Translations under genes and position numbers: made by a program
Notes under the pieces: generated by a model
Databases searched by the model: none
What the model was told of the DNA's origin: nothing
The model's input: the letters and a program-made list of their open reading frames with translations, nothing else
Assembly: GCA_964187785.1 (NCBI GenBank)
Contig: OZ076409.1
Location: 59,768,001 to 59,832,000 of the forward strand
Source of the DNA: Amphiscolops sp. MND2022
Lineage: Eukaryota
DNA length: 64,000 nucleotides
Reading direction: 5' to 3'
Part shown: in pieces, positions 1 to 64,000 of the stretch
Layout: each line of letters opens with the position of its first letter
How positions within the stretch are numbered: the first letter of the stretch is position 1

Positions 1-2865
1 AATGTGCTCAATATGTCGATGATATCGGCATTGCTGCAAATGACGCCGAACAACTCATAAAGAACCTGCGGGCCACTTTCCAATGCATCCGCGAAGCGGG
101 ATTGAAGCTCACAATGCACAAATGTCATTTCGGAGCGACAGAAATCGACTTTTTGGGTCGAACGATCACGCCAGTCGGAGTACGTCCACAGCGACCACGA
201 GTCCAAAATTTCCTAGAAAACACGAAATTCCCGAAATCAAAGAAAGCACTGCAGAGATACCTGGGATTTCTCAACTACTATCGTAACTATATTCCCAGGC
301 TATCAGAAAGACTAACACCATTCTTCAAATTATTAAAGAATGATGAAAAAGTCCTAGTAACACCGGACCTATTGGAGAAATTTACCGATATCAACAAAGC
401 ACTTGACCGCTGTTGTGAATTAGCACTTAAACAGCCGCTACCGAACAAGCAAATAGCCCTAATGACCGACGCCAGCTTTATGGCCGCTGGGTACGCAGTC
501 CTAATTGAGGATGATCCACAAGAAAAATATACTTCAACGAGGAAGGCGTTTGCTCCGGTAGCTTACGGGTCAAAGACCTTTAGTCCCGCACAATTGAAAA
601 TGTCCATTTATGCAAAAGAATTCTTAGCCATATTCTTTGCGTTCAAGGAATTTGGACACATCTTTCGACGCCAAAGCCGGTAATTATACTGACCGATAAC
701 AAATCCGTCACGCGTTTTTTTCAAACAAAGATAATACCACCAACGTTGTGGAACGCATGTGATTACGTTATTCAATTTAACTTCACAATAGCACACATTC
801 CCGGTAAAAACAACACAGCCGCAGACTACTTATCACGCCTAGAAATATCACCAAAGAGAAATTGATTCTTCGCATCAGAGAAGATATTCCCACTACGCCA
901 ATTGAACTTCACGTCCAATCAGCAGGGATCACAGAAGAAGAACAAATCTTCTATACTGACGATGAAGATGAGACAGAAGAGCAAATCTGGCAAAGGAAGA
1001 AAAAATCACGAGACAATCCTTCCAATCAATTACCGGATATTTCTTTTCAAAAATTTACCACTCATCACAGCAATTATCAAAAATTACCCATTTGTCAAAA
1101 ACTAGCCAATACCAACACTGTGACTATAGAGCAAAACAATGACGTTATACTACAACAACTTAAGCTCAAAATTCAAAAAGAAGAGTATTCTGAAACAATC
1201 TTGATACAAGATACAAGATATCAGCACTACCTACGCCAACTAGACCGACTGTCCATTCAAAACGAAATCATCACGAGGCAGTATTACGACGAAACTGGCA
1301 CTGTCAAATACAACCAAGTGCTCTTACCAAAACACCTAGTAACTGAATTATTAGAATCCCTTCACGGGAAGGCCAATCGCCATCCGGGCATTGCAAAAAT
1401 GTTACAAGAAATTCGTTCCAAATATTATTATCCTGGAATAGCGAAAATCGTCCGCAAATGGGTTAATGGATGTGAAACCTGCATAAAAGATAAAAGAACT
1501 CCAAATGAGTTAATAACTCCTGAGCTCCTCAATTTGCCAGAGTGGACTTTGGGTCCAGAAGACGCTATGCAAATAGACCTATTACCGAACCTCCCGCCGA
1601 GCGGAGGCTACGAAAATATTATTACTGCCATGGACGTTTTTTCACGTTACCTGTTCGCTTACCCAGTTACTGATGCTTCAGCTGCAAATACCGCTAAGGT
1701 CATTATCGACATCATGACCAAACATACGTATTTGCCGACGACTTTGATTACCGATAAAGGATCAGCCTTCACATCAAAGTTAGTAGCTGAAATTGCGCAA
1801 ATTTTGGGCATTCAAATTAAATGTGCGACGACGAAACACCCACAGACCATAGGAAAGCTAGAAAGAACTCATGCCAGTCTTAAGACTAACCTCAAAATGG
1901 CCTCAGGGGAGTATAGACGTCAGTGGCACAAGTACTTACCGTTAGCAGTCCTAAATTACAACACGTCCTACCACTCGACGTTGGGCTGCGAACCATCAAA
2001 GATATTTCATGGCCGCATACCGTACAATATTTTAGACCATAAATTGGGGCTCAACCCAAACCCACAGGTCCTTCCCACCACGGACTTTGCTGAGGAATTC
2101 CAACGTAGATCACAGGTTTTGATTGATTCCACAAAGAAAAATATTATGCAGTCTTATTTGAAGTACAAAGAATACTATGACCGAAAGGCCAAAGCAGCAC
2201 CTTTGAAACTCAATGATTATTGCTTCATTCTACAACCTATAGCTGACCATCAAGGATCAAAAATCCCATTCCGCGAATTCCGTTGGATTGGCCCTTACAT
2301 TATCGAAAAAGTTTTACCAAACGATAATTATATAGTTCGCAAACTCAATTCCAACAAAACGCAAATTTTACACAGAATACGTCTCAGAAAATATGAGCCT
2401 AATACAGACTTACAGGACGTTCGCCCAGAAGGGAATTTACAGCCAGACGATGAAATTGTCATTCCCCAAGATGATCTCTACGTAATCACGTGGGAAACGA
2501 ACTTTGAGGACTTCGCGTCCACTCGACGTCAACCGACCTACGAGCAATCAACTGAACGACCAGAAATTACGAGCGGCGAAGATACTAACTTCGACCAGCC
2601 AGATCAGATCTTGACCGATGTGGACCTACAGTCCACTAGACATGACGAGACGGAAGAAACTCTTCCTGAGCGAATCATGCCCGATTCCGATGATGACTCA
2701 ATTCCTGGTGAGGAAACTTCATCAGGGGGGAGCGATACTATCGTGCCCGAAGTATCAGAAAGCGAAAACGACGAAATGATTGTAGAAAATGAAAGCCCTA
2801 GAGGAGGGAGATATAACCTCCGTCCGAACCCTACCCCTAATTACTCAGAAGAATACAGATACTAG
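1..2865 (+). pseudogene. pol: pol of element 1 (RT C-half, RNase H, integrase), frameshifted near 667 and 858
   Basis: QYVDDIGIAA at the window start; RNase H MTDASF..GYAVL; integrase H..HPG..C..C zinc motif, QIDLL / TDKG / GKLERTH DDE residues, WIGPY (GPY/F) motif. Split over ORFs 102-683 and 862-2865. Confidence 0.95.
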
Positions 2866-3087
2866 TCAGAACATTTAATTACTACGTCCCAATTTTCTCT
2901 CTCTGCCCTTGAGGACATGTATTCTTTACTTGGGACTATTTTGACTTCACTTTATGACAATTAATAAGGTGCCGACAAACTGACTTAGCGACGAATAATA
3001 AAGCCACAAGCAACATTGGCAGAACAAAAGAAAATATGGATAAATAGTTTACAATCTAAAGTTTATATATGTGCACATTGTGTACAA

Positions 3088-6000
3088 TTAGTCTTTACTG
3101 CCACACTGACGCAGACTCTTAGCAGTCTGGACCAATTCGGAATCTGACAAGAGATGAGTAGGACGGACATTCTTCTTAGGGTACTGTAGGGTACTGGGGG
3201 ACTGCTGGACTGTGACAGTACTGGAAGCGCCCACCTTGCCAGCTTTGCTCTGAAGTCTGCGTTCAGGATCCAACTTCGACAAAATCTCAGTCCTCCCGAA
3301 ATTGTCCAAACCCGACCACGGGTCATACGTGTCGCCAAGCGCAGTGCGACCGAAAGTAGACTCCATTTCGAGGAATTCGGAGATCGAGGCATCGCTGGTC
3401 ACTGACTCAACTGGATTAACAGCTTGGCTAAAGAACGATTGCACTGGCAGCACTATGTCCACTAGCTTGCTGGTAGGATCATCCGTGTTGACAGAGCCGA
3501 ACTTGACTGTCGGGAGATCTCTAAAAGGCTCATCTATGCAGAGACAAGCCAACTTGAAACAACTAAACAACAATGGACGTGTAGACAGAGTTGTTTGGCC
3601 CATGAGGAAATCAATTGTATCCTTGATCAATAGTGTAGGTTGATCGAACTCTGCAAATTTAACGCGCAACTCGTCGACGAAGGACAGGTACTCTTCATGT
3701 GCTGGGGCCTCTTGTTCTTGGGAAAAATACCCACGAAGACGGAAGACGGTAAATAACTGGCCGAAGCATTTCGTGGCCAGAGTGAGAGGCAACTTCAAGA
3801 GGATTTCCAGGTCAAAGCTGGCCAAACCTTGGGCGATGTTGGTGGTGAAATTGAAGTGACTACGCGTCTCTTTGAACAGATGAGTCACGTAACTCCTGGC
3901 CAAACGTCCAAATTCTTCCTTAGCCTTCTCTTTCAATGTGTCGATTGACGTCTTCTCTCCTTTCTGTTCATGCTGCTCAATCTCTGCTTTCAACTTGCAG
4001 GCATGGTCAAGTTTCGCTCCAAATTTGGTTCTGCTGAGAAACACGGGGACGCTGAGGGCCAGAGCAGTTGTGGTATCCAGGTCCAAGATACTCGCGATGT
4101 CTTCTTCAGCAGGCAAAGCAGTGGGGAGAACAACGCGCTTAGCCAATTTGCGAAGGTAGAGACAAAGCTGTCGGAAGGAGTAGAAGGCCCTGTCTCGCCG
4201 GCCACTGAGACTGAGTGAGAAGTTGGTGGTGTCTGAAACAGTGAATCAACCATGAAACCAGATTATGCCTTAAAAGACCTATGGTCCCATTGTCGTAACT
4301 AGGACTAAGAGGATTTATTTTGGGACAGTCAAGCTTAGATTGGAAATTCGACAAGGCGCAGCCCAGTTCCAGTCAGATGCATCCTATTGAATTATTATGA
4401 AGCCATGTGGAAACCAAAGTGCAAGGAGAATTAGAGTACTAACAATCGCGGACAAGCTTCCCAAAGAACTCGAGTCTGCAAGGAAAGAAGTCATCGTGAA
4501 TGACAGATCGTTCGAAGTTTTGGGGCTGAAAAGAAATGAAAGCCATCGAGATTTGCCCTACTAGGGACTATGAGTCTAGCTGTCGCAAATTGACCAACCT
4601 GGTTTCTGACTCCCTGCATTTGCTGTTGAGGTGAATGCTCGGAAAGGTAGGTGATCACCGTTTTCCAGTTAGCCATCAACTCCTGACACAATTTTGGGAT
4701 TGTGGACACGTCAAGCTTGCAAGTTTTAATGGCCTAAACAGAAAACCCCACGTCAAACCGGACCAAGCTTCGGGCGGTACTAGGCACGTAGACTGAGGGA
4801 CTTACCTTAGTCAACTCAGGGGTGAAGAGAGTCCATTCCATCTCTAGACTTCCACTCAGGCAGACAACCAAGTACTGTAACACTGAAAAGAAGTCAATGC
4901 GTCCAAACACGGAGAAACTGTCTTTGTGCATCAACTTCTTGATCGCAATCTCGTCGAAAGTGGTTGGTCGCTGTACCCCATGTCTGGTGAGTGGGGACCG
5001 ATCTAACAGATGGACTAGGCCATATGTAGCCCCAGAGCAGCACACTAGATCAGCCTCAGCAGATATCGCTGCAAGAAGGGTAGACACAAGGCTGACTTCG
5101 GCTGATGTTTGTCCACTGGCCCTGCCGGTTCGCAGTAAGTAGACCCGGCACAATTTGTCAGCTTTCCAGAACCTGACGTGAAGCAAGAGGAAAACCCCCT
5201 GTGGTTCGAATTCTACAGAGAATTGTCCGGACGTCAGGATATCATTGCCAATGATTGGAATGATTTGTGTGAATAGATGATGGAACAACACCTTAAACAC
5301 ATCCTTAGATTAGTACGAACCGGAACATGTGCCCACTCAAGAACTATTGTTCAAATCATGGACTGTGACTTATCAAATCTAGTCAAGCTTGCATGATATA
5401 GGGATAGGACTAGAAGTCAATCAGACGTGAAGAGACTACTTACTGAGAGTCTAGTTGTGCTCCAGTCGATATCACTGGTGATGGCCTGATGATTCAGTGC
5501 AATGCCAATTTGTTGCCAGAGATCACGCAGGACTTGGACGTCTCCAGACAATGGTAAGAAACAGCCGAGCACAGAAATTTGCAGTCTGGCACGATTTTGC
5601 GGTGACGATGCCATATAATCCACGCCTGCCATTGCCTCGTCGTAGAATGGCAACTTCTCCCCAATGTCTACTAGTTCGCAGTTAATGAAGTGAGGCAGTT
5701 CCAGCTGGAGTTGATAATTGGAGAGCACTTTACCATCTTGACCTCTCACTTGGTATCTGCGTCGCTTAGTAAGGGGGTCTTCAATAGTGAGGTACTCATA
5801 CCTCCAGCGCTGATCTTTACGCAGATGACGCTCCGTCGCGAAATGTCGCAGGATTTCCTTTGGACCCTTTGCACGGATTGAGACATTGCACTTGCAGATC
5901 TGGCAGTAGATCTTGTGCTTGTTCCATTTCGGATCAACTGGCCCAGACACGAAAGTTCTAGTCCAAGGCATTGTCTCGAAGTACTCCTCCTTCATCACTC

Positions 6001-7438
6001 GGCCTATTCGTCTCCTGGGTCGTGCTTGGCCCCTAGGTCGAGTGCGAGATGAAGTTTGTCTCCGGGCTTGGCGTTGCTCGTTAATAGCCTCCTGTCTCAC
6101 GTTGGCGAGGGTTTGAGCCCCAGGGCTGGACACGGCAGGAGAATGTGGGTCAGTCTCTAAGTCTACCTGTTGATTGCTGGCAGTGGTCGGAGGAGCAGGC
6201 ATCGCTACACTTGATTGGAAGTCCGGTTGGGATTCAGCCTCACTGGTCATGCCTGAACTTGCGCCGCCTCTACGTGTGGAGTAGGTAGCTACGGAATCAC
6301 TTCCGATATCTGTGTCAGTATCATGGCCAGACATCGAAGGAACACGCCTTCTAGAAGCAGTTTTTGCAGGACTACCCAAGTTCAATCGGCTCGCCCGTTC
6401 CACTACGCTGCTAAGCATCTCAAAAGACGCTCGGGCACTTTCGTCTGCTACAATTCTGAGGATGCTGGTAATTTGATCCTGATTTAGCGCAATGACAGGG
6501 TGTCCTGGATCAAGGCAGATAGGGTTTGTTTCTGTGAAACATTGTTTGATGATAACCCTGCTGGTACCTGACAACGGTGGCGGATCAGTGATGGGTGGCA
6601 AATCGGCAACGTTTGAATCATGACTAGATTCATCGCGGCAAGAAATCTCACGAACCTTTGCCGGGCAATACAGCGCTTGTCCCAAGGTAGACCTAGCCAT
6701 AGATCCGGTGTCGGTCTCCATCTCAAAGCAAGAGTCTTCATCTGTTTGGTACCGGTAGTCCATTGGCCCTTTGCTGACTTGCGGATCACCAGACCCAGAA
6801 GCATCGATCTCTTGTCTCCCTTCCTGTGCTCCTTGAAGGTTGGGAGTAACTTGCGGCTCCTCAAGGACTTGTTCCACTAGCCCTATGTTAGCAGGCTGAG
6901 ACGGGCCCTCAGTGGTAGTAGCAACAACCCCGACTTCAGGATTAGATGCCATCAGGCTTTGGTCAACTACTTTGCTTGCTGACGTAAGGTCCTGTCTTCC
7001 GATGGTGGTGTTATTCGTCCCTTCTTGCGAATCGGATTTGTCCAGGAAGACGACTCTAGGGACGCTTTCTGTAAGTTGGACTTCGGGGATCATCTCATTC
7101 AGCGCAGGAGTAACAGCAACCAACTCACTCACACTTGACTTTGCCTCAACAGGAATCTCAGTTGCACGACTAGCGGGATCTTGCTCAGCGCTCTCAAGCA
7201 ACTCAGCTGTACGCCTGATGTAGGCTTCGCAGCTTTCAGTGTCCGTATTGGAAGACAGCTCAACTATAGATCTTATGTCCGTTGGCGACCCTCTGTTCTC
7301 AGACTCTAACATCTGTCCAACTGTTGGGGAGTCAATTTCCATCTGTTCGGTGACGTTTTGTTCTGGTTGGCCGTCCATTTCTTTGCCTAAACGGAAAGAA
7401 ATAAATTTTCGCGATCCACTTCCGTTAAAGAAATCCAT
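3088..7438 (-). CDS. Spliced antisense accessory gene of element 1, ~1,290 aa: low-complexity N-half, BED-like C2H2 finger, putative degenerate hAT-transposase core. Exons 7438-5444, 5291-4806, 4733-4444 (possible 31-nt intron 4598-4568), 4232-3088
   Basis: Zn finger IYCQICKCNVSI..G..EILRHF...RH. GT-AG introns 5443-5292, 4805-4734 and 4443-4233 join the ORF-track fragments in frame and match element 2 in position and phase. Confidence 0.8.
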
Positions 7439-8909
7439 CTTATCGCGTTTGAAAGACTTTCGAAAGCAAGCTTATTATTTGTTCATACCTATGGTTGAAT
7501 ATTTCACGATGGAGGAAGTGAAAACTAGTCAATGGGAAGCCCTGATCAAGCTCAAAATTGACAAAATAAGTTGAAAGAACCAACCTGATGTTTATCCAAA
7601 TGGAGAACAGAATTGGTGGAGCAAGACGTGGCTGACTGAAAGGATTCTTGGTCTGTCCGAATCGGAGTAGTGACGCGAAGGATGAGCAGACTGAAACAAA
7701 GTCGTAAGACGGCGGATACTGTTGGAAGGGTGACCTATGCCAATTAGACTGCTAGTCCAATTAGTAGAATCTCGAGGAATGAACAACGTTGGTCGGGAGT
7801 ACTGTCAACAAGTTGGAATACTCGTAGAAGAATAGTTCAATGTTGTCTAGGAGAAACAAGAAGGGTGAACTAGATGAAGAATTCTGAACCGAGATTGAAG
7901 TCTCAAAAGTGGACTCTACGTCGATCTAGGGACAATTAGACCAGTAGTCCTGGAAACGAAGTCCAACGAGAAGATGTAACTAGAAGAACTATCCAAGCAG
8001 GAAATATTTTGTGCAGATTTGGGGATCTAAAACTGCTGTTGAATGATAGAATTAGAATTGGGAATGCAAAATGTAACAAAGGATTAACAATTTGAAAGTC
8101 GTACTGTGAACTGTGAAAATTAGCAAACTGGTTTACTATGCTTTACGGCAATTAGACTGAAAGTCTCACTTACAAGTTTTACTTCTTACCGTTCAACTTG
8201 ACTCTCAAGACTGATTATTACTCAATCGTATTTTACGTTTATTTCATTTACATCAAAGGACGTCGTGGCAAAATACAAGTCATTTATTATTACCAAAGCT
8301 ATTAGCTCTTTTAATTACCTATACACTATGATCTTCAGTGTTACAGAACCTGCCAGTGATGTACATTCAGCAATCATTTCTTTTCCATTCCTTTGTTCCA
8401 GTATTAGAGTTACCATCATTACCATTATTAATTTCATCCATTTATGCCATTTTACCATTTTCATTCAAATTCATTCAGAATTATTTATTCATTTATCAAC
8501 ACGCTCTGATTGGACAGTTGGTCTTTGCTAGCCGCTGAGACCGACGGTCTTTGATGACACTTCACTAGTGTTAATGAGTGATGATAAACAATCTCATCAC
8601 CCATTGTCACCTCTTCAATAGTTAATACAACCACTTGAGATCAAACTCAAGCACTTATCAACTTTACAAGCGGCTGATCATCAAAACGAAATTGAGAAGG
8701 GAACCCGCTTAATAAGGAAATGTTAAGAAACCAAAGAGGGCTGCAGGGAAACTTTCCCTAACTTATTTTCCCGCGAATTTTCGACCCTCTGACCTAAGGT
8801 CAATCAGCCCGAGGTAGCCATTCTTCTGAATCTCAATCTACAAATCAGCAGCTCACTTTCATACTCAAGAATTGCTAAGAAAATCTTACTAAAGAGATTT
8901 CAAACAGAT

Positions 8910-9728
8910 ATGTCTCTACAATTTGCAGTAGAAGATTTAATTAGCCCCTTGGTTAGCCTGTCTTATCTATCCTCAGAGGAAGAAGACATGGACGTGGACG
9001 ATCCACAAAAAGCCCCAGACGAGAAAGGTTATGACAGCGACATAGAAGTGATCGCCTGTTACAGCGAGGCTCAGTCCACTCGACCATTGGGGATAGCGGG
9101 ACGTGCCATGACCACTGAATTCACGGACGATGATGACTTAACGCTACTGGAGGAATTGTATGGCAGGTCAATAAAGACGGACACAGAGCCCCCTAGCGAC
9201 CTTGTAGACCAGATATTGGGCATTCACCCTCCTAGCTATTCCAGAAGACTCAGTCAGGAGCGACCCATTGCTGAGTGTGCAAGAATTAGCCCAATTCCAG
9301 ACACCCCACTATCTCCACCTCCGCACGAGCAAGGGTGTAATGTCAATAACGCTGGCAACCCGTGGTCAGATGATGACTTCCCTTATCAGCCCAATAACGC
9401 ACATATTACTGGGATTGCCATAAGCAACAGCGGGGTGTGTGGGCTGCCGAACCAAGTCGCCTTTGGGGACTGCATAGTGTGTGGGAAGTCTTTTGAAACA
9501 ATACGAGAGGAGATCACCTTCAATTTTTTGGAGCAGACTCACCTCGTGGGTGAGACGTACAATACCCGACTCAGACGAAGAAACGCCTTTCAGGCAGGAA
9601 TGCTTGCAGGCTCGTTTACTGTCATCCCCCGGGGAGTGTCGCAGGCTGCCGCCTGTGATGGAAACAGCTACCAAGTGATGGTGGATGAGAACGACCTGAG
9701 ATATATGCCAGGAACACTGCCACTTTAG
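8910..9728 (+). CDS. Accessory ORF3 of element 1 (272 aa, acidic, one CxxC motif, unknown function); last 92 nt lie in the 3' LTR
   Basis: Uninterrupted ORF. Shares IAGRxMTTE, PxSPPxHExG, CxVCGKS and VSQAAACDG with the element 2 homolog. Confidence 0.8.
   Translation: MSLQFAVEDLISPLVSLSYLSSEEEDMDVDDPQKAPDEKGYDSDIEVIACYSEAQSTRPLGIAGRAMTTEFTDDDDLTLLEELYGRSIKTDTEPPSDLVDQILGIHPPSYSRRLSQERPIAECARISPIPDTPLSPPPHEQGCNVNNAGNPWSDDDFPYQPNNAHITGIAISNSGVCGLPNQVAFGDCIVCGKSFETIREEITFNFLEQTHLVGETYNTRLRRRNAFQAGMLAGSFTVIPRGVSQAAACDGNSYQVMVDENDLRYMPGTLPL
9631..9636 (+). promoter_or_regulatory. Short polypurine-tract candidate (GGGGAG) abutting the 3' LTR
   Basis: Purine run directly 5' of the LTR TG; much shorter than a typical PPT. 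Confidence 0.45.
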
Positions 9729-11383
9729 GCCGCGTATACCGCTGATCTGCTGGGAAACTTAGTGCATGACTTATATTTTTTTTCACAAACAATTAGAATG
9801 TGAATTTATGCTATTACGGACCGAAGGTCCACTGGTCTTAGTATGACTTGTAGTACCAATTGCATTTTAGTATTCATTACATAGATATAGCATTCATTGT
9901 ATTCTGTTTGTTGATTTTATACGCTGCGCATGTACACTTTATATATATATTCACGTCTTTATGCTTGTGTATTCTACATGTAAACCAGTAGTGCAGAATG
10001 TATTAATTATCGATGAAATGTAGCTGTAATAATCAAGATAACTGGCAAGGTAAAGGAAACGCGTTCGAATTGTCCGCCGCGTTGGTCAATTCGAACGCGT
10101 AGTCCGCAACCTTAATTAGCCAATCACATGCGAGCTTTCTTATTCACTTACTTGCTGGCCTTTGCGGCGACGCAAGTCATATTAGACTGCCGGTCCACTT
10201 ATTGTCGGTGTATTTACTTTGATGATTATTAATCTTAACTAAGTGCAATACTATTGGTGCATATAAGTATGAGCTCAGCACAAGTCTTGCTGTCATTAAT
10301 ATGAAAGGCGTACTGCCTCTTCCCCCCCATTTTCCTTCCTCTTTATCTATTTTTAGATCTAATACACGTAGAGATGCTAATTTTAGAATTACAGGAACAT
10401 GTGACGTAAACTTCCCAGGGCCTTTTGCCCGTACTTGTGTCTATATTTAGTTTGACAGCATTACGTCATAGTGACGTTAGTATGTAAGTTGCTAATTTTA
10501 GTAACATGACTATACATATTACTGCATGTCATGATGCAAGGACTATAAATACGGGGACCACTAGTCCCAAGGGATGAATCTTGACGATTAATGATGATTA
10601 CAAACCTACAACTCACCGCTATCTATCACCATCAGTGTTCTAATCATTTTGAGACTACAAGTCAACCTTCGCTTTAGTAGACTGCTTTAGTGATATATCG
10701 TTCTGTTATTGTTTGAATACTCAGTTCAAGTTGGGATATTTGATACAAGCTCGAATATACTCTTACCTGAGCAAATATTTCTTCAATGCCTTCTACTAGA
10801 AAGCAAAGAGCTAAGGAAAGACGCTCTAGGCAATTAGACATCATGTCTGATACAGAAAACTTAGACGTAATGCTTGGATCATATCCAAGAAATGAATTAG
10901 GAAATGACTCTGATAGGAATGGTGAAATAGACCTAGGGTCAGATGGGACTAGAGGAGACCCACTGCAAAATAGTGAGGATTTCAGGTCACTTTTAAACTC
11001 AAACAGTAACGAAAATAGTGAATCGACGGTTGAGACTATGAGGCTCGTTAATTCTGAGATTACAAAGAAAATTGATGAACTGAGAAGAGAACTTAATTCT
11101 CAGCTGGTTGATGTCATTAATTCAGCAATCACTGAAAAGGTTTTACCTGATATTAGAAACTTGGTTTCCAACCAAAATCCAGTGTTTCGGGAAGAAGTGG
11201 ACCAGAGGTCCAGTGGACTTAACAGGACCACCGAAGCGAAATTCGTTAAAAACGCTTGGAAAGGTAACTCAAAGCTTAATATGGCAACCAGTAGTCGACA
11301 AGACTACTTTAGGAGAAATTCAGAGAATTCTCAGTCTAGTGACGATGGTCATGAAGAAGACATTATGACCAATAGTCACGACA
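9637..11383 (+). repeat. 3' LTR of element 1 (1,747 bp)
   Basis: Perfect 5-bp inverted termini TGTCG...CGACA. First 22 nt identical to the element 2 LTR. Ends at the same gag codon position (His-Asp + 1 nt) as the element 2 LTR. Confidence 0.85.
10544..10551 (+). promoter_or_regulatory. TATA box candidate in element 1 LTR
   Basis: TATAAATA ~240 nt upstream of the gag ATG (10786); CCAATCA further upstream at ~10120. Confidence 0.5.
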
Positions 11384-11574
11384 GGGACGAATTGACGCTT
11401 GGGACGAATTGTCGCCTTTTGGAATTTGGGACGAATTGTCGCTTGGGACGAATTGTCGCTTGGGACGAATTGTCGCCCAACCACTTTTCCAAAGCCACCG
11501 AATCAACACCAAGCCCGAAAATGAAGACGAAGAATTCGGAGATTACGAAAATGAATTGGAAAACCCAGTTTTGA
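10786..11574 (+). CDS. Gag N-terminal segment encoded in the 3' LTR (199 codons), reading out 63 codons into flanking DNA
   Basis: MPSTRKQ...MSDTENLDVMLG is homologous to the element 2 gag start MPTTRKQ...LSDIENLDIMLG. Homology stops at the LTR end (11383). Confidence 0.7.
   Translation: MPSTRKQRAKERRSRQLDIMSDTENLDVMLGSYPRNELGNDSDRNGEIDLGSDGTRGDPLQNSEDFRSLLNSNSNENSESTVETMRLVNSEITKKIDELRRELNSQLVDVINSAITEKVLPDIRNLVSNQNPVFREEVDQRSSGLNRTTEAKFVKNAWKGNSKLNMATSSRQDYFRRNSENSQSSDDGHEEDIMTNSHDRDELTLGTNCRLLEFGTNCRLGRIVAWDELSPNHFSKATESTPSPKMKTKNSEITKMNWKTQF
11384..11478. repeat. Tandem array of a 17-bp unit GGGACGAATTGTCGCTT (5 copies, one 11-bp interruption) flanking element 1
   Basis: Units at 11384, 11401, 11428, 11445 and 11462 read directly. 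Confidence 0.9.
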
Positions 11575-11805
11575 GAAAACGTTTGAAGACCCACATTCAG
11601 ACATACCCACAAAATGAGCTAACCACAAAGTGGACATTCACAAGGAAGAGAAATAATCTAACCGAAATGAAAAAGCTGATTTGACCGAAAACAAAACTTT
11701 TAAACTATATAGTAGAGAACCGGAATCAAGCAAATGACCGAATAGCAAAATGGTGTTAGAACACATGAACTATCTGGAAGTAACTAGGCACCAAAATGAT
11801 TGTTA

Positions 11806-14800
11806 TTTTCCGCCCAAATATCATATGGGAAAGGGAAATGTTTGAATCAAACGTTTTTTTTTTTACAAAATTTGCCAAGCACCAAATTTTAAATTAACTT
11901 TCAGGGTGTTACCCATAGAATTCAACTCAAATAAATTTAGCTTCGTGCGATTTGTATTTGTGAAAATTTTTTTAGTTGACCCCAAAGACCCCAGAATGAC
12001 CCAAAAAGGACCCAAAGAAGACCCCGAAAAGAGAATATTTGCAAAAATTTCAATTTGTTACGTTTCAATGCATTTTTGTCAATTTTTCGATAGATATCGT
12101 GAATCAGAATGTTGAAAAGTATCAACAAGACAAAAATTCGTTGTCCAGTAGTCCTTTATGAAGAGATAAATGCGCTTTTTGGGAAAGAAAAAGACCCAAA
12201 AATGACAAAAACCAAAAAGTCCCAATTTTTTAGGTTTTTTTTGCAATTTTTGTCAAATTTTTGCTGGACTTAGTGAATCAAACTGTTGAAAACGCTCCAT
12301 ATGGCACTAGTTCGTTGTCCAGTAGAATTTTTTTAGCAGATAATAGCTGTTTTTTATATGAAAAAACTTCAAATTGACACCGAAAATGACAAAAATCCCG
12401 AAAATGTCCAATTTTCAAAGGTTTTATGCGCTTTTCTTTCGTATTTTCGACGGATTCTGTGGATTGGACGTTGGAAAGGGCCATCAAGGAAAGAGTGTGT
12501 TGTCCAGTAGACCTTTCCGAAGAGATAATTGAGGTTTTTTAAGAGAAAATGTCTCAAATTCACACCGAAAATTACAAAAGACCCAAAAAATTCTGAATTT
12601 CAAAGTTTTTATGCATTTTTTGTTCACGTTTCGACAGACTTCGTGCTTTGAAATGTTTCAATGGGCCAACAAGCAAACGTTCGGTTGTACAGTAGTCTTT
12701 TATAATGCGATAATTGCAATGTTCTGATTGAAAATATAACGGCATGCGCTGAGCGATTGTATCGTGACATTGGAGTGGAGGAACTGGTACCATGGATAAG
12801 GTCCGGGACAAACCATCATGATATCAGCTCACTTTGTCCTCCTAAGAATAGCTGGTCCCGAGGAGGGGGAACCGTCTCTAGGGACGCTCTCTGTCCTGAT
12901 ACCAGTCTGTATCTGCTAAAACTCACGAAATTTCCGGAAGAGTTTATTGCATTTTCCTAATGAAAATGTCTCAAATTGACACCGAAAATGACAAAATTTC
13001 GGAAACTTCCAAGTTTCAACAATTTTATGCACTTTTTTCAATTTTTTGACAGACTTCGTCAATTGGAACACCGAAAAGGGCCAACAAAGAAAGAATGTGT
13101 TGCGCAGTATGCTTAGAAAAGAAATAAATGCAGTTTTTCAAACGAAAATTGTCCGGAATCGACATCGAAAAAGACAAAATTTCGAAAATTTTCCGATTTT
13201 CACTATTTTTGTTCAAATTTTGTAAAACTATCGATAGACTTCATAGACTAGAATGTTAAAACGTTAAAACGAGATAAGTCCCATTTGTAAAAGAAAATTG
13301 CCTCAAGTTGACCTGAATTGTCGAACAATTTGAAGTTCTGAGTTCTAAGTTCCAACACAATCAACTCAACAATGAACAAACGAGCTATGCAGTACATTTT
13401 TGAAGAGAACATTGCAGTGCCTTGCATCAAAATTACTTCAAAATGACTCCAAAGGCGTCGAAAAATTTCAGTATTTTCGTTTTTGTGCAACTTCTGTAAT
13501 TTTCGAATCGTTCTGGAGTCAGAATGTTGGCCAGCGTTCAACAATGACTGAACTCATAATCCATTAAGTTTGTAAAGGAATATTTGCAAACTTCAGTTGG
13601 AAAATGACTCGAAATTGACCGCAAAATGTTGAAAGTTTTGACAATTTCCGACATTTTCAGTGAATTTTTATTCGAGATTGAAAAATTTCGGTAAAAAAAG
13701 GTTCGAAAAGCTCAAGATGACAAAATTAGGTCCGAAAGCACGTTTTTTCAAAAAAAATGTTGCCTAATTTATGATCAAAAAGGTCCTCAGAATGATTCAA
13801 AAGTTGGGAAAACTGAGACTTTTCAAGTTATTTTTTTACATTTTTTGGCCGTTTTTTGGATAATTTTTCAGCTACTTCCTTGCAACAGATGGTTTGAAAA
13901 ACTCCACAATGACTAATACGGGTATCTCCAGTAAGCAAAATTGAAGAGATTACTGCAATTTTGTTGGCCTCAAAAACACCCACAAATCAATGAAACTAAA
14001 AAAAAAAACAAGTTGTTTGACAATTTAACCCCAATTTTTGTTCAAACTACGAAAGTTTTTGAAGAAGAAACTTTCAATGACCTGAGCGTTTAAACAACAA
14101 TGCATTCAAAACGCAATTGGGGGAAAAGTAGGATGGAATTCATCGCGTTCACAAGAAAAGTGTCAAAGTTTCCGAATTTTCTTCAACAATTTTCGACAAC
14201 AAAGTCCCAATTTTAGATTCTTTCCGAAAATTTACCTCAATTAGAACTATTATAGGCTCAGGATTGAAACGTGTAGCTACCGGTAGTGTTTCGAAAAGAT
14301 ATTAGACAAGTTCATTCACACAACTTTACTTAGAAACGTAAATTTCGACCTGATTTGTCCAACATGTAATATTCAAAAACCTCCTTGTAAAATCAATAGA
14401 TATGGAGTAAACCTTACAAACGAAACTGTTTCGAGCTATTTCGTGGGTTGAATGGTGTAAACATTCAAAAACAGCTAAACTCTGTGTCCAGTTGGCCTAA
14501 TTTTGACGACGCATCTATAGTTTCATGTTAAAAAATTTCCTCAAATTAACCTTAAGGTTGTCTAAACTATTTCCAATTTTTGACACTTCGGATGAAACTT
14601 TGTGCAGTATTATGTTGAACCGGTATCGCTCAATTTTTTTTTGCAAAGGAACAAGTTTCAAGCTTTTACCGTTTTCTCAGTGCCAAAAATTACATCAAGA
14701 CGTACGCCTGAGACTAGGAAACCACTTTTTGCCCAACAGGAATCACAAAAACTCCATTGTTTTTTGATTTTTTTCCAGTTAAGTTTCATGATGGCGAAAC

Positions 14801-15287
14801 GAGTTTCAGCTCTTAAAACTCTTTTCCCAAGTCGAAGACTTCCATGAAAGCAAGCGGTACTCTTCGACCAAATGAAAATTTCGGAAAGACCTAACAGAGT
14901 CGAAAAAACTGAAAAGGGTATTTTCTACAATCGATGAGAAACCTCGTCAGTTCCATATGATCAAAAGTAACAAAGAAGTCACCCTCAAGACTCGGGAAAC
15001 GTATTTCCTTTACAGAAAACCTCAAAAACTAAAAATTGCGAAAAATGTTCCTTTTTTTTCTCGAATGTTTTTTATTTTCTCGGTAAGTCACATAGTGCCG
15101 AAAAAATGAAAAGTGGCCAGCTATCGCAGAAACAATAAATTAGGGGTTTCCTTTAAAATGGGCTACGATGAATCAAAGCTTTCTTTTCTTCGAACTTCTT
15201 TACGTTTTTATAGTGAATTGGCTATTCTTGAGCCTCAAAATTATGTAGTTGTAGAACAGTTTGGGTCGGAAAATATCTCGCTGCTCA
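11806..15287 (+). mobile_element. DINE-1/Helentron-like non-autonomous element, copy A (3' tip truncated)
   Basis: 5' subterminal TTTTCCGCCC, 3' inverted TTTGGGTCGGAAAA, start of the stem-loop, and ~180-bp degenerate tandem subunits (GTTGTCCAGTAG core). Homologous to copies B and C. Confidence 0.6.
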
Positions 15288-15436
15288 TGGAATCGCAGCA
15301 AGGAAAATGGAATCGCAGCAAGGAAGCTCAGCAATACGTCGATGAAATTCAATCTCTGACCAGGGACTGACTCCTTTTAACCGGGAACATCCCAAGTGTA
15401 ATGAGCAACCAAAGAAACAACTTAATCTCTAGGAAT

Positions 15437-15535
15437 CTAAGTTCCTTTTCTCCAAAGAAGGCAACAGGAGTCATATGGTTCGTTGCATGGAATGGAATTC
15501 CCTTTTGCTTCAGTTTCGGAATCCTTTCGGAGGAT
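15437..15535 (-). CDS. Candidate terminal coding exon of the Ig-repeat host gene (ILRKDSE...WRKGT*)
   Basis: TTTAG acceptor in phase 0, compatible with the preceding exon. No homology support. Confidence 0.3.
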   Translation of the reverse strand: MLRKDSETEAKGNSIPCNEPYDSCCLLWRKGT

Positions 15536-15707
15536 CTAAACACTGATGTAAGAATAAGTTGATGTTTTTGAAATCGAAGTTCATAATCAATTTCAATCAT
15601 TTTTATTTTGCTCATTCGTTTTTTGGGTGTATTCTGCAACTCTTTTCACACTTTTAAAAAAGTCTTTTTTTTTCGGAAAATATTCAGTCACGCTGTAATT
15701 TTAATAC

Positions 15708-15922
15708 CTTTGCAGAGAAGTTATTGTCCGTGTCGTGGTGGTGCATCGTGGCCGTAGCCGAAGATGACTCGTCAACTGATGTCAGATGACTGTTCAACGA
15801 GACTCTACGACTAGCCGAACAAGAAGAGTTCAACACGGTGTTCGACGAGTTTCCATCGTCTGTTTTCACACTCTCACACATTGTGTCTTCGTCACTCTCC
15901 GAAATTCTTCTCAGTTGGGCTG
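15708..15922 (-). CDS. Host gene exon (Ser-rich, AQLRRISES...NFSAK)
   Basis: Poly-T GCAG acceptor and GTATT donor; phase 1 start matches the upstream exon. Confidence 0.6.
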
Positions 15923-16292
15923 CTGCAAAAAAACAAAAACGATTTCTCAAAAAAAAACGACAGAATTTCAAAGAAAAACTGACTAAAAGTGCTGGGAAAG
16001 AGCGGACACATGACTGTTGATATTTCATCATTTTTGCCGCTGAGTTTTAAAAAATTCTATTGAGCTCTTTCTGACGCATCGATGTGAGAGGTGCGAAAGA
16101 AAAAAGGAACGATAACATTTAGTCTTTATAATCGTATCGTTTCGTTAAAAACACAATTCCACCAATTTTTAGGTTTCGTAGCCAAATTTTTGAGATTTCG
16201 AACCGTTCCACAAAACGCATCTCAGGTGAAAACTTCAAACAAAAAGCAAATATGACAAAAATTGTCGTTGAAAAAAATGAAAGTGTCACTAC

Positions 16293-16455
16293 CTTCAACT
16301 TTGAGTACAGCCGACGACTGGATTTCGCCCAATATGTTTTTGCCCAACACCTCGTATATTCCTTCATCCAGTGGCAATGCAGAATTGATAGACAAAGTCG
16401 CCTTTCCAGTCTCACTATCCAGGGTAGCAGTGATCGAGTGACTCATCTGGATGAT
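16293..16455 (-). CDS. Host gene exon: second half of an I-set Ig domain
   Basis: ATLSI...DEGIYEV...N..G...SSA.LKV Ig pattern; AG/GT boundaries; joins exon 34836-34959 in frame. Confidence 0.85.
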
Positions 16456-17095
16456 CTTGGAAATGAGAACAACAGAAATGGTAGTTAGTACTCAAAATTT
16501 TTCGAGTAAAATCTCCTAAAAGAGACGAACGCAAAACATTGATTCTATGGGTCAGCCTTCGTCAAAACCAGTCACTGGACTCGTAATGCAATGTCACTGC
16601 ACTTTGCTTTGCGTCTATAGTTGAGTTGGTAAGCGAGGCATTGTTTTGCTCAAAACGATTTTAAAATAGTGTAAGAAAAGAACTGTACATGTGAGAAATA
16701 GCTTGGACTGCATGTTGAAAAAAATCTAGCATTTTACATTGTATTTTCTTTCAATCTCCATTTTATACTCATAGAATTGATGAACTGGAATAACAAATTG
16801 AAAGTTTGGGACAATGAATAAAACAGCCCTAATTAACAGATTCACTTGATGTCAAGTTCCTCGAACAATTTTTAAACTCAAAAAAGTTCGAACTCTTTGC
16901 GAAGAAAAAGCTGAGTCCCATGTACCCACATGGCCCAGGAAAATTGAAAAACGTTTGTTCATTTGAATTTCGATTACCATGAATGATAGCAGAATTTAGA
17001 GCAATTTTGGCTTTGGTGTAATGTTTTACAGATTGAAGTTCAGTTCGTGTTTTATACTATTGTAGAACTCTGGCAAGACTAACTTAAAGAGTTTT

Positions 17096-18975
17096 TGTCA
17101 TGAACATTTAGGTCAGGAAAATCATTGTTTAACTGATTATCATTTTGTTCATTTCTCAAGTTGTTCTTTGCGTTTAGGTTTCGTTGAACTTCGGAATTTA
17201 GTTCCGGTCTCTCGGACAGAACGTCCCATCCCTTTCTGGTCCCGTGTCCCGATCCGGCCATAATAACATTTTGGATCTGAGGAAGCACCTGAGTGCTTAA
17301 TGCATCGCTTATGGCCCTTTGTATCTGGTCACTCACAGAATTCATCATCTCATCCATTTCTCGTGAAATGCGTGAATTTAATTCGCTTGACAACCTGTTT
17401 ATTTCAGCGCTAGAGTTGCCAGTAACTGAATTGCAATCACACTCGGTATTTGTCCTAGAGTTAATATTTCTCTGGGTTTCACCCATGTTCCCATCCTCAT
17501 TTTCGGACTCGTTGCTTGCAAAGCTCCTAGGTCTCCTGGGCAAATTACTATCAAACTGCCTTCCCTTTCTCTACTGTTAAAATGGTTTTCACCTAACATG
17601 ATATCTAAATTCTCGATATCAGATAACATTTCAAGTCCTCTTGACTTCCTTGCCTTTTTCTGTTTTCTAGTGGTTGGCATTGAAACAGTTCCGAATTAAA
17701 TAAAAAATTAAACAACTCGGAAAAACAACAGCGGAGCCGTTTGTAATTCAATCTTTACTAGTAGCGTCTCAAATGAATTGTGTCCCACTCAAGCCAAGTA
17801 TCAGTATATATACTCATGAGGGGATGACATTCACATACTTTACATACTTCTAGTTAAGATTAGTTTTTTGAGGAATGTAAGGTACAACGTTTCGAAAGAT
17901 ATTTAAGTTATCAAATACCTCCAGTTACATATTTTACATATCATTGAATAGCATCAGAGCGCATATTCCAACAAAATCCCAATTGGGTGAATTCCTAACA
18001 TAGACATGTATGTCATAACTGTAACATCAAACACTCAACATTTTGGTCGGCAAACATACCGGTACTTCAAACAACATACTCATGGAATTATTATTATTTC
18101 ATTGTCAACAAATATCATCACGTGTTGATGGAATGCGAAACACGCACCATTGGTCTGTCATACTGTCACGTGCCGCCATGCGGCTGTTAATCCGCACAGG
18201 GGGAGGCAAGATCGAATATTGCATGTTCAGTTATCACGCTATTGAAACAAAGTGTATTCTAGTAAGGCCGAAATTGGCCAAATCCAAGTTAATAGTATAG
18301 CATCAAAGGAAGAGGGGTAAAAGGCCTTATTCGGCTTTTGATTAATACTTGGTTTATTAAACCCACAAAGATTAACACTAGTGTTTTTTAGCACTGAGTA
18401 CACGTCCAGAGAGATTCCTGATTAACCTAATTAGCCATAAGTACAAATAATTCAGCGTTGATGTATTTCACCAAGACGGCCGGAACCGGCCGTTTGACCA
18501 AGGCATAGAATGAAGTGCATTTATTCAGTCAATTGGCCTTACTCGGCCATTAACAATTCAGAGTTGCATTGAATTTGTAAATTGGAGCGTTTTGATTGGC
18601 CAGGACAGCGAGCTCAAGTGACGCTTTTGGATTAGCACTGTGAATCACTTGAACTCGTTTCCTATACCACTTTACAGTTGCTTGTATTTACGTATCTTTC
18701 GATCTGATAATTCACATTCTAACTGCACTTCAATACATAGTAACCCGATCTGGATATTTCCAAATCGCATAATTTTAACAGACTATTATGTATACGTGTA
18801 TAAATGAGAAAACTTAACAACGTCAATAAATGCAACATATCCAAAACAACAAAGCAGTGTAAAAGTTTGTTTAGTTGTTCTTTTGACTAATAAATCGAAA
18901 GCGTGCCGGAAGCTGTCTCCTGTCCTTGCGTAGTCGTCGTGATCCTAGTGCCGTCACAGGCGGCAGCCTGCGACA
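17096..18975 (-). repeat. 3' LTR of element 2 (1,880 bp), containing a frameshifted copy of the gag 5' segment
   Basis: About 98% identical to 31371-33235 by eye (roughly 40 substitutions, one 17-bp and two 1-bp indels). Confidence 0.96.
17805..17812 (-). promoter_or_regulatory. TATA-like element in element 2 LTR (5' LTR copy at 32081-32088)
   Basis: TATATATA ~125 nt upstream of the gag ATG. Confidence 0.4.
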
Positions 18976-19653
18976 CTGCGGGTGCTAGGAAAAGTAAGCT
19001 GCCGGCGTTAAGACCATTTGAATAGGCTTCTCTTCGTAGCGCGGTGATATAAGCGGGCTCACTCTTGGGCGTAGATCTTGTCATATACCAGTTGATCTTC
19101 TCTTGTTTTATCTGATCAGTTGACTTACCGCAAACCATGCAACTGTGACATCTTTGTCGGCTTAGGTTCGCGTACGGTAACACATTTTGTAGATGGTAAG
19201 AGGCGTGGAAATTGTCACTTACTGTTTGCGGTATTAGAGTGTCCAGTGATGGTCCCTTTTCATGTTCTGGGGGAGACATAGGTGATTCTAGGACCGGTAG
19301 CACGGTACTACACAGTTCGATTCTTGTCTTCTGCTTCTTGGAGGGTCAAAGTATTTGAAGCCCAGTTTGGGGGTCAAGGGTGGAACCATTTGTGCGTTGC
19401 TAGGTCCCGCTTCCATCTCTTCATCTACTCCTTCAGTTGTCATTACTCGTCCCGCGATGAGTATCGGACTTGATTTAACTTCCCGTTCGATCCTATTGAT
19501 CAGTGCCTCCGTGTCCGTTGACCAGTCTGAATCCCAATCACTAGATACTTCGTCCTCGCTGTCACTGGAAATGTAAATAACTGAATCCGCTGATTCTTCA
19601 GAGCTTTGCTCTTCAAAATCAAAGAGCTTCTTCGACAGGTTAAATCTCTGCAT
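18887..19653 (-). pseudogene. Accessory ORF3 of element 2, one frameshift near 19305; last 89 nt lie in the 3' LTR
   Basis: ORFs 19288-19653 and 18887-19303 together are colinear with 8910-9728. Confidence 0.8.
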
Positions 19654-20715
19654 TATTAGTTTTTTCGCAATCTTGATAAGTGCAAGAGGTAGGTAACTGG
19701 TTTAGTCAAAACTTCGAAGTGGAATGAAACCCCTAATTTCTAGAACTCAGCCGAGTCAGGCTTTTTCCCGGCATCTCATTTTGGCGGTTGAAACTTCGGT
19801 AAAACATCCTAATCCGACATAAACATTCCTGAATGGAATTTCATAATTGGTCGGCAGTCTTTGATAGTTTGATGTTTACCCCCCATCAATATCATCACTA
19901 GAAGGGGTGTGAGTGACGCTCGAATTATTAATATCAACTACACCAGTCTCAAGTGGGTAATTAACGGGTCGCTTGAAGACAATTAACGGCACGCGTCACT
20001 GATACTTCTCAAAATGGCCTCAGCCAATCAGGGCCCAACTTCGATAAATTGATAAATGAATAACTAAAATGGCGAAAATAATAAACTTGAATAATCCAAA
20101 ATGGCGGAAATTCTAATTAAGGGTAACTAAGGCAACGGAACGAAATGGCAAATCAAGGTAGGGCAAACGGCCATAACCGTCCACTAACTAAGTAACCTGT
20201 AAAGAACGAAGATCTTCTGTACATTTCGCTGGAAGGCTCCATGTACAATTTTAAATATGTAAGTAATCATATAATATTAGTCTGATAATCTCTTCAGCCA
20301 CGAACTCCAACCTTCCAATTCCTTTATTCGCTTTTAATTCCAATTCAATTTTGGTTATTTTCCATTTGTCTCTCCATCCATATCATTTCAATTGACATCA
20401 GTCTATTTACGTCACCGTCTCTCTTGTCCCTAACAACTCTTCGTTTCGGAGAATCTGTGTCCTCCCTTCTACTTTCAGGATTGGCACAACTCCACGATTC
20501 CAACCAGCTAGTTCAAGACTCTTTACGTTGGGTTAACAGTACTGGAGAAACATGTCTTCAAATACAGGTTGGTCTGGTTTTCACATATTGAACTAGTTTA
20601 GCTTGATGAAGGCTAGATTTCGTTCAAACTGCGCTTCCTTTTTCCACTAATAGATTCGTGATAACACGTTTTGTTCAAATCTGAAACACTTCCGGAAGAT
20701 TTCTAACGCGGTAAT

Positions 20716-23700
20716 ATGGATTCTTTTCGAGGAAGCATACCGCCAAACTTTATCTCTTTTCGTTTAGAGAATCAAACAACCGAAGTTGTCAGCTCACCAG
20801 CCGACCTTCCTAACAATGTTCCAACAGTCAATCCCCCAACTGAGCAGGGTAGGCAAGTCCAAAACCCGGTCTCATCTCAAGAAACGCTTCGCAGTCGAGC
20901 AGATGACGTCACCTCCACACACAGTGCTGATAGTGACCCAGATGTTACTGCATACGCGGAAAACATGGTGCGCCAGCTAGAAGGAGCACAAGTGCTCGAC
21001 CGACCACAGGGAGGAGCAGGGCAAATACAGTCAACTCAGGATATTGTTCCTGGTACTCAAGTAGATCCTCCTGCCTCGCCTACTACAGGGACCAGGAGAG
21101 CAAGCACGCCGCTCTCAGCCAATGAGGGGGAAACCACAAATGCTGATCTGTCTGCTCTAGAGTCTGCTCGGTAGAGACGTCGGATTCGCAATTGGCTGAA
21201 CTAGTAGATGTTGACCTCCCAGGCAACAACACGAGTGGCAATTCACCTGTACAACAGGACACTGAAGTAGCATCCTCCGTTGGCGATGCCCCCCCTCTCC
21301 CTGGTGGAGTATTCAAGGTCCGATACCTGACTGACCCCAGTGGAGACGAAGGTGCAACAGATCAGTCCAGCGTGTTTGTTCCAGTAGCCCTATACGGTCG
21401 TCATCCCTTCTCTCACACCTCTGAAACTGAAGGGGGAGACGATACCGGATCTGAGCTTCTTGTTCCCGGCACCAGTGGGCAGACGCCCGGGCAAGGCACA
21501 ACCCAGAAAGAGCCTCCACACCTTTCCGGAAGAAGTCGAGCGATCCTCAAAGAGTATTTCGACGAATCACCCTCCACTCGATTTCCAGTAGGACAAACCA
21601 CCGTCACCTTCACTGAGCCGCAGGTGTACCACCTTCTTAGAGTCCTCGCTGATGAGACCCTCGGAAGGTCCTTTTCGACTATGGAACGCATGGTCATTGA
21701 TGCAGTCCGAGGTAAGCCAACCGTTGCTCCATCCAGAACTGCGCACGACTACTCAGGCAGGCGCGCTAAAACTCCAGGGCTCGGTGATGCAGGAGATTCT
21801 AGTGGAAGTGACACTGAAGGAGATGCTACGCTAAGGGGCAAAAACTCGGAGCCATCCAGTTCTGGAGAGACCGGCGATTCCTCGTGTTATGGGGAGACTG
21901 ACAGTGCTACCGAAATGGATTTAATAACCAAATCCTTCAAGAAGACTATTAGTGCCCAAGATGCTCCGGAGCCTCAGTCGTCGAGCCAGGACGTCCAAGG
22001 AGACATTGATACTGTCACGCCAGAGTACAGTAGCCAAGATGCTACACTGCTTGAGGTCAGAGATCAAGCCCTGGGTGCAACCACTGCCAGCTCGTCTAAG
22101 TCCAGGAACAAGAAAGGCGACAAAAACCTTTCTAAACGAGGCGTCCCCATGCGAGAGGAATTCTTTTCCAAATTCGGATGGACGAGATCCTTCATAACTG
22201 GCCCTGCTGACCCACTCCATAACCCTCATATGGTTTGGTGTCATATCTGCAAGAAAAATTTTTCAATCAAGTCTAAAGGTCCCTATGAGATACTCAGACA
22301 CCACCGGACGGAGCGCCATTTGCGGCGAAACCAGCGCTGGCGGTATGAACACTTGCGAAGTACTGACCCAATTACCGAGAAGACGCAGCACCGGGTCCGG
22401 GGCGGCAATGGGATTGCCCCAATTCAAGAACGTTGAGCTTGTGGACATAGGAGAACGATTCCCCTTTTACGAAGATTTTGTCAAGGGATCCACAACGGCC
22501 TTAGTCACTCCATTTTCCCGCATCAAGACCCAACTTTGCCTGGTCGGAGACTTCATCAAGACTCAAGGTGATATGATGGTCATACGCAATCTGTGGTCCC
22601 GGATGGGGTCATTCACCAATCACCAAGCCACCTTCAATGACTTTGATTGGGGGGAAGAGAGATATTCGGTTAGTACCATTTATTTTAGTTGTTTATGCCC
22701 GGATCTAGCTAAGGGTTTAAAGAGGGTTTTGTCTCTAGACAATCTTCCAGCACTTCTTCATCTGCTGCCTTGACGACATAGCAGAACAAGTCAACTCCCA
22801 ACAGTGCTTTGTCCTTGAGTTTGAAACAATTGGAGTCTACAAGCACATGTCTGTCAAGTTCTAGAAAGGCTCCTAGCTTTGTAGGGTGTTTATTTGCCGC
22901 AGCTCTCGAACCACTACTGTCGTGACCGGGGAGCTGGGGTCCCTTTCCCGGTTCCTTTCCGCCGTGTCCACCAAACCCGGAATAGTTGCCTGTTCCGGAT
23001 GCCACTCGGACCTACCCAGAGCCATCGACGAATCAGAGTATTACAACCAGGGAGTTCAAAGTTGCCTGCGTTTCGAGCACTTCTCGCTACCACGACTCAT
23101 GCACAAAACCAGCTACAGCGTCTTCGGGAAGATTGCTTTCTTCTCCGTCCTACAATCCCTGATGGTCTCCTTGGGCGAATCTCTTATGGAAGACTGGGTA
23201 ACTCGTAGCCCTGAACTCACTGAAGTAAGTAGTTTCATGGAATTTCCACTGGGGGAATAAGGTCTAGGTAGGGTCGTTTCATATGTCCAACGTGTTTATT
23301 TGGATCCGTTTGCTATTTCCAGGCTATAACCAGTTGTAAGCTCGATGTGACAACTCTACCCGTCCTCTGTCGAGAACGTATCGCTGAATGGAAGTCCGTG
23401 GTTCGGTACCTCACTACCCATGCACCTCTGCAAGAAGGATCAGGATCTAGAGGAAGGGTTAGATTTTCCCCATTTTCCACTTGAACCCATAGGAATTCAA
23501 GTCGGCCTTCTTCACTTGGCTGATCTAAGGTCCACTTTCAATTGCTGTATTGATGTTGGTCTGTTCCAGATGCAAAGCTTTGAATGGTCACTGATATGTG
23601 ACGAGTTCTTCACCGTCAAGCTGGAGTTCTTCAGTAAGATTGTCAGTGATTGTTAGGGTAGTTTGTTATAAAACCGGTGATGGTAAGTTGTCCTGAACTG

Positions 23701-24883
23701 GACATTAGTTTTGTTTTCAGTCGTGACCAGCTTCTCAGTGAGCCTGCAATATCGCCGTGATTCGTCCTTCTATCTATGCGGGGAGGTCAGCCATTTCCTC
23801 AGCCTGCTTTGCTCTCGGATCTACACCCCAGACACTGCCCCTGTAGCTAATGCCTGGTTTCTCCTCTTCCGTTTCCAGACAAGCGAGGGCACTTTCCTAC
23901 CCGGGGATGAGTACCTGATCCGGCTGAAAATGACCAACAAGGTGTCAACGGCGTGCAAGGCAAGGGCCGAGGGTATCCATTTCGGCCAGAAGACTGAACG
24001 GGCTGCCATCTTAGCTACCGCTAAGACAGTGAAAGCTGACTTCGTCAAGGACAGCCAACAGTACATCCAGTTCTTGATTAATGGAATTCTCCAGAGGACT
24101 GGGCTCAGCACCAATCTCGTGAAGGGACTGACAGCCTTCGACCCCTACATCATGCTAAAAAGGCCAATGGATGTGGCTCTGCGGCACTTTGACGTGCTTT
24201 ACAATACCTTCGCGCTACGATCCTGGGTCGATGATTCAAACGAGTCTCTATGACGAGACCAACATATTCAGCTACTAGACCACCTCCGTACTTCCTACGG
24301 TTCCAGCTTTGGCATCACTAGTGTGGCAGCCGATCTGATCGCGTTCCTGATGGGGCTCGAGTTTCTCCACGAGCGTTCTCATCTTTTGTACCTTTTTAAG
24401 TTGAGTTGTTTGTGTACAACCGTTACCAGCTCCAGTTATCCAGATGTCGTCTTTGGAGATGTCACCACTGCCGGAGGGCAAAACTGATTCACTGACTTGG
24501 TTTTACCTTGTCAGAATTACATGGCTAATGTTGCTGGTTCCGTCATTCGAAGCAGTGAAGATTCCAACCTTGCCAAGTTTTCTGCCCTCGCTGCATCTTT
24601 TGGACGCGCTGCCTTCTCCCCAGAGTACGACCCTCGGGCTTACACGGACACTTTTGGCCGTTCAAAGATATATAAGTCCCTCTTAGCCACCCATCGTAAA
24701 GCCGATTCAGCTCCGAAAAGGGCCTCAGCGCAAGGTGATTGGGAGGGAAGTAGTACTGTGGGTGACCAATCTGCTGTGAGGTACCCTAGCAGCAAAAAGC
24801 GAAAGAGGGATAGGAGCGGTTCGCGATCGTCCACATCTTCTGTTGCTGGAAGTCCCAGTAAAGATTCCTCCACTAAGTCCTGA
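20716..24883 (+). pseudogene. Spliced antisense accessory gene of element 2 (disrupted). Exons 20716-22668, 22739-23224, 23323-23651, 23721-24883
   Basis: Colinear with 3088-7438: MDxFxGS...FISFRL start, WCHICKKNFSI..G..EILRHH...RH finger, FKLSCLC, FG..A...YDP...D.FGR. Several premature stops and frameshifts. Confidence 0.8.
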
Positions 24884-25127
24884 TTTTGTACATATGTATT
24901 TATGTACTTACAAACTGTAATCTTTGTTTACTTTCTGTTTTGTTGTTTTATTTATTCTCGTTTTGCTTTCTTGATTCCCTGATCCCATATTTGTCTTCTT
25001 TGTAAGGGATCGCCTTTAAGTCCCATTATTTGTTCAGAAAATACTGTCTTCCATGGGACTGGAAAAAAAGATAAAAGAAAAGGAGAATCCGATTCAGGGC
25101 TTGTCTCCTGAACTGAATTCAGTCTTT

Positions 25128-28100
25128 CTAGTATCTAAAGTCTATTGAGTAGTTTGGGTTAGGATTAGGCCTGAGATTATATTTCCCTCCTCTAGGGCTC
25201 AGACTTTCATTTCTGCCATCATTTTCAGATATTTCGGGCACGGTAATATCATTTCCCCTGTTTGGAGAATTTTGCGCATCGTTTTTATTCGTCGATTTTC
25301 TTTTTGAAAGTTTTCCATCATTTTTCAGTTTTTCGTCCGTATTCGGCAAAAGTTTTTCTGGGTTTTCTGGGTAAACGGCCGGATTCGGCCAATCAGATTC
25401 TTCATTGCGTCATTCTCGCCTACGTCACCATGACTCGGTTCTGCCGCATTCGGCTGTTCACCATTCGGCAAGCTAGTCGGAATAGGATCGTGTCCTCGTG
25501 TTACGAGCTGCTCGCCAAAGTCTGTTTCCCACGTTATGATATATAAGTCGTCTTGCGGAATGACGATCTCTTCATCAGGCTGTAACCACTGTTCTCGGAA
25601 ATTGTCCTCAAGCGGTTGGTTAGGGACAAACTTTTTAAGGCGAATCCGATGCAATATTTGAGTCTTGTTTGTATTGATTCGTCGTACAATATAATTCTCG
25701 TTAGGTAAAACTTTTTGGACTATAAATGGTCCGACCCACCTATAATCACGGAATGGAATTTTTGATCCTTGATGATCCGCTTTCGGCTGTAATACAAAGC
25801 AGTAGTCATTCTCCTTTAGTGGTGCGGCTTTTGCCTTGCGGTCATAGTAATCTTTGTACTTGATATATGACTGCATAATGTTTTGCTTTGTTTTGTCAAT
25901 CAAGATTTTTGTCCGGTTTTGTATTTCTTCAGCAAATTCGGTTGTTGGGTTGACCTGCTCGTTTGGATTATTTCCAAGCTTGTGATCCAGGATATTATAT
26001 GGAATTCTTCCATGAAATCCTCTCGTCGGTTCACAACCGATGCTGGCATGGTAACTAGTGTTGTGGTTTAGTTAGTGACAAGTATTTGTGCCATTGTCGG
26101 CGGTAATCTCCACATGCCATTATGAGATTTGTTTTCAGCGAGGCATGGGTCCGCTCCTATTTCCCAATTGTTTGCGGATGTTTTGTTGTTGCACATTTGA
26201 GTGTTATGCCCAAAATTTGCGTCATCTCCGCAATGATTGTAGAAGTAAATGCAATACCTTTGTCCGTAATAAGCGTTGTCGGTAAGTATGCATGCTTGGT
26301 CATAATGTCAATGAGCGCTTTTGCTACGTTGATCGCCGATGCGTCCGTAAGAGGATAGGCGAACAAATATCTGGAAAATACGTCAATCGCTGTTAGGACA
26401 ATTTCAAATCCTCCACTTGGGGGAAGATTCGGCAATAGGTCAATTTGCATGGCGTCTTCAGGTCCAAGGTCCCATTCGGGCAAGTTGAGCAGCTCAGGCG
26501 TAATTGTTGCGTTAGGGACTCGCTTGTCTTTTGCGCATTCTTCACACCCCTCTACCCATTTTTTGACGTGTTTAGCCATGTGAGGGTAGTAATACCTTTG
26601 TCGGTTTCCTGCAACATTTTTGAGATACCAGGATGTTTATGTGCCGTTCCGTGAAGAGACTGAAGTAATTCCTGGAGTAAGTGTTGCGGGAGCAGAATTT
26701 GATGGTATTTAACGTTCCCTGTTTCATCAAAGTTTTGCCTTGTCAGGATTTCGTCCTTTAGTACAATTCGTTCCCGATTGTTTGCATAGTGCCTGTATCG
26801 AGCATCCTGATGCAGTAGATTTTCTGAATACTCTTCATGAAGCAGTTTTGCTTTCAATTGTTGTAGTACCGCATCTTTGGATTGCTCGATAATGATCTGG
26901 TTCGTCTTCCTCAATCGGACTTGTATATCAGGGTGTTGTTTGGCCAGATTTGTTGATAGAGTTTGTATTGTAACCGTGGGCTCATGAATAGCTGGATTTT
27001 TCCTGATTGTTTATTTCCTTGCCCAGTATTGTTCGTCTGTCTCATCATCGTCATTAGTGTAGAAGATTTGTTATTCCTGTGACACCCCTGCTGATTGGAC
27101 ATTTATTTCGATTGGTAACGTTTGTACATCTTCGCGGATCTTCATGACTAGTTTGTCTTGCGGGTCTGCTTCCAGACGGGACAAATAGTTGGCGGCTGTA
27201 TTTTGTGCTCCTGGGATGTGCGCTATGACAAAATTGAACTGAATCACATAATCACACGCGTTCCACAGTGCTGGAGGTTTTATTTTCGTTTGAGAAAATC
27301 GCGTGACAGCTTTGTTATCTGTAAGCATAATCACCGGTTTCGGCGCACCCCAGAAGATATGTCCAATTTCCTTGAATGCAAAATAAATTGCAAGGAATTC
27401 TTTGGCGTAAATTGACATTTTGATCTGTGCTGGGGTGAAGGTTTTTGATCCATATGCTACAAGGGCATATGACTTTCTGAGTGACGTAAATTTCTGATTT
27501 GGGTCATCATCGATTAGGACTGCATATCCGGCTGCACCAAAACTGGCGTCAGTCATTAATGCGATTTGCTTGTTCGGAATGGGTTGCTGTAGGGCCAAGT
27601 CGCAACATTTGTCTAGTGCTCTATTGATTTCTTCGAATTGCTGGACTAATTCTTTCGATACTAGGACCTTTTCGTCACTTTTCAGCATCTTGTAAAATGG
27701 AGCAAGGCGTTCGGAAAATCTTGGGACATAATTCCTGTAGTAGTTTAGGAATCCCAAATAGCGTTGTAAAGCCTTTTTCGACTTCGGGAATTTGGTCTTT
27801 TCCAGAAAGTTTTGCACATTCTGTTTCTGGGGCTTGACGCCTTGTGGGGTATTAGTCCGTCCGAGAAAATCAATTTCTTTTGCACCAAAGTGACATTTAT
27901 GCATTGTCAACTTAAGGCCTGCTTCCTGAATGCATTTGAACGTTGCTCTCAGGTTAGCTATGAGGTGGTCAGCGCCGTTGGCTGCGATGCCGATGTCGTC
28001 CACATACTGGGCACATTGGTCCGCTTTGATGACTTTGTCAAGGTATTCCCTCATAAAGCTCGAAAATGCGGACAGAGCTTGGCTAAGACCTTGTGCCAAA

Positions 28101-30257
28101 CGTCTGTATGCAAATGTGCGACTGACGAAGTTAAAGGCCATTATTTCAATCGATCGTTGGTCAGCCATCGGTAAGCAATGGTATGCCTGCGAGCAGTCTA
28201 ATTTACAGAACAGTTTTTTGCCTGCCAAGTGTTGGGCGGCGTCGACTAAAGTACTTACGGGGTGATTATTGTTTATGTAATCATCAGATATGAGGTTGTT
28301 GATTTTTCTCAAGTCAACCAAGAGTCTGAGTTTTCCGTTCGGTTTCTTTTGTGCGAATATTGGACTCGCATATTTCCACGGTAGGGAAACGGTAGGGAAA
28401 CCACGAAACCATATTCGAGAACGGTAGGGTGGTGATGATGCCATATTTGTGTAACATGGCCAGTTCGACTAAGTTGTCCTCCTTCAGGTTGATAGGGGCT
28501 GGGAGGCTCTGGCTATAGGCTGGGGAATCGTCCTTAGGTGTCAATTTCACCTTGAATTCCTCGTTCATGCCTATGTCAAATCTGTGTCGTGCGAATATAT
28601 CATGGAATTCCACTAGCAATTCCTCAATTTTCTCCCTTTCTTCAGGAGTAAGGGTGGAATCTTTCCAATCAAAGTTTTCTAGGAATTTTGCACGAGATTC
28701 TTCATCTTTGGTGGGGTCGAGTGTCTCCAGGTCCTGTAAGGCCTGTAGTTCTCGTAGGATTCTTTTCTGGATGGGTGTGTGTTCCTCAGGGTTTCCAGGG
28801 TTTTCTGTGGTTGGGAACCAGTAATTTTCGGAATTTTGAGGATTTCTGTTCGTCTTGATGAGGCTGCTGACATAATGGGCTGCCTGCTCTTGGTCCTTTT
28901 GCAAAAGGTGCCAGGTTGAAGCCGGGTCTACCGGTTTGACATATTTCATCTGTTCTGGCGTCATGACTGAGAAATTGGCAAAATGAAGTCCTTTTTTAAG
29001 TTTATAAGGGTGGTCTGTGAAATTGTTCACAGGTATGGATATACTGCCATCATTTAGAGTGACCAAGGCTGGGCAAAATGTGATGTCGCCTTCTTCATGT
29101 AGAAGGTCGCTCGGTTGCAAAATCCCAGCAACGGCATTCTCAGGATACAAGGAGGAATTGGTCCTAATTAGGGACTCTGTCATTTGGCGGAATTGTTATT
29201 TCAGTGGGGTTGAGAATCGGTTCTAGTACGTTGGAATATTTGTGGTCAGCTGTTTTAAGCTGCATTGAAAAGAACGGGAAATTTAGGATTCCTTGTCTCA
29301 TGTCCAAAACTGTATGATTTTTCTGAAGGAACATTAGTCCAATGATCGGTCCTGTCAAATGTCCCATTACTATGAAGATTTCATGGAACTCAATGTCACC
29401 AACTTCGAATTTGAGCTCTATGGTACTCTTGGGAGTTTCCAGTTGCCCATTAGCGACCATGATTTGGAAGTTCGGAGGCGGACCTTCTCGGATAACAGAT
29501 TGTGGAGATAGAAGACGGATTTTCCGGAGGTCCATTTCAGGGATTGCACTGGAGAGAGCCCCAGTGTGTATGAGTCCATCAATGGTCAGTTCCCAAAAGT
29601 CCATTGGGAAATAAAGCATGCGTTTCTTGCATTTGAGGTTAATGTTGGTTGACAGAGGTATACAGTCTGGCTCACCGTCTTTGGTTATGAGTACATTCTG
29701 GAATTGTTTCTCGTCTAATAGTGATTGTGGTATGGATTCGGCAGTAGTTTCAGGATTCTCGGTCCCCAAGGGGTTTGGGAACACTGGGTGGTTTGTACCA
29801 TCGTTCATTTGCCAGTTTTCAATTAGTGCTCGTGTTTTCTTGTTGTGGGTAATTGGAGGGTTCTCGTGGACTTGTTGTAGTGTTCAATGTCGTCTAGAAC
29901 ATACTGAAATTGCAATAGGTCCTGATTATAAATTTCAGTGTCCCAATAGGGATCTCTGCCATAGTCTGGGTTGATGTATGTTGGGTTGTAATCATCGATC
30001 AGGGGAATGGGCCTGAACCGGGTTGTAAAGGTAGTTGTATAATCAGGATCCCAAACAGGAATTGGTTTCTGGAACAAATGGGTGTTATTGTAGGTGATGA
30101 TGGTGGCTTTTTCCATCTGCTGCTGCCAGACAAAAGAAGGATAGCCCATCAATTGCTGATTGTATTGATGAAAGGTTTGCGTTGGAGGTTCCGATCTGAT
30201 GTATTGTCGGACAGATATTAGTTCGTTGTATTGGAGTCGTGGCGAAGTTAGTTTTTT
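25128..30257 (-). pseudogene. pol: pol of element 2 (protease, RT, RNase H, integrase), multiply disrupted
   Basis: Protease LIHTGA (Asp>His at 29566-29568), RT QYVDD, RNase H TDAS, integrase HHCC + DDE with a nonsense codon at GK*ERTH, WVGPF motif. Confidence 0.95.
30251..30257 (-). promoter_or_regulatory. -1 ribosomal frameshift slippery heptamer A AAA AAC at the gag/pol junction
   Basis: tcA AAA AAC TAA directly before the gag stop; the -1 frame opens here and continues toward the protease region. Confidence 0.7.
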
Positions 30258-31358
30258 GACTCATCATTGGAAGATGAGGATTGGGAGCTTGATGATGTTT
30301 GCTTGTTCTGAGGTTTCTGAGCCTTTGGGTTGGGCTTATTGTCAGTTGAGTCTTCGGGCCTAGTGCGTTTGGGTTTAAGATGTGCACCGGCACCTTGCCA
30401 ACATCTTTCCTCCGGGTGGTTCTTTTTGCCACAAGTGCCACACTCCGGATATGTTTTCTTCTGAGTCGACTTGCCCTGTTGGGCATCTCTCTCTTTTTTT
30501 TTCAATTTTTCGCAGTCCTTGACCATGTGGCCTTTTTCCTTGCAGTAATTGCAAGTGATGTCTGACATTTGCGCAGTGGACAGAGGAGTTTTAGGCTTGG
30601 CAGATGAGGAAGTCATTGTCGCCATTGGTAGGTCGTCGGACTCCTCGAGTGCGATAAGCTCCAATTCTCTCTCCAAATGAGCAACTATCTCATCGTATGA
30701 GCCATTTTCTAATCTGGCCATGTTGACGGACCGCTTCAGTTTTGGTGGCAGTTTTGCGTGAAGCAAGCTGTCAATCATTTTCTGCGCATGGTCTCCAAAC
30801 GCTTTCTCTGCCCCTTGATTCAATTCTTCAAGGAAATCAGGCAGTTTCATCGTATTGGGAACAAAGACCAGACGGTGCCTTTTATGTTTGGCAGTCGCCT
30901 GTGATTCGGGTTTGACGTATTTTTGTCTGAAAACAACTAGTACGTCTTCGAGGGTTTGTCGATTTGTCGAATTGATATTCCTGAATGTCTGGAGAGCATT
31001 TTCCTCAACAATGAATGAAAATGATTAATTTTCATTTGCTCGGTCGTTTCTGGCTGCATCTTGATCATAGTGTGAAAGAGATCTTCGAACAGCTCAAATT
31101 TCTCACTTTTGCCGTCGAACGTCATGGTATTGGAGTTGACTGGGCGTATTGTGAGTTGTTGAGCTGTAGGTCTATTCTGCATCGTAGTCAAGACGTCGGC
31201 CAATCTGGTAATGGGGTCAGGATCTGCAGCTGTAGCGATTCTCTCATGCGCTGGGCTCGTCGTGTCAAGGTTGATGTCCTCATAGGACTGATTGAGATGA
31301 GTTCTTGATGGGATACGTCCTGTGAGAAACTCAAAAACTGGATTTGGAGATTCGTTGT

Positions 31359-31370
31359 CTCCTGTCACCA
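31359..31370 (-). promoter_or_regulatory. Primer-binding site TGGTGACAGGAG
   Basis: Starts with TGG immediately after the LTR terminal CA. Confidence 0.75.
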
Positions 31371-33235
31371 TGTCATGAACATTTAGGTCAGGAAAATCAT
31401 TGTTTAACTGATTCTCATTTTGTTCGTTTCTCAAGTTGTTCTTTGCGTTTAGGTTTCGTTGAACTTCGGAATTTAGTTCCGGTCTCTCGGACAGAACGTC
31501 CCATCCCTTTCTGGTCCCGTGTCCCGATCCGGCCATAATAACATTTTGGATCTGAGGAAGCACCTGAGTGCTTATTGCATCGCTTATGGCCCTTTGTATC
31601 TGGTCACTCACAGAATTCATCATCTCATCCATTTCTCGTGAAATGCGTGAATTTAATTTGCTTGACAACCTGTTTATTTCAGCGCTAGAGTTGCCAGTAA
31701 CTGAATTGCGATCACACTCGGTATTTGTCCTAGAGTTAATATTTCTCTGGGTTTCACCCATGTTCCCATCCTCATTTTCGGACTCGTTGCTTGCAAAGCT
31801 CCTAGATCTCCTGGGCAAATTACTATTCAAACTGCCTTCCCTTTCTCTACTGTTAAAATGGTTTTCACCTAACATGATATCTAAATTCTCGATATCAGAT
31901 AACATTTCAAGTCCTCTTGACTTCCTTGCCTTTTTCTGTTTTCTAGTGGTTGGCATTGAAACAGTTCCGAATTAAATAAAAAATTAAACAACTCGGAAAA
32001 ACAACAGCGGAGCCGTTTGTAATTCAATCTTTACTAGTAGCGTCTCAAATGAATTGTGTCCCACTCAGGCCAAGTATCAGTATATATACTCATGAGGGGA
32101 TGACATTCACATACTTTACATACTTCTAGTTAAGATTAGTATTTTGAGGAAGGTAAGGTACAACGTTTCGAAAGATATTTAAGTTATCAAATACCTCCAG
32201 TTACATATTTTACATATCATTGAATAGCATCAGAGCGCATATTCCAACAAAATCCCAATTGGGTGAATTCCTAACATATACATGTATGTCATAACTGTAA
32301 CATCAAACACTCAACATTTTGGTCGGCAAACATACCGGTACTTAAAAACAACATGTTCATGGAAATATTATAATTTCATTGTCAACAAATATCATCACGT
32401 GTTGATGGAATGCGAAACACGCACCATTGGTCTGTCATACTGTCACGTGCCGCCATGCGACTGTTAATCCGCACAGGGGGAGGCAAGATCGAATAATGCA
32501 TGTTCGGTTATCACGCTATTGAAACAAAGTGTCTTCTAGTAAGGCCGAAATTGGCCAAATCCAAGTTAATAGTATAGCATCAAAGGAAGAGGGGTAAAAT
32601 GCCTTATTCGGCTTTTGATTAATACCTGGTTTATTAAAACCACAAAGATTACCACAAGTGTTATTTAGCACTGAGTACACGTCCAGAGAGATTCCTGATT
32701 AACTTAATTAGCCATAAGTACAAATAATTCAGCGTTGATGTATTTCACCAAGACGGCCGGAACCGGCTGTTTGACCAAGGCATAGAATGAAGTGCATTTA
32801 TTCAGTCAATTGGCCTTACTCGGCCATTAACATATCAGAGTTGCATTGAATTTGTAAATTGGAGCGTTGTGATTGGCCAGGACAGCGAGCTCAAGTGACG
32901 CTTTTGGATTAGCACTGTGCATCACTTGAACTCGTTTCCTATACCACTTTACAGTTGCTTGTATTTACGTATCTTTCAATCTGATAATTCACATTCTAAC
33001 TGCACTTCAATACATATTTCCAAATCGTATAATTTTAACAGACTAATATGTATACGTGTATAGATGAGAAAACTTAACAACGTCAATAAATGCAACATAT
33101 CCAAAACAACAAAGCAGTGTAAAAGTTTGTTTAGTTGTTCTTTTGACTAATAAATCGGAAGCGTGCCGGAAGCTGTCTCTTGTCCTTGCGTAGTCGTCGT
33201 GATCCTAGTGCCGTCACAGGCGGCAGCCTGCGACA
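31371..33235 (-). repeat. 5' LTR of element 2 (1,865 bp)
   Basis: TGTCG...TGACA termini; direct repeat of 17096-18975. Confidence 0.96.
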
Positions 33236-34835
33236 GTTTTAGTTTGATAGAAATTAAGTAACACGTTTCTGAACGAACGCAAGATTCTTGGCAATTTGTC
33301 AAGAGAACGGAGAAAATCTTCCAAAAAAGGAAAACACTCAGTTTTTTTACCCGGGTAGTTTACCATAATCTCCCATAGTCAAAACTGTTGCATTTTTTTA
33401 AATGTTGTAAGCCTGCATACAAGATAATTTCCTACAGAGCCTAAAAATTTAACGACCTTCCACTGTAAAATTTTGAAGAACTACACTGCAGTTTCCACTA
33501 TTGCTATAGAAAACATCAGATTTTTGTTTTCGATAGCGACACGATCACAATGTTTTTACACTTTTATTTTCAACTGCTCATGTGATCTAATCTCCACTTC
33601 TTAGATAGCACAGCGAAGTTGTTTTCCGTTTATATGGTGACCAAAGTTACAAGAGGGCGGTAATTTGATGCCGTCTCAGCTGCATGGGAAGATAAAACTG
33701 AAGCATTTCAAAAGCTCCAAAAGCTTAACCGTGTCGGCCAGTTTTTGAATGAGGCTTTCTAGCCACTTGAAGTAAGTTTTAAAAACTGGGAATCAATTAA
33801 GGGGTTGGTTGCGTTTTTTGAGTTGACGACAAAAGTGGTTCGCATTCCTAATAACTTGTGAAAAAATTGAACAAGTTCAGCTATGACTTTCGTTTCTACA
33901 CAAAAAGTGGTATTCATGAGTCACCATAAACGAAAATCGATTGCGATGATACTAAAAAGCAATGATATGTTTTAGGAGACAACTGTTTGGTCTATTAACG
34001 ATAAGGTGCGCAAACGCGTTTGAAGAAATAACTTTCAAAGCGAGTTGGAATTAAAGACTACAGAAATTCCAAAAAAGGTCTTGTCAGGAAATAATTCTAA
34101 CAGAACAAGTCGACTGAAACTTCTGTTGAATAAACCGGCCCCTCCCTCCTTCCAGGCGCTTTGAACAACTGCAGGTCGGCCTTCGTCAAAACAAACCGCT
34201 AGGTCAACTCCGCTTCGCTTCACTTATACGTTTTGGCGACTAGTGGTATGTGACCGTGGCAGATCATATTTGCCTTCTTTGGACTGTCAACTTTTCTGGA
34301 CGCTTTTACTCCGAACATTTCTGACCAAAGACGCAAAAAACAAACAGCATGTTGAGCAATTTTCGTCAACTTCCAATGAAATTCGAGACAATTAAATAGA
34401 CTTCGGAAATGAAAAACCGTCAACTTCCAAAGTTATATTCAGAAAAGTAGTTTTCTTAGTGGAATACGTTTATAGAGTTTATATTGATGGATAGGTTTGA
34501 AAACTCACCCGACAAGTTTCACATTAATCTTCATTTTTGACATGGGTTTTTATTCTTGATTCTCATGTCATAAACGCTAAGTATAAAGACAGAAGGTTAC
34601 ATTTGATTTCATACCATACATGGAACCATATGGCTTTATACTAAGCAACATGGAATCGTACGGAAGCGAAATATGACTCATGTACGTCGTATTGTGTCTT
34701 ATTGTCTTTAATTACTAGCGCGATCAATTGTCGACCAATTAGTTGATCACATTTACGACCTAAAAATCATCTTTCAACGACAAAAAAGAGAACCAACCAA
34801 TGGATTCAAGTAGCTGCTTTCTTGAAGTTGCTAAC

Positions 34836-34959
34836 CTCGTTGTTGCGGAACCAGATGACAGTATCCGGTACTGGAAGAGAGAAAGTGCATTCCAAATTCA
34901 CGGGGGTGTTTGACAGCACATTGACGTCACACAGAGGTTGTACTATTTCAGGGGGGTAC
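34836..34959 (-). CDS. Host gene exon: first half of an I-set Ig domain
   Basis: YPPEIVQPLCDV.V....V.LEC...P.P..V.WF pattern; CCAG acceptor and GTTAG donor. Confidence 0.85.
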
Positions 34960-35520
34960 CTGGTAAAATTTATCCAACGATGGTAAAGTTCAGAATTTAA
35001 CAGACCAAAAAAAATATATTTTGGGCTTGTAGAAACGCACGTTAAATCCGGTCTTTTCGCTTTGAAAAAGAAAGACCGATCAGATGTTTCTTGAACCCGG
35101 TCAAAAACAATTGCTTTATTCAATTTTTATGCGGACGTGTCTGGGTTTGAATTTCCATGCAAAACAATCGCAATGGTACTATGTATCATTCATCACATGG
35201 TTTGATCTAATGTTTTATATTATTCGACAAAATTAAAAGTTAAAAAGTGGCAAAGAGAGGAGAAACAATCAGAAAAATTTCAAAATCAAAGTTTTATAAC
35301 CTGGTTTGGTAATTTCAATGTATGGGCCAGAAGTTCGATCGAAAACGACACAAAGTTTCTACAATGTTTTCACATCAAGAGTTTAAAAGTAGCTGGTAAA
35401 ATTAGTAAGAAGTTGCCATGAAATGATAAAAAAGTTGAAAGAATTTCTGCCAAGTGTTCACGCCAACACTGATCGGAGTAATTCATCAGAAGTTTATTTT
35501 TTGTGATAGCGTAGACTAAC

Positions 35521-36241
35521 TTGGGCAGGTCATTCAAGGACGGCCTCAATCGAGGCGATGGTGACCTGGAAGCAGTAGGCGGCGAAGAGTTCGGGAGACC
35601 CAAGGTTTTCAGTTGACCCCCGGTTGAACTATTAGCCCCAGAATCATTTGTGGGATCTTTGGCAACGAAGGTGGGGGATTCCACAAAAACGTTATCCGTC
35701 TCCGATGGTATTGCACTTGATACAACAACAGGTGGGTTTTCGGGTCCCCCAAGCGGTGATGAACTAGCGGTTATATCCTTGTGAGGACTGACACCTGTGG
35801 ACATTGTACTCGGATAAGAAGTGGAGTCGTTTGAAGAGCTTGTAGTTTTCTTCGCCTTTAGAGTTTCAAAAACATCTTCTGCCAAAAGCGAAGATGCATC
35901 CAAACCCCCCAGACTACTGTTCCTATCTGAATCATTAGGAAGCTCAATTTTGGGAACGTCCAAAGCGTGGCGGTTTTCTGGAGAATAGCTTGGGCCAAAA
36001 AACTTCTGAGGGGTGTCAACAGTTTTTGCGGGCACCTTGAGAGCAGTTTGAGGTGTTTTTGTGGGTGGCGTTGATTTAGTTTGGGTGTCATTTGACCCGT
36101 CTTCAGTTTCAGTACCCTCACCCTCTTCGCTCGGCAAGTTTTTAAGTTCATCGTCGTCTTCTTCGGTCAGTTCTCCCTCCTCGCCCGGATCTTCTAAGTC
36201 ATTTTCATCTTCTTCGTCGTCTTCTTCTTCCTCTTCGATTT
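35521..36241 (-). CDS. Host gene exon: acidic (E/D) then S/T/P-rich linker
   Basis: 721-bp exon, phase 1 start and phase 2 end, matching both neighbouring exons. Confidence 0.8.
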
Positions 36242-36739
36242 CTATTTAAAAAAGCAAAGTTGAGCAATTGCTTACTTGTAACTGCACTAAAAAGACTATT
36301 AAACGTTCGACCCATTTAAACCACAATAATTTCCCAAATTGTCAGTTTTCTGGACAAATCGATTACTGACTTTTGAGTTGAAACAGCAAAGAAAAACAAG
36401 GTACGACCGGAATCTGTCGGTGCTCAGCTTAAGCTTCAAGAAGACAAGTCTTCTGAATATGCTGAAGGTCTGTTAAAATCTCACAATGCCGAAATTCAGG
36501 CCCTTCATGTAGGAACAACTTAAACATGTTAAAACAAAAAATTAAAAGAGGATTTCAGAACAGAACAGAACAGTTTATTCAATTGGATATTTGAAAGTAC
36601 ATAAAGAATCAAAGAAACAGAAAAAAAAATTCATCGAAACTATATATATATCCAATAAGGACGCAAAATGAGTATTACGACTCTTCTAAGTTTGCGCCCT
36701 TGAGAACCAAACATGTGCCTCACTTAATTTCATTTTTTC

Positions 36740-39553
36740 TTAGAAAAACAAATTGAATAGATCTTTGTTATCAACTATATATAACTTTGTCAATGTCACG
36801 ATATAGTTCTTGACAGTTATTGCCGGCAGATCTTTCAGGTTCATAGGGATGAGTTTCAGTTCCATTACCCAGTTATGTGCTATGCGTAGCGAGTTTGTCA
36901 GAGATTTACGCTTCAAAGTAGTTCTACAGTAAATAGATGGCAGTAGTTGTTTTCTTCTGAACCTAGTTAAGTGTATATTTTCGGGCATACTTCCAAGATT
37001 CAAAAGCTGTGACGGTGATTCCAATCTTATTTGCTTAAACAGTTCTATTATCAGTTCAACAAGAAACAGCTCAAAAACAGTGAGAACACCTTCTTTTGTA
37101 AAGATTTCACTTAGTGAATCCGTCCTTTGCATGAAAAAGATTGCCCTCAGGATTCGTCGTTGTGCCTTTTCAATTTTTACTAAGTTTGTTTTTGCAGCAG
37201 AGCCATATACAAGTATACCGTACATAATTATTGATTTAGCAAACGAATTGTAGAACAAGAGTAAACAATTTTTCGGATAGAGATGACGAACACGATAGAT
37301 TAATCCACAAAATATATTGAGTTTTTTTACAACATAATCGATGTGATCTCTAAACTTCAAATTTTTGTCTATGTACACTCCTAGATACTTACATGCATTT
37401 TTGTACTCAACTTGTTGTCCATTTTTTTCAACTTTCTCTGGTTTTCCTAAGCCGAAACAGATGCTCTCGCATTTGTCTATGTTAACAGTTAATTTATTGG
37501 AACAGAACCATTTAAACATACAGTCAACATCTTTTCTAATTAAATTATCAACTCGTTTTCCTGCTTTAATTACAGTTGTATCGTCAGCAAACATTGCTAA
37601 TTGACTGTTTTCAACACATTTTTCGATGTCATTGATATAAATGAGAAAGAGAAGCGGACCTAAAACTGAACCCTGTGGAACCCCGGTACTTAACAAATTT
37701 ACTTGGCTTTCCATTCCGTTAATTATGGTATATTGTCTTCTTCCATGGAGATAACTTTCAAGAATTTGCAATACTTTTCCTCTGAAGCCATATTTTTCAA
37801 TTTTATCTAGCAATATGCTGTGATCAAGTGTATCAAACGCTTTTTTAAGGTCAATGAAACAAGCTTGGCCGGTTGACTTTTTGTCAATTTCATCTCTCAT
37901 ATACTCAGTGACTGAGATAATTGCATTAATACAGGACATTTTTTCTCTGAAACCAAACTGCTTTGATGACAGTATTTCATTTTTTTTGCAGAAGACTACC
38001 ATTCGTTTGAACAAAAGATGCTCGTAAACTTTAGAAAGAGAACTTAGTAGGCTAATTGGTCTATAGTTTTCAGGATTCGAATAATCACCTTTTTTGTATA
38101 AAGGTATTACTTTCGCCAATTTTAAAGACGATGGGAATACACCTTGATCTATTGATTTATTAAAAATGTCAACTAAAAAAGGCTCGACTATTGGCGAGCA
38201 ACATTTTAGAATTTCGTTGCTTATTCCATCGTGACCGGCACTTTTCTTGTTCTTAAGTTTTCTCAGAACCTTCGAAACTTCATCTTCGTTGGTATGTGAT
38301 AGTACCATTGTTCTCTTAATTCGCTCAATTTTACATTTACGTTTTTGAATCGGTATTTCAGATGATAATGCCGGACCGATTGAAGTGAAATAATTGTTCA
38401 ATATTTCTGAACTTGGTGTCTGTGGAATGCTACGTTCTTGTCGTTTTTGTTGCTTCAATGTGTTGTAAATTGTCTTTGGAGTTGGTTGGTGACCTAGTCT
38501 CTTCAGATTAGCATCACGTTTTGCTGCTCGTATTTTTTGTGTCACTTCATTCCGTTGTTTTCTATAGGCTGAACGATTAGTCTCATTGGGATCATTAATC
38601 CATTTTTGAAATAGTTTGTCCCGTTTCGTAATAGCTCTCTTTCTTTGATTCGTGATCCATTCAGTAGGTCGCTTGTTTTGCGCAATGTTCTTTTCCGGAG
38701 CAAACTTTTCAATACACTCCATTATTGTTTTCGCTAACAATTCAACTTTGTGATTTATGTCAATTTCATCAGGTATTCGCTGTAGTTTATTCAGCAGGAG
38801 GAATAAGAAGTTCGGCGCCTTTTCACCTTTGATTTCCCTTAAATTGCGGTATTTAGTTACTGCTGTTAAATTTTGAGGCATTACTGAGGAACCTCTAAGT
38901 AAAATATCTGCAGTAACTGTGTAATGATCGCTGATTGTGGTGGGTATAGTGTTCGTTTTTAAAAAGCTTGAAGTTATCATATGATCAAGACAGCTTCTTG
39001 AATAAGGGGTAACTCTCGTCGGCAGTGTATTTTGAATTTCAAAATCATATGCAGCCAAAAGATTCTCATATTGTTTTTTTTCAGCGCTTTCTTTCAGTGT
39101 GTCAATGTTAAAGTCACCGAAGATCAATGTGTCGACCCTCTGGCTTTTCAAAAAGGATAGGATGTTTTCGAATTCCTCAAAGAAGTAATTTAGGTTGACA
39201 CTGTCAGGTCTGTATATTAGACAAAAATTCATTGTATTCAAGTCATCAAACTGGACTTCGAACAGCGAGCACTCTAACTTATTTTCGATTTTCAGCGGTT
39301 TGTTTTTTACTGAGTTTTCGAAATAGAAAGCGACTCCTCCTGATCGTCGCTTACATTCAGTTCTCGCAAAAGACCTAATGGGTTGATAGCCTTGCAAATC
39401 GTATTGATCCATATCATCATTTCCACCTATCCATGTTTCTGTTTATAGAATTATTTTTGGTTTTTTTTGCAAGGTGTTAATCATGACATTTAGCTCATCA
39501 AGATGCAGCTTTAAAGATCTTATATTCATTCCTAACACTACTTCATGTTTCAT
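36740..39553 (-). pseudogene. LINE ORF2: APE endonuclease + reverse transcriptase, one in-frame TAA at 39443-39445
   Basis: NIRSL, (L*)TETW, GDFNID, SDH endonuclease motifs; YRPISLL, QGSVLGPLLFLIYIND, FADDT RT motifs. Confidence 0.92.
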
Positions 39554-39702
39554 TGGCGCAATGATTTGGTTCTCAAAACAAAAAGAGTTTGTTGCGTTTT
39601 TCCGAGAAGATTTGCAGTCAAACTTTATTTTTAATTTTTTGGTGTTGTCGTTGAACCGTTTTCTTATTTTGTTTTTTTTGTTAGTTCAAGTTTGACCGCA
39701 AA

Positions 39703-40551
39703 CTATACGCCCGAAGTGTTTGTTTTTGGAGAAGCCTCTGTCAATCGCAATGATTTTTCCTCAGCACCAAAATCACCAGGAGATTCTCTGACTCTTTTAA
39801 GATTGCTCGATGATGACTGATGTGGTGTTTTTGGCGGATTATCATCGGCTGGATTCTTTTGCTTCCGTTTCATTCTGAGGATAGCACACTTTTGTATATC
39901 ATCAACTGCTTTAATGCTGTTTACTGTAACAGTTTTGAAAAATCCATTGTCATCTTTTTTGAAGACTTTCACATCACAATTGTATGTTGTAGTTATCAAT
40001 CCAAGGCTGTCGGCGTGCGCTTGAATCTCTTTTTGCACCCGCGGTAGACGTTCTTTGATGTAAATACCTTTTCCATTTAAAGAGTTTGATTTTCCTGCCA
40101 ACCAAGATTTTCGTCCCAAAATTTCTGCTTTTTCGTGGAAATACACAAATTTGACAATAATAGCTGGAGGAAATAGCTGTGACTGTGATTTCCCTAGATA
40201 GTGGCATGCTTTGAAATTGCAGGGGTCTGTATCGAAGTTTAGGAAATATTTCAAAAAGTCGCAAACCTGGTGTGAAAGAGGAAGCATTGGGTCCTTTACC
40301 GGCATGTTCTCCAAGATTAAGCAGTCTTTTGAAGAATATTTTTCCCCTGCTGTAACTCTAAGTTCAAGATCAGATACTTTATTCTGTAACGTTTTGATTT
40401 GATGATCTTTAGCAGTAATTTCCGAGCATAAATGTTGAAGAATTTGTTTAAGTTTTTCATTCTCAAGATTTTCTATTTCAGATAATACATTGAACGAATC
40501 CATATATGGTACCTCGAACAGTATAGCGTGCAAAAGATTACGTAATAACAA
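39703..40551 (-). CDS. LINE ORF1 (coiled coil + putative RRM-like domain)
   Basis: Directly upstream of ORF2; heptad-like N-terminus; ..LILENMP, CHYLG, P.IIVKF, IYIKERL pattern typical of CR1/L2 ORF1. Confidence 0.8.
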   Translation of the reverse strand: MLLRNLLHAILFEVPYMDSFNVLSEIENLENEKLKQILQHLCSEITAKDHQIKTLQNKVSDLELRVTAGEKYSSKDCLILENMPVKDPMLPLSHQVCDFLKYFLNFDTDPCNFKACHYLGKSQSQLFPPAIIVKFVYFHEKAEILGRKSWLAGKSNSLNGKGIYIKERLPRVQKEIQAHADSLGLITTTYNCDVKVFKKDDNGFFKTVTVNSIKAVDDIQKCAILRMKRKQKNPADDNPPKTPHQSSSSNLKRVRESPGDFGAEEKSLRLTEASPKTNTSGV

Positions 40552-40848
40552 GAATAAGAATACAGCTGTAACGACCGACTGTTCAGCTCAACATTTGACT
40601 GGCGTGATTTCAAGACGTTCTTTGGTAAGCAAATTTGTTGAAAGAAGTCTTTTTTTTTTCAAATTTTTTAATAGGGAAAAACAAGAAACAAAATATAATC
40701 GAATAATTAGATAACTTCCCCTAACAACTCAAAGTAAAGATTATCTCATAGAGGTAGCAAAATTTATTCCATGAGCCATGCTTTTTAATTGTTGATTCAA
40801 AAAGGACAAAACCTACAGTTGCAAATTTCATTTCTTCCAATTTACAGA

Positions 40849-40868
40849 TCTCTCTCTCTCTCTCTCTC
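40849..40868. repeat. (TC)10 microsatellite
   Basis: Direct reading. Confidence 0.95.
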
Positions 40869-41024
40869 TGACTGGCCCATTTTTAACAAGCTTTAAGACT
40901 AAGACCGAAGAAATTAGAAGAGGTCATTTAAAGAAGTAAAAGAGTTATCCTTAGGGTATTTTTTGGTACGGTGTGATTTTCCAGAACTATGTCAAAAAAC
41001 CCTTTTGCCATACTCTATTTTTTA

Positions 41025-43910
41025 TTTTCTGCCCATATTTCATATGGGAAAGGAAAATATTGAAATCAAACGGTTTTTTTTACAAAATTTGCCAAGCACC
41101 AAATGTAGATTTAACTATGGGTGTTACTCATAGAATTCAACTCACATATATTTAGCTTCGTGCGATTTGTATTTGCGGAGATTTCTAGATTTTTTCAGTT
41201 GACCCCAAGGACCCCAAAAATGACACCAAAAAATGGGAAAAATTGCCAAAAATTTCTATTTTTTTTACGTTTTAATGCAATTTTTGTCGAAATTTTGATA
41301 AACTTCGTGGATTAGAATATTGAAAATGTTCAAAAAGGCACTAATTCGTTGTCCAGTAGGCTTTTCCAAAGAGACATTTGCAATGTTTTGAATGAAAATG
41401 TCTCAAACTTACACCGAAAATAACAAAAATCTCAAAATTTTCTATTTTCCAATGATTTTATGCAATTTTTTCCAAATGTTTGACGGACTATGTGGATTGG
41501 AACGCTGAAAGGGGTCAACAATGAAAGAATGCGTTGATCAGTAGTCGTTTCCGAAGAGTTTATTGCAGTTTTCCAAGTAAAAATGTCTCAAATTGACAAC
41601 GAAAATGACAAAAAACCCAAAATTTACCATTTTTCAAAGTTTTTATGCATTTTTTGTTAATGTTTCAACAGACTTCGCCAATTGGAATGTTTTAATGGAA
41701 TCAAAAAGGAAAACGGTTGTCCAGTAGTTTTTTACGAAGAGATAATTGCAAATTTCTGAATGAAAAATGTCTCAAATTAACCCCGAAAATGACAAAAGTC
41801 TCAATTTTATCAAATTTTCAAAGTTTTAACGCATTTTCGGTCAACTTTCTGACAGACTTCGTGGATTGGAATGTTTTAAGGGGTCAACAAAGAAGAGGTT
41901 GGTTGTCCAGTAGTCGTTTTCGAAGAGTTTATTGCATTTTTCTAAAAGGAAATGTCTCAAATTGACACTGAAACCGACAAAAATCTTTCCAGTTATTTCA
42001 AAGACATTTTGCAATTTTTCCCAGATTTTTGACAGACTTTGGGGAAGAGAACGCTAAAAAGAGCCAACAAAAAAACTACATTGTCGAGTAGGCTTTTCCG
42101 AAGAGTTTTATGCAGTTTTTTAATGAAAATGTCTCAAATTTTCACAGAAAGTGACAAAAAACCCAAATTTGCCCAAGTTTTTATGCATTTTTTGTTGAAG
42201 TTTCGACAGACTCCGTGGATCGGAATGTTTTAAAGTGTCAACAAGGAAACAAGGCATTGTCCAGAAGGCTAATTGAAGAGTTTATTGCAAATTTCTCAGT
42301 GAAAATGTCTCAAATCGACACATTTTTTCCAAATTTTTGACAGACTTCGTCAAATGGAACGTTGAAAAGGGTCAATAAGGGAAGAATATGTTGTCCACTA
42401 TGCTTAAAAAAGAGATAAATTAGTTTTTCAAACGGAAACTGTCCGGAATTGACAACAACAAAGACAAAATTCGGAAATTTTCCAATTTTCACTATTTTTG
42501 GTCAATTTTTGTCAGAATATCGTTAGACTTCGTGGACTGGATTGTTAAAAACATGTTCAAACTTGTTGTTGCCTTGAGTTTCCGTCACGAGATAAGTTCA
42601 ATTTGTAAAAGAAAAATGCTTCAAATTGACCCTGAATTGTCAAAAATTTTGAAATTTTTGTACCCTCTTGATGCAATTTCTGTAAATTTTCCATGAGATT
42701 TATTTTCTAAGTTCCAACACAATCAACTCAACAACGAAAGAACAAGGTTTGCATTACATTTTTTGAAGAGAACGTTGCAGCGTTCTGCTTCAGCAACACC
42801 TCAGAATGACTCGAAAGGAGTCAAACAATTTTCAACATCTTTGTTTTTGTTCAACTTGTGTACTTTTTGAATCGTATTGGAATCAGATTTTTGGCAAACG
42901 TTCAGCAAAGACTGAACTCATAATCCAGTAGGCGTTTCAAGGAACATTTCCAGACTTTTGGAAAATGTTACAAAATTGACTGCAATAAGTCGAAATTGTC
43001 GAAATATTTGTCAATTTCTGACATCTTCAGTGATTATTTATTTGAGATTGGAAAATTTCGATGAAGAAAAAGATTCGAGAAGCTCCAGACAAAAAACTAG
43101 GTCCAAATCACATTTTCCAAAAAATTGTCTAATATATGGTCGAAAGTTTTCTCAGAAAGACGCAAATATTGGATGATTTGAGAATTGCAAAAAAGTAACA
43201 AAACGGGATCGCTCAACTTTCCTAAATTTGCAAAAGACCTAGTTTCAAGCTTTTACCATTTCCGTTCCGCAGTGCAAAAAAAATTACCGCAAGAAATACT
43301 CCTGAGACTAGCAAACCACATTTTGCCCAACAGGAATCACAAGACATCTATTTGTTTTGAATGATTTTCCGTTAAAATTCCACGATGGCGAAACGAGTTC
43401 CAACTCGCAAAACTACTTTTTTCACGCCGAAATCAGGTATGAAAGCAAGGGTGTACTCTTTGACAAAATGAAAGTTTCGGAAAGACGCACAGAGCCGAAA
43501 AAAACTGAAATGAGGTAAGTTCCATAAACAATAAGAAACCTCGTCAGTTCCATGTGATTAAAAGTAACAACAAAGTAAAATCAAGACTGGGGAAACTTAT
43601 TTCCTTTACAGAAAAACTCAAAAATAAAAATTGCGAAAAATGTTTTAGGAAAATTATTTTCAAAAAAATTATTGACATTTTCTCTCCTCTCGGTAAGTCG
43701 CATAGTGCCGAAAAAACGAAAAGTGGCCAGCTAACGCAGAAAATTTAAATTAGTTGTTTCTTTTAAAATGGGCTAAAATGAATCAAAGCTTTCTTTTCTT
43801 CGAACTTCTTAGCGTTTTAATAGTGCATTTGCTATCTTGAGCCTCAAATTTATGAAGTTGTAGAACCGTTTGGGGCGGAAATAATCTCGCTGCTCAGCGG
43901 GCGTCTTGTT
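41025..43910 (+). mobile_element. DINE-1/Helentron-like non-autonomous element, copy B
   Basis: 5' TTTTCTGCCC, 3' TTTGGGGCGGAAA, CGCTG-CT-CAGCG stem-loop, terminal TCTTGTT; ~7 tandem ~180-bp subunits. Confidence 0.7.
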
Positions 43911-44162
43911 CCAATCAACAGATGAAGCGCCTTACAAAAAAATCAAAAATTTAGTTTTAGAGCATATTTTTGTGGAAATATGTTTCCTTTTCAAAGAAAA
44001 ACTGACTAAAAACCAAAAAGAGCCAGAAAAATTTTGTTAACTTCTTAAACTTTCTGTGCAATTTAGGAACAGTTTACTGAATGTATGTTGTCAAAATAAT
44101 TCAAAGCGGAATATAACTAGGTGTTTAGAGGGCATCTTATTTTAAGGTATGAGTCGGCTGAC

Positions 44163-44366
44163 CTTGAATTGACACGTTGACTATTGTGTAGATGGCATTG
44201 ACAGTGTTGTTGGCTGCCACCGTGTATTCCCCTGCATCTGTGAGGTCACAGTCTCTAATCCGCAGGTTACACAGACCAGCCGCGGGGTCCTCAAATATAC
44301 TGACCCGACCAGCAGAAGTCAACAACTTCCCGTTTCGGAACCACTCCACCACTGGCAACGGGTAAC
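44163..44366 (-). CDS. Host gene exon (Ig domain: GYPLPVVEWFRNG...DAGEYTV.A.N)
   Basis: I-set motifs; phase 1 at both ends. Confidence 0.88.
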
Positions 44367-44767
44367 CTAGAAACGAGAAAAACATTGGCGAAAGGTGGAC
44401 GAGCAAAACGCAGTATTTAAGTTTTTTATAAGAAAAACTATGATTAAAACACCTTTTGTGTTTACCTATTGCTTACTTCACATTTTGCTTAATTTAAAAA
44501 ACTGTGTGAGATTGAAGGGTACCCTTTTTGATTTTTTACTTTGACATTGTAAGACTTTTTCAATTTTTCATTTTCTTTTTTTGTTTATTCATATAGATAA
44601 CGCTTTTCTGTCCAAAGGAACCGTTTATAAACTTTTTGGAGAAGCGAAATGTTCCGGAACTTTCAAAGAAGCAGCTGTTAATTATTCTTGAGAGATTGTG
44701 AGCATTCTGAGTTTTTCTAAGCGGGGCGTCGACTTGAGGTGTTTCCGTTTTGTTTCCTTTGCCTTAC

Positions 44768-45024
44768 CTGACACGTGGGCTACTAGCTCCACCACCGATC
44801 CCTCCTTGAAGACCCCGCCTTTGGGTTTCTGGACGAATTCACACATGTGATAGGTCGGCATCTCCCCGAACATTCCTCCCATGAACTGACCTGACCCTTG
44901 ACCCGAGAGGGGCCCGAAGTCGAGGTCACTGACCATGCTGGTCGTGTCACTGAAGGCGCTTTGCACACTCTGGGAGCTGCCTCTTCGTCTGGAACTTTGG
45001 TGGCCGGTGGCGCCTGTGATACAG
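44768..45024 (-). CDS. Host gene exon (linker + start of an Ig domain)
   Basis: FVQKPK...EG..VEL...VSG; phase 2 start, phase 1 end with GTAAG donor. Confidence 0.8.
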
Positions 45025-45128
45025 CTGAAAAAAAACTGGGAATGAAGAAAAACTAGGGAAAAATAGTTTTTGCTTTTAAAATTATTTCTCTGGGAACTTT
45101 AATATCAACGAAAATAGAGTTTTTTTAC

Positions 45129-45375
45129 CTCTGCATATCGGTGGATGAGGAAATGACACTTTTGTTATCTTCACAAGTGGCGAATGAGTCAGCGATGCTC
45201 TTGACGTCATCGTCTGGCCTGTTGCCAGAGTGGGTCCCTCCCCCGTAATGTCTTGGAGTGTCTATGGTGAGGTTGGCGGCCGAAAAGATCCTCTGCCCGT
45301 TGCTATTGGTGGCCACGCAGTAATACGTACCTACGTCATCTTCCCCTATGTCGTCGATCAGAAGAGCGTAAAAAC
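45129..45375 (-). CDS. Host gene exon (Ig C-half: DVGTYYCVATNSNG)
   Basis: Ig motif; phases match both neighbours. Confidence 0.85.
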
Positions 45376-46813
45376 CTGGGAAAGAAAGGAATTTGTTTCG
45401 TGGTATAATTCTAACTTACAACTGAATTACTTGAACTACTTACCGATAATTAAAGTACACGAACTGATCATTCAACAGATTTTCAGGTAATTACCACTTT
45501 GAAGTTTTGAATATTCCATGAGAGTATGGGTTTGAAAGTACTGATTGGGGTCTTTGATTATCAGCTCTGATTAATGTGAATTATTTGCAAATAAATGATT
45601 TTGTTGACTTGCATTAGTTCTTGGAGTTTCCCCTATGAATGAGACCATTTGGTACTTCTTGAGCTCAAACTCATTTGTCAAACACAATCTTATCTGTCGA
45701 AGTTTTAGTTGAATTTGTGAAGAAAAGGTTTTAGTAAGAATATCTGAACCTCAAGAATATATTGCCCAAACATATGTTACAAGGGTTTTTGTTCCTGACA
45801 CTTGGTACTTGGATTTAATAGAAAACAGTTAGCCAGTTCGCCAGGAAATTCACGCGACGTTTCTATCGTTGCTCACGTATTAGTACCCGAAGTTTTATTC
45901 CTTCTGTTCTGTCTGAATAATCCAAAAATATAGTTCAGCTGCAACGTTCAGGGCGACATCGTTTTTTTAGCATATGCTAAAAAAACGATGTCGCCGATGG
46001 AAGACGATGGAAGACCGGACATTACAATGGAGGTCGTCTTTGAAACATTCCCAAAAAGGACTTTTTCGGGCAATGTGTCTCAGACGTTCAGTGTCTCTAA
46101 TTCTTGGACTATACAGATTCCTTCCCGGTCGTTGTAGCGGCCTGCATTTTTACATATTACGGTGAAATAGCTTTAACTTTTAGAAGGACATTCAATATTG
46201 TATAATATTCCAATAGTCTTGAGTATCCCGAGATCTTAATTGCTAATTTTGAAAAATGTCATCAAGAATTGAGTTTTCGTACTGCACCTATAACTCCGTC
46301 AACATCTCTTAGTGCACTTTCAGCTCTGCTTGTAACAATTCAAAAACTGATAAGTATACACTTTTTACAGTACAGATGACTATCCAGTTACTCACCGAGG
46401 GATTCCTACGTCAATAAAAAATGTACTGGTTTAACCCCTGACTTGTGAATAAGGCGGCAAAAAAAGATTTCTCTGTTTTTGTCACTATTGCATGAAATTC
46501 TAGCATGAATTTCATTATTGCATGAAATTCTAGAAATCTATTTGGATTTTTTGTTACTTTTTGGTGAAATTTTTCTGACTCTAAGGACTTGTCTCATCTC
46601 CCAGAATATTCTTGCAACTGTGTCTGCTGTTGTTGTTTGCTTTAGGAGTCAAGCTGAATTTATGTACTTCTTTAGCTTTTTTGTTTCTCATATTTCGTTG
46701 GTAGAAATTAGTGCATCATTTTTTATAGCTTTGGAGTTGTCTTATGTGAAAAAATCTAGTGTTTGTTACTCGAAAAAATATCTGCCCTTGAAGGGTTCGT
46801 TTCGTTGTATGAG

Positions 46814-47013
46814 NNNNNNNNNNNNNNNNNNNNNNNNNNNNNNNNNNNNNNNNNNNNNNNNNNNNNNNNNNNNNNNNNNNNNNNNNNNNNNNNNNNNNNN
46901 NNNNNNNNNNNNNNNNNNNNNNNNNNNNNNNNNNNNNNNNNNNNNNNNNNNNNNNNNNNNNNNNNNNNNNNNNNNNNNNNNNNNNNNNNNNNNNNNNNNN
47001 NNNNNNNNNNNNN
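46814..47013. other. Assembly gap (200 N)
   Basis: Run of N. Confidence 1.
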
Positions 47014-47379
47014 CGAACTATTTTGATATGATGACGTCAATTTTTTGCGCTAACTTTCGCAATTGAACAAGAAGAGAAAATTAGAATCGCTAAAAACAGT
47101 CAAGAAGGAAAACTGTTAATGATGGAATTAAGAATAAACTAAAGGACCTCGGAAAAATACAAAAAAGAATTTCAACTCTGGTTTTGGGTTTTTAAAAGTT
47201 GAGATATCTCCATCCAAACATGACGTTAATTTCTATGAAAGGAGTTCTATCGTTTGAATGTAAATTTAGCAATTTGAGTCAGGCAAATATTGTATAAAAA
47301 CGTTAACTTTTCGCAATCATATAAATGGAACGTGGCCTTAAAATAATAACCAGGGTAATTATCACATATCATTACTGAC

Positions 47380-47628
47380 CCGATCTGGCCGAGTCCAGTC
47401 GATATCTGTTGCTGGCATCGATGACCAGAAGTTCTTCGTCTTTGAACCAGCAGATATCCAGAGAAGGTTCTACCAGGTTGGTTGTGGACGACGAGAGGTC
47501 ACTGTCATTTGAGCCCGGATGCACTTGACACTCAAAACGACCTGTGTGACCTTCGCCCGCCACCACTATGTCGAGAATCGGTCGTAGAAACATGGGCGGG
47601 GTCAGAGGGAGACAATTTCTGGCCACAA
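47380..47628 (-). CDS. Host gene exon (Ig N-half: PPMFLRPI...GRFECQV...CWFKD)
   Basis: Ig motifs; phase 1 at both ends. Confidence 0.85.
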
Positions 47629-47949
47629 CTGGGAAAACAAAAAATTCTATCGTATCAGAATTCAAAAACCAGGAAAAACAATGTGTAGCATGACTTATGA
47701 TAACAATTGATGAAAGGTTCAACTTTAATCAGACTGAAAATATTATGCTATTATGCTTATCTGAAAATCAGACTAAATGCAGAAAAATTATTCCGACTGA
47801 GTTCTAGCAATGACATACTTTTGAGGCTCAAAAGTAGCCATTGCACTGGGAAAACGCAAGGAAGTTTGATGAAAAAAGTTTGACACTTTTTAATTTACGT
47901 CATCCCATATCAGAAGGAAACGCTTTTTCAGTGTGGACACCAAAACCTA

Positions 47950-49985
47950 ACCAATCATTTTTCAAATAATTTTGCGCGTAGTCACCAAAAACGTCAAAAT
48001 TTGGAAAGCTTTAATTTTTCGACAATTTTGTGGTCATTTGAGGCACTTTTCTAAAACAAATTGCAGATGTCTCTTCAAAAACGCCTATTGTATTCCGGGT
48101 TCGGTCGTTGTTGAATTAGGAAATTGGTCGAAACGTTTTCAAAAAAATGAATAAACATTTCAAAAACAAGAAAGATGTGGTTTTTTCACCTATTCTATGT
48201 CGTTCCGACGAACGTTGAACATACAAAAATGTGAATTTCTTCATTTGAATATTCAACATGCCTATTTTAAACGTTTAGAGTTACCGAATATTACGAAAAT
48301 TTCGTAACTTTTAATAAAAAGTCACGAAATTGTCAAACAACTGCAAAATTTTTTTTCGACTAATTTGAGGTCATTTTGAGACTCTTTTCTAGCTAGAAAC
48401 TGCATTTAAAACTTCTAAACGCCTACTGGATAACGCAATTGTTCACTGTTGAACGTTTTCAAGTTTCCAACGATGGAAACTTTCCAAAAAACTCAAAACT
48501 TCAGATAAGAAACGTTGAATTTGGATTTCCGAGTGTTAGTTGCCTTTTTGGAGTGCTTTTGAAGCCACACACTGCACCTCTTTCTTCAAACTAGCATATT
48601 TTCAAAGAACCTACTCTGTTTTTGTTTGTTTGCCGTTGAAAGTCTATGTTGAGATTATGTTTTACCTAGAAAACAACGAAGATTTCTTTCAACAGATGTA
48701 CAGCATAGCTTGATGAATAGTTTGGAGCTTTGGGATTATCTATTTTACGAAAAGTTTTGGTTCGTTTTTGATGTTTTCCAAACACAAAACTGGAAATACC
48801 GCCCTCAAAAGCCAACTGGATATCAACTGCTTTTGTTGTTGAACCATTTTATGATTTTAACCCTCGGAAAGTCTCGAAAAGTTTACAAACTTTTCACAAA
48901 AACGTTTAAAAAGTTCCGTTTTTCTTATTTCCGACTCAAAGGGCTCGTTTTTAATTGTTTCTGGTGTGAACGACTGTATTTTCTTATCAAAAATGGACAT
49001 TGCATACCTAGTTTTTTCGGCTTTGTGTGTTGTGAACTTTCCAACTCACGGAAATTCTCGAAAATTGTGCTGAAATAACAAGAAAAAGCAAGATAAACTG
49101 AAAATTTTTAGAACTGAACCATTTTGGTGCCAACTTGAAACCGTTCCATCGGAAAACTGCGTTTATCCCTTCCGAAAGCCTACTGGACAACAAATTCTTT
49201 TGTTTTCGAGCGGTTTCAGATTTCCAATCCATGAAAACTTTGAAAACTTTAAAAGATTCGCGTTAAAAAATCAAACGAGTCATTGTGACAATTTTTTAAT
49301 ACATAACAGCATTTATCTTCCCGAACTACTCACTCTTGGACAGCAAATTCATTCGTTGGTAAACGTTTTAAACGTTCTGGTGCTTCCTTGAAAATTTGAC
49401 AAAAGTTGCAGAAAAACGTAATGAATTTGAAATTTTTAAAATTTTTTGTCGTTTTTGGTCGCAATTCGAGCTTTTTTCAACGGAAAACTGCATTTATTTC
49501 TTCACAAAAGCCTCCTGGTCAACTAATTTATTCCTTGTTGAACGTTTTCAACATTCTAAGCGGACAACTTTTTTGAAAATTAGCCAAAAATTGCATGAAA
49601 AGTTTGAAAATCTGAACGTTTTGAAATTTTTGTCAATTTCGTTCTGCATTTGAGGCATTTTTTTCAAAAAACTTGCACTTATTTCTTCGAAGAGACCTCT
49701 TGGACAATGAATTCTTTCCTTGTTGATTGTTTCCACTTTCTAAGCCAATAATCTATCAAAAATTTGACATACATTTCATGAAAACTTAAAGTCAAAAAAA
49801 TTGCCGCCAATCAAAAAAGTACAAAAAGCTCTACTAATGCATACTGCATGATACCTATTTTACGTCAGTTGAATTATATGGGTGAAAGCCTTTAACTTGG
49901 ATATAAATTTGAATATTGGAAATGTTTGTATAGAAAACCCGTTTGATTTAAATATTTTTTTTTCATTTGAATTATGGACGGCAAC
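47950..49985 (-). mobile_element. Reverse-oriented, more degenerate copy D of the DINE-1-like family (boundaries approximate)
   Basis: Reverse complement of the shared 5' block at ~49880-49985 and of the CTACTGGACAAC subunit core. Confidence 0.5.
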
Positions 49986-52394
49986 TAAAGGTGAAATTAC
50001 CTGTCAAAAACATGATGATCACATTTTGATACGTTTTTGAACTTATTCTCATGTTATTTCTGTATTTCTAATCTATCTTTGATATATGTTTAGATAATTT
50101 GACGTATATTTTTAGATCTCTTAATGATGGAATTGTATCCCAAAAGTACTCGCGAAATTCAGGCCTTTTCAACTGTGACAACGTTGTTTTTATATAAGGA
50201 TCACATATGAGCGTTTCAGAAACTATGAAAAAAGTCATAAAGTCAACAAAAATTACCAGTGATAATGAAGAATTCAGAAGAACTTAAATATGAACATAAT
50301 TGAATATAGTATATATTTGAATTCCACAAATTTGGGTCCCCTTTAAGTGTTTTGAACTTATGAAACAACGTGGAAGGGAAAAAACTCAAGGGGTGCCTTT
50401 CTCAGTTGAGACTGCTGGTACTTTTTACATGATGCAGGTCTGGGTGAATGGTAACTTTCATAAAATCTACGAAGTTCAGTCAGCTCCCAGTTTCAAACTT
50501 TGTAGGATTACACTACATTTTCCGCTGATTAATGTTTTTCGCTTCGTTACCGACACGATGACGTTGTTTTCGAGCTTTAATTTCTGAACAGCTTCATCTG
50601 ATGTAATCACTGCTTCTCAAATAGTACGCTGAAGATAAAGCTAGCTGGTAGTTTATGCTGTGAAGGATGTCAGTTTGTATTGAAATTGCGGTACCATTGT
50701 GGTTTAGAATTTAAAAAATCAAGTTCTTTCAAGAATTTTTAGCAAACTTCCAAAACATGTCAAACGTTCAAGCGGATTTGAAAAACAGATCCTGAACAGA
50801 AGTACGTGACTGACTTTGCGCTTTTTAAACCTTGAACGGGGCACCGATTTGGCTAGTTTACCCCAACCAGCACTATGACAATGGACTTTTTCGAGCGTCT
50901 GATTTCGGACAAGCGGCATGATGGCTCCTTTAAATATATAATTTCTTTTCCAGCATTTTCAGGGTTCTTCTACAGATTTTTTTCCCCAGCACTTTTACAG
51001 AATTTCGCAGGGTCACCTCTTTGGTTTTAAAAGTGTTTTCAGTTGAGCAAAAGTCTTTCGAACTTGAAGGGTCCTCAAAATGTTCCTTAAAATCCATAAG
51101 CATGCATTTTGAGCCTTGAATGTTGCACCGGCTTATGACGTTCCTGTTTTATCCTTAGTTGAGCTGATGTCACTCGCGTTGTTTGTTGTGGGAATGAATT
51201 ATGGATAGGAGGAAATGAATATAAAGGGAATTCAATCAAATACGTAAGCAAAAGAGTTATAAGAGACTTTTATATACAGGTTGTACATGTACAAACTTGA
51301 AAAATCAACCGATCTATTTTGAAATCTTCCAGGTTTGTTTTCGAAGGAACTCCGTCTGATCTGAAGAGGCCTAATGGACTTTTAATCGAAAATTGTGTTT
51401 CCAATTTTAGTAAGCGTCATAACATTTTACAACTCGTTTTATTGCAGCGCTACGAGGTTTGGTAAATACAATGGAATTTATGACGCAAGCAATCTACTTA
51501 GTGTTGAGGTAGTTTCTCGCATGAAGTGGCATACTTATACTTCGAAATTAGTTTTTTCTCTAAGTTTCGGTTTCAGCAATGACAGAACCGCCTCCATAGA
51601 AAGTCTAAAGCTCAGCAATTTTGCTCCATTTTGTTCTGCTTATGCCAGCGGTCAACTTTCCGACTACTTTACTTGAGCTTGCATTAGAGCACAATTCAAC
51701 CTTGAAATTCCTGTACGCATGTTTCAGTTGCCTATGTTTGAACTGGAGCGTCGACTCTAATAACGTTTCGATTTTTAATCTTTTTTCAAAAGAATAAACT
51801 GTGTTTTGCCTATAATTTTTCAACATCAATGGTTTTTATTTATTCAACTACAACAAGTCGCCTCCCAAAAACATCGCGAAATGGAGGAAACTACGCGAAC
51901 TCTTTATTTTCTCTTGGCCCATTTTCAACTCAAGAAACAAACCTGCTTCTCTTCCTTGAGTATAACGGCACCCAGATCCAATACATTTTATGCATTTCCA
52001 TGCATGGAATCATACGGTGCCATACAATAATAACATGCACTGTAAGCAGCGGATTCCACGATTCCGAGCTGACCAATGCAGCGGATTCCGCGATTTTGCC
52101 TCATCGTCAACTGAAATCGCGAGAAATTATACACTGCGGTATTAGTCCCTGAATTCCGCGCGGCGAATTTCGCTCTTTGCGGTTGGTATAAGCTTGGCCC
52201 AGGATTCCACTGCTCAAGCGGCTCAACTTTGAGCTGCACAAAAAGTGTAGGGTTATGCGTCGTAATGCAGTTTCAATGCATGGAACAATGACTTAAGTTA
52301 TACAATTGCGTGCTCGGTACAACTGCGAAATGAACCTACAATTTGTCCCGATGATCACGAAAACCATCCGACGATGACCTTACGTGTTCATAAA

Positions 52395-53583
52395 GTATAG
52401 TTTGAATACTCCTAAAGTTTCTTTTTATAAAGCAAACATCTTACAGCTGCTGCAATGTTGTCCATCCATTTATTTTTTACTTAACGGAGAACCCAGGATG
52501 GAGAACCCAGAAGAACGATGCCAGGTGGCTGAATCGCACAGTCCCTCTAATTGAGAAGTTAAGAACACGCAAAAGGAAAAGTCCGTAAGAGATATTACTT
52601 CAAGAAGTGTAATTTCAGTGAATTGGGCTAGAGCTTATTGTCTGTTTTGGAAAATTCTTCCGGCCGCCGGAAAATTGATGCTTTTTATTGAGTATAATTT
52701 TCAAGGACAATGTACGAGTATGGATAATTGAGGCTCATATAGTTCAATTTCAAACTTTCCATTATGTACATACTGAAGTATCTGTTTTACAATAAACAAC
52801 GGAGCTGTGTTTCAAATGCCGGAAGAATTTTCCAAAACAGACAATAAGCTCTAGCCCAATTCACTGAAATTACACATCTTGAAGTAATATCTCTTACGGA
52901 CTTTTCCTTTTGCGTGTTCTTATCTTCTCAATTAGAGGGACTGTACGAATCAGCCACCTGGCATCGTTCTTCTGGGTTCTCCATCCTGGGTTCTCCGTTA
53001 AGTAAAAAATAAATGGATGGCTCAGGTCTTTTTCCTTCTGACTCGCTCCAATCCCAGTTATACGAATTTATTGAAATTGCACACAAACACCATACTATGG
53101 TGTAGAAAATGACTGGAAATTTTCGTTCGAATCGTATGGAAAGTTTTTGCAAAAATCAAAAAAAAGTAGAAAAATGGCTGTTTTTTGGCCATTTTTGGGA
53201 TAATGTTGGCTATGTTTCTCACATCCCAGCCATACGATTTTGATGCCATTGCACATCAAGGCCCATAATATGGTGTAGAATGACTGTAGAAAATTTTGTT
53301 CGAATCGTATGGGCAGTTTTTGAGAAATTTGAAATTTTCATGAAAAGGTCGGGACAAAAAAAAAACAAAAAAAACAGCACGATTGCATAAGTAGTCAAAA
53401 ATTTTTCCCGACTCCTAAAAATTGCAGCGGCTGTAAGATGTTTGCTTTATAAAAAGAAACTTTCTGAGTATTCAAACTATACATATATGTACATAATGGA
53501 AAGTTTGAAATTGAACTATATGAGCCTCAATTATCCATACTCTTACATTGTCCTTGAAAAGTATACTTAATAAAAAGCATCAA
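52395..53583. repeat. Mosaic of three inverted-repeat pairs (A/A', B/B', C/C')
   Basis: A 52395-52456 / A' 53421-53482; B 52462-52664 / B' 52818-53020; C ~52676-52771 / C' 53488-53583. Confidence 0.85.
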
Positions 53584-54672
53584 CTTTGGCAATTGGAGTA
53601 GTTTTTGACTCCATTATCATAACTATTATCTGGAAATTGCATTAGGTTTTTATGAAGCACCCGCCGTTTGGATCTGTAGAAACGCAGGCAAAGCGATGGA
53701 TGAGACATTTCCATTTATGTAATCGCTTGGAAATGTGTTGATGAATATGGTTCGATGTATGGAATTGAATGGAAGGCTCATGAGGCTTCCATGCATTTCC
53801 ATACACCGAACCATATCATCAACACGCATTCGAATATGGGCAACAATTAAAATCGCGCACAAAATGCTGGTTTATTGTCTCTATTCTATGTAGTGTTTTG
53901 TCAACTGTTTATTTTTGGTGTTTAAATTTCACAAAGTCCGACAAAAGTGACTTTTACAAAAACCATAACAATTAATTGAATCTTTTTACTAATGTTAGCA
54001 CCGCAAGCAACATCAAACTGGTTCTAAAATAGAAGTTGCTATTTTGGTGGTTTAAAATGGGTGATTAAGCAGCAGTTTGTCAATTTTGTTCTGAAGCATT
54101 TGCATTCGCTCTCGCAATTTCATGGAATTCCTGGAAAAAAATCTGTGCAATTTTTTTACCAAGATTACCACGAATAAATAGGATCCTCAACAAGATTTCC
54201 AAGAGTGTCAACCCTCCTTGTTTCATCATTGAGTCATTGTTTAATTGCTCAAGTATTTAAATGCAATAACTCAATGATAGTTTTTTCCAAAGAGTTTTGC
54301 TCAATTGCGCGTCGCACACATCGCACCTTTTCACACGATTTCACAACACGAGTTTCCAAGTAACCTACTTTTAACAGTTTATGTCTATAACGTTCAGACT
54401 CAATTTAGATTGAAATGTTTTTTTTTTCAAAACGGAATAATAAGCAAGGTAAGTATTCGTAAAAAGTGTCGGTGACTGATGTCAACAAAACCTTTTCTTA
54501 ATGACTACTGACTCTGAATCTTCACAGGTTTATGTTAGTTCAACTTCATAGTTAAAGGCCAACGGATTTCAATGCGAAATTCTACCCTTCCTACCAATGT
54601 CTTTCGACCGTTTGATTTCACTAAGTGATCCAGATTTAGTTTCTTTATCAGTGCAATGATTGGTTGACTCAC

Positions 54673-54870
54673 CAACGACCTTGAGTTTACACTCGGACAC
54701 AGCCTGACCATGGGGGTTTCTGGCTTTGCATGTATAAGTGGTTGCATCATCTAGTTTGATTCCTTTGATCTCCAGCATTTGAAGACCTGCATCTTCCAAC
54801 ATCTTGTGTTTATATCCGTTCCTCAAAGCCCGACCGTCTTTGCACCAAATAACTTCCGGTTTGGGCACAC
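54673..54870 (-). CDS. Host gene exon (Ig: GVPKPEVIWCKDG...DATTYTCKARNPHG)
   Basis: I-set motifs; phase 1 at both ends. Confidence 0.9.
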
Positions 54871-55233
54871 CTGGGCAGACAAAAATACGCTGAGGAAAGA
54901 CAAAAAACCCCGAGTACCATGAAGAAAAGAGAATAACGTCTCTAAGGAATACAAAGATGATCATTGATCAAAGATGTTCTACCCATTTATTTTCTAGATA
55001 TAAAACTTAACATTCATTGGGCAACATATGAAATTGAAGGATCCAAAAAGGATCCAGTTCAAAAAGGATCAGCTTTGTCGATTAATTGTATGTCAATACT
55101 TCGGTGGATCATTGTTGCAATAGAAACCCGGTGTTAGGAATGATTATTGCTAGTTAAATATCTTGTTTTTTTCAACATTTATTCTAGATGACATAGTTTA
55201 AAAGGTCAATGACCTATTCTTTATTGGCCTAAC

Positions 55234-55435
55234 CTCTGACCCTGCAGATGAGTGACACATCGTTGGCCATCTGTACACTGACATCAACCAGTTTGAGGGT
55301 GAACACGGGTGTTTGTGGCAGTTGCATCATCAACATGTTCAAATTCTCAGTGGCGGGTGTGGTTGGAGCCCCCTTAGAGGGAGACGAGGAAGGGTCCTGT
55401 TTTGATCCATCCTTCGGGGTGTCATCTGCAGTCAC
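55234..55435 (-). CDS. Host gene exon (linker + Ig N-part); acceptor position uncertain
   Basis: PVFTLKLVDVSV....VSLICRVRG, phase 1 GTTAG donor at 55233. Confidence 0.75.
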
Positions 55436-57234
55436 TTGGTCCCGAAACCTTCCGTTTGAAGAAAAAAATCAAAACTAGATTACAGAATTTATTGTAAAAG
55501 AAGCGAAGATGAAGTTTCCCGAAAATGTTCTTGCCCTAACAAAATGAAATCTTTACCCAAGAAGTGAAATTGTTTGAACTTTCCAAAGAACGCCAAATTT
55601 GATATAGAACTATGAACAGTTCTGGCTGCAAGAGGAAAGTAATTTTGCTCTTTACATGCGAGAAACTTTACCTGCGAACCAAAAAATCAAAAAATGTCTG
55701 AAAGGAAAAATATGCCTACTATGGTGACCCTCCAGCAAAAATGCATCTGGATCTTCAGCTTCAAAGTTCGGAAACACAAAACACTGTACTATTTGAGCTC
55801 CTTTGCCGGAAATTAGTTTGTATTTCTGATGCAGAGTTTAATAGGTATTCTTCGACAAATTTGCCTTTTTCTCCAGAATATTTTGCTCATGCTTTTTCAC
55901 AGTGTATTTCAACTATAGCCGAAACGATTCATCAAAAATAGTCTTAATTCAGTAATAGTTTGGCAGAGAAGGATCCAGCAAATCTTTCAAGAAATTTCTT
56001 CAATAAAAGGTTTCACATTGAATGCGATATGAACCTTTTTTTATGAAGAATTCTCTAAAATTCTTGCGGCATTCATTTTTATAATGTTTTTTTTTTGTTA
56101 TCAAGACTGTCCTTGTAAACTTTTTAACTCAAGAAAAACAATGATGATGATTTACCTGGAACGAACAAAATTTAAAGGTACACTACAGCCCTGTGATAAA
56201 CGAATGGAACCCTGCTTGAAAAAAGTTGATAATAATGCTTGGAACATTTCATTTTTCAGCCAACATCTCTTAAACTATTGATAATCAAGGAAAATTACTT
56301 TGATGAAAGTTTCTCGAAATTTAAACTACGTGTTTACATTGGTGTTTCTTTGAAACTTCTATGACAAATAATGGGAAAATTAGCTCTCAAAAGCTCTCTA
56401 TGTAAATTTTTGTTTGCAAACCAAGATTTCAATTTTTGTCCAATATACAAACTATTTTGTGTTAGTTTTTGTGCACATACAGGTTCATCGCTGTCCACTG
56501 ATTGCACAGTCAAACCTAGTATTTACACATCCGAAGAAAATCGACAGTCTCCGCTGAAATAAACCCGGTATTAAGATTGGGTATAAACTAAAGACTTATA
56601 GATTTGTGATTATCTTTTTACATGTACACGCTAAAAATTTTCAAATATAATCAGTCAAAAGGGGGCACCTTGAACAATATGAAACAGTAAATAATGACCA
56701 GCCTTCGTTCTTTATTTAGACTCTGCAACTGAATTTCCAATTTTACATACAAAAATTAATATTTGCAACTTTGTCTCATAGTAGTTTTAGGACAAAATCA
56801 AAGGAATGTAAACTAGACAAAGTTTCAAAAAACTTTTGTTTCAATCGTATTTTGGAAAATTTGTCAGTTTTTGAGAAATTCGCAAAATAACTAGGCATTC
56901 CAAACCTAAGCACCAAACACGGTTTCCGTTCTTTCATCACAGGACTGTAGTTTTTCAGAGCAATAAATGTCTGCAATTTAAGGACGTGACAATCTGAATA
57001 TCATGCTTTACCTTAGACAAGAAAAGCATTCAAGAATTTATTCATTCGAATAAAGCGAGATGGGAAATGGTTTGAAATTCTTGAAAGAATTTGAATTCAA
57101 GTTTAATGCGACCATAACCATAAAGCACACAAATTACTTTCAAACTTGACTTTGAAAACTCACTCCCTTGCGTATTTGAAAGTCTCGAAAAGTAAGAAAA
57201 AGAAGCATAGAAAAGAGAAAAGAGTAACAAAAGA

Positions 57235-57235
<1 letters not shown>

Positions 57236-57285
<50 letters not shown>
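57236..57285. repeat. (GA)n microsatellite
   Basis: Direct reading. Confidence 0.95.
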
Positions 57286-57289
<4 letters not shown>

Positions 57290-58333
57290 AACCATTAAAA
57301 CCAATAATGTTTTACCGGAACCTCCGACATCTAACTCTAAAACGTTATCTAAAACTGACCTTCATTTTTTGAAACAGGTTTAAATTGGCATTACCATGGT
57401 TTTGATGGATGTTTAAAGCAGAATTTTTATTCGAAAAAGGTTTCACGTTATGAATGAATTCTTCAGACCCCGAAGCTTTTGAAGTTTTCCTTTTATTACT
57501 GAGTTCAGGTGTTGATAGCCTTACTTATTGAAAAAATTTCATAAACCAAAACATATCAATGATATCATATTAATTTGACATCTATGATTAACTACTGCAC
57601 CGCATATGCTTATATAAGCATTTTTTGAACATTACCTTTTGTAACAAACCAAAATTCACCTGGGCATCTCAATCCCGTAGTTTTTGATCAAAATTCCTAA
57701 TCGAAGAAGACTCAAGTTTTCATACAAATGTAACTTAACAACCAAGGTGTTTCCGAAAATCTTGATTGCGGTGATAAAGTTTTCCATCATTAATTTCTAA
57801 TTACTGACTATCAGAGTGAAATACCCATACCTTGATTGAGAAAAAACTTACAGTTTCGGGGGAACAGAAGATTGCGTTGTTTTTTTCTCCCCGATGCTGT
57901 CTTTTTCTCTGGATTCCTTCATATCAGCTGAAACAGACCAGCATTGTGTACCAAATGAATTTATTTTGAATTTTCTAAATATTTTGACCAAATGAAAATG
58001 CTTAAGTCAGGGAACTGTTTAGGGCTTACACATAGAGAAATGCGACATAAGCTTGCTCTAAGTTGCTCCAGTGAAAAACCGTCCAGAAAATATAGACCCG
58101 AATGAACTTTGCTTTATCTGAAAATGAAAATGAGAACCTGTTGAAAATTTTAAAATGGCTGATAGCCAAGACAATTTTTTCAAGATGCGAAATGAATGAA
58201 TGAATACTGAAACTTGGACGAGAAAGTTGTGACAATAAAAAACAAACTTTTCGGTTCTTTTAACTATCATGACACAGCTCCTTGTACAACAATGCGAGGG
58301 AAAGATTTGACATACTTGAGTGCCATTGTGGTG

Positions 58334-58501
58334 CCTAAATGGTACGATATGAACAACGTAAACGTTGAAGGTTTTTGAACACGCAAACTCCAACACCGTT
58401 CAACGAGTTATTATCTTAAGATAATAACTCGTTGAACGGTGTTGGAGTTTGCGTGTTCAAAAACCTTCAACGTTTACGTTGTTCATATCGTACCATTTAG
58501 G
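58334..58501. repeat. Perfect 168-bp palindrome with no spacer
   Basis: 84-bp arms, exact reverse complements, centred on CTT|AAG (58417/58418). Confidence 0.95.
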
Positions 58502-59101
58502 TTGGTTTCAATAACATCATCGCTGGTTCCAGCTTCGGAGAAGTTGCATTAACACTTTTGTTTCAAGCATATCCAATTTCCATGGAGTTTTGTGCTCCAT
58601 TCGAAATCAATAGGTTGAAAAAAGTGGGAAGTGAAATATGATAAGTAGACTGATTGTTTTAATGTTGAAAAAATCTCCAAACGTTTACCTGAAGCGGCTC
58701 AAAAACTGAACGTTTTAAACTTGATTTTTGTTGTTTTTTGGTGAATATTCATTACTTCTGATTACTTCAAAAACAGTGAAAAAGTGGCAAGAAATGGTCA
58801 AAGATTGAAAGATTGTTCTTTTTGGTGTCATAAACAGAGGCACTTTTCCACCGAGACTTCTTGCAAACATCTCACAAATACACAAGCCACGATATGTATA
58901 TGCCGATATACAATGCCCATATGCTGCTATTTTATGGTAGCTTAATGCCGTGGGAGAACAAATATTAAAATGGAACATGGCAAGATTCGGAAAAAAACGC
59001 GAAATTAGCTCTTTTTCGTCCCATATTTAAACTTTGGGAACCGAAAACAAAGAACACGCAACCCATTAAGTTCATTTCTGCTAAATATGATATATTTATT
59101 G

Positions 59102-60711
59102 TTTTCCGCCCATATTCCATATGGGAAAGGAAAATATTTAAATCGAACGTTTTTTTTTACAAAATTTGCCAAGCACCAAAATTATATTTAACTTTAAAGG
59201 TGTTACCCATAGAATTCAACTCACATAATTTTATCTTCGTGCGATATGATATTTATTTGTGGAGATTTTTGGACTTTTTTAGTTGACCCCAAGGACCCCA
59301 GAATGACCCAGAAATGACCCCAAAAATGAGAAAATTTCTTGTCGATTTTTCGATAGATATCATGGATTAGAATGTTAAAAACGTTCAACAAGGCACAAAC
59401 TTGTTGTCTAATAGTCTTCTATGAAGAGATAATTGCTGTTTTCCGCAAGAAAAAATCTCAAACTGACACCGAAAACGAGAAAAAACATTCATGCAATTTT
59501 TGTCAAATGTTTTACAGACTTCGTGGATTGGAATGTTGAAAAGGGTCAACAAGGAAAGAATCTGTTGGTCAGTGTGTTTAGAGAAGAAATAAATGCAGTT
59601 GTTCAAATGAAAAATGTCTGGAATTGACATCGAAAAGAACAAAAATTGCAGAAACTTTCCAATTTTCACCATTTTTAAAAATTTTTATCAAACAAACGAT
59701 CCACTTCGTGGACGACAATGTTAAAACCACTAAAAATTTGGGACTACTTGTTGTTTCGGTGAGCTTTCGTCCAGAGATACGTTCACTTTGAAAAAGAAAA
59801 ATGCTCCAAATTGACCCTAAAATTCTCAAACTTTTTGTCGTTTTCGATGCAATTTCTGTACAATTTCCGATAGATTTCGGTATAAGTTCGAACAAACTCA
59901 ACAACAAAAGAAATAGGTATACAATAGTTTTTTAGCAGCGTTTCGTTTCAAAAACACTTCCGAATGACTCCAAATGAGTCGAAAAACTTCAACATCTTCG
60001 TTTTTGTGCAAGATGTGTACTTCTTGAATCGTTTTGAGAGTAAGAATATTGGCAATCGTTCAGCAAAGATTGAACTCATAATCCAGTAGGCTTTTAAAGA
60101 AAAATTCAGAGACTTCGGATAAACGATAAAAACTTCGAAAAGATCCAGGTGATAGAACTATGTCCACAGCACATTTTTCAAGAAGAAATTGTGATACTTC
60201 ATGGTAAAAAAAGTTTCCTCAGATTTACCCAAATTTTACAAACACTGAGAGTTTTCAAGTTTTTTTACTTTTTAGGAGGGTTTTCTACACAATTTGAGCT
60301 ACTTCCTTGCAGAGAATGGTTTTAAAAACTCAGCAAGGACTAATCCTGGTATCCAGTAGGCAGTTTTGAAAATGTAACTGCAATATTGTGTTGGAATTGG
60401 CCTCACCGCTAAAATCCAAGAAACAACGAAAATGCACGTTTATTGACGAAGTATTCCCAATTTTTGTTCAAACCACGAAAAATCCGGCAAAAACTATATC
60501 CAATGACCTGAGCTTGGGAACAATGAATTATTCAAAACGCAATTGGGGAAAAAGTGGGATGAAGTGCATGTGCTAAAATGAAAGAAAGCTTTCTTTTATT
60601 CGAACTTTTTTGCGATTTCGTAGTGCATTGGCTATTCTTGAGCCTCAAATTGATGTAGTTGTAGAACAGTTTGGGGCGGAAAATTTCTCGCTGCTCAGCG
60701 GGTGTCTTGTT
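59102..60711 (+). mobile_element. DINE-1/Helentron-like non-autonomous element, copy C
   Basis: 5' TTTTCCGCCC, 3' TTTGGGGCGGAAAA, stem-loop and terminal TCTTGTT. Confidence 0.7.
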
Positions 60712-60939
60712 CTGTATTTAAGGCAACATGGGGAAGAAGTCTGAAATGCTGCTATACTGCGTGCTGCTCATACAAGTCGTTTTTCGACTATGTTTGTACT
60801 TTAATCAGTGTTATTTTAAACTCACGTTTTTTTTACCATTGATATTTTGACAGTCATTATTTTGAAATTGCTTTCTTTGCGGCATTTTACTTGACAACCG
60901 AATTCTCATTTTAAAAGATTCGTGTCCAAAGCAACTTAC

Positions 60940-63900
60940 TTTTGTTTACTTCCTTGTCTCCACTCGCACCCAAATTTTTCGTCAATGGCGTCCTGGCTCC
61001 TGTATCGGTGGGCGTGGAACACTGATCACTCTCTTCGAAAGATGGACACTTTTCCAGCACTTCTTGGGACGCGTTTCTCAAAGCCAGTAAAGATCCCTTG
61101 CGGTTTTTGGCGGGTGAAATTGAAGCCGTTTCACCAGTTTTGACTGCACTTTTCTCGGGAGACTTGGGTTTCTTGTCCGAAATTTTCTCGTGGCTGGTTT
61201 TTATTTCGGTTGTCTGGGCTAAATCTAATTTCATGTCCTTTTCTTTGCCTTTAGCTTCAGATTTTGAAGGTTTTTGAAGCGGTTCATTTTGGTCAGGTTT
61301 AAACTTAGCCAAACTTTCTTTCGCGGGCTCAAGTTCATTGTTTTTAATCGGCTCCTTTTTGCTTCCAGTTTCATTTTTGACCAAATTGGGTTTTGATTGC
61401 GCTTGGCGTTCAAGTTTTGGTGAACTTTTGGGACTTTGCTTCAATTTACTTTCAGTTTTCTTTTCCGAGTCAGCTTTGGTATTTTCTTTCACTTCAGCAG
61501 AAAGAGATTTTTGATCCGCTGAATTGTCCAATTTCTTGTCAGGTTCGTTTTTCAATGCAACTTTGGGCTCGCTTTTATCCTCATTTCCATCTTTGGAGAC
61601 ATTGGTTTTTGTTTGTCGTTTCAATGCAGGCGACCCTTTAGGACTTTTTTCTAGCATACTTTCGTTTCCAACTTTTGTCACTCCGGTTTTGTTATCTTTT
61701 CTCTTGTTAGACGAATTTTCTTCCTCGGGTAGAGCTTCAGGTTTCATACTTGGTTTCGGGGACCCCGTTTTCTCCATTTTTGACGGACTTTCACTTTTGT
61801 CTTTCCTCAAAGGTTTCTTAGGGAATTCATTGTTTTTATCGCTATTATTCTTCGAAGAATTGCTTTTATTTTCTTCCGTAGATTTATTTGACACTCTACT
61901 CGTTTCTGCTGGACTATCAGTGATTTTGCTCAAACCCATGGAAGATTTTCCCTGTTGTTTAGCAGATGCTAAGGCTGACGGTTTTTCAGGATGTGTGTCT
62001 AACAAAGCTGGTTTCGATCGACTCAGCAAGCTGTTTCTCCTCTTTAGGGTTTCAGTTATGGTGACTCTGCAAGTACAAGAAGCAGCGCCAGCTGTGTTTA
62101 TAGCCTTGACCATATAAATACCGGATTGAAGACTTGTAACATTAGGTATTTCCAGCAAAACTTTTCCATTATCTATGGATGTGAATTCGGGAAGTCTTTG
62201 TGAGTCGCGAAACCATTTAATTGAGGGTTCAGGATACCCGGAAACTGAACATTCAAGTTTCAAGTTGTCTCCGCCGAAAAGTCTGACGTCAGAGAGTTTT
62301 TTCGTGAACAAAGGTTTCTTGCAAATTTTGGGGTCAATATCCGATTCGGAGCTCAAGCTCAGTGACGAGGCTTGAGAAGACTTTTCGAGGGATGTTTGGC
62401 TCTTAGCCAATAAGGGTGGAGCTACGTTTACCACCGTTACAGCTGTTGATGACGTAATTTGACCAGCTTTGTTAGACAGCTTGATCTCATACTTTCCTGA
62501 ATGTCTGGTTTTGCAACTTTTAATACTCAGATTGAACTCGTTTCCACTTTGCGCCAAAGTGACATCCATATATGGTTTGATCGTAACACCATTATGATAC
62601 CAAACGCAGTCAGTGGAATTCGAACCCAAGTCATTAGCAGAACAAGACAGTGTTAAGCTCTCGCCAGCCTTCACCTCAACTGATTTTGGGAGCTCTTTCA
62701 TGAAACTTGGTTTTGAAAGCTTCACGGAGGCCCGGCGCTCCAAAATCTTCGGTTTGGCTTCATCTTTATCCTTTTCATCTTTATCATTCACTGAAGTTTT
62801 TCTTGAAGATAGCGGTGTTGGTGTTTTGTCTTGCTTGCCCATTGAAACGGTTCTTGAAAGCTCTTTAGAAACGTCATCGGAGACACTGAGTTTTTTATTC
62901 GTGAGGGACTCAGTGGAACCTTTGGTTGGAGTTCTAGCAATGGTGTTGAATTTGGAATCTCTTCTATCGCCCAACTTATTGGAAGTTGAATCAAACTTAT
63001 CAAGCGTTCGACTTCCGCTATGAAGCGACCTCGGAAGAGCAGCGTTCTCGATTTCGGCTTTAGTTGTTGTTTCGCCGAACATGTTGACTGCTTTTACTAT
63101 ATGGTCACCAAAATGGGTTCCTGTCATTCTATGAATCTCCAAGCTGACTTTTCCATCTTTGATTGTCAGTTTATGATCTCTGGAGTATTTACTAATAGGA
63201 CTTCCGTTGATTGTCCAGGTGTATTGAGCTTCAGGTACTGCTGAAAATTCACACGTTAGTCTCCAATTGGTTCCTTCCATGATTCGATCGTTCTTCAGAG
63301 CTTTCACAATTTTGGGTTTTCCTCCGACTTCGACTTTACACTCTGCAGAAACTTCTCCATAGTTGTTTTTCAACTTGACCGAATAAATTCCCGCCTTTGC
63401 GTTGACCATAGTCATCTCACAAACATTCTCCTGAGTCATAGAAAAAGAAACTTCATTCGGTTTTTCAGCAATTTGTCGTTTGTCCTTGAACCAAAACACG
63501 TCGGGTTCCGGAAATGCATTATACTCGCACCTCAAAACTAGAGAATCGCCAAGGCTGATTCTCATCTGGGTCGGAAACGGGGCAGCAAACTCTGGGCTAC
63601 AACCTACAATGACTTTTGTTACTGTTTCTTGTTGACCAAAGTTGTTTTTTATAACGCAGGTATATTTTCCCGCAAATGTGTAATTTATACTGTCTACATC
63701 AAGAAATATCATGTTGTCGCGGTTTGAAGTTTTGGCTTGCGGGCAAGCTTCTGCAATTGGCTGGTCGTTAAACATCCACTCAACCGACGGGAACGGAAAA
63801 CCTTCAACCTCACTAATCAGTTTCAAAGGTCGACCTTCTGAAATTTTTACCACATCACGCGGTTTTGTAACAAAATTGGGAGGCGCCCCAACTTCTAGAA

Positions 63901-64000
63901 CTGCTTTGCTAATTGCCTCCCCAAAATCATTCACAACCTTGCAAATGTATTCTCCTGCTTGGCTCTCCAAACATCGGCAAACAGTCAAAGACGCCCAGTC
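60940..64000 (-). CDS. Large exon (>3 kb, continues beyond the window) of a titin/obscurin/UNC-89-like protein: ~5 I-set Ig domains plus K/E/S/P-rich low-complexity segments
   Basis: Repeated P.F...(G.P.P.V.W)...(D.G.Y.C...N..G) motifs in the 1025-aa ORF; GTAAGT donor at 60939. Exact orthology cannot be assigned by eye. Confidence 0.9.

Follow-up and report, generated by a model that had tools for sequence, protein, structure and literature searches.

A predicted five-exon antisense gene with four conserved introns inside Ty3/Gypsy LTR retrotransposons

The window analysed here, a stretch of 64,000 nucleotides, carries two elements, A and B, which are Ty3/Gypsy LTR retrotransposons of about 16 kb. 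In members of their family (at least 108 and at least 150 matches to two queries), gag and pol follow the first LTR, and then come the antisense five-exon gene, the sense ORF3 and the second LTR. The Pfam domains after gag follow the Gypsy order of protease, reverse transcriptase (RT), RNase H and integrase; the last three score above the Pfam cut-off, the protease (E 5e-4) and the zinc knuckle (E 1e-3) below it. Of element A, the window includes the 3' part of pol (3..2865, plus strand; RVT_1, RT_RNaseH, Integrase_H2C2 and rve), whose frame is broken in this copy between 683 and 808, and a 3' LTR at 9637..11383 (plus strand; 1,747 nt, TGTC..GACA, target-site duplication (TSD) GGGAC). The 5' LTR of this element (locus L001) lies upstream of the window and differs from the 3' LTR by no substitutions and one gap. 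ORF3, an extra sense ORF (8793..9728, plus strand) that reaches into the 3' LTR and forms a head-to-head pair with the antisense gene, matched no family in a Pfam search. Element B, on the minus strand, is bounded by a 5' LTR (31371..33235) and a 3' LTR (17096..18975) with 37 substitutions between them and a TSD of GTTTT; its gag-pol region (25325..31971; zinc knuckle, protease, RT, RNase H and integrase C-terminus) is spread over several broken frames. In the A-family copies and in element B both LTRs are direct, with TG..CA ends. A primer-binding site comes after the 5' LTR, in element B as well, and pairs over 12 nt with the end of a tRNA-Leu(CAG) gene of this genome (its 3' end plus CCA). 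At the place of a polypurine tract, the last 15 nt ahead of the 3' LTR proved to be coding and purine-rich only in the final six.

The antisense gene of element A is predicted to consist of five exons and four introns on the minus strand: exon 1 (5444..7438, 665 codons), intron 1 (5292..5443, 152 nt, phase 0), exon 2 (4806..5291, 486 nt), intron 2 (4734..4805, 72 nt, phase 0), exon 3 (4599..4733, 135 nt), intron 3 (4526..4598, 73 nt, phase 0), exon 4 (4444..4525, 82 nt), intron 4 (4233..4443, 211 nt, phase 1) and exon 5, which runs to the stop codon (3088..4232). With the four introns removed, copy A reads as a single ORF of 1,280 aa. The corresponding features of element B lie on the plus strand: exon 1 at 20716..22668, intron 1 at 22669..22738 (70 nt), exon 2 at 22739..23224 (486 nt), intron 2 at 23225..23322 (98 nt), exon 3 at 23323..23457 (135 nt), intron 3 at 23458..23569 (112 nt), exon 4 at 23570..23651 (82 nt), intron 4 at 23652..23720 (69 nt) and exon 5 at 23721..24883. 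Copy B is broken, with frame changes in exon 1 and two stops each in exons 2 and 5. Exons 2 to 4 have the same lengths in the two copies, with a protein identity of 38-56%.

An earlier note on this DNA had described three introns, those numbered 1, 2 and 4 above. All three are correctly placed in both copies, with the ends it gave, GT..AG borders throughout and phases 0, 0 and 1, but the count is wrong: the stretch taken as its third exon (290 nt in copy A and 329 nt in copy B) contains a further phase 0 intron, and the three-intron model was rejected, as joining it breaks the frame and yields 25 stops. Considering copy A by itself, the frame could be restored by 47 different GT/GC..AG pairs for intron 3. 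We chose 4598-4526: both elements then have flanking exons of 135 and 82 nt that are 51-56% identical, the assignment is consistent throughout the family, and it corresponds exactly to the junction found in loci where the intron is absent. Other details of the note stand, namely the 486-nt exon 2 in both copies, a TACTAAT near the 3' end of intron 1 of copy A, the alignment of the quoted exon peptides, and the unlikeness of the intron DNA between A and B (similarity 0.39, 0.52, 0.52 and 0.30 versus 0.38, 0.48, 0.45 and 0.30 when shuffled).

Across 68 further loci, picked as good exon 5 matches and thus favouring intact copies, the antisense gene lies opposite to the integrase in 67 (48/48 in one set and 19/20 in the other), the exception, L113, being a stretch without integrase. 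Splice sites are conserved among family copies: 246 of the 272 predicted junctions are GT/GC..AG at the mapped site. The first 48 loci contribute 180 of 192; among the 80 junctions of the distant lineages, 66 are exact, seven deviate from the profile-mapped end by no more than 2 nt, two are changed and five are absent. Donor sites follow the pattern GT(A/T/G)AGT, and at acceptors a T-rich tract precedes (C/T)AG. These borders and consensus, together with the pyrimidine tract and the constant position and phase, mark the predicted introns as U2-type. Their lengths are free to vary between loci, they sit where the sense strand has no ORF, and reading through all but three of 44 introns (11 loci) shifts the frame or meets a stop. 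The start codon, the N-terminal motif and an upstream palindrome are likewise conserved among loci. The palindrome, a 10-bp candidate promoter element at 7457..7466, about 25 nt upstream of the antisense start codon, has the form TTCCGGAA in 34 of the 52 loci with a mapped start and a variant form in 15 more; the B-type form presumably matches an ETS-type site. Past the stop, a canonical poly(A) hexamer occurs at 108-164 nt in 17/20 loci of the A lineage, and within 400 nt in only 4/40 loci outside it.

The ratio dN/dS is 0.03-0.06 in 13/13 unsaturated comparisons (dS is saturated in the remaining 11 of 24), and the reading frame and exon lengths are preserved down to about 30% identity. Together these patterns, as read from the sequences, show selection acting on the predicted protein. 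They also weigh against an explanation in which the antisense RNA is what matters, through dsRNA, small-RNA or transcriptional control, with the protein incidental, or in which the gene serves the host. Antisense RNA control of retrotransposons is described in PMC7264820 and PMC12786077; even so, we regard this explanation as improbable. Several lineages contain many young copies with open frames, which accords with element-level selection. Trees of the integrase (140 aa, 49 loci) and of the antisense gene agree on the deep split (Spearman 0.80), but two of the four strong splits of the integrase tree conflict; strict co-inheritance of the two is no more than a possibility.

Nine young copies of the A family bear directly on how the introns travel. 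Each has a near-identical LTR pair and sits in flanks of its own; the 5-bp TSD is perfect in eight and has one mismatch in the ninth; and LTR substitutions number 0-3 within a copy and 2-15 (mean 10) between copies. All four introns are present in 8/8 fetched copies, and all 33 full-length matches found at the DNA level for the young family (at least 99% identity over the intron region) retain the whole 1,501 nt of that region. Since these copies combine regenerated LTR pairs, their own flanks, TSDs and intact introns, the introns were copied into new insertions, and the note's idea of a natural intron-bearing antisense gene carried through retrotransposition is borne out. Its analogy to retrotransposition indicator cassettes is reversed, however: in such cassettes the intron runs in the same direction as the element RNA and is spliced out (PMC12786077), whereas the introns of an antisense gene stay. 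Copying is observed here at the DNA level; at the RNA level, the gene would be driven by its own promoter just before the ATG, and the host spliceosome would remove the four U2-type introns to give a protein of about 1,280 aa. The genomic RNA would be the other strand, on which the introns read CT..AC and would remain unspliced, so that reverse transcription would copy them into each new insertion. Gene, splicing and carriage, taken together, we consider very likely.

Six of the 68 loci have precisely lost one intron. Intron 3 is cleanly absent from L037, L107, L114 and L115, and intron 4 from L102 and L109. The same joins occur in public proteins, exon 3 to 4 in P0032 and exon 4 to 5 in P0006 and P0069. 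The precise absences in loci and proteins are an indirect sign that these introns would be removed from RNA. In a tree of the antisense gene, built by a quick method without bootstrap and with L037 omitted, L107 is sister to the intron-bearing L111, L114/L115 are sister to L112, and L102/L109 are nested with L103 and L105. The six loci thus appear to reflect about four independent events, two of them in multi-copy lineages. These two intron-loss lineages have 38 and 23 full-length matches (at least 95% and at least 92%, respectively), which shows that they spread. So far the losses are confined to the two 3'-most introns (6/6 loci), introns 1 and 2 never being lost in the 68 loci; a 3' bias in intron loss is a prediction of the cDNA model, the events here being few. 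Because the losses are exact and nested, we put forward that DNA made from spliced antisense mRNA would, on rare occasions, recombine with the element and remove one intron exactly, after which the intron-loss lineage would continue to spread.

The protein offers fewer clues. Exon 1 encodes a conserved N-terminal 17 aa, a long region rich in Ser/Thr/Pro and acidic residues, a basic stretch and a C2H2 finger of the form C-x2-C-x16-H-x5-H (5825..5905, minus strand). In an alignment of 20 rows the zinc ligands C67, C70 and H87 are invariant and H93 is present in at least 90%; in a larger alignment the ligands are present in 41-42 of 44 rows. Exon 2 is predicted, at low confidence, as three strands, helix, strand and helix, an RNase H-like order, and the protein possibly contains an RNase H-like core; exon 5 is predicted to be mostly helical. 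Both structure models are of low confidence (pLDDT 44 for exon 2 and 42 for exon 5), and fold searches with them gave no clear match. No exon reached the Pfam cut-off, a PDB sequence search gave no meaningful match, an atlas search with exon 2 gave no usable one, and no relative was found in metagenome contigs. A weak search among longer proteins found exon 5 homologs in 0/8,000 candidates. The zinc-finger alignment gave 302 matches to longer proteins; among the 120 listed, all of them unnamed and 387-844 aa in length, none has the full spliced length.

An origin from a hAT transposase is suggested, without statistical support, by a C2H2 finger, a mixed alpha/beta block and helices in that order, as in hAT transposases. 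Atlas leads to PF05699 and to FAM200/GTF2IRD2-like clusters are weak (0.84-0.85, below the tool's 0.9 line). Profile-profile comparisons with three hAT sets, ZMYM1/P52rIPK-type (74 proteins), Ac-type and a third that we take to be CGGBP1-like, gave probabilities of 0.1-0.8%, inside the range of reversed and block-shuffled controls, while hAT-to-hAT positive controls gave 93-99%; in all three the best or second-best local matches fall in collinear places. The PF05699 dimerisation domain was found in 0/28 and 0/50 exon 5 proteins, with hhalign at shuffle level, and no hAT structure was among the fold matches listed. The finger has no match to zf-BED, its best profile match being the finger of Ac-type hATs (E 0.07). 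When the D, D, E triad was sought by eye, without a reliable alignment, only the first position held an acid (Glu); several other acidic residues are invariant. With probabilities below 1%, no terminal inverted repeats and no Pfam match, the likeness is a lead and not membership. It is possible, if rather doubtful, that an ancient Gypsy lineage acquired a complete DNA-transposase gene, introns included, in antisense orientation and retained it as an accessory factor that binds DNA or chromatin without cutting. One class of transposon would then have domesticated the enzyme of the other, and would since have been removing the introns singly with its own reverse transcriptase. An active or recently active hAT transposon nested in the retrotransposon, with DNA transposition or segmental duplication as the means by which the introns spread, is by comparison very improbable. 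The atlas leads and the abundance of hAT elements in this genome speak for it; against it, the profile tests are at shuffle level, no convincing terminal inverted repeats flank the gene, no hAT-type element with an 8-bp duplication was found, position and orientation are constant in all loci with integrase, and the copies are bounded by LTRs (in regenerated pairs) and 5-bp duplications. As a route of spread, hAT transposition is thus largely refuted.

As to function, the zinc finger, the basic stretch and the long acidic low-complexity arm would suit a nuclear nucleic-acid-binding regulator with an RNase H-like/helical, probably non-catalytic body, which would promote transcription of the element or shield it from silencing. 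This role is plausible yet tentative, and so is the explanation as a whole, from gene to function. The same finger and basic stretch, with a possible integrase/transposase-like core, would also suit a protein that anchors the pre-integration complex on chromatin, directs it there or aids nuclear import, the last a role raised for plant antisense ORFs (PMC7264820); we find this unlikely, and the nine target duplications have no sequence in common. Somewhat less likely again is a protein that handles the genomic RNA of about 15 kb (export, packaging or protection), like Rev or Cer1 CERV. The Arg-rich stretch before the finger would agree with this, and an LTR-retrotransposon export factor is described (PMC10309623). 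Intron interiors diverge less than four-fold sites in 8/9 pairs, which hints at RNA constraint, although gapped alignment lowers the apparent intron divergence; nor was there any RNA-binding Pfam family or Rfam match. The regulator remains our preferred reading.

Antisense ORFs in Gypsy elements and the spliced hbz of HTLV-1 are precedents for the antisense gene. Plant Ty3/Gypsy aORF-3R examples (Grande gene23, RIRE2, Retand and PvRetro13; PMC7264820) resemble it in being antisense, between pol and the 3' LTR, conserved and present in most copies. In Grande the antisense ORF has its own upstream promoter; the plant proteins are nuclear, Retand ORF4 has a transposase-28 domain, the sequences lack similarity to other TEs, and no introns are described (PMC7264820). 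The gene described here differs in its animal host, five exons, length of about 1,280 aa and head-to-head arrangement with a sense ORF, and none of the Pfam families of the plant proteins matches it. Another parallel is brtn, which reportedly has many exons; if so, an antisense retrotransposon gene that keeps its introns has a direct precedent there. Neither conservation of its introns across deep lineages nor exact losses are known to us for brtn. It too lies antisense in Gypsy elements, the fungal chromovirus-type, CHROMO-bearing Boty-like elements of Botrytis cinerea (Zhao et al. 2011, PMID 21802103). Where our gene has four short dedicated introns behind an internal candidate promoter, the hbz transcript originates within the 3' LTR and is alternatively spliced into two forms; it is antisense, spliced, polyadenylated and coding, and regulates viral transcription (PMC1459196). 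In the literature covered, with little subscription content and no Repbase or supplements, we found nothing on this family, nor any animal Gypsy element described as carrying an antisense gene with several introns; repeat libraries may nevertheless contain an entry for it. The intron of hbz, for its part, overlaps sense genes.

LTR retrotransposons are usually thought unable to carry host-style genes, whose introns would be lost via RNA. Here a large clade that was mobile until recently carries, as a constant component, a predicted five-exon gene of 4.3 kb on which purifying selection is strong, an unusual accessory gene whose introns are copied with each move of the element. Standard annotation would miss it, as public databases have unnamed, mostly single-exon pieces. 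The clade is also a natural experiment on reverse-transcriptase-mediated intron loss: the gene sits inside an RT-encoding unit, and its intron losses are exact, repeated and so far restricted to the two 3'-most introns.

The antisense gene of element A, on the minus strand from 7438 to 3088, has five exons and four introns. The earlier note had proposed three, at 5443-5292 (phase 0), 4805-4734 (phase 0) and 4443-4233 (phase 1) in copy A and at 22669-22738, 23225-23322 and 23652-23720 in element B, whose gene lies on the plus strand (20716-24883); all three are where they had been placed, with GT..AG ends and the phases claimed. Exon 2 does measure 486 nt in both elements, and the likeness between the intron DNA of A and B is about that of shuffled sequence. 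The count of three did not hold: splicing out only these introns leaves 25 stops, and that model was therefore rejected. An additional phase-0 intron interrupts what had been taken as the third exon (4598-4526 in copy A, 23458-23569 in copy B), and with four introns copy A is a single frame of 1,280 aa, with exons of 1995, 486, 135, 82 and 1145 nt. In copy A by itself 47 choices of extra intron would restore the frame; what singles this one out is how it compares with B and with the family. Exons 2-4 are equal in length in both copies, and protein identity between A and B is 38%, 51%, 56% and 29% for exons 2 to 5, respectively. The copy in element B is broken.

Both elements, found in an animal-type genome of 1.07 Gb, have Pfam matches to RT, RNase H and integrase in Gypsy order; the protease and zinc-knuckle matches of element B are weak. 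Element A spans about 16.4 kb with LTRs of 1,747 nt. Element B covers 16.1 kb; its target duplication reads GTTTT, and its two LTRs differ by 37 substitutions. From end to end the order is LTR, gag, pol, antisense gene, sense ORF3, LTR. The usual polypurine tract was not found ahead of the 3' LTR. Frames span both LTR borders, ORF3 (8793-9728) entering the 3' LTR (9637-11383) by 92 nt and gag (30937-31971 in the window; 6101-7831 in L001, a fetched locus) beginning within the 5' LTR and reading on across the primer-binding site. ORF3 (8793-9728; 18887-19345) represents a separate conserved family with 140 matches at 47-100% identity; it bears a CxxC motif and had no match in a Pfam search. ORF3 and the antisense gene are arranged head to head across 1.35 kb, which makes this stretch a candidate bidirectional promoter. 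The primer site pairs over 12 nt with the end of tRNA-Leu(CAG). Ends resembling tRNA-Leu also occur in a long tandem array with a period near 296 nt (G000:C8:35587798-35650667 and beyond), with 817 matches across the genome, 806 on one strand. Three copies each at G000:C7:62498498-62528983 and G000:C12:14844337-14873793 are spaced by about 14.7 and 14.5 kb, as tandem elements with shared LTRs would give. Just after element A (11384-11480) are short tandem 17-nt units, of which the target duplication is part. Elsewhere the window holds a LINE-type element (36740-39442; its ORF of 900 aa includes endonuclease and RT domains), three copies of a dispersed element whose 185-nt internal repeats are degenerate (12073-13593, 41016-43896, 59093-60697), a perfect palindrome whose 84-nt arms directly adjoin each other (58334-58501), and a host gene exon (60911-64000) with an open frame of more than 1,029 aa and several immunoglobulin I-set domains.

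Retrotransposition carries the introns along. At least 108 genome matches were scored for exon 5 of A, 35 of these at 99-100%, and at least 150 for exon 5 of B. The young family was taken whole as the window copy and eight others: flanks differ in all nine, the 5-bp target duplication is perfect in eight and has one mismatch in the ninth, and all four introns are present in 8/8 fetched copies. The two LTRs of one copy are 0-3 substitutions apart, against 2-15 between copies (mean 10, 36 pairs), the pattern expected if both are made anew by reverse transcription with every insertion. In a DNA search, the 1,501-nt intron region was full-length in 33 copies and split in two in one more, among 40 matches scored. 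Spread as DNA is highly improbable. The spliceosome reads one strand only. Reporter cassettes carry their intron in sense orientation, and it is removed (PMC12786077, accessible text).

Splice signals are conserved well beyond the young family. We sampled 40 loci over the identity ranges of the exon-5 matches (20 of at least 108 for A, 20 of at least 150 for B) and 20 from more distant lineages (out of 114 and 101 matches). In the first set of 48 loci, made up of the 8 young copies and the 40 above, GT/GC..AG was found at 180 of 192 mapped junctions, the 12 misses including point changes in decayed copies, one insertion-bearing locus and one true absence; of 80 junctions in the distant loci, 66 are exact, 7 fall no more than 2 nt from the end mapped by the profile, 2 are changed and 5 absent. 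Donor and acceptor profiles (136 introns) are of U2 type. The gene is opposite to integrase in 48/48 first loci and 19/20 distant ones, the remaining stretch being without integrase. After 14 of the 48 loci had been set aside, their exon lengths being altered or their mapping faulty, 24 comparisons were made, and the 13 of these that were unsaturated give a dN/dS of 0.03-0.06; an RNA-only function, or a host function, appears quite improbable. The start codon and a conserved N-terminal motif were mapped in 52/60 loci. Of these 52, 34 carry TTCCGGAA at a distance of 25-29 nt upstream and 15 carry a variant of it. Only in the A lineage is a poly(A) hexamer common. Intron interiors (L002, L018, L021, L022, L023, L027, L029 and other loci) diverged less than four-fold degenerate sites in 8/9 pairs, for example 0.34 versus 0.53, part of which gapped alignment may explain. 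The exon-5 profile matches 716 proteins (50%-identity representatives), and none of 20 clusters looked up bears a name. Relatives are probably present in other species, as two of these proteins have just 29% and about 40% identity to their best scored match here.

In 6 of 68 loci one intron is missing to the base: intron 3 in L107, L114, L115 and L037, intron 4 in L102 and L109. A quick exon-5 tree (66 rows; L037, L025, L046 and seven young copies excluded) places L107 as sister of L111, which keeps the intron (support 99), L114/L115 as sister to L112 (support 99), and L102/L109 with L103, nested in a clade with L105; together with L037, assigned to the A lineage by identity (64%), this indicates that introns were lost independently about four times. 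Multiple copies exist in the L114 lineage (38 full-length matches at ≥95%) and in the L102 lineage (23 at ≥92%), and L037 is nearly alone. The same exon joins occur in three public proteins, possibly of transcript origin. That introns were lost exactly at predicted junctions is the strongest indication in these data that RNA uses those junctions. The introns may have been lost by recombination of the element with cDNA from spliced antisense mRNA. Template switching of LTR elements onto cellular mRNA is described in the accessible text of PMC5131818; the mRNA here, however, has the opposite polarity, so this step would need a switch during plus-strand synthesis or later gene conversion.

In the protein, residues 21-450 are Ser/Thr/Pro- and acid-rich and include one block that A and B both conserve; next come a basic stretch and then a C-x2-C-x16-H-x5-H finger. 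Exon 2 is predicted, at low confidence, as three strands, helix, strand and helix, and exon 5, likewise, as helices. Of 44 redundant Foldseek rows for the exon-2 model (E 0.03-0.2), 39 are proteins with RNase H-like domains, and a protein atlas gave leads to hAT-derived clusters, all sub-threshold. No Pfam family matched, profile-profile scores against three hAT sets were not above shuffles (hAT-to-hAT controls, 93-99%), and no TIRs were found around the gene. Transposase ancestry is a tentative reading, slightly short of an even chance, and we do not file the protein as a hAT transposase. The genome also holds several kinds of hAT DNA transposon (L058-L083, L116-L135), some with open frames of 600-700 aa.

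Beside the observed position, orientation, splice signals, selection, carriage and exact losses, we propose that an internal antisense promoter would drive the gene, that its transcript would be spliced, and that the protein would act in the nucleus to drive or protect expression of the element, a scheme we hold at a little under even. A protein for integration tethering or import is unlikely, and one for RNA handling somewhat more so.

The brtn antisense gene of Botrytis Boty elements is reportedly multi-exon. In plant and fungal Gypsy elements, antisense ORFs are known between pol and the 3' LTR; a review of them (PMC7264820) treats their origin and function as open and urges that antisense and spliced transcripts be looked for. 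The hbz gene of HTLV-1 is likewise antisense and spliced (PMC1459196). Nothing resembling this family appears in the accessible text of two reviews covering giant elements and the classification of TEs (PMC5718144, PMC6431247) or of PMC8532177, and we found no description of it in the accessible literature, that is, outside subscription papers, repeat libraries and supplements. With the plant and fungal antisense ORFs, brtn and hbz, the principle is thus not without precedent. What seems to be new is the occurrence in an animal, the size, how deeply the introns are conserved, the recurrence of exact losses and a possible origin from a transposase.

Follow-up and report, generated by a model that had tools for sequence, protein, structure and literature searches.

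A U3-overlapping, non-envelope accessory gene of Ty3/Gypsy elements that encodes SUMO-interacting-motif-like sequences

ORF3 of a Ty3/Gypsy element in the window, the 64-kb stretch of DNA analysed here, is a genuine accessory gene of its lineage, and we hold with high confidence that its product is not an envelope (Env) protein. A first-pass annotation had proposed a non-Env intracellular accessory factor of unknown family, and this proposal is supported by strong conservation across copies and by searches that returned no Env or host match. The protein is predicted to have an acidic, disordered N-terminal half, in which short motifs lie, and a small, helical C-terminal domain that contains Cys and His residues. 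Its most conserved recognisable motif is a putative, phospho-regulated SUMO-interacting motif (SIM). We tentatively favour, at less than even confidence, a function of ORF3 as a SUMO-docking hub that de-represses the element over its being an activator, a tether, a self-repressor, a dispensable frame or a remnant of an env or host gene.

Two related Ty3/Gypsy elements in the window

The window contains two related Ty3/Gypsy elements, of which element 1 encodes the ORF3 under study:

from before base 1 to 11383, + strand: element 1, including ORF3 (8910-9728)
1 to about 850, + strand: RT/RNase H of element 1 (ORF list, Pfam)
808-2865, + strand: integrase end of element 1 pol (ORF list, Pfam)
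9637-11383, + strand: 3' LTR of element 1, 1747 bp, TGTCG...CGACA
17096-33235, - strand: element 2, complete, 16.1 kb, gag-PR-RT-RH-IN order
17096-18975 and 31371-33235, - strand: LTRs of element 2, differing at 37 of 1863 aligned sites (2.0%)

Pfam placed RT, RNase H and integrase in Gypsy order in element 2 and in the pol of element 1, and element 2 has TGTC...GACA ends, a 5-bp target duplication and a TGG-starting candidate primer-binding site after its 5' LTR. The host element has the PR-RT-RH-IN order and the TG...CA LTRs of Ty3/Gypsy elements (Metaviridae). An identity as Troyka, which has CG...CG termini and a 3-bp duplication as reported in PMC12440569, was rejected on the basis of the TG...CA termini and the 5-bp duplication. 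The integrases of the two elements are 70-79% identical, and their LTRs have little in common beyond the first 25 nt and the gag start. A 22-mer at the LTR start is present in exactly three copies in the window (9637 +, 18975 - and 33235 -; 0 of 100 shuffles). TATA-like boxes are located 908 nt (element 1, at 10544) and 1164 nt (element 2) into the LTRs. Frameshifts in element 2 affect gag-pol and the antisense gene described below, and not ORF3 alone.

The 5' part of gag lies inside the 3' LTR of element 1, starting from the ATG at 10786. In both elements the gag frame begins about 600 nt inside the LTR and reads through the primer-binding site (10786-11383 on the + strand; 31956-31371 and 17680-17096 on the - strand), and each LTR is therefore coding at both ends, for the C-terminus of ORF3 and the N-terminus of Gag. 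No purine run of at least 11 nt was found over the 650 nt next to the 3' LTR of element 1 or the 1484 nt next to that of element 2; the positions directly before it (9610-9636 + and 19002-18976 -) have no polypurine tract, and a conserved hairpin is present at the LTR start instead. The LTR of element 1 (9637-11383) has neither AATAAA nor ATTAAA, and that of element 2 has three AATAAA and one ATTAAA. Short tandem repeats with a GGGACGAATTGTCGC-like unit (11384-11476) directly follow the 3' LTR of element 1. About 290 aa between protease and RT of element 2 (28314-29195, - strand) had no Pfam match and could be a degenerate dUTPase-like or linker domain.

Elsewhere in the window, a dispersed repeat with 185-nt tandem subunits occurs at three or more places (12073-13600, 41016-43900 and 59093-60700) and is possibly a non-autonomous DNA or rolling-circle element. 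A 900-aa endonuclease-RT-like ORF (36740-39442, - strand) with an upstream 294-aa ORF (39703-40587, - strand) was assigned by eye to the CR1/L2 type of LINE. Frames of low complexity and exons that resemble immunoglobulin domains (54569-54967 on the - strand, 34700-34950, 16300-16480 and 61515-63023), also judged by eye, point to a large titin-like host gene whose introns would house the elements. A perfect palindrome with 84-nt arms (58334-58501) and a set of long inverted repeats (52395-53587) were also present, and ARAGORN detected no tRNA genes in the window.

ORF3 ends inside the LTR and encodes an acidic, soluble protein

The features of ORF3 and of its counterpart in element 2 are as follows:

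8871-8909, + strand: ORF3 leader, 13 codons, basic/hydrophobic, conserved at the amino acid level upstream of the ATG
8910-9728, + strand: ORF3 from its first ATG, 272 aa, acidic, mostly disordered
8955-8990, + strand: site A, aa 16-27; in the element 1 copy a Ser/acidic CK2-type tail with a degenerate core
9033-9053, + strand: site B, aa 42-48, DSDIEVI, acidic-first SIM-like, typical of clade B
9276-9320, + strand: C123 to the PxSPP block, aa 123-137, proline-directed phosphosite-like
9402-9608, + strand: H165, CxxCG knuckle (aa 188-192) and helix-loop-helix (aa 195-233)
9637-9658, + strand: LTR 5' end with an 8-bp hairpin (9639-9658), dual-coding for SQAAAC
9708-9728, + strand: C-terminal PGTLPL-stop motif, inside U3, conserved as protein
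18887-19671, - strand: ORF3 of element 2, with a frameshift near 19345-19288

The stop codons lie 92 nt inside the 3' LTR in element 1 and 89 nt inside it in element 2 (at 18887), as the first-pass annotation had stated and as the positions of the LTR-start 22-mer bear out. This overlap of 30 codons is assigned by inference to U3, because the TATA-like boxes are located much further into the LTRs. The element 2 copy is split over two frames (19701-19288 and 19345-18887) and has 28-32% identity to that of element 1. ORF3 starts 6 kb downstream of the pol stop, with an antisense gene of about 4.3 kb and 1.4 kb of intergenic DNA in between, and therefore needs an RNA of its own. The env position previously ascribed to it thus holds in so far as ORF3 lies between pol and the 3' LTR, but not in the sense of directly following pol, from which the antisense gene separates it.

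The predicted protein is acidic, with a pI of 4.26 and 26 D/E against 6 K/R in residues 1-110. Its description as Ser/Asp-rich is apt in a modest sense, as these are the commonest residues, yet at only 8.5% each. The highest 19-residue hydropathy is 1.05, in line with the annotated lack of a transmembrane stretch, and exceeds 1.6 in 2 of 110 relatives. By hydropathy alone, ORF3 has neither a hydrophobic signal-peptide h-region nor a C-terminal transmembrane anchor, and its sequence contains no N-glycosylation sequon.

ORF3 represents a large family under selection at the protein level

A single-protein search recovered 110 clusters at 90% identity with 1084 member sequences, which are 29-99% identical to ORF3. 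All are unnamed and without Pfam domains, their length is held near 272 aa, and 52 of the 110 appear intact as judged by length and end position. A 76-sequence profile extended the family to 635 representatives at 50% identity (E up to 0.001). Each of the best 150 of these has at most 316 aa, and no longer or fused forms (642-2000 aa) were found, which is weak evidence that ORF3 stands alone. The LTR-edge motif is present in 121 of 252 family proteins examined, and in 105 of the 121 the stop lies 17-24 aa further on. ORF3 belongs to a large, old, stand-alone family without a detectable relative.

Five conserved blocks quoted in the first-pass annotation were recovered in both elements (tblastn E 3e-16). 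In a codon comparison of hand-picked conserved blocks from the two window copies, 25 of the 45 shared residues outside the LTR edge differ in codon. Within U3, all three shared residues of the C-terminal motif have different codons; because these codons diverge and the LTRs are otherwise little alike, the frame within U3 is read as protein. These comparisons show ORF3 as a genuine selected gene with selection acting on the protein, also in U3.

Four of the five blocks thus stand as protein evidence; the exception is VSQAAAC. Here 7 of 7 codons are identical between the elements, compared with 20 of 45 in the other blocks (Fisher p 0.010, post hoc), and for the whole block that contains VSQAAAC the figure is 7 of 9 (p 0.14). 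The hairpin at the LTR 5' end is identical across all three LTR copies. Because the codons are identical and the DNA forms this LTR-end hairpin, conservation of VSQAAAC is counted as partly a cis constraint on DNA or RNA and not as clean evidence of protein function.

SIM-like motifs in the disordered N-terminal half

A SIM consists of a hydrophobic core with an acidic or S/T flank, and CK2 phosphorylation raises its affinity for SUMO (PMC8430037, PMC6735914). Judged by its sequence, ORF3 has this arrangement, a core with an acidic/Ser flank in a disordered region. SIM-like motifs are present in 70 of 82 full-length members, within the disordered half, as opposed to 1 match in a total of 1800 residues from seven acidic or disordered stretches elsewhere in the window. 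The acidic-first type occurs in 61 of the 82 (shuffled mean 7.7, maximum 16) and the core-first type of site A in 14 (shuffled mean 5.0, maximum 14), the latter no more than the best shuffle. Relatedness among the family members means that these shuffle tests overstate significance. SIM patterns are also short, and the regular expressions were written after the sequences had been viewed and were then tightened, which makes them post hoc.

A tree of the C-terminal half, built from 58 proteins and the two window copies (labelled by hand), resolved two clades (99/100). Site A is present in 15 of 16 rows of one clade (clade A, to which element 2 belongs), where it is SIM-like with a classic hydrophobic core plus SSDE in strictly kept spacing, and site B in 36 of 44 rows of the other (clade B). 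Under the strict patterns no protein has both sites and 9 of 58 have neither; with a looser pattern two clade A proteins match at a second site too. Such a split would be expected if one SIM had taken the place of another; as the switch happened only once, the pattern is suggestive but no proof.

Protein anatomy and searches for known folds

In the C-terminal part C123, H165, C188, C191 and C249 are conserved in both clades, and C177 in clade B only. C123 is kept in 13 of 15 clade A and 41 of 43 clade B proteins, and S135 of the phosphosite-like block in 14 of 15 and 42 of 43. The Cys/His set is a candidate zinc site. A RING domain has eight zinc ligands; with five conserved Cys/His residues, no RING spacing and no RING match in Pfam, a SUMO-targeted ubiquitin ligase of the RNF4/ICP0 type was rejected, and no ligase fold of another kind was detected. 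An LxCxE reading of IACYSE was also discarded, since the Glu is one position too far.

AlphaFold models had a mean pLDDT of 53 for the full length and 65 for aa 115-272 and were confident only around the helix-loop-helix at aa 195-233. The first-pass annotation had called for a profile search and structure prediction, and these returned no known family or significant fold. Pfam gave nothing above cut-off for ORF3, the 76-member alignment or 17 further proteins. Weak matches to PF04423 (Rad50 hook; 3 of 76 members, best E 0.0069) and to C2H2 (2 of 76) fall below cut-off and reflect the CxxCG knuckle; in a Rad50-type hook, a CxxC placed between helices forms a zinc-bridged dimer. Searches of PDB by sequence and profile returned nothing significant (best E 0.67 and 5.7), and the best fold hits, with Z of 4.7 and 5.2, were generic helical hairpins. 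Four of 16 PDB fold rows were small RNA polymerase chains, which we take from the chain letters to be RPB10-type and which are non-significant. Foldseek yielded no row below E 1.3 (BFVD) or E 3.5 (PDB), an E1A row in BFVD being non-significant (E 4.0, TM 0.13), and the ESM Atlas no usable match for aa 115-272. No Env family was detected in Pfam scans of the 76 and 17 members or in PDB sequence searches, and no sequence homology to Nef, Sag or Tas in Pfam or PDB; no row of the fold searches was significant either, with models that are of low confidence outside aa 195-233. ORF3 has few basic residues and no clear nuclear localisation signal, and no DNA-binding fold was found in its models.

Start of ORF3, candidate internal promoter and antisense gene

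Three further features lie upstream of ORF3 or in the corresponding part of element 2:

3088-7438, - strand: antisense gene of element 1, apparently three-exon, with a C2H2/BED-like finger, head-to-head with ORF3
8485-8499, no strand: 15-nt non-coding word common to element 2, followed by CCAAT-type CTGATTGG
20716-24883, + strand: antisense gene of element 2, the counterpart, apparently intron-containing, with a BED-like finger

Coding conservation of ORF3 begins at the ATT at 8871 and not at the ATG at 8910. The leader is also found in element 2 (ATT at 19671), and is clear in 8 and degenerate in 2 of 10 relatives with a frame open that far (16 rows, minus 4 too short and 2 pattern mis-hits). 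It bears only a loose resemblance to a SNAG motif. In both elements the ATT is flanked by A at -3 and G at +4, a context similar to that of the antisense gene's ATG. The leader start fits either a near-cognate start codon or a splice acceptor after a pyrimidine-rich stretch; the phase between AG and ATT is one base apart between the two copies. Bdelloid ORF3s have been described as typically spliced (PMC5408684).

The region upstream of ORF3, leader included, aligns better between the elements than 100 of 100 shuffles. The 15-nt word lies 386 and 392 nt upstream of the ATT in the two elements, and 1 of 500 shuffles reached 15 nt. Together with CCAAT-type CTGATTGG, this word is a candidate internal promoter or enhancer. 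Four and eight ATGs intervene between the word and the ATT in the two elements; transcription of ORF3 would therefore have to start near the ATT, unless its RNA is spliced. The third gene of Tor elements has an internal promoter (PMC4402516).

The antisense gene has three exon-like frames in both elements, with 30-41% identity between them. Its Cys2His2 finger region is near hAT-derived ZBED5/FAM200 proteins at 0.85-0.86 in Atlas features, which is a lead only. At least 52 clusters are related to the third exon, a family without a match in Pfam or PDB. For 10 of these 52, an ORF3 relative is found on a contig of exactly equal size, and ORF3 and the antisense gene therefore travel together.

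Possible functions of ORF3

The silencing-antagonist reading offered by the first-pass annotation gains motif-level support from the SIM-like sequences. Under the SUMO-docking reading, which we prefer with reservation, ORF3 would be expressed from a subgenomic RNA that probably starts at an internal promoter, which the divergent antisense gene would use too, and ends in the 3' LTR. The product would be a soluble, motif-rich hub of about 30 kDa, presumably nuclear, and E1A/ICP0-like in logic. It may dock on SUMOylated chromatin at the element and there outcompete SIM-bearing silencers (SetDB1/Windei, Daxx or Mi-2 type) or draw them away, whereby the LTR would be de-repressed; the C-terminal domain might bind a second partner or dimerise, and the co-carried BED-finger-like protein may give DNA specificity. 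SetDB1/Wde is recruited via SUMO-SIM contacts in piRNA-guided transposon silencing (10.1101/533091), and ICP0 and E1A subvert the SUMO system (PMC8430037). A bolder version is distinctly unlikely to hold in full: the two genes would form a counter-silencing cassette driven in both directions by one internal promoter, in which a hAT-derived BED-finger-like protein would recognise the DNA of the element, and ORF3, a SUMO-binding hub with a non-AUG start, would disarm the formation of SUMO-dependent heterochromatin.

A SIM gives no direction of effect, as repressors like Daxx carry the same motif. ORF3 could be a direct acidic trans-activator following foamy virus Tas or E1A CR3 logic, its N-terminus (26 D/E against 6 K/R in residues 1-110) recruiting co-activators, its SIM-like words being hydrophobic-acidic activation motifs, and the Cys/His domain or the antisense BED-like protein targeting the LTR and the internal promoter. 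Conserved N-terminal Phe and hydrophobic patches and the candidate internal promoter suit this idea, and foamy Tas is made from an internal promoter and activates the LTR (PMC8670036). We nevertheless consider it unlikely given the paucity of basic residues and of any DNA-binding fold in ORF3. The core-plus-SSDE spacing is moreover strict in clade A, and activation domains rarely preserve exact motifs. A late-step adaptor without a transcriptional role, which would anchor the integration complex or RNP at SUMOylated chromatin or nuclear pores or aid particle traffic, is rather improbable: a SIM with a second binding domain would suit a tether, and the basic leader and the free C-terminus, which is conserved, might serve in docking or targeting, but ORF3 is a separate gene with its own candidate promoter outside gag-pol, and nothing in the analysis ties it to integrase or Gag. 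Slimmer still is the chance that ORF3 recruits SUMO-linked or Groucho-type co-repressors and so restrains the expression or copy number of its own element. Co-repressors typically have SIMs (PMC6735914), and an eh1-like N-terminal motif occurs in 11 of 43 clade B proteins (FAVEDLI in ORF3). The same motif is missing from 15 of 15 clade A and 32 of 43 clade B proteins, and a family as large as 1084 member sequences gives no hint of strong self-limitation.

That the frame is kept mainly by a cis-acting DNA or RNA constraint at the LTR edge, the protein being dispensable, is very improbable; the VSQAAAC codons (7 of 7 identical, against 20 of 45 elsewhere) and the hairpin argue for it, as does a frameshifted ORF3 in an element that is young by its LTRs (2.0% apart). 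Against it stand the synonymous divergence in all other blocks, the conserved stop register and the conservation of Cys, His, Pro and Gly across two deep clades, and the gag-pol and antisense gene of element 2 are likewise frameshifted. A degenerate env or small fusogen, or a captured host gene of known function, would fit the location between pol and the 3' LTR and the several cysteines, but is largely refuted by hydropathy below transmembrane level, the lack of sequons and the lack of a family, structure or longer fused match in the searches above. A caution for the SUMO-docking reading comes from snakehead retrovirus, in which disruption of a 3' ORF that had been taken for a transactivator made little difference (PMC12193657).

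Third ORFs other than env are known in Gypsy elements, mostly without assigned function, and encoded anti-silencing factors are documented mainly in plant DNA transposons; the ORF3 motif points to one specific, cheaply testable host pathway. If ORF3 binds SUMO and relieves silencing, it would offer a handle on how animal retrotransposons counter piRNA/SetDB1-type repression. The internal promoter, antisense gene and U3-overlapping accessory gene would then represent convergence of a retrotransposon on complex-retrovirus organisation without an envelope. If the cassette version were true, the retrotransposon would encode an antagonist of the SUMO silencing step, something for which the literature searched offered no description.

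Comparison with known systems

Non-env extra ORFs in Gypsy elements have been described before (PMC5408684, PMC7264820, PMC11963269, PMC2774666). In the literature covered, mostly open papers, we found no description of the ORF3 family or of a retrotransposon-encoded SIM protein; repeat databases may already contain an annotation. ORF3 is a new protein family and part of an unusual two-gene accessory cassette within a known element class. Its closest organisational counterparts are additional ORFs of Ty3/Gypsy elements, namely bdelloid ORF3s (GDSL, DEDDy, TM, coiled-coil; PMC5408684) and plant sense or antisense aORFs such as Retand TRP28 (PMC11963269, PMC7264820). Like ORF3, these are conserved, lie in the interval between pol and the 3' LTR in sense and antisense orientation and are often non-env; they are usually separate transcription units with mostly unassigned function. 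ORF3 differs from them in that Pfam scans match it to none of their domains and that it lacks enzyme and TM motifs. It also runs into the LTR end, combines SIM-like motifs with a Cys/His domain, and lies head-to-head with an apparently spliced BED-like gene. The env of Oikopleura Tor3b/Tor4b is also the third gene of an animal Gypsy-like element, and its expression is driven by an internal promoter (PMC4402516), whereas that of ORF3 is a candidate only. Tor Env is a transmembrane glycoprotein (PMC4402516), in contrast to ORF3, which has no TM segment.

Among retroviruses, foamy Tas/Bet resembles ORF3 as a 3'-end accessory gene and has an internal promoter (PMC8670036), as is proposed for ORF3. 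Tas/Bet, nef and sag belong to Retroviridae and the present elements to Metaviridae, with no homology detected. HIV nef and MMTV sag are 3'-end accessory genes overlapping U3; sag encodes a membrane protein, and Nef is myristoylated. The parallel to nef and sag drawn in the first-pass annotation accordingly stands for the U3 overlap, here of 30 codons, as a likeness of topology only. E1A resembles ORF3 in size and has a zinc module, for which ORF3 has a candidate site. Together with ICP0 it works as a viral hub that engages the SUMO system by short motifs (PMC8430037), a likeness of proposed working and not of descent, as ORF3 has no homology to either, no RING, and one SIM-like site rather than several. 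VANC of VANDAL, which derives from MAIN-like host proteins in a plant DNA transposon (PMC13547354) and to which no sequence relation of ORF3 was found, provides the likeness of a transposon-encoded accessory anti-silencing factor.

Follow-up and report, generated by a model that had tools for sequence, protein, structure and literature searches.

The locus analysed here raises the question of what kind of retrotransposon carries, between its pol gene and its 3' LTR, a spliced gene on the opposite strand, where such a gene came from and what it may do. The window, a stretch of 64,000 nt from Amphiscolops sp. MND2022 (GCA_964187785.1, contig OZ076409.1, positions 59,768,001 to 59,832,000), holds element 1 and the 3' part of element 2 (Table 1). 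Where the antisense extra genes of LTR retrotransposons come from, and what they do, is described as an open question in the accessible parts of PMC7264820 and PMC11963269. The answer favoured here, if by a modest degree, is that an intron-bearing class II (hAT) transposase gene was domesticated by a class I retrotransposon as an antisense accessory gene and kept under selection through a radiation of thousands of copies, beside a second novel protein.

Element architecture

Element 1 runs in the order LTR (with the gag start inside), PBS, gag, PR-RT-RH-IN, antisense gene, spacer, ORF3 and LTR, and the same order recurs in element 2, as the initial annotation had claimed. The Ty3/Gypsy assignment rests on direct LTRs with TG...CA ends and a target duplication within the expected 4-6 bp, the order gag-PR-RT-RH-IN and a tRNA PBS; element 1 itself ends in TG...CA and is flanked by a 5-bp duplication. 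Its gag frame reads through the 12-nt PBS, and the gag stop is preceded by an A6C slippery site with pol in the -1 frame; three copies have a gag of 577-596 aa and a -1 pol frame. Five to seven purines precede the 3' LTR in clades A and C and none in clade B, though clade B LTRs are 99.9% identical. The RT has at least 120 relatives among the matches listed, all of them without names.

Element 1 is a decayed copy and a poor exemplar of its lineage: its gag, pol and antisense gene are all disrupted, and so is ORF3. Its LTRs show 37 differences over 1,863 aligned positions and a single 17-nt indel. The two LTRs of element 2, of which the 5' one lies beyond the window, share 99.8% identity. Self-BLAST aligned the two elements in pol alone (68-72%), with no alignment in the LTRs or the cargo, and the cargo proteins match at ~30-41%, in agreement with the earlier remark that the LTR interiors could not be aligned by eye and that the cargo was similar in blocks.

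Table 1. Features of elements 1 and 2, numbered from the first nucleotide of the window
Feature	Position	Strand	Remarks
Element 1, Ty3/Gypsy	17096-33235	-	two LTRs, gag, pol, antisense gene, spacer, ORF3
Element 1 5' LTR	31371..33235	-	1,865 bp; conserved hairpin at start; holds first ~195 gag codons
Element 1 PBS	31359..31370	-	12 nt, within gag frame; complementary to 3' end of tRNA-Leu(AAG) from same genome
Element 1 gag	30248..31956	-	CCHC knuckle; frameshift near 30950-31020
Element 1 pol	25128..30260	-	protease-RT-RNase H-integrase, Ty3/Gypsy order; several pieces
Element 1 antisense exon C	23721..24883	+	~385 codons in relatives; helical region and basic tail; broken at ~24250
Element 1 antisense exon X2	23570..23651	+	82 nt
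Element 1 antisense exon X1	23323..23457	+	135 nt
Element 1 antisense exon B	22739..23224	+	486 nt; predicted three-strand/helix/strand/helix RNase-H-like part; two stops
Element 1 antisense exon A	20716..22668	+	disordered N-terminus, basic patch, C-x2-C-x16-H-x5-H finger; two frameshifts
Palindrome	20689..20698		10 bp, ~20 nt upstream of antisense ATG; conserved, compensatory double change between clades
Element 1 spacer	19675..20688		~1.0 kb, flanked by antisense gene and ORF3, which point away from each other; putative bidirectional promoter, internal to element
Element 1 ORF3	18887..19674	-	N-terminal half acidic/proline-rich, C-terminal domain with Cys; frameshift near 19300-19345
Element 1 3' LTR	17096..18975	-	1,880 bp; no purine tract ahead of LTR
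Element 2, 3' part	1-11383	+	same gene order as element 1; 5' LTR outside window
Element 2 pol 3' part (RT-RH-IN)	1..2865	+	frame broken near 680-810
Element 2 antisense gene	3088..7438	-	exons 7438-5444, 5291-4806, 4733-4599, 4525-4444, 4232-3088
Element 2 ORF3	8868..9728	+	286 codons from conserved N-terminal motif; first AUG 8913, aligned Met 8931
Element 2 3' LTR	9637..11383	+	gag start at 10786; 5-bp target duplication

The antisense gene

The antisense gene comprises five coding exons separated by four GT-AG introns and encodes a protein of ~1,280 aa; in element 2 every exon frame is open, with a total of 1,280 codons. The spliced structure proposed in the initial annotation was borne out by 318 canonical splice dinucleotides out of 328 in 41 loci. 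Exon lengths of 486, 135 and 82 nt are retained in 34, 38 and 38 of these loci while intron lengths vary, and the intron positions are identical across clades with only ~30-45% protein identity. Precise absence of intron 2 was found in L071, and that of intron 4 in L071, L075, L076, L082 and L084.

The protein begins with a disordered N-terminus, followed by a C2H2 finger, a predicted RNase-H-like part and a helical region, and it has basic patches. The finger, C-x2-C-x16-H-x5-H, is invariant or nearly so in 24 copies, for which Pfam returned a weak generic C2H2 match and none to zf-BED. The AlphaFold model of exon B follows the order strand-strand-strand-helix-strand-helix.

ORF3 and the spacer

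ORF3 encodes ~285 aa, of which the last ~30 codons in element 1 lie within the 3' LTR; the overlap with U3 reported earlier is limited to the first ~90 nt of that LTR. None of 28 copies reaches a Kyte-Doolittle value of 1.6 over 19 residues, and env was rejected as the identity of ORF3 since no transmembrane helix was found. ORF3 is a second accessory protein of non-envelope type, with zero matches in Pfam and PDB searches. A perfect palindrome precedes the antisense ATG in 35 of 38 loci, and it resembles a host ETS/STAT-type site.

Copy number, co-inheritance and selection

The lineage, which had been seen in two copies, in fact numbers thousands: genome-wide, an antisense-gene motif has 2,288 exact matches and an integrase motif 2,540. 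Copies with the antisense gene, at least ~2,300 of ~16 kb each, make up about 3% of the genome as a lower bound, and the gene may thus help explain the LTR load of this genome. On chromosome C1 the antisense motif lies just downstream of 63 of 100 integrase-motif matches (0.7% expected by chance), 57 of them at 3.9-4.4 kb. Exons B and C and ORF3 occur in order in all 40 cargo-selected loci, and the full layout was present in 18 of 20 integrase-selected loci, the other two being deleted or rearranged. Copy number and spacing together rejected chance or a two-copy artefact, and the cargo, which would have spoken against the initial view had it been confined to two copies, occurs in thousands and co-segregates with the integrase. 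The lineage is very abundant and recently active, the LTRs of three other copies being 99.8-100% identical.

Selection on the cargo, likewise suggested at the outset, is evident from dN/dS values far below 1. The medians are 0.04-0.08 for the finger and exons B and C, 0.16 for the disordered part, 0.13-0.18 for ORF3 and 0.03-0.13 for the integrase, and no region, taken as an average, gives any sign of a value near or above 1. The variable sites are third codon positions of the antisense frame, and an antisense function of the RNA only was rejected because of this codon-position pattern. A passively nested insertion was rejected by dN/dS and co-inheritance.

Origin of the antisense gene

Derivation of the antisense gene from a hAT transposase is regarded as probable. 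The idea, suggested by sequence motifs, preceded the ESM Atlas language-model search with exon B+X1 as query (recognition 3121). The named matches were clusters of DUF4371, FAM200/ZBED5 RNase-like, GTF2IRD2-like, DUF659, ZMYM1-like and SCAND3-like types; the ten best of them all fell in one clan of hAT type, with scores of 0.81-0.88 that lie below the tool's mark of 0.9. One third of shuffled proteins likewise yielded ten same-clan matches, and the Atlas result is a lead only. Exon C gave no usable match in the Atlas. The spacing of hAT landmarks, placed by eye, is 57/22/66/299 residues in the cargo against 67/28/65/264 in 74 hATs.

Homology to hATs is not statistically shown. Pfam scans assigned no family to 78 exon C relatives, the cargo proteins of the window or ORF3; the dimerisation domain PF05699 was among those without a match in the 78 relatives, where a degenerate form could escape. 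HHalign against 111 ZMYM1/Tip-type hATs gave E values of 0.1, 0.14 and 0.018 (the last non-colinear), all inside the shuffle range, and a hAT HMM scored exons B and C no better than their reversed sequences. Fold searches with predicted models, which were weak, did not confirm a hAT likeness, and PDB sequence searches with five profiles gave no significant match. Genome searches for DUF4371 and zf-C17orf113 gave no signal anywhere, controls included, and carry no weight. Candidate hATs occupy 2,215 loci in the same genome; none of 50 hAT loci searched there was matched by the cargo profiles. A word-index search, weak as evidence, scored 8,000 candidates and found none that was a relative of exon C of 675-2000 aa, and no relative was confirmed among 111 and 104 pattern matches in JGI metagenomes and IMG/VR. 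Self-BLAST at E 1e-8 found neither TIRs nor an 8-bp duplication around the antisense gene, a threshold that short or old TIRs would escape.

These alignment-based and fold-based tests, all negative or inconclusive, together with a free-standing donor that was not found, speak for a selected accessory protein of other origin (a host gene or an unknown element), whose hAT likeness would be a chance effect of an alpha/beta domain beside a zinc finger. This explanation is the strongest of the rivals, yet a doubtful one, as every named Atlas match listed is hAT-type, domain order and landmark spacing fit hATs, and the templates compared were probably not the nearest hAT subgroup.

Given a hAT origin, catalysis has very probably been lost. 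The DDE triad, CxxH and RW motifs occur in 73-104 of 111 hATs, whereas the cargo holds other residues at the positions of the second D, CxxH, RW and the final E as aligned by eye, a result that depends on the alignment.

A possible role in regulation

From the sequence, a captured and catalytically dead hAT transposase that now serves as the element's own DNA-binding regulator is given about an even chance, and a role in transcription or chromatin is put at the same level against all other roles combined. An autonomous Ty3/Gypsy lineage would long ago have acquired a spliced gene that runs antisense to its own. Most likely this gene encoded the transposase of a hAT DNA transposon that landed between pol and the 3' LTR. 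Its introns, being on the opposite strand, would survive each replication cycle, unremoved from the genomic RNA. A promoter internal to the element, within the spacer, would drive transcription of the gene, and splicing would yield a nuclear protein of ~1,280 aa, in which the zinc finger and transposase scaffold were kept and the catalytic residues lost. This protein may act in trans through sequence-specific DNA binding, activating element copies or protecting them from silencing, with possible feedback at the palindrome ahead of its own start. The points counted for a regulator are the C2H2 finger, the basic patches and the perfect palindrome; BED domains of Hermes bind a quasi-palindrome (PMC10368747, accessible part). 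Counted against it is the likeness of the palindrome to a host ETS/STAT-type site.

A captured dead transposase could instead act at integration or nuclear entry, as a tether that brings the pre-integration complex to particular DNA or chromatin. A DNA-binding finger on an oligomeric transposase scaffold would suit this task, the integrase has no chromodomain match, and the folded exons are under selection as strong as that on the integrase. Such a tether is nevertheless considered unlikely: near-identical integrases carry very different cargo alleles, as in L071 and L085 with identical IN segments and exon C just 56% identical, which argues against a tight co-evolving IN interface, and the three target duplications read are all different.

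A protein that suppresses host small-RNA or zinc-finger defence or serves as a decoy for it, or one that poisons competing hAT transposases in a dominant-negative way, would fit the many hAT candidates of the genome and the much faster divergence of the cargo than of pol that host conflict predicts (exon C 28-45% between clades against 92-99% for the IN core among closest matches), but the absence of any regional dN/dS average near or above 1 makes it very improbable. A still-active nuclease or transposase supplying a DNA-based step is hardly credible, for although exon B has two acidic positions that are invariant or common (E27 in 35 of 35 copies), the second D, CxxH, RW and final E are replaced in the by-eye alignment and the copies examined carry LTR-type ends with 5-bp duplications.

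The regulator reading would make this a lineage with regulatory genes of its own, as first proposed, and an example of an animal LTR element that encodes a chromatin regulator for itself. If a nested transposon insertion were confirmed, it would be a traceable origin for an antisense extra gene, an origin called unsupported in the accessible text of the plant reviews. The lineage comprises thousands of copies and several young clades, with selection data for each exon, natural intron-loss variants and a candidate binding site, and so makes capture of another transposon's enzyme and element-encoded self-regulation directly testable in an animal.

Comparison with known systems

Literature searches yielded no description of a spliced, transposase-like antisense gene in an animal Gypsy element. 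According to the accessible parts of PMC7264820 and PMC11963269, antisense extra ORFs occur in plant Tat-lineage Gypsy elements (Retand, maize Grande, rice RIRE2) and in the fungal Boty; the pol-3' LTR region of Retand spans 2.9-6.6 kb with conserved antisense ORFs, and gene23 of Grande is nuclear with its own internal promoter. The plant ORFs are described there as bearing no likeness to any other TE and as of unknown origin, and the word "intron" is absent from the accessible text of PMC11963269. Like Tat/Retand, the Amphiscolops lineage has a conserved antisense ORF downstream of pol and ahead of the 3' LTR; it differs in its animal host, five exons, a product of ~1,280 aa with a zinc finger and the extra sense ORF3. 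TRP28 (PF04195), a domain of Tat/Retand elements, has no Pfam match in the cargo.

The likeness to HBZ, nef and sag is one of position only. HBZ is spliced and encodes a small bZIP protein. In HTLV-1 it is a nuclear accessory protein encoded on the antisense strand close to the 3' end (PMC11963269, accessible part). Its expression is driven by the 3' LTR of a retrovirus that has env, whereas the Amphiscolops antisense gene starts 1.7-2.2 kb inside the element.

Accessory domains fixed across many copies are found in the planarian Burro giant Gypsy elements and in an orchid Gypsy with an AlkB ORF (PMC6431247, PMC9289625). In the accessible texts these extras are polyprotein domains or simple ORFs, with no spliced antisense gene described and the word "antisense" absent from that of PMC6431247.

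The antisense protein shows a possible likeness to hAT transposases and to domesticated proteins derived from them (DUF4371, ZMYM1, FAM200-ZBED5 or GTF2IRD2 type, with Hermes as structural model) in its N-terminal zinc finger, predicted RNase-H-like segment, helical region and language-model neighbours. It is unlike them in its unconserved catalytic motifs, in the lack of Pfam or HHalign support, in its long acidic disordered N-terminus and in its carrier, a retrotransposon instead of a host or TIR element. VANC of VANDAL (MuDR), compared by description only, is an anti-silencing accessory protein that was probably captured and repurposed to favour its own family (PMC13547354, accessible part); unlike the Amphiscolops cargo, it belongs to a DNA transposon of plants, and its source is traced to a host MAIN-like protein.

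Architecture of the elements

The layout of gag-pol, antisense gene and ORF3 is real, lineage-wide and selected, and the lineage is a member of Ty3/Gypsy. As the initial annotation had claimed, the decayed element 1 and the 3' part of element 2 share, after pol, an antisense coding region, a spacer of 1.0-1.4 kb and the sense frame ORF3, whose 3'-terminal ~30 codons lie within the 3' LTR. The long direct repeat that self-BLAST shows in the window represents the LTRs of element 1, with 37 mismatches over 1,863 aligned bases, TG...CA ends and a 5-bp target duplication. In element 1, gag starts 585 nt upstream of the 5' LTR end and its frame runs on across the primer site, a 12-nt match to tRNA-Leu(AAG) from the same genome, and the Pfam matches (knuckle, protease, RT, RNase H, integrase) follow the Gypsy order. 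DNA identity between the two elements (68-72%, self-BLAST) is confined to pol. All genes of element 1 are broken; pol of element 2 is interrupted and its cargo frames (antisense gene and ORF3) are open.

As both LTRs include about 195 codons of gag, an N-terminal piece of gag is also present in solo LTRs and 3' LTRs, and this LTR-borne fragment is under selection (dN/dS 0.11-0.14). Among the individual genomic copies L031-L090, those of subfamily clade B lack a polypurine tract before the 3' LTR, and clades A and C have 5-7 purines only. In these copies and the window elements, the LTR start is a nearly invariant 9-10-bp hairpin (-10 to -17 kcal/mol), one subgroup differing by a compensatory change; the hairpin sequence also codes for ORF3. 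Plus-strand priming may be unusual in the lineage. Two pol relatives, P0171 and P0194, have a precomputed dUTPase match (PF00692). tRNA-Leu-like genes of the primer type form a large tandem array from G000:C8:35587099 onward, and 971 of the 985 pattern matches genome-wide are on the forward strand.

Positions of the elements and of other features in the window
Feature	Position	Details
Element 2, 3' part	1-11383	plus strand
Element 1	17096-33235	minus strand
Element 1 LTRs	17096-18975, 31371-33235	self-BLAST
gag codons inside LTRs	31371-31956, 10786-11383	
Region before 3' LTR inspected for purines	18976-18995, 9618-9636	
ORF3 conservation 5' of first AUG	8868-8931, 19653-19674	
Minisatellite, insertion site of element 2	11384-11476	17-bp unit, starting with the element's target duplication
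LINE	36740-40587	ORF1 39703-40587; endonuclease-RT ORF (900 aa) 36740-39442
Dispersed non-coding repeat family	11800-15287, 41016-43911, 49333-49989, 59093-60712	internal ~185-bp tandem units, 65-88% alike
Perfect 168-bp palindrome	58334-58501	self-BLAST
Nest of inverted repeats	52385-53587	self-BLAST
Large host exon, presumably titin/obscurin-like	60911-64000	five Ig I-set domains, Pfam
Assembly gap	46814-47013	200 N

Copy number and co-inheritance

The window was placed on chromosome C1 of the 1.07-Gb genome, and the Ig-domain exon at its end points to an animal. That the cargo might occur in these two copies only, which the initial annotation had allowed for, is contradicted by 2,288 exact matches to the antisense-gene motif genome-wide, along with 2,540 to the integrase motif and 0 to reversed controls; the initial candidates (exon C 7,579, ORF3 6,356 and integrase 24,270, with 107, 142 and 150 of them scored, respectively) are not copy numbers. 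The cargo travels with the clade, as had been supposed: of the first 100 integrase matches on C1, 63 are followed within 8 kb by the antisense motif on the opposite strand (0.7% by chance), at a distance of 3.9-4.4 kb in 57. This 63% is a floor, because the motif is retained in only 54 of the 62 loci checked. The full layout was present in 18 of 20 integrase-selected loci, hand-picked from 150 matches with long open frames and places outside the cargo lists favoured; one of the others has an internal deletion and one is rearranged. Exons B and C and ORF3 were all present in order in 40 of 40 cargo-selected loci, hand-picked from the 257 exon-C matches listed, and another two divergent cargo loci likewise lie behind a pol end. 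Three copies from three clades have LTR pairs 99.8, 99.9 and 100% identical, which implies very recent mobility of the lineage.

Selection and recombination

Selection was assessed by median pairwise Nei-Gojobori dN/dS over non-independent pairs with dS 0.2-1.5 from clades A and B. The medians are 0.04-0.07 for the finger region, 0.04-0.08 for exon B, 0.07 for exon C and 0.16 for the disordered N-terminus, and 0.13-0.18 for ORF3; both accessory genes (antisense exons, 0.04-0.16) are thus far below ~1, and the selection proposed for them is upheld. The C-terminal part of integrase gave 0.03-0.13 in three clades. Clade C cargo has zero pairs at dS 0.2-1.5, its young pairs giving 0.12-0.29. Young pairs are mostly higher (0.12-0.46; clade B ORF3 0.75, 5 pairs), as expected from decay following insertion. 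Variation in the antisense frame sits at third positions (0.33-0.51, against 0.05-0.13 at second positions). Cargo synonymous sites reach saturation much earlier than integrase ones.

In trees of 45 loci, clades A and B each group with integrase as well as with exon C; clade C groups on the exon-C tree, and the integrase tree resolves it poorly. Recombination between subfamilies has shuffled pol and cargo within clades in L071, L085 and others, these two being identical in the integrase segment and 56% identical in exon C.

Splicing of the antisense gene

The antisense gene, to judge from alignments of 41 loci, is spliced from five exons (A, B, X1, X2 and C), its four introns lying at homologous positions; L039 was excluded owing to a ~920-nt insertion in intron 3. 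Splice dinucleotides are canonical at 152/160 and 166/168 sites in two groups of loci, and the internal exon lengths of 486, 135 and 82 nt are kept in 34, 38 and 38 of the 41 loci, with introns varying from about 67 to 211 nt. Exon phases are compatible, and the joined frame of element 2 has 1,280 codons. Intron 2 is absent exactly at the junction in L071, as is intron 4 in L071, L075, L076, L082 and L084; the four of these loci that the exon-C tree includes fall into one clade. At the sequence level, these natural intron-less variants confirm two junctions exactly, and such loss would be the outcome expected of recombination with cDNA from spliced antisense RNA. Since the genomic RNA derives from the opposite strand, antisense introns escape removal and so persist.

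Origin of the antisense protein

The product of exon A comprises an acidic, Ser/Thr/Pro-rich stretch of ~450 residues, a basic patch and a finger of the form C-x2-C-x16-H-x5-H. Before the ESM Atlas search, motifs had already led us to suspect a degenerate transposase of the hAT DNA-transposon superfamily. With a natural intron-less exon B+X1 frame as query, the top two clusters (0.88, 0.86) are unnamed and others (0.81-0.86) are hAT-type: DUF4371, FAM200/ZBED5 RNase-like, GTF2IRD2-like, DUF659, ZMYM1-like and SCAND3-like. The best named matches come from one clan in 10/10 cases, by the tool's calibration no more than a lead. In the AlphaFold model of exon B (pLDDT 57) the order is three strands, helix, strand, helix, which would be that of an RNase-H-like start, and the landmark spacing, positioned by eye, is near that of 74 hATs. 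The antisense-protein sequences had no Pfam match apart from a weak generic C2H2 one, exon C was blank in ESM Atlas, and HMM scores for exons B and C were no higher than for reversed sequences. HHalign against 111 ZMYM1/Tip-type hATs and 11 hAT frames of this genome stayed within shuffle range overall, two per-exon alignments being in the expected order (E 0.1 and 0.14). Taken together, we consider a hAT origin probable. Catalytic motifs kept by 73-104 of the 111 hATs are not conserved at the corresponding positions, so that the protein, as a hAT derivative, would lack transposase activity. In 35/38 loci a perfect 10-bp palindrome lies ahead of the antisense ATG, in two forms distinguished by a compensatory pair and with essentially one occurrence per element.

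ORF3

ORF3 encodes ~285 aa: one half is acidic and proline-rich, and the C-terminal domain contains Cys. Across 24 aligned copies, identity to that of element 2 is 26-63%; ORF3 has no Pfam or PDB match. An env identity was ruled out, as 0/28 copies contain a transmembrane-grade segment. In all clades, codon conservation already begins 5' of the first AUG, with K-I-A-K-K in 26/28 intact frames, the Ile codon flanked by A at -3 and G at +4. ORF3 may start by non-AUG initiation or in an unseen upstream exon.

Comparison with known elements

A search of 1.84 billion representatives with the exon C profile gave 721 proteins. Each of the best 150 resembles this family, 97 of them being <60% identical to any copy compared, and the eight of these looked up are unnamed ENA predictions. 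One match is at most 32% identical to the 105 places scored in this genome. These sequence matches suggest that relatives exist in other assemblies.

The gag N-terminus may point to an acoel host. Three acoel papers, in their accessible parts, give Gypsy/LTR abundance without internal structure (PMC5054442, PMC6451197, PMC9911081). A full-text search of largely open-access literature turned up no Gypsy element of an animal whose cargo is hAT-derived or includes an antisense gene of several exons. Accessory cargo is described in the animal Gypsy Burro (PMC6431247) and, as an AlkB ORF, in orchid Gypsy (PMC9289625), in the sections available. From similarly partial texts, VANC is the model of an anti-silencing factor acquired by capture (PMC13547354), and a quasi-palindrome is the binding site of the BED domains of Hermes (PMC10368747). 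Plant Grande, RIRE2 and Retand and fungal Boty carry conserved antisense ORFs in the stretch from pol to the 3' LTR; the accessible portions of the sources state the origin and function of these ORFs as unknown and call nested-TE capture unsupported (PMC7264820, PMC11963269). The plant antisense-ORF elements are alike in layout to the present lineage but differ in domain content, so it is not a member of that group.
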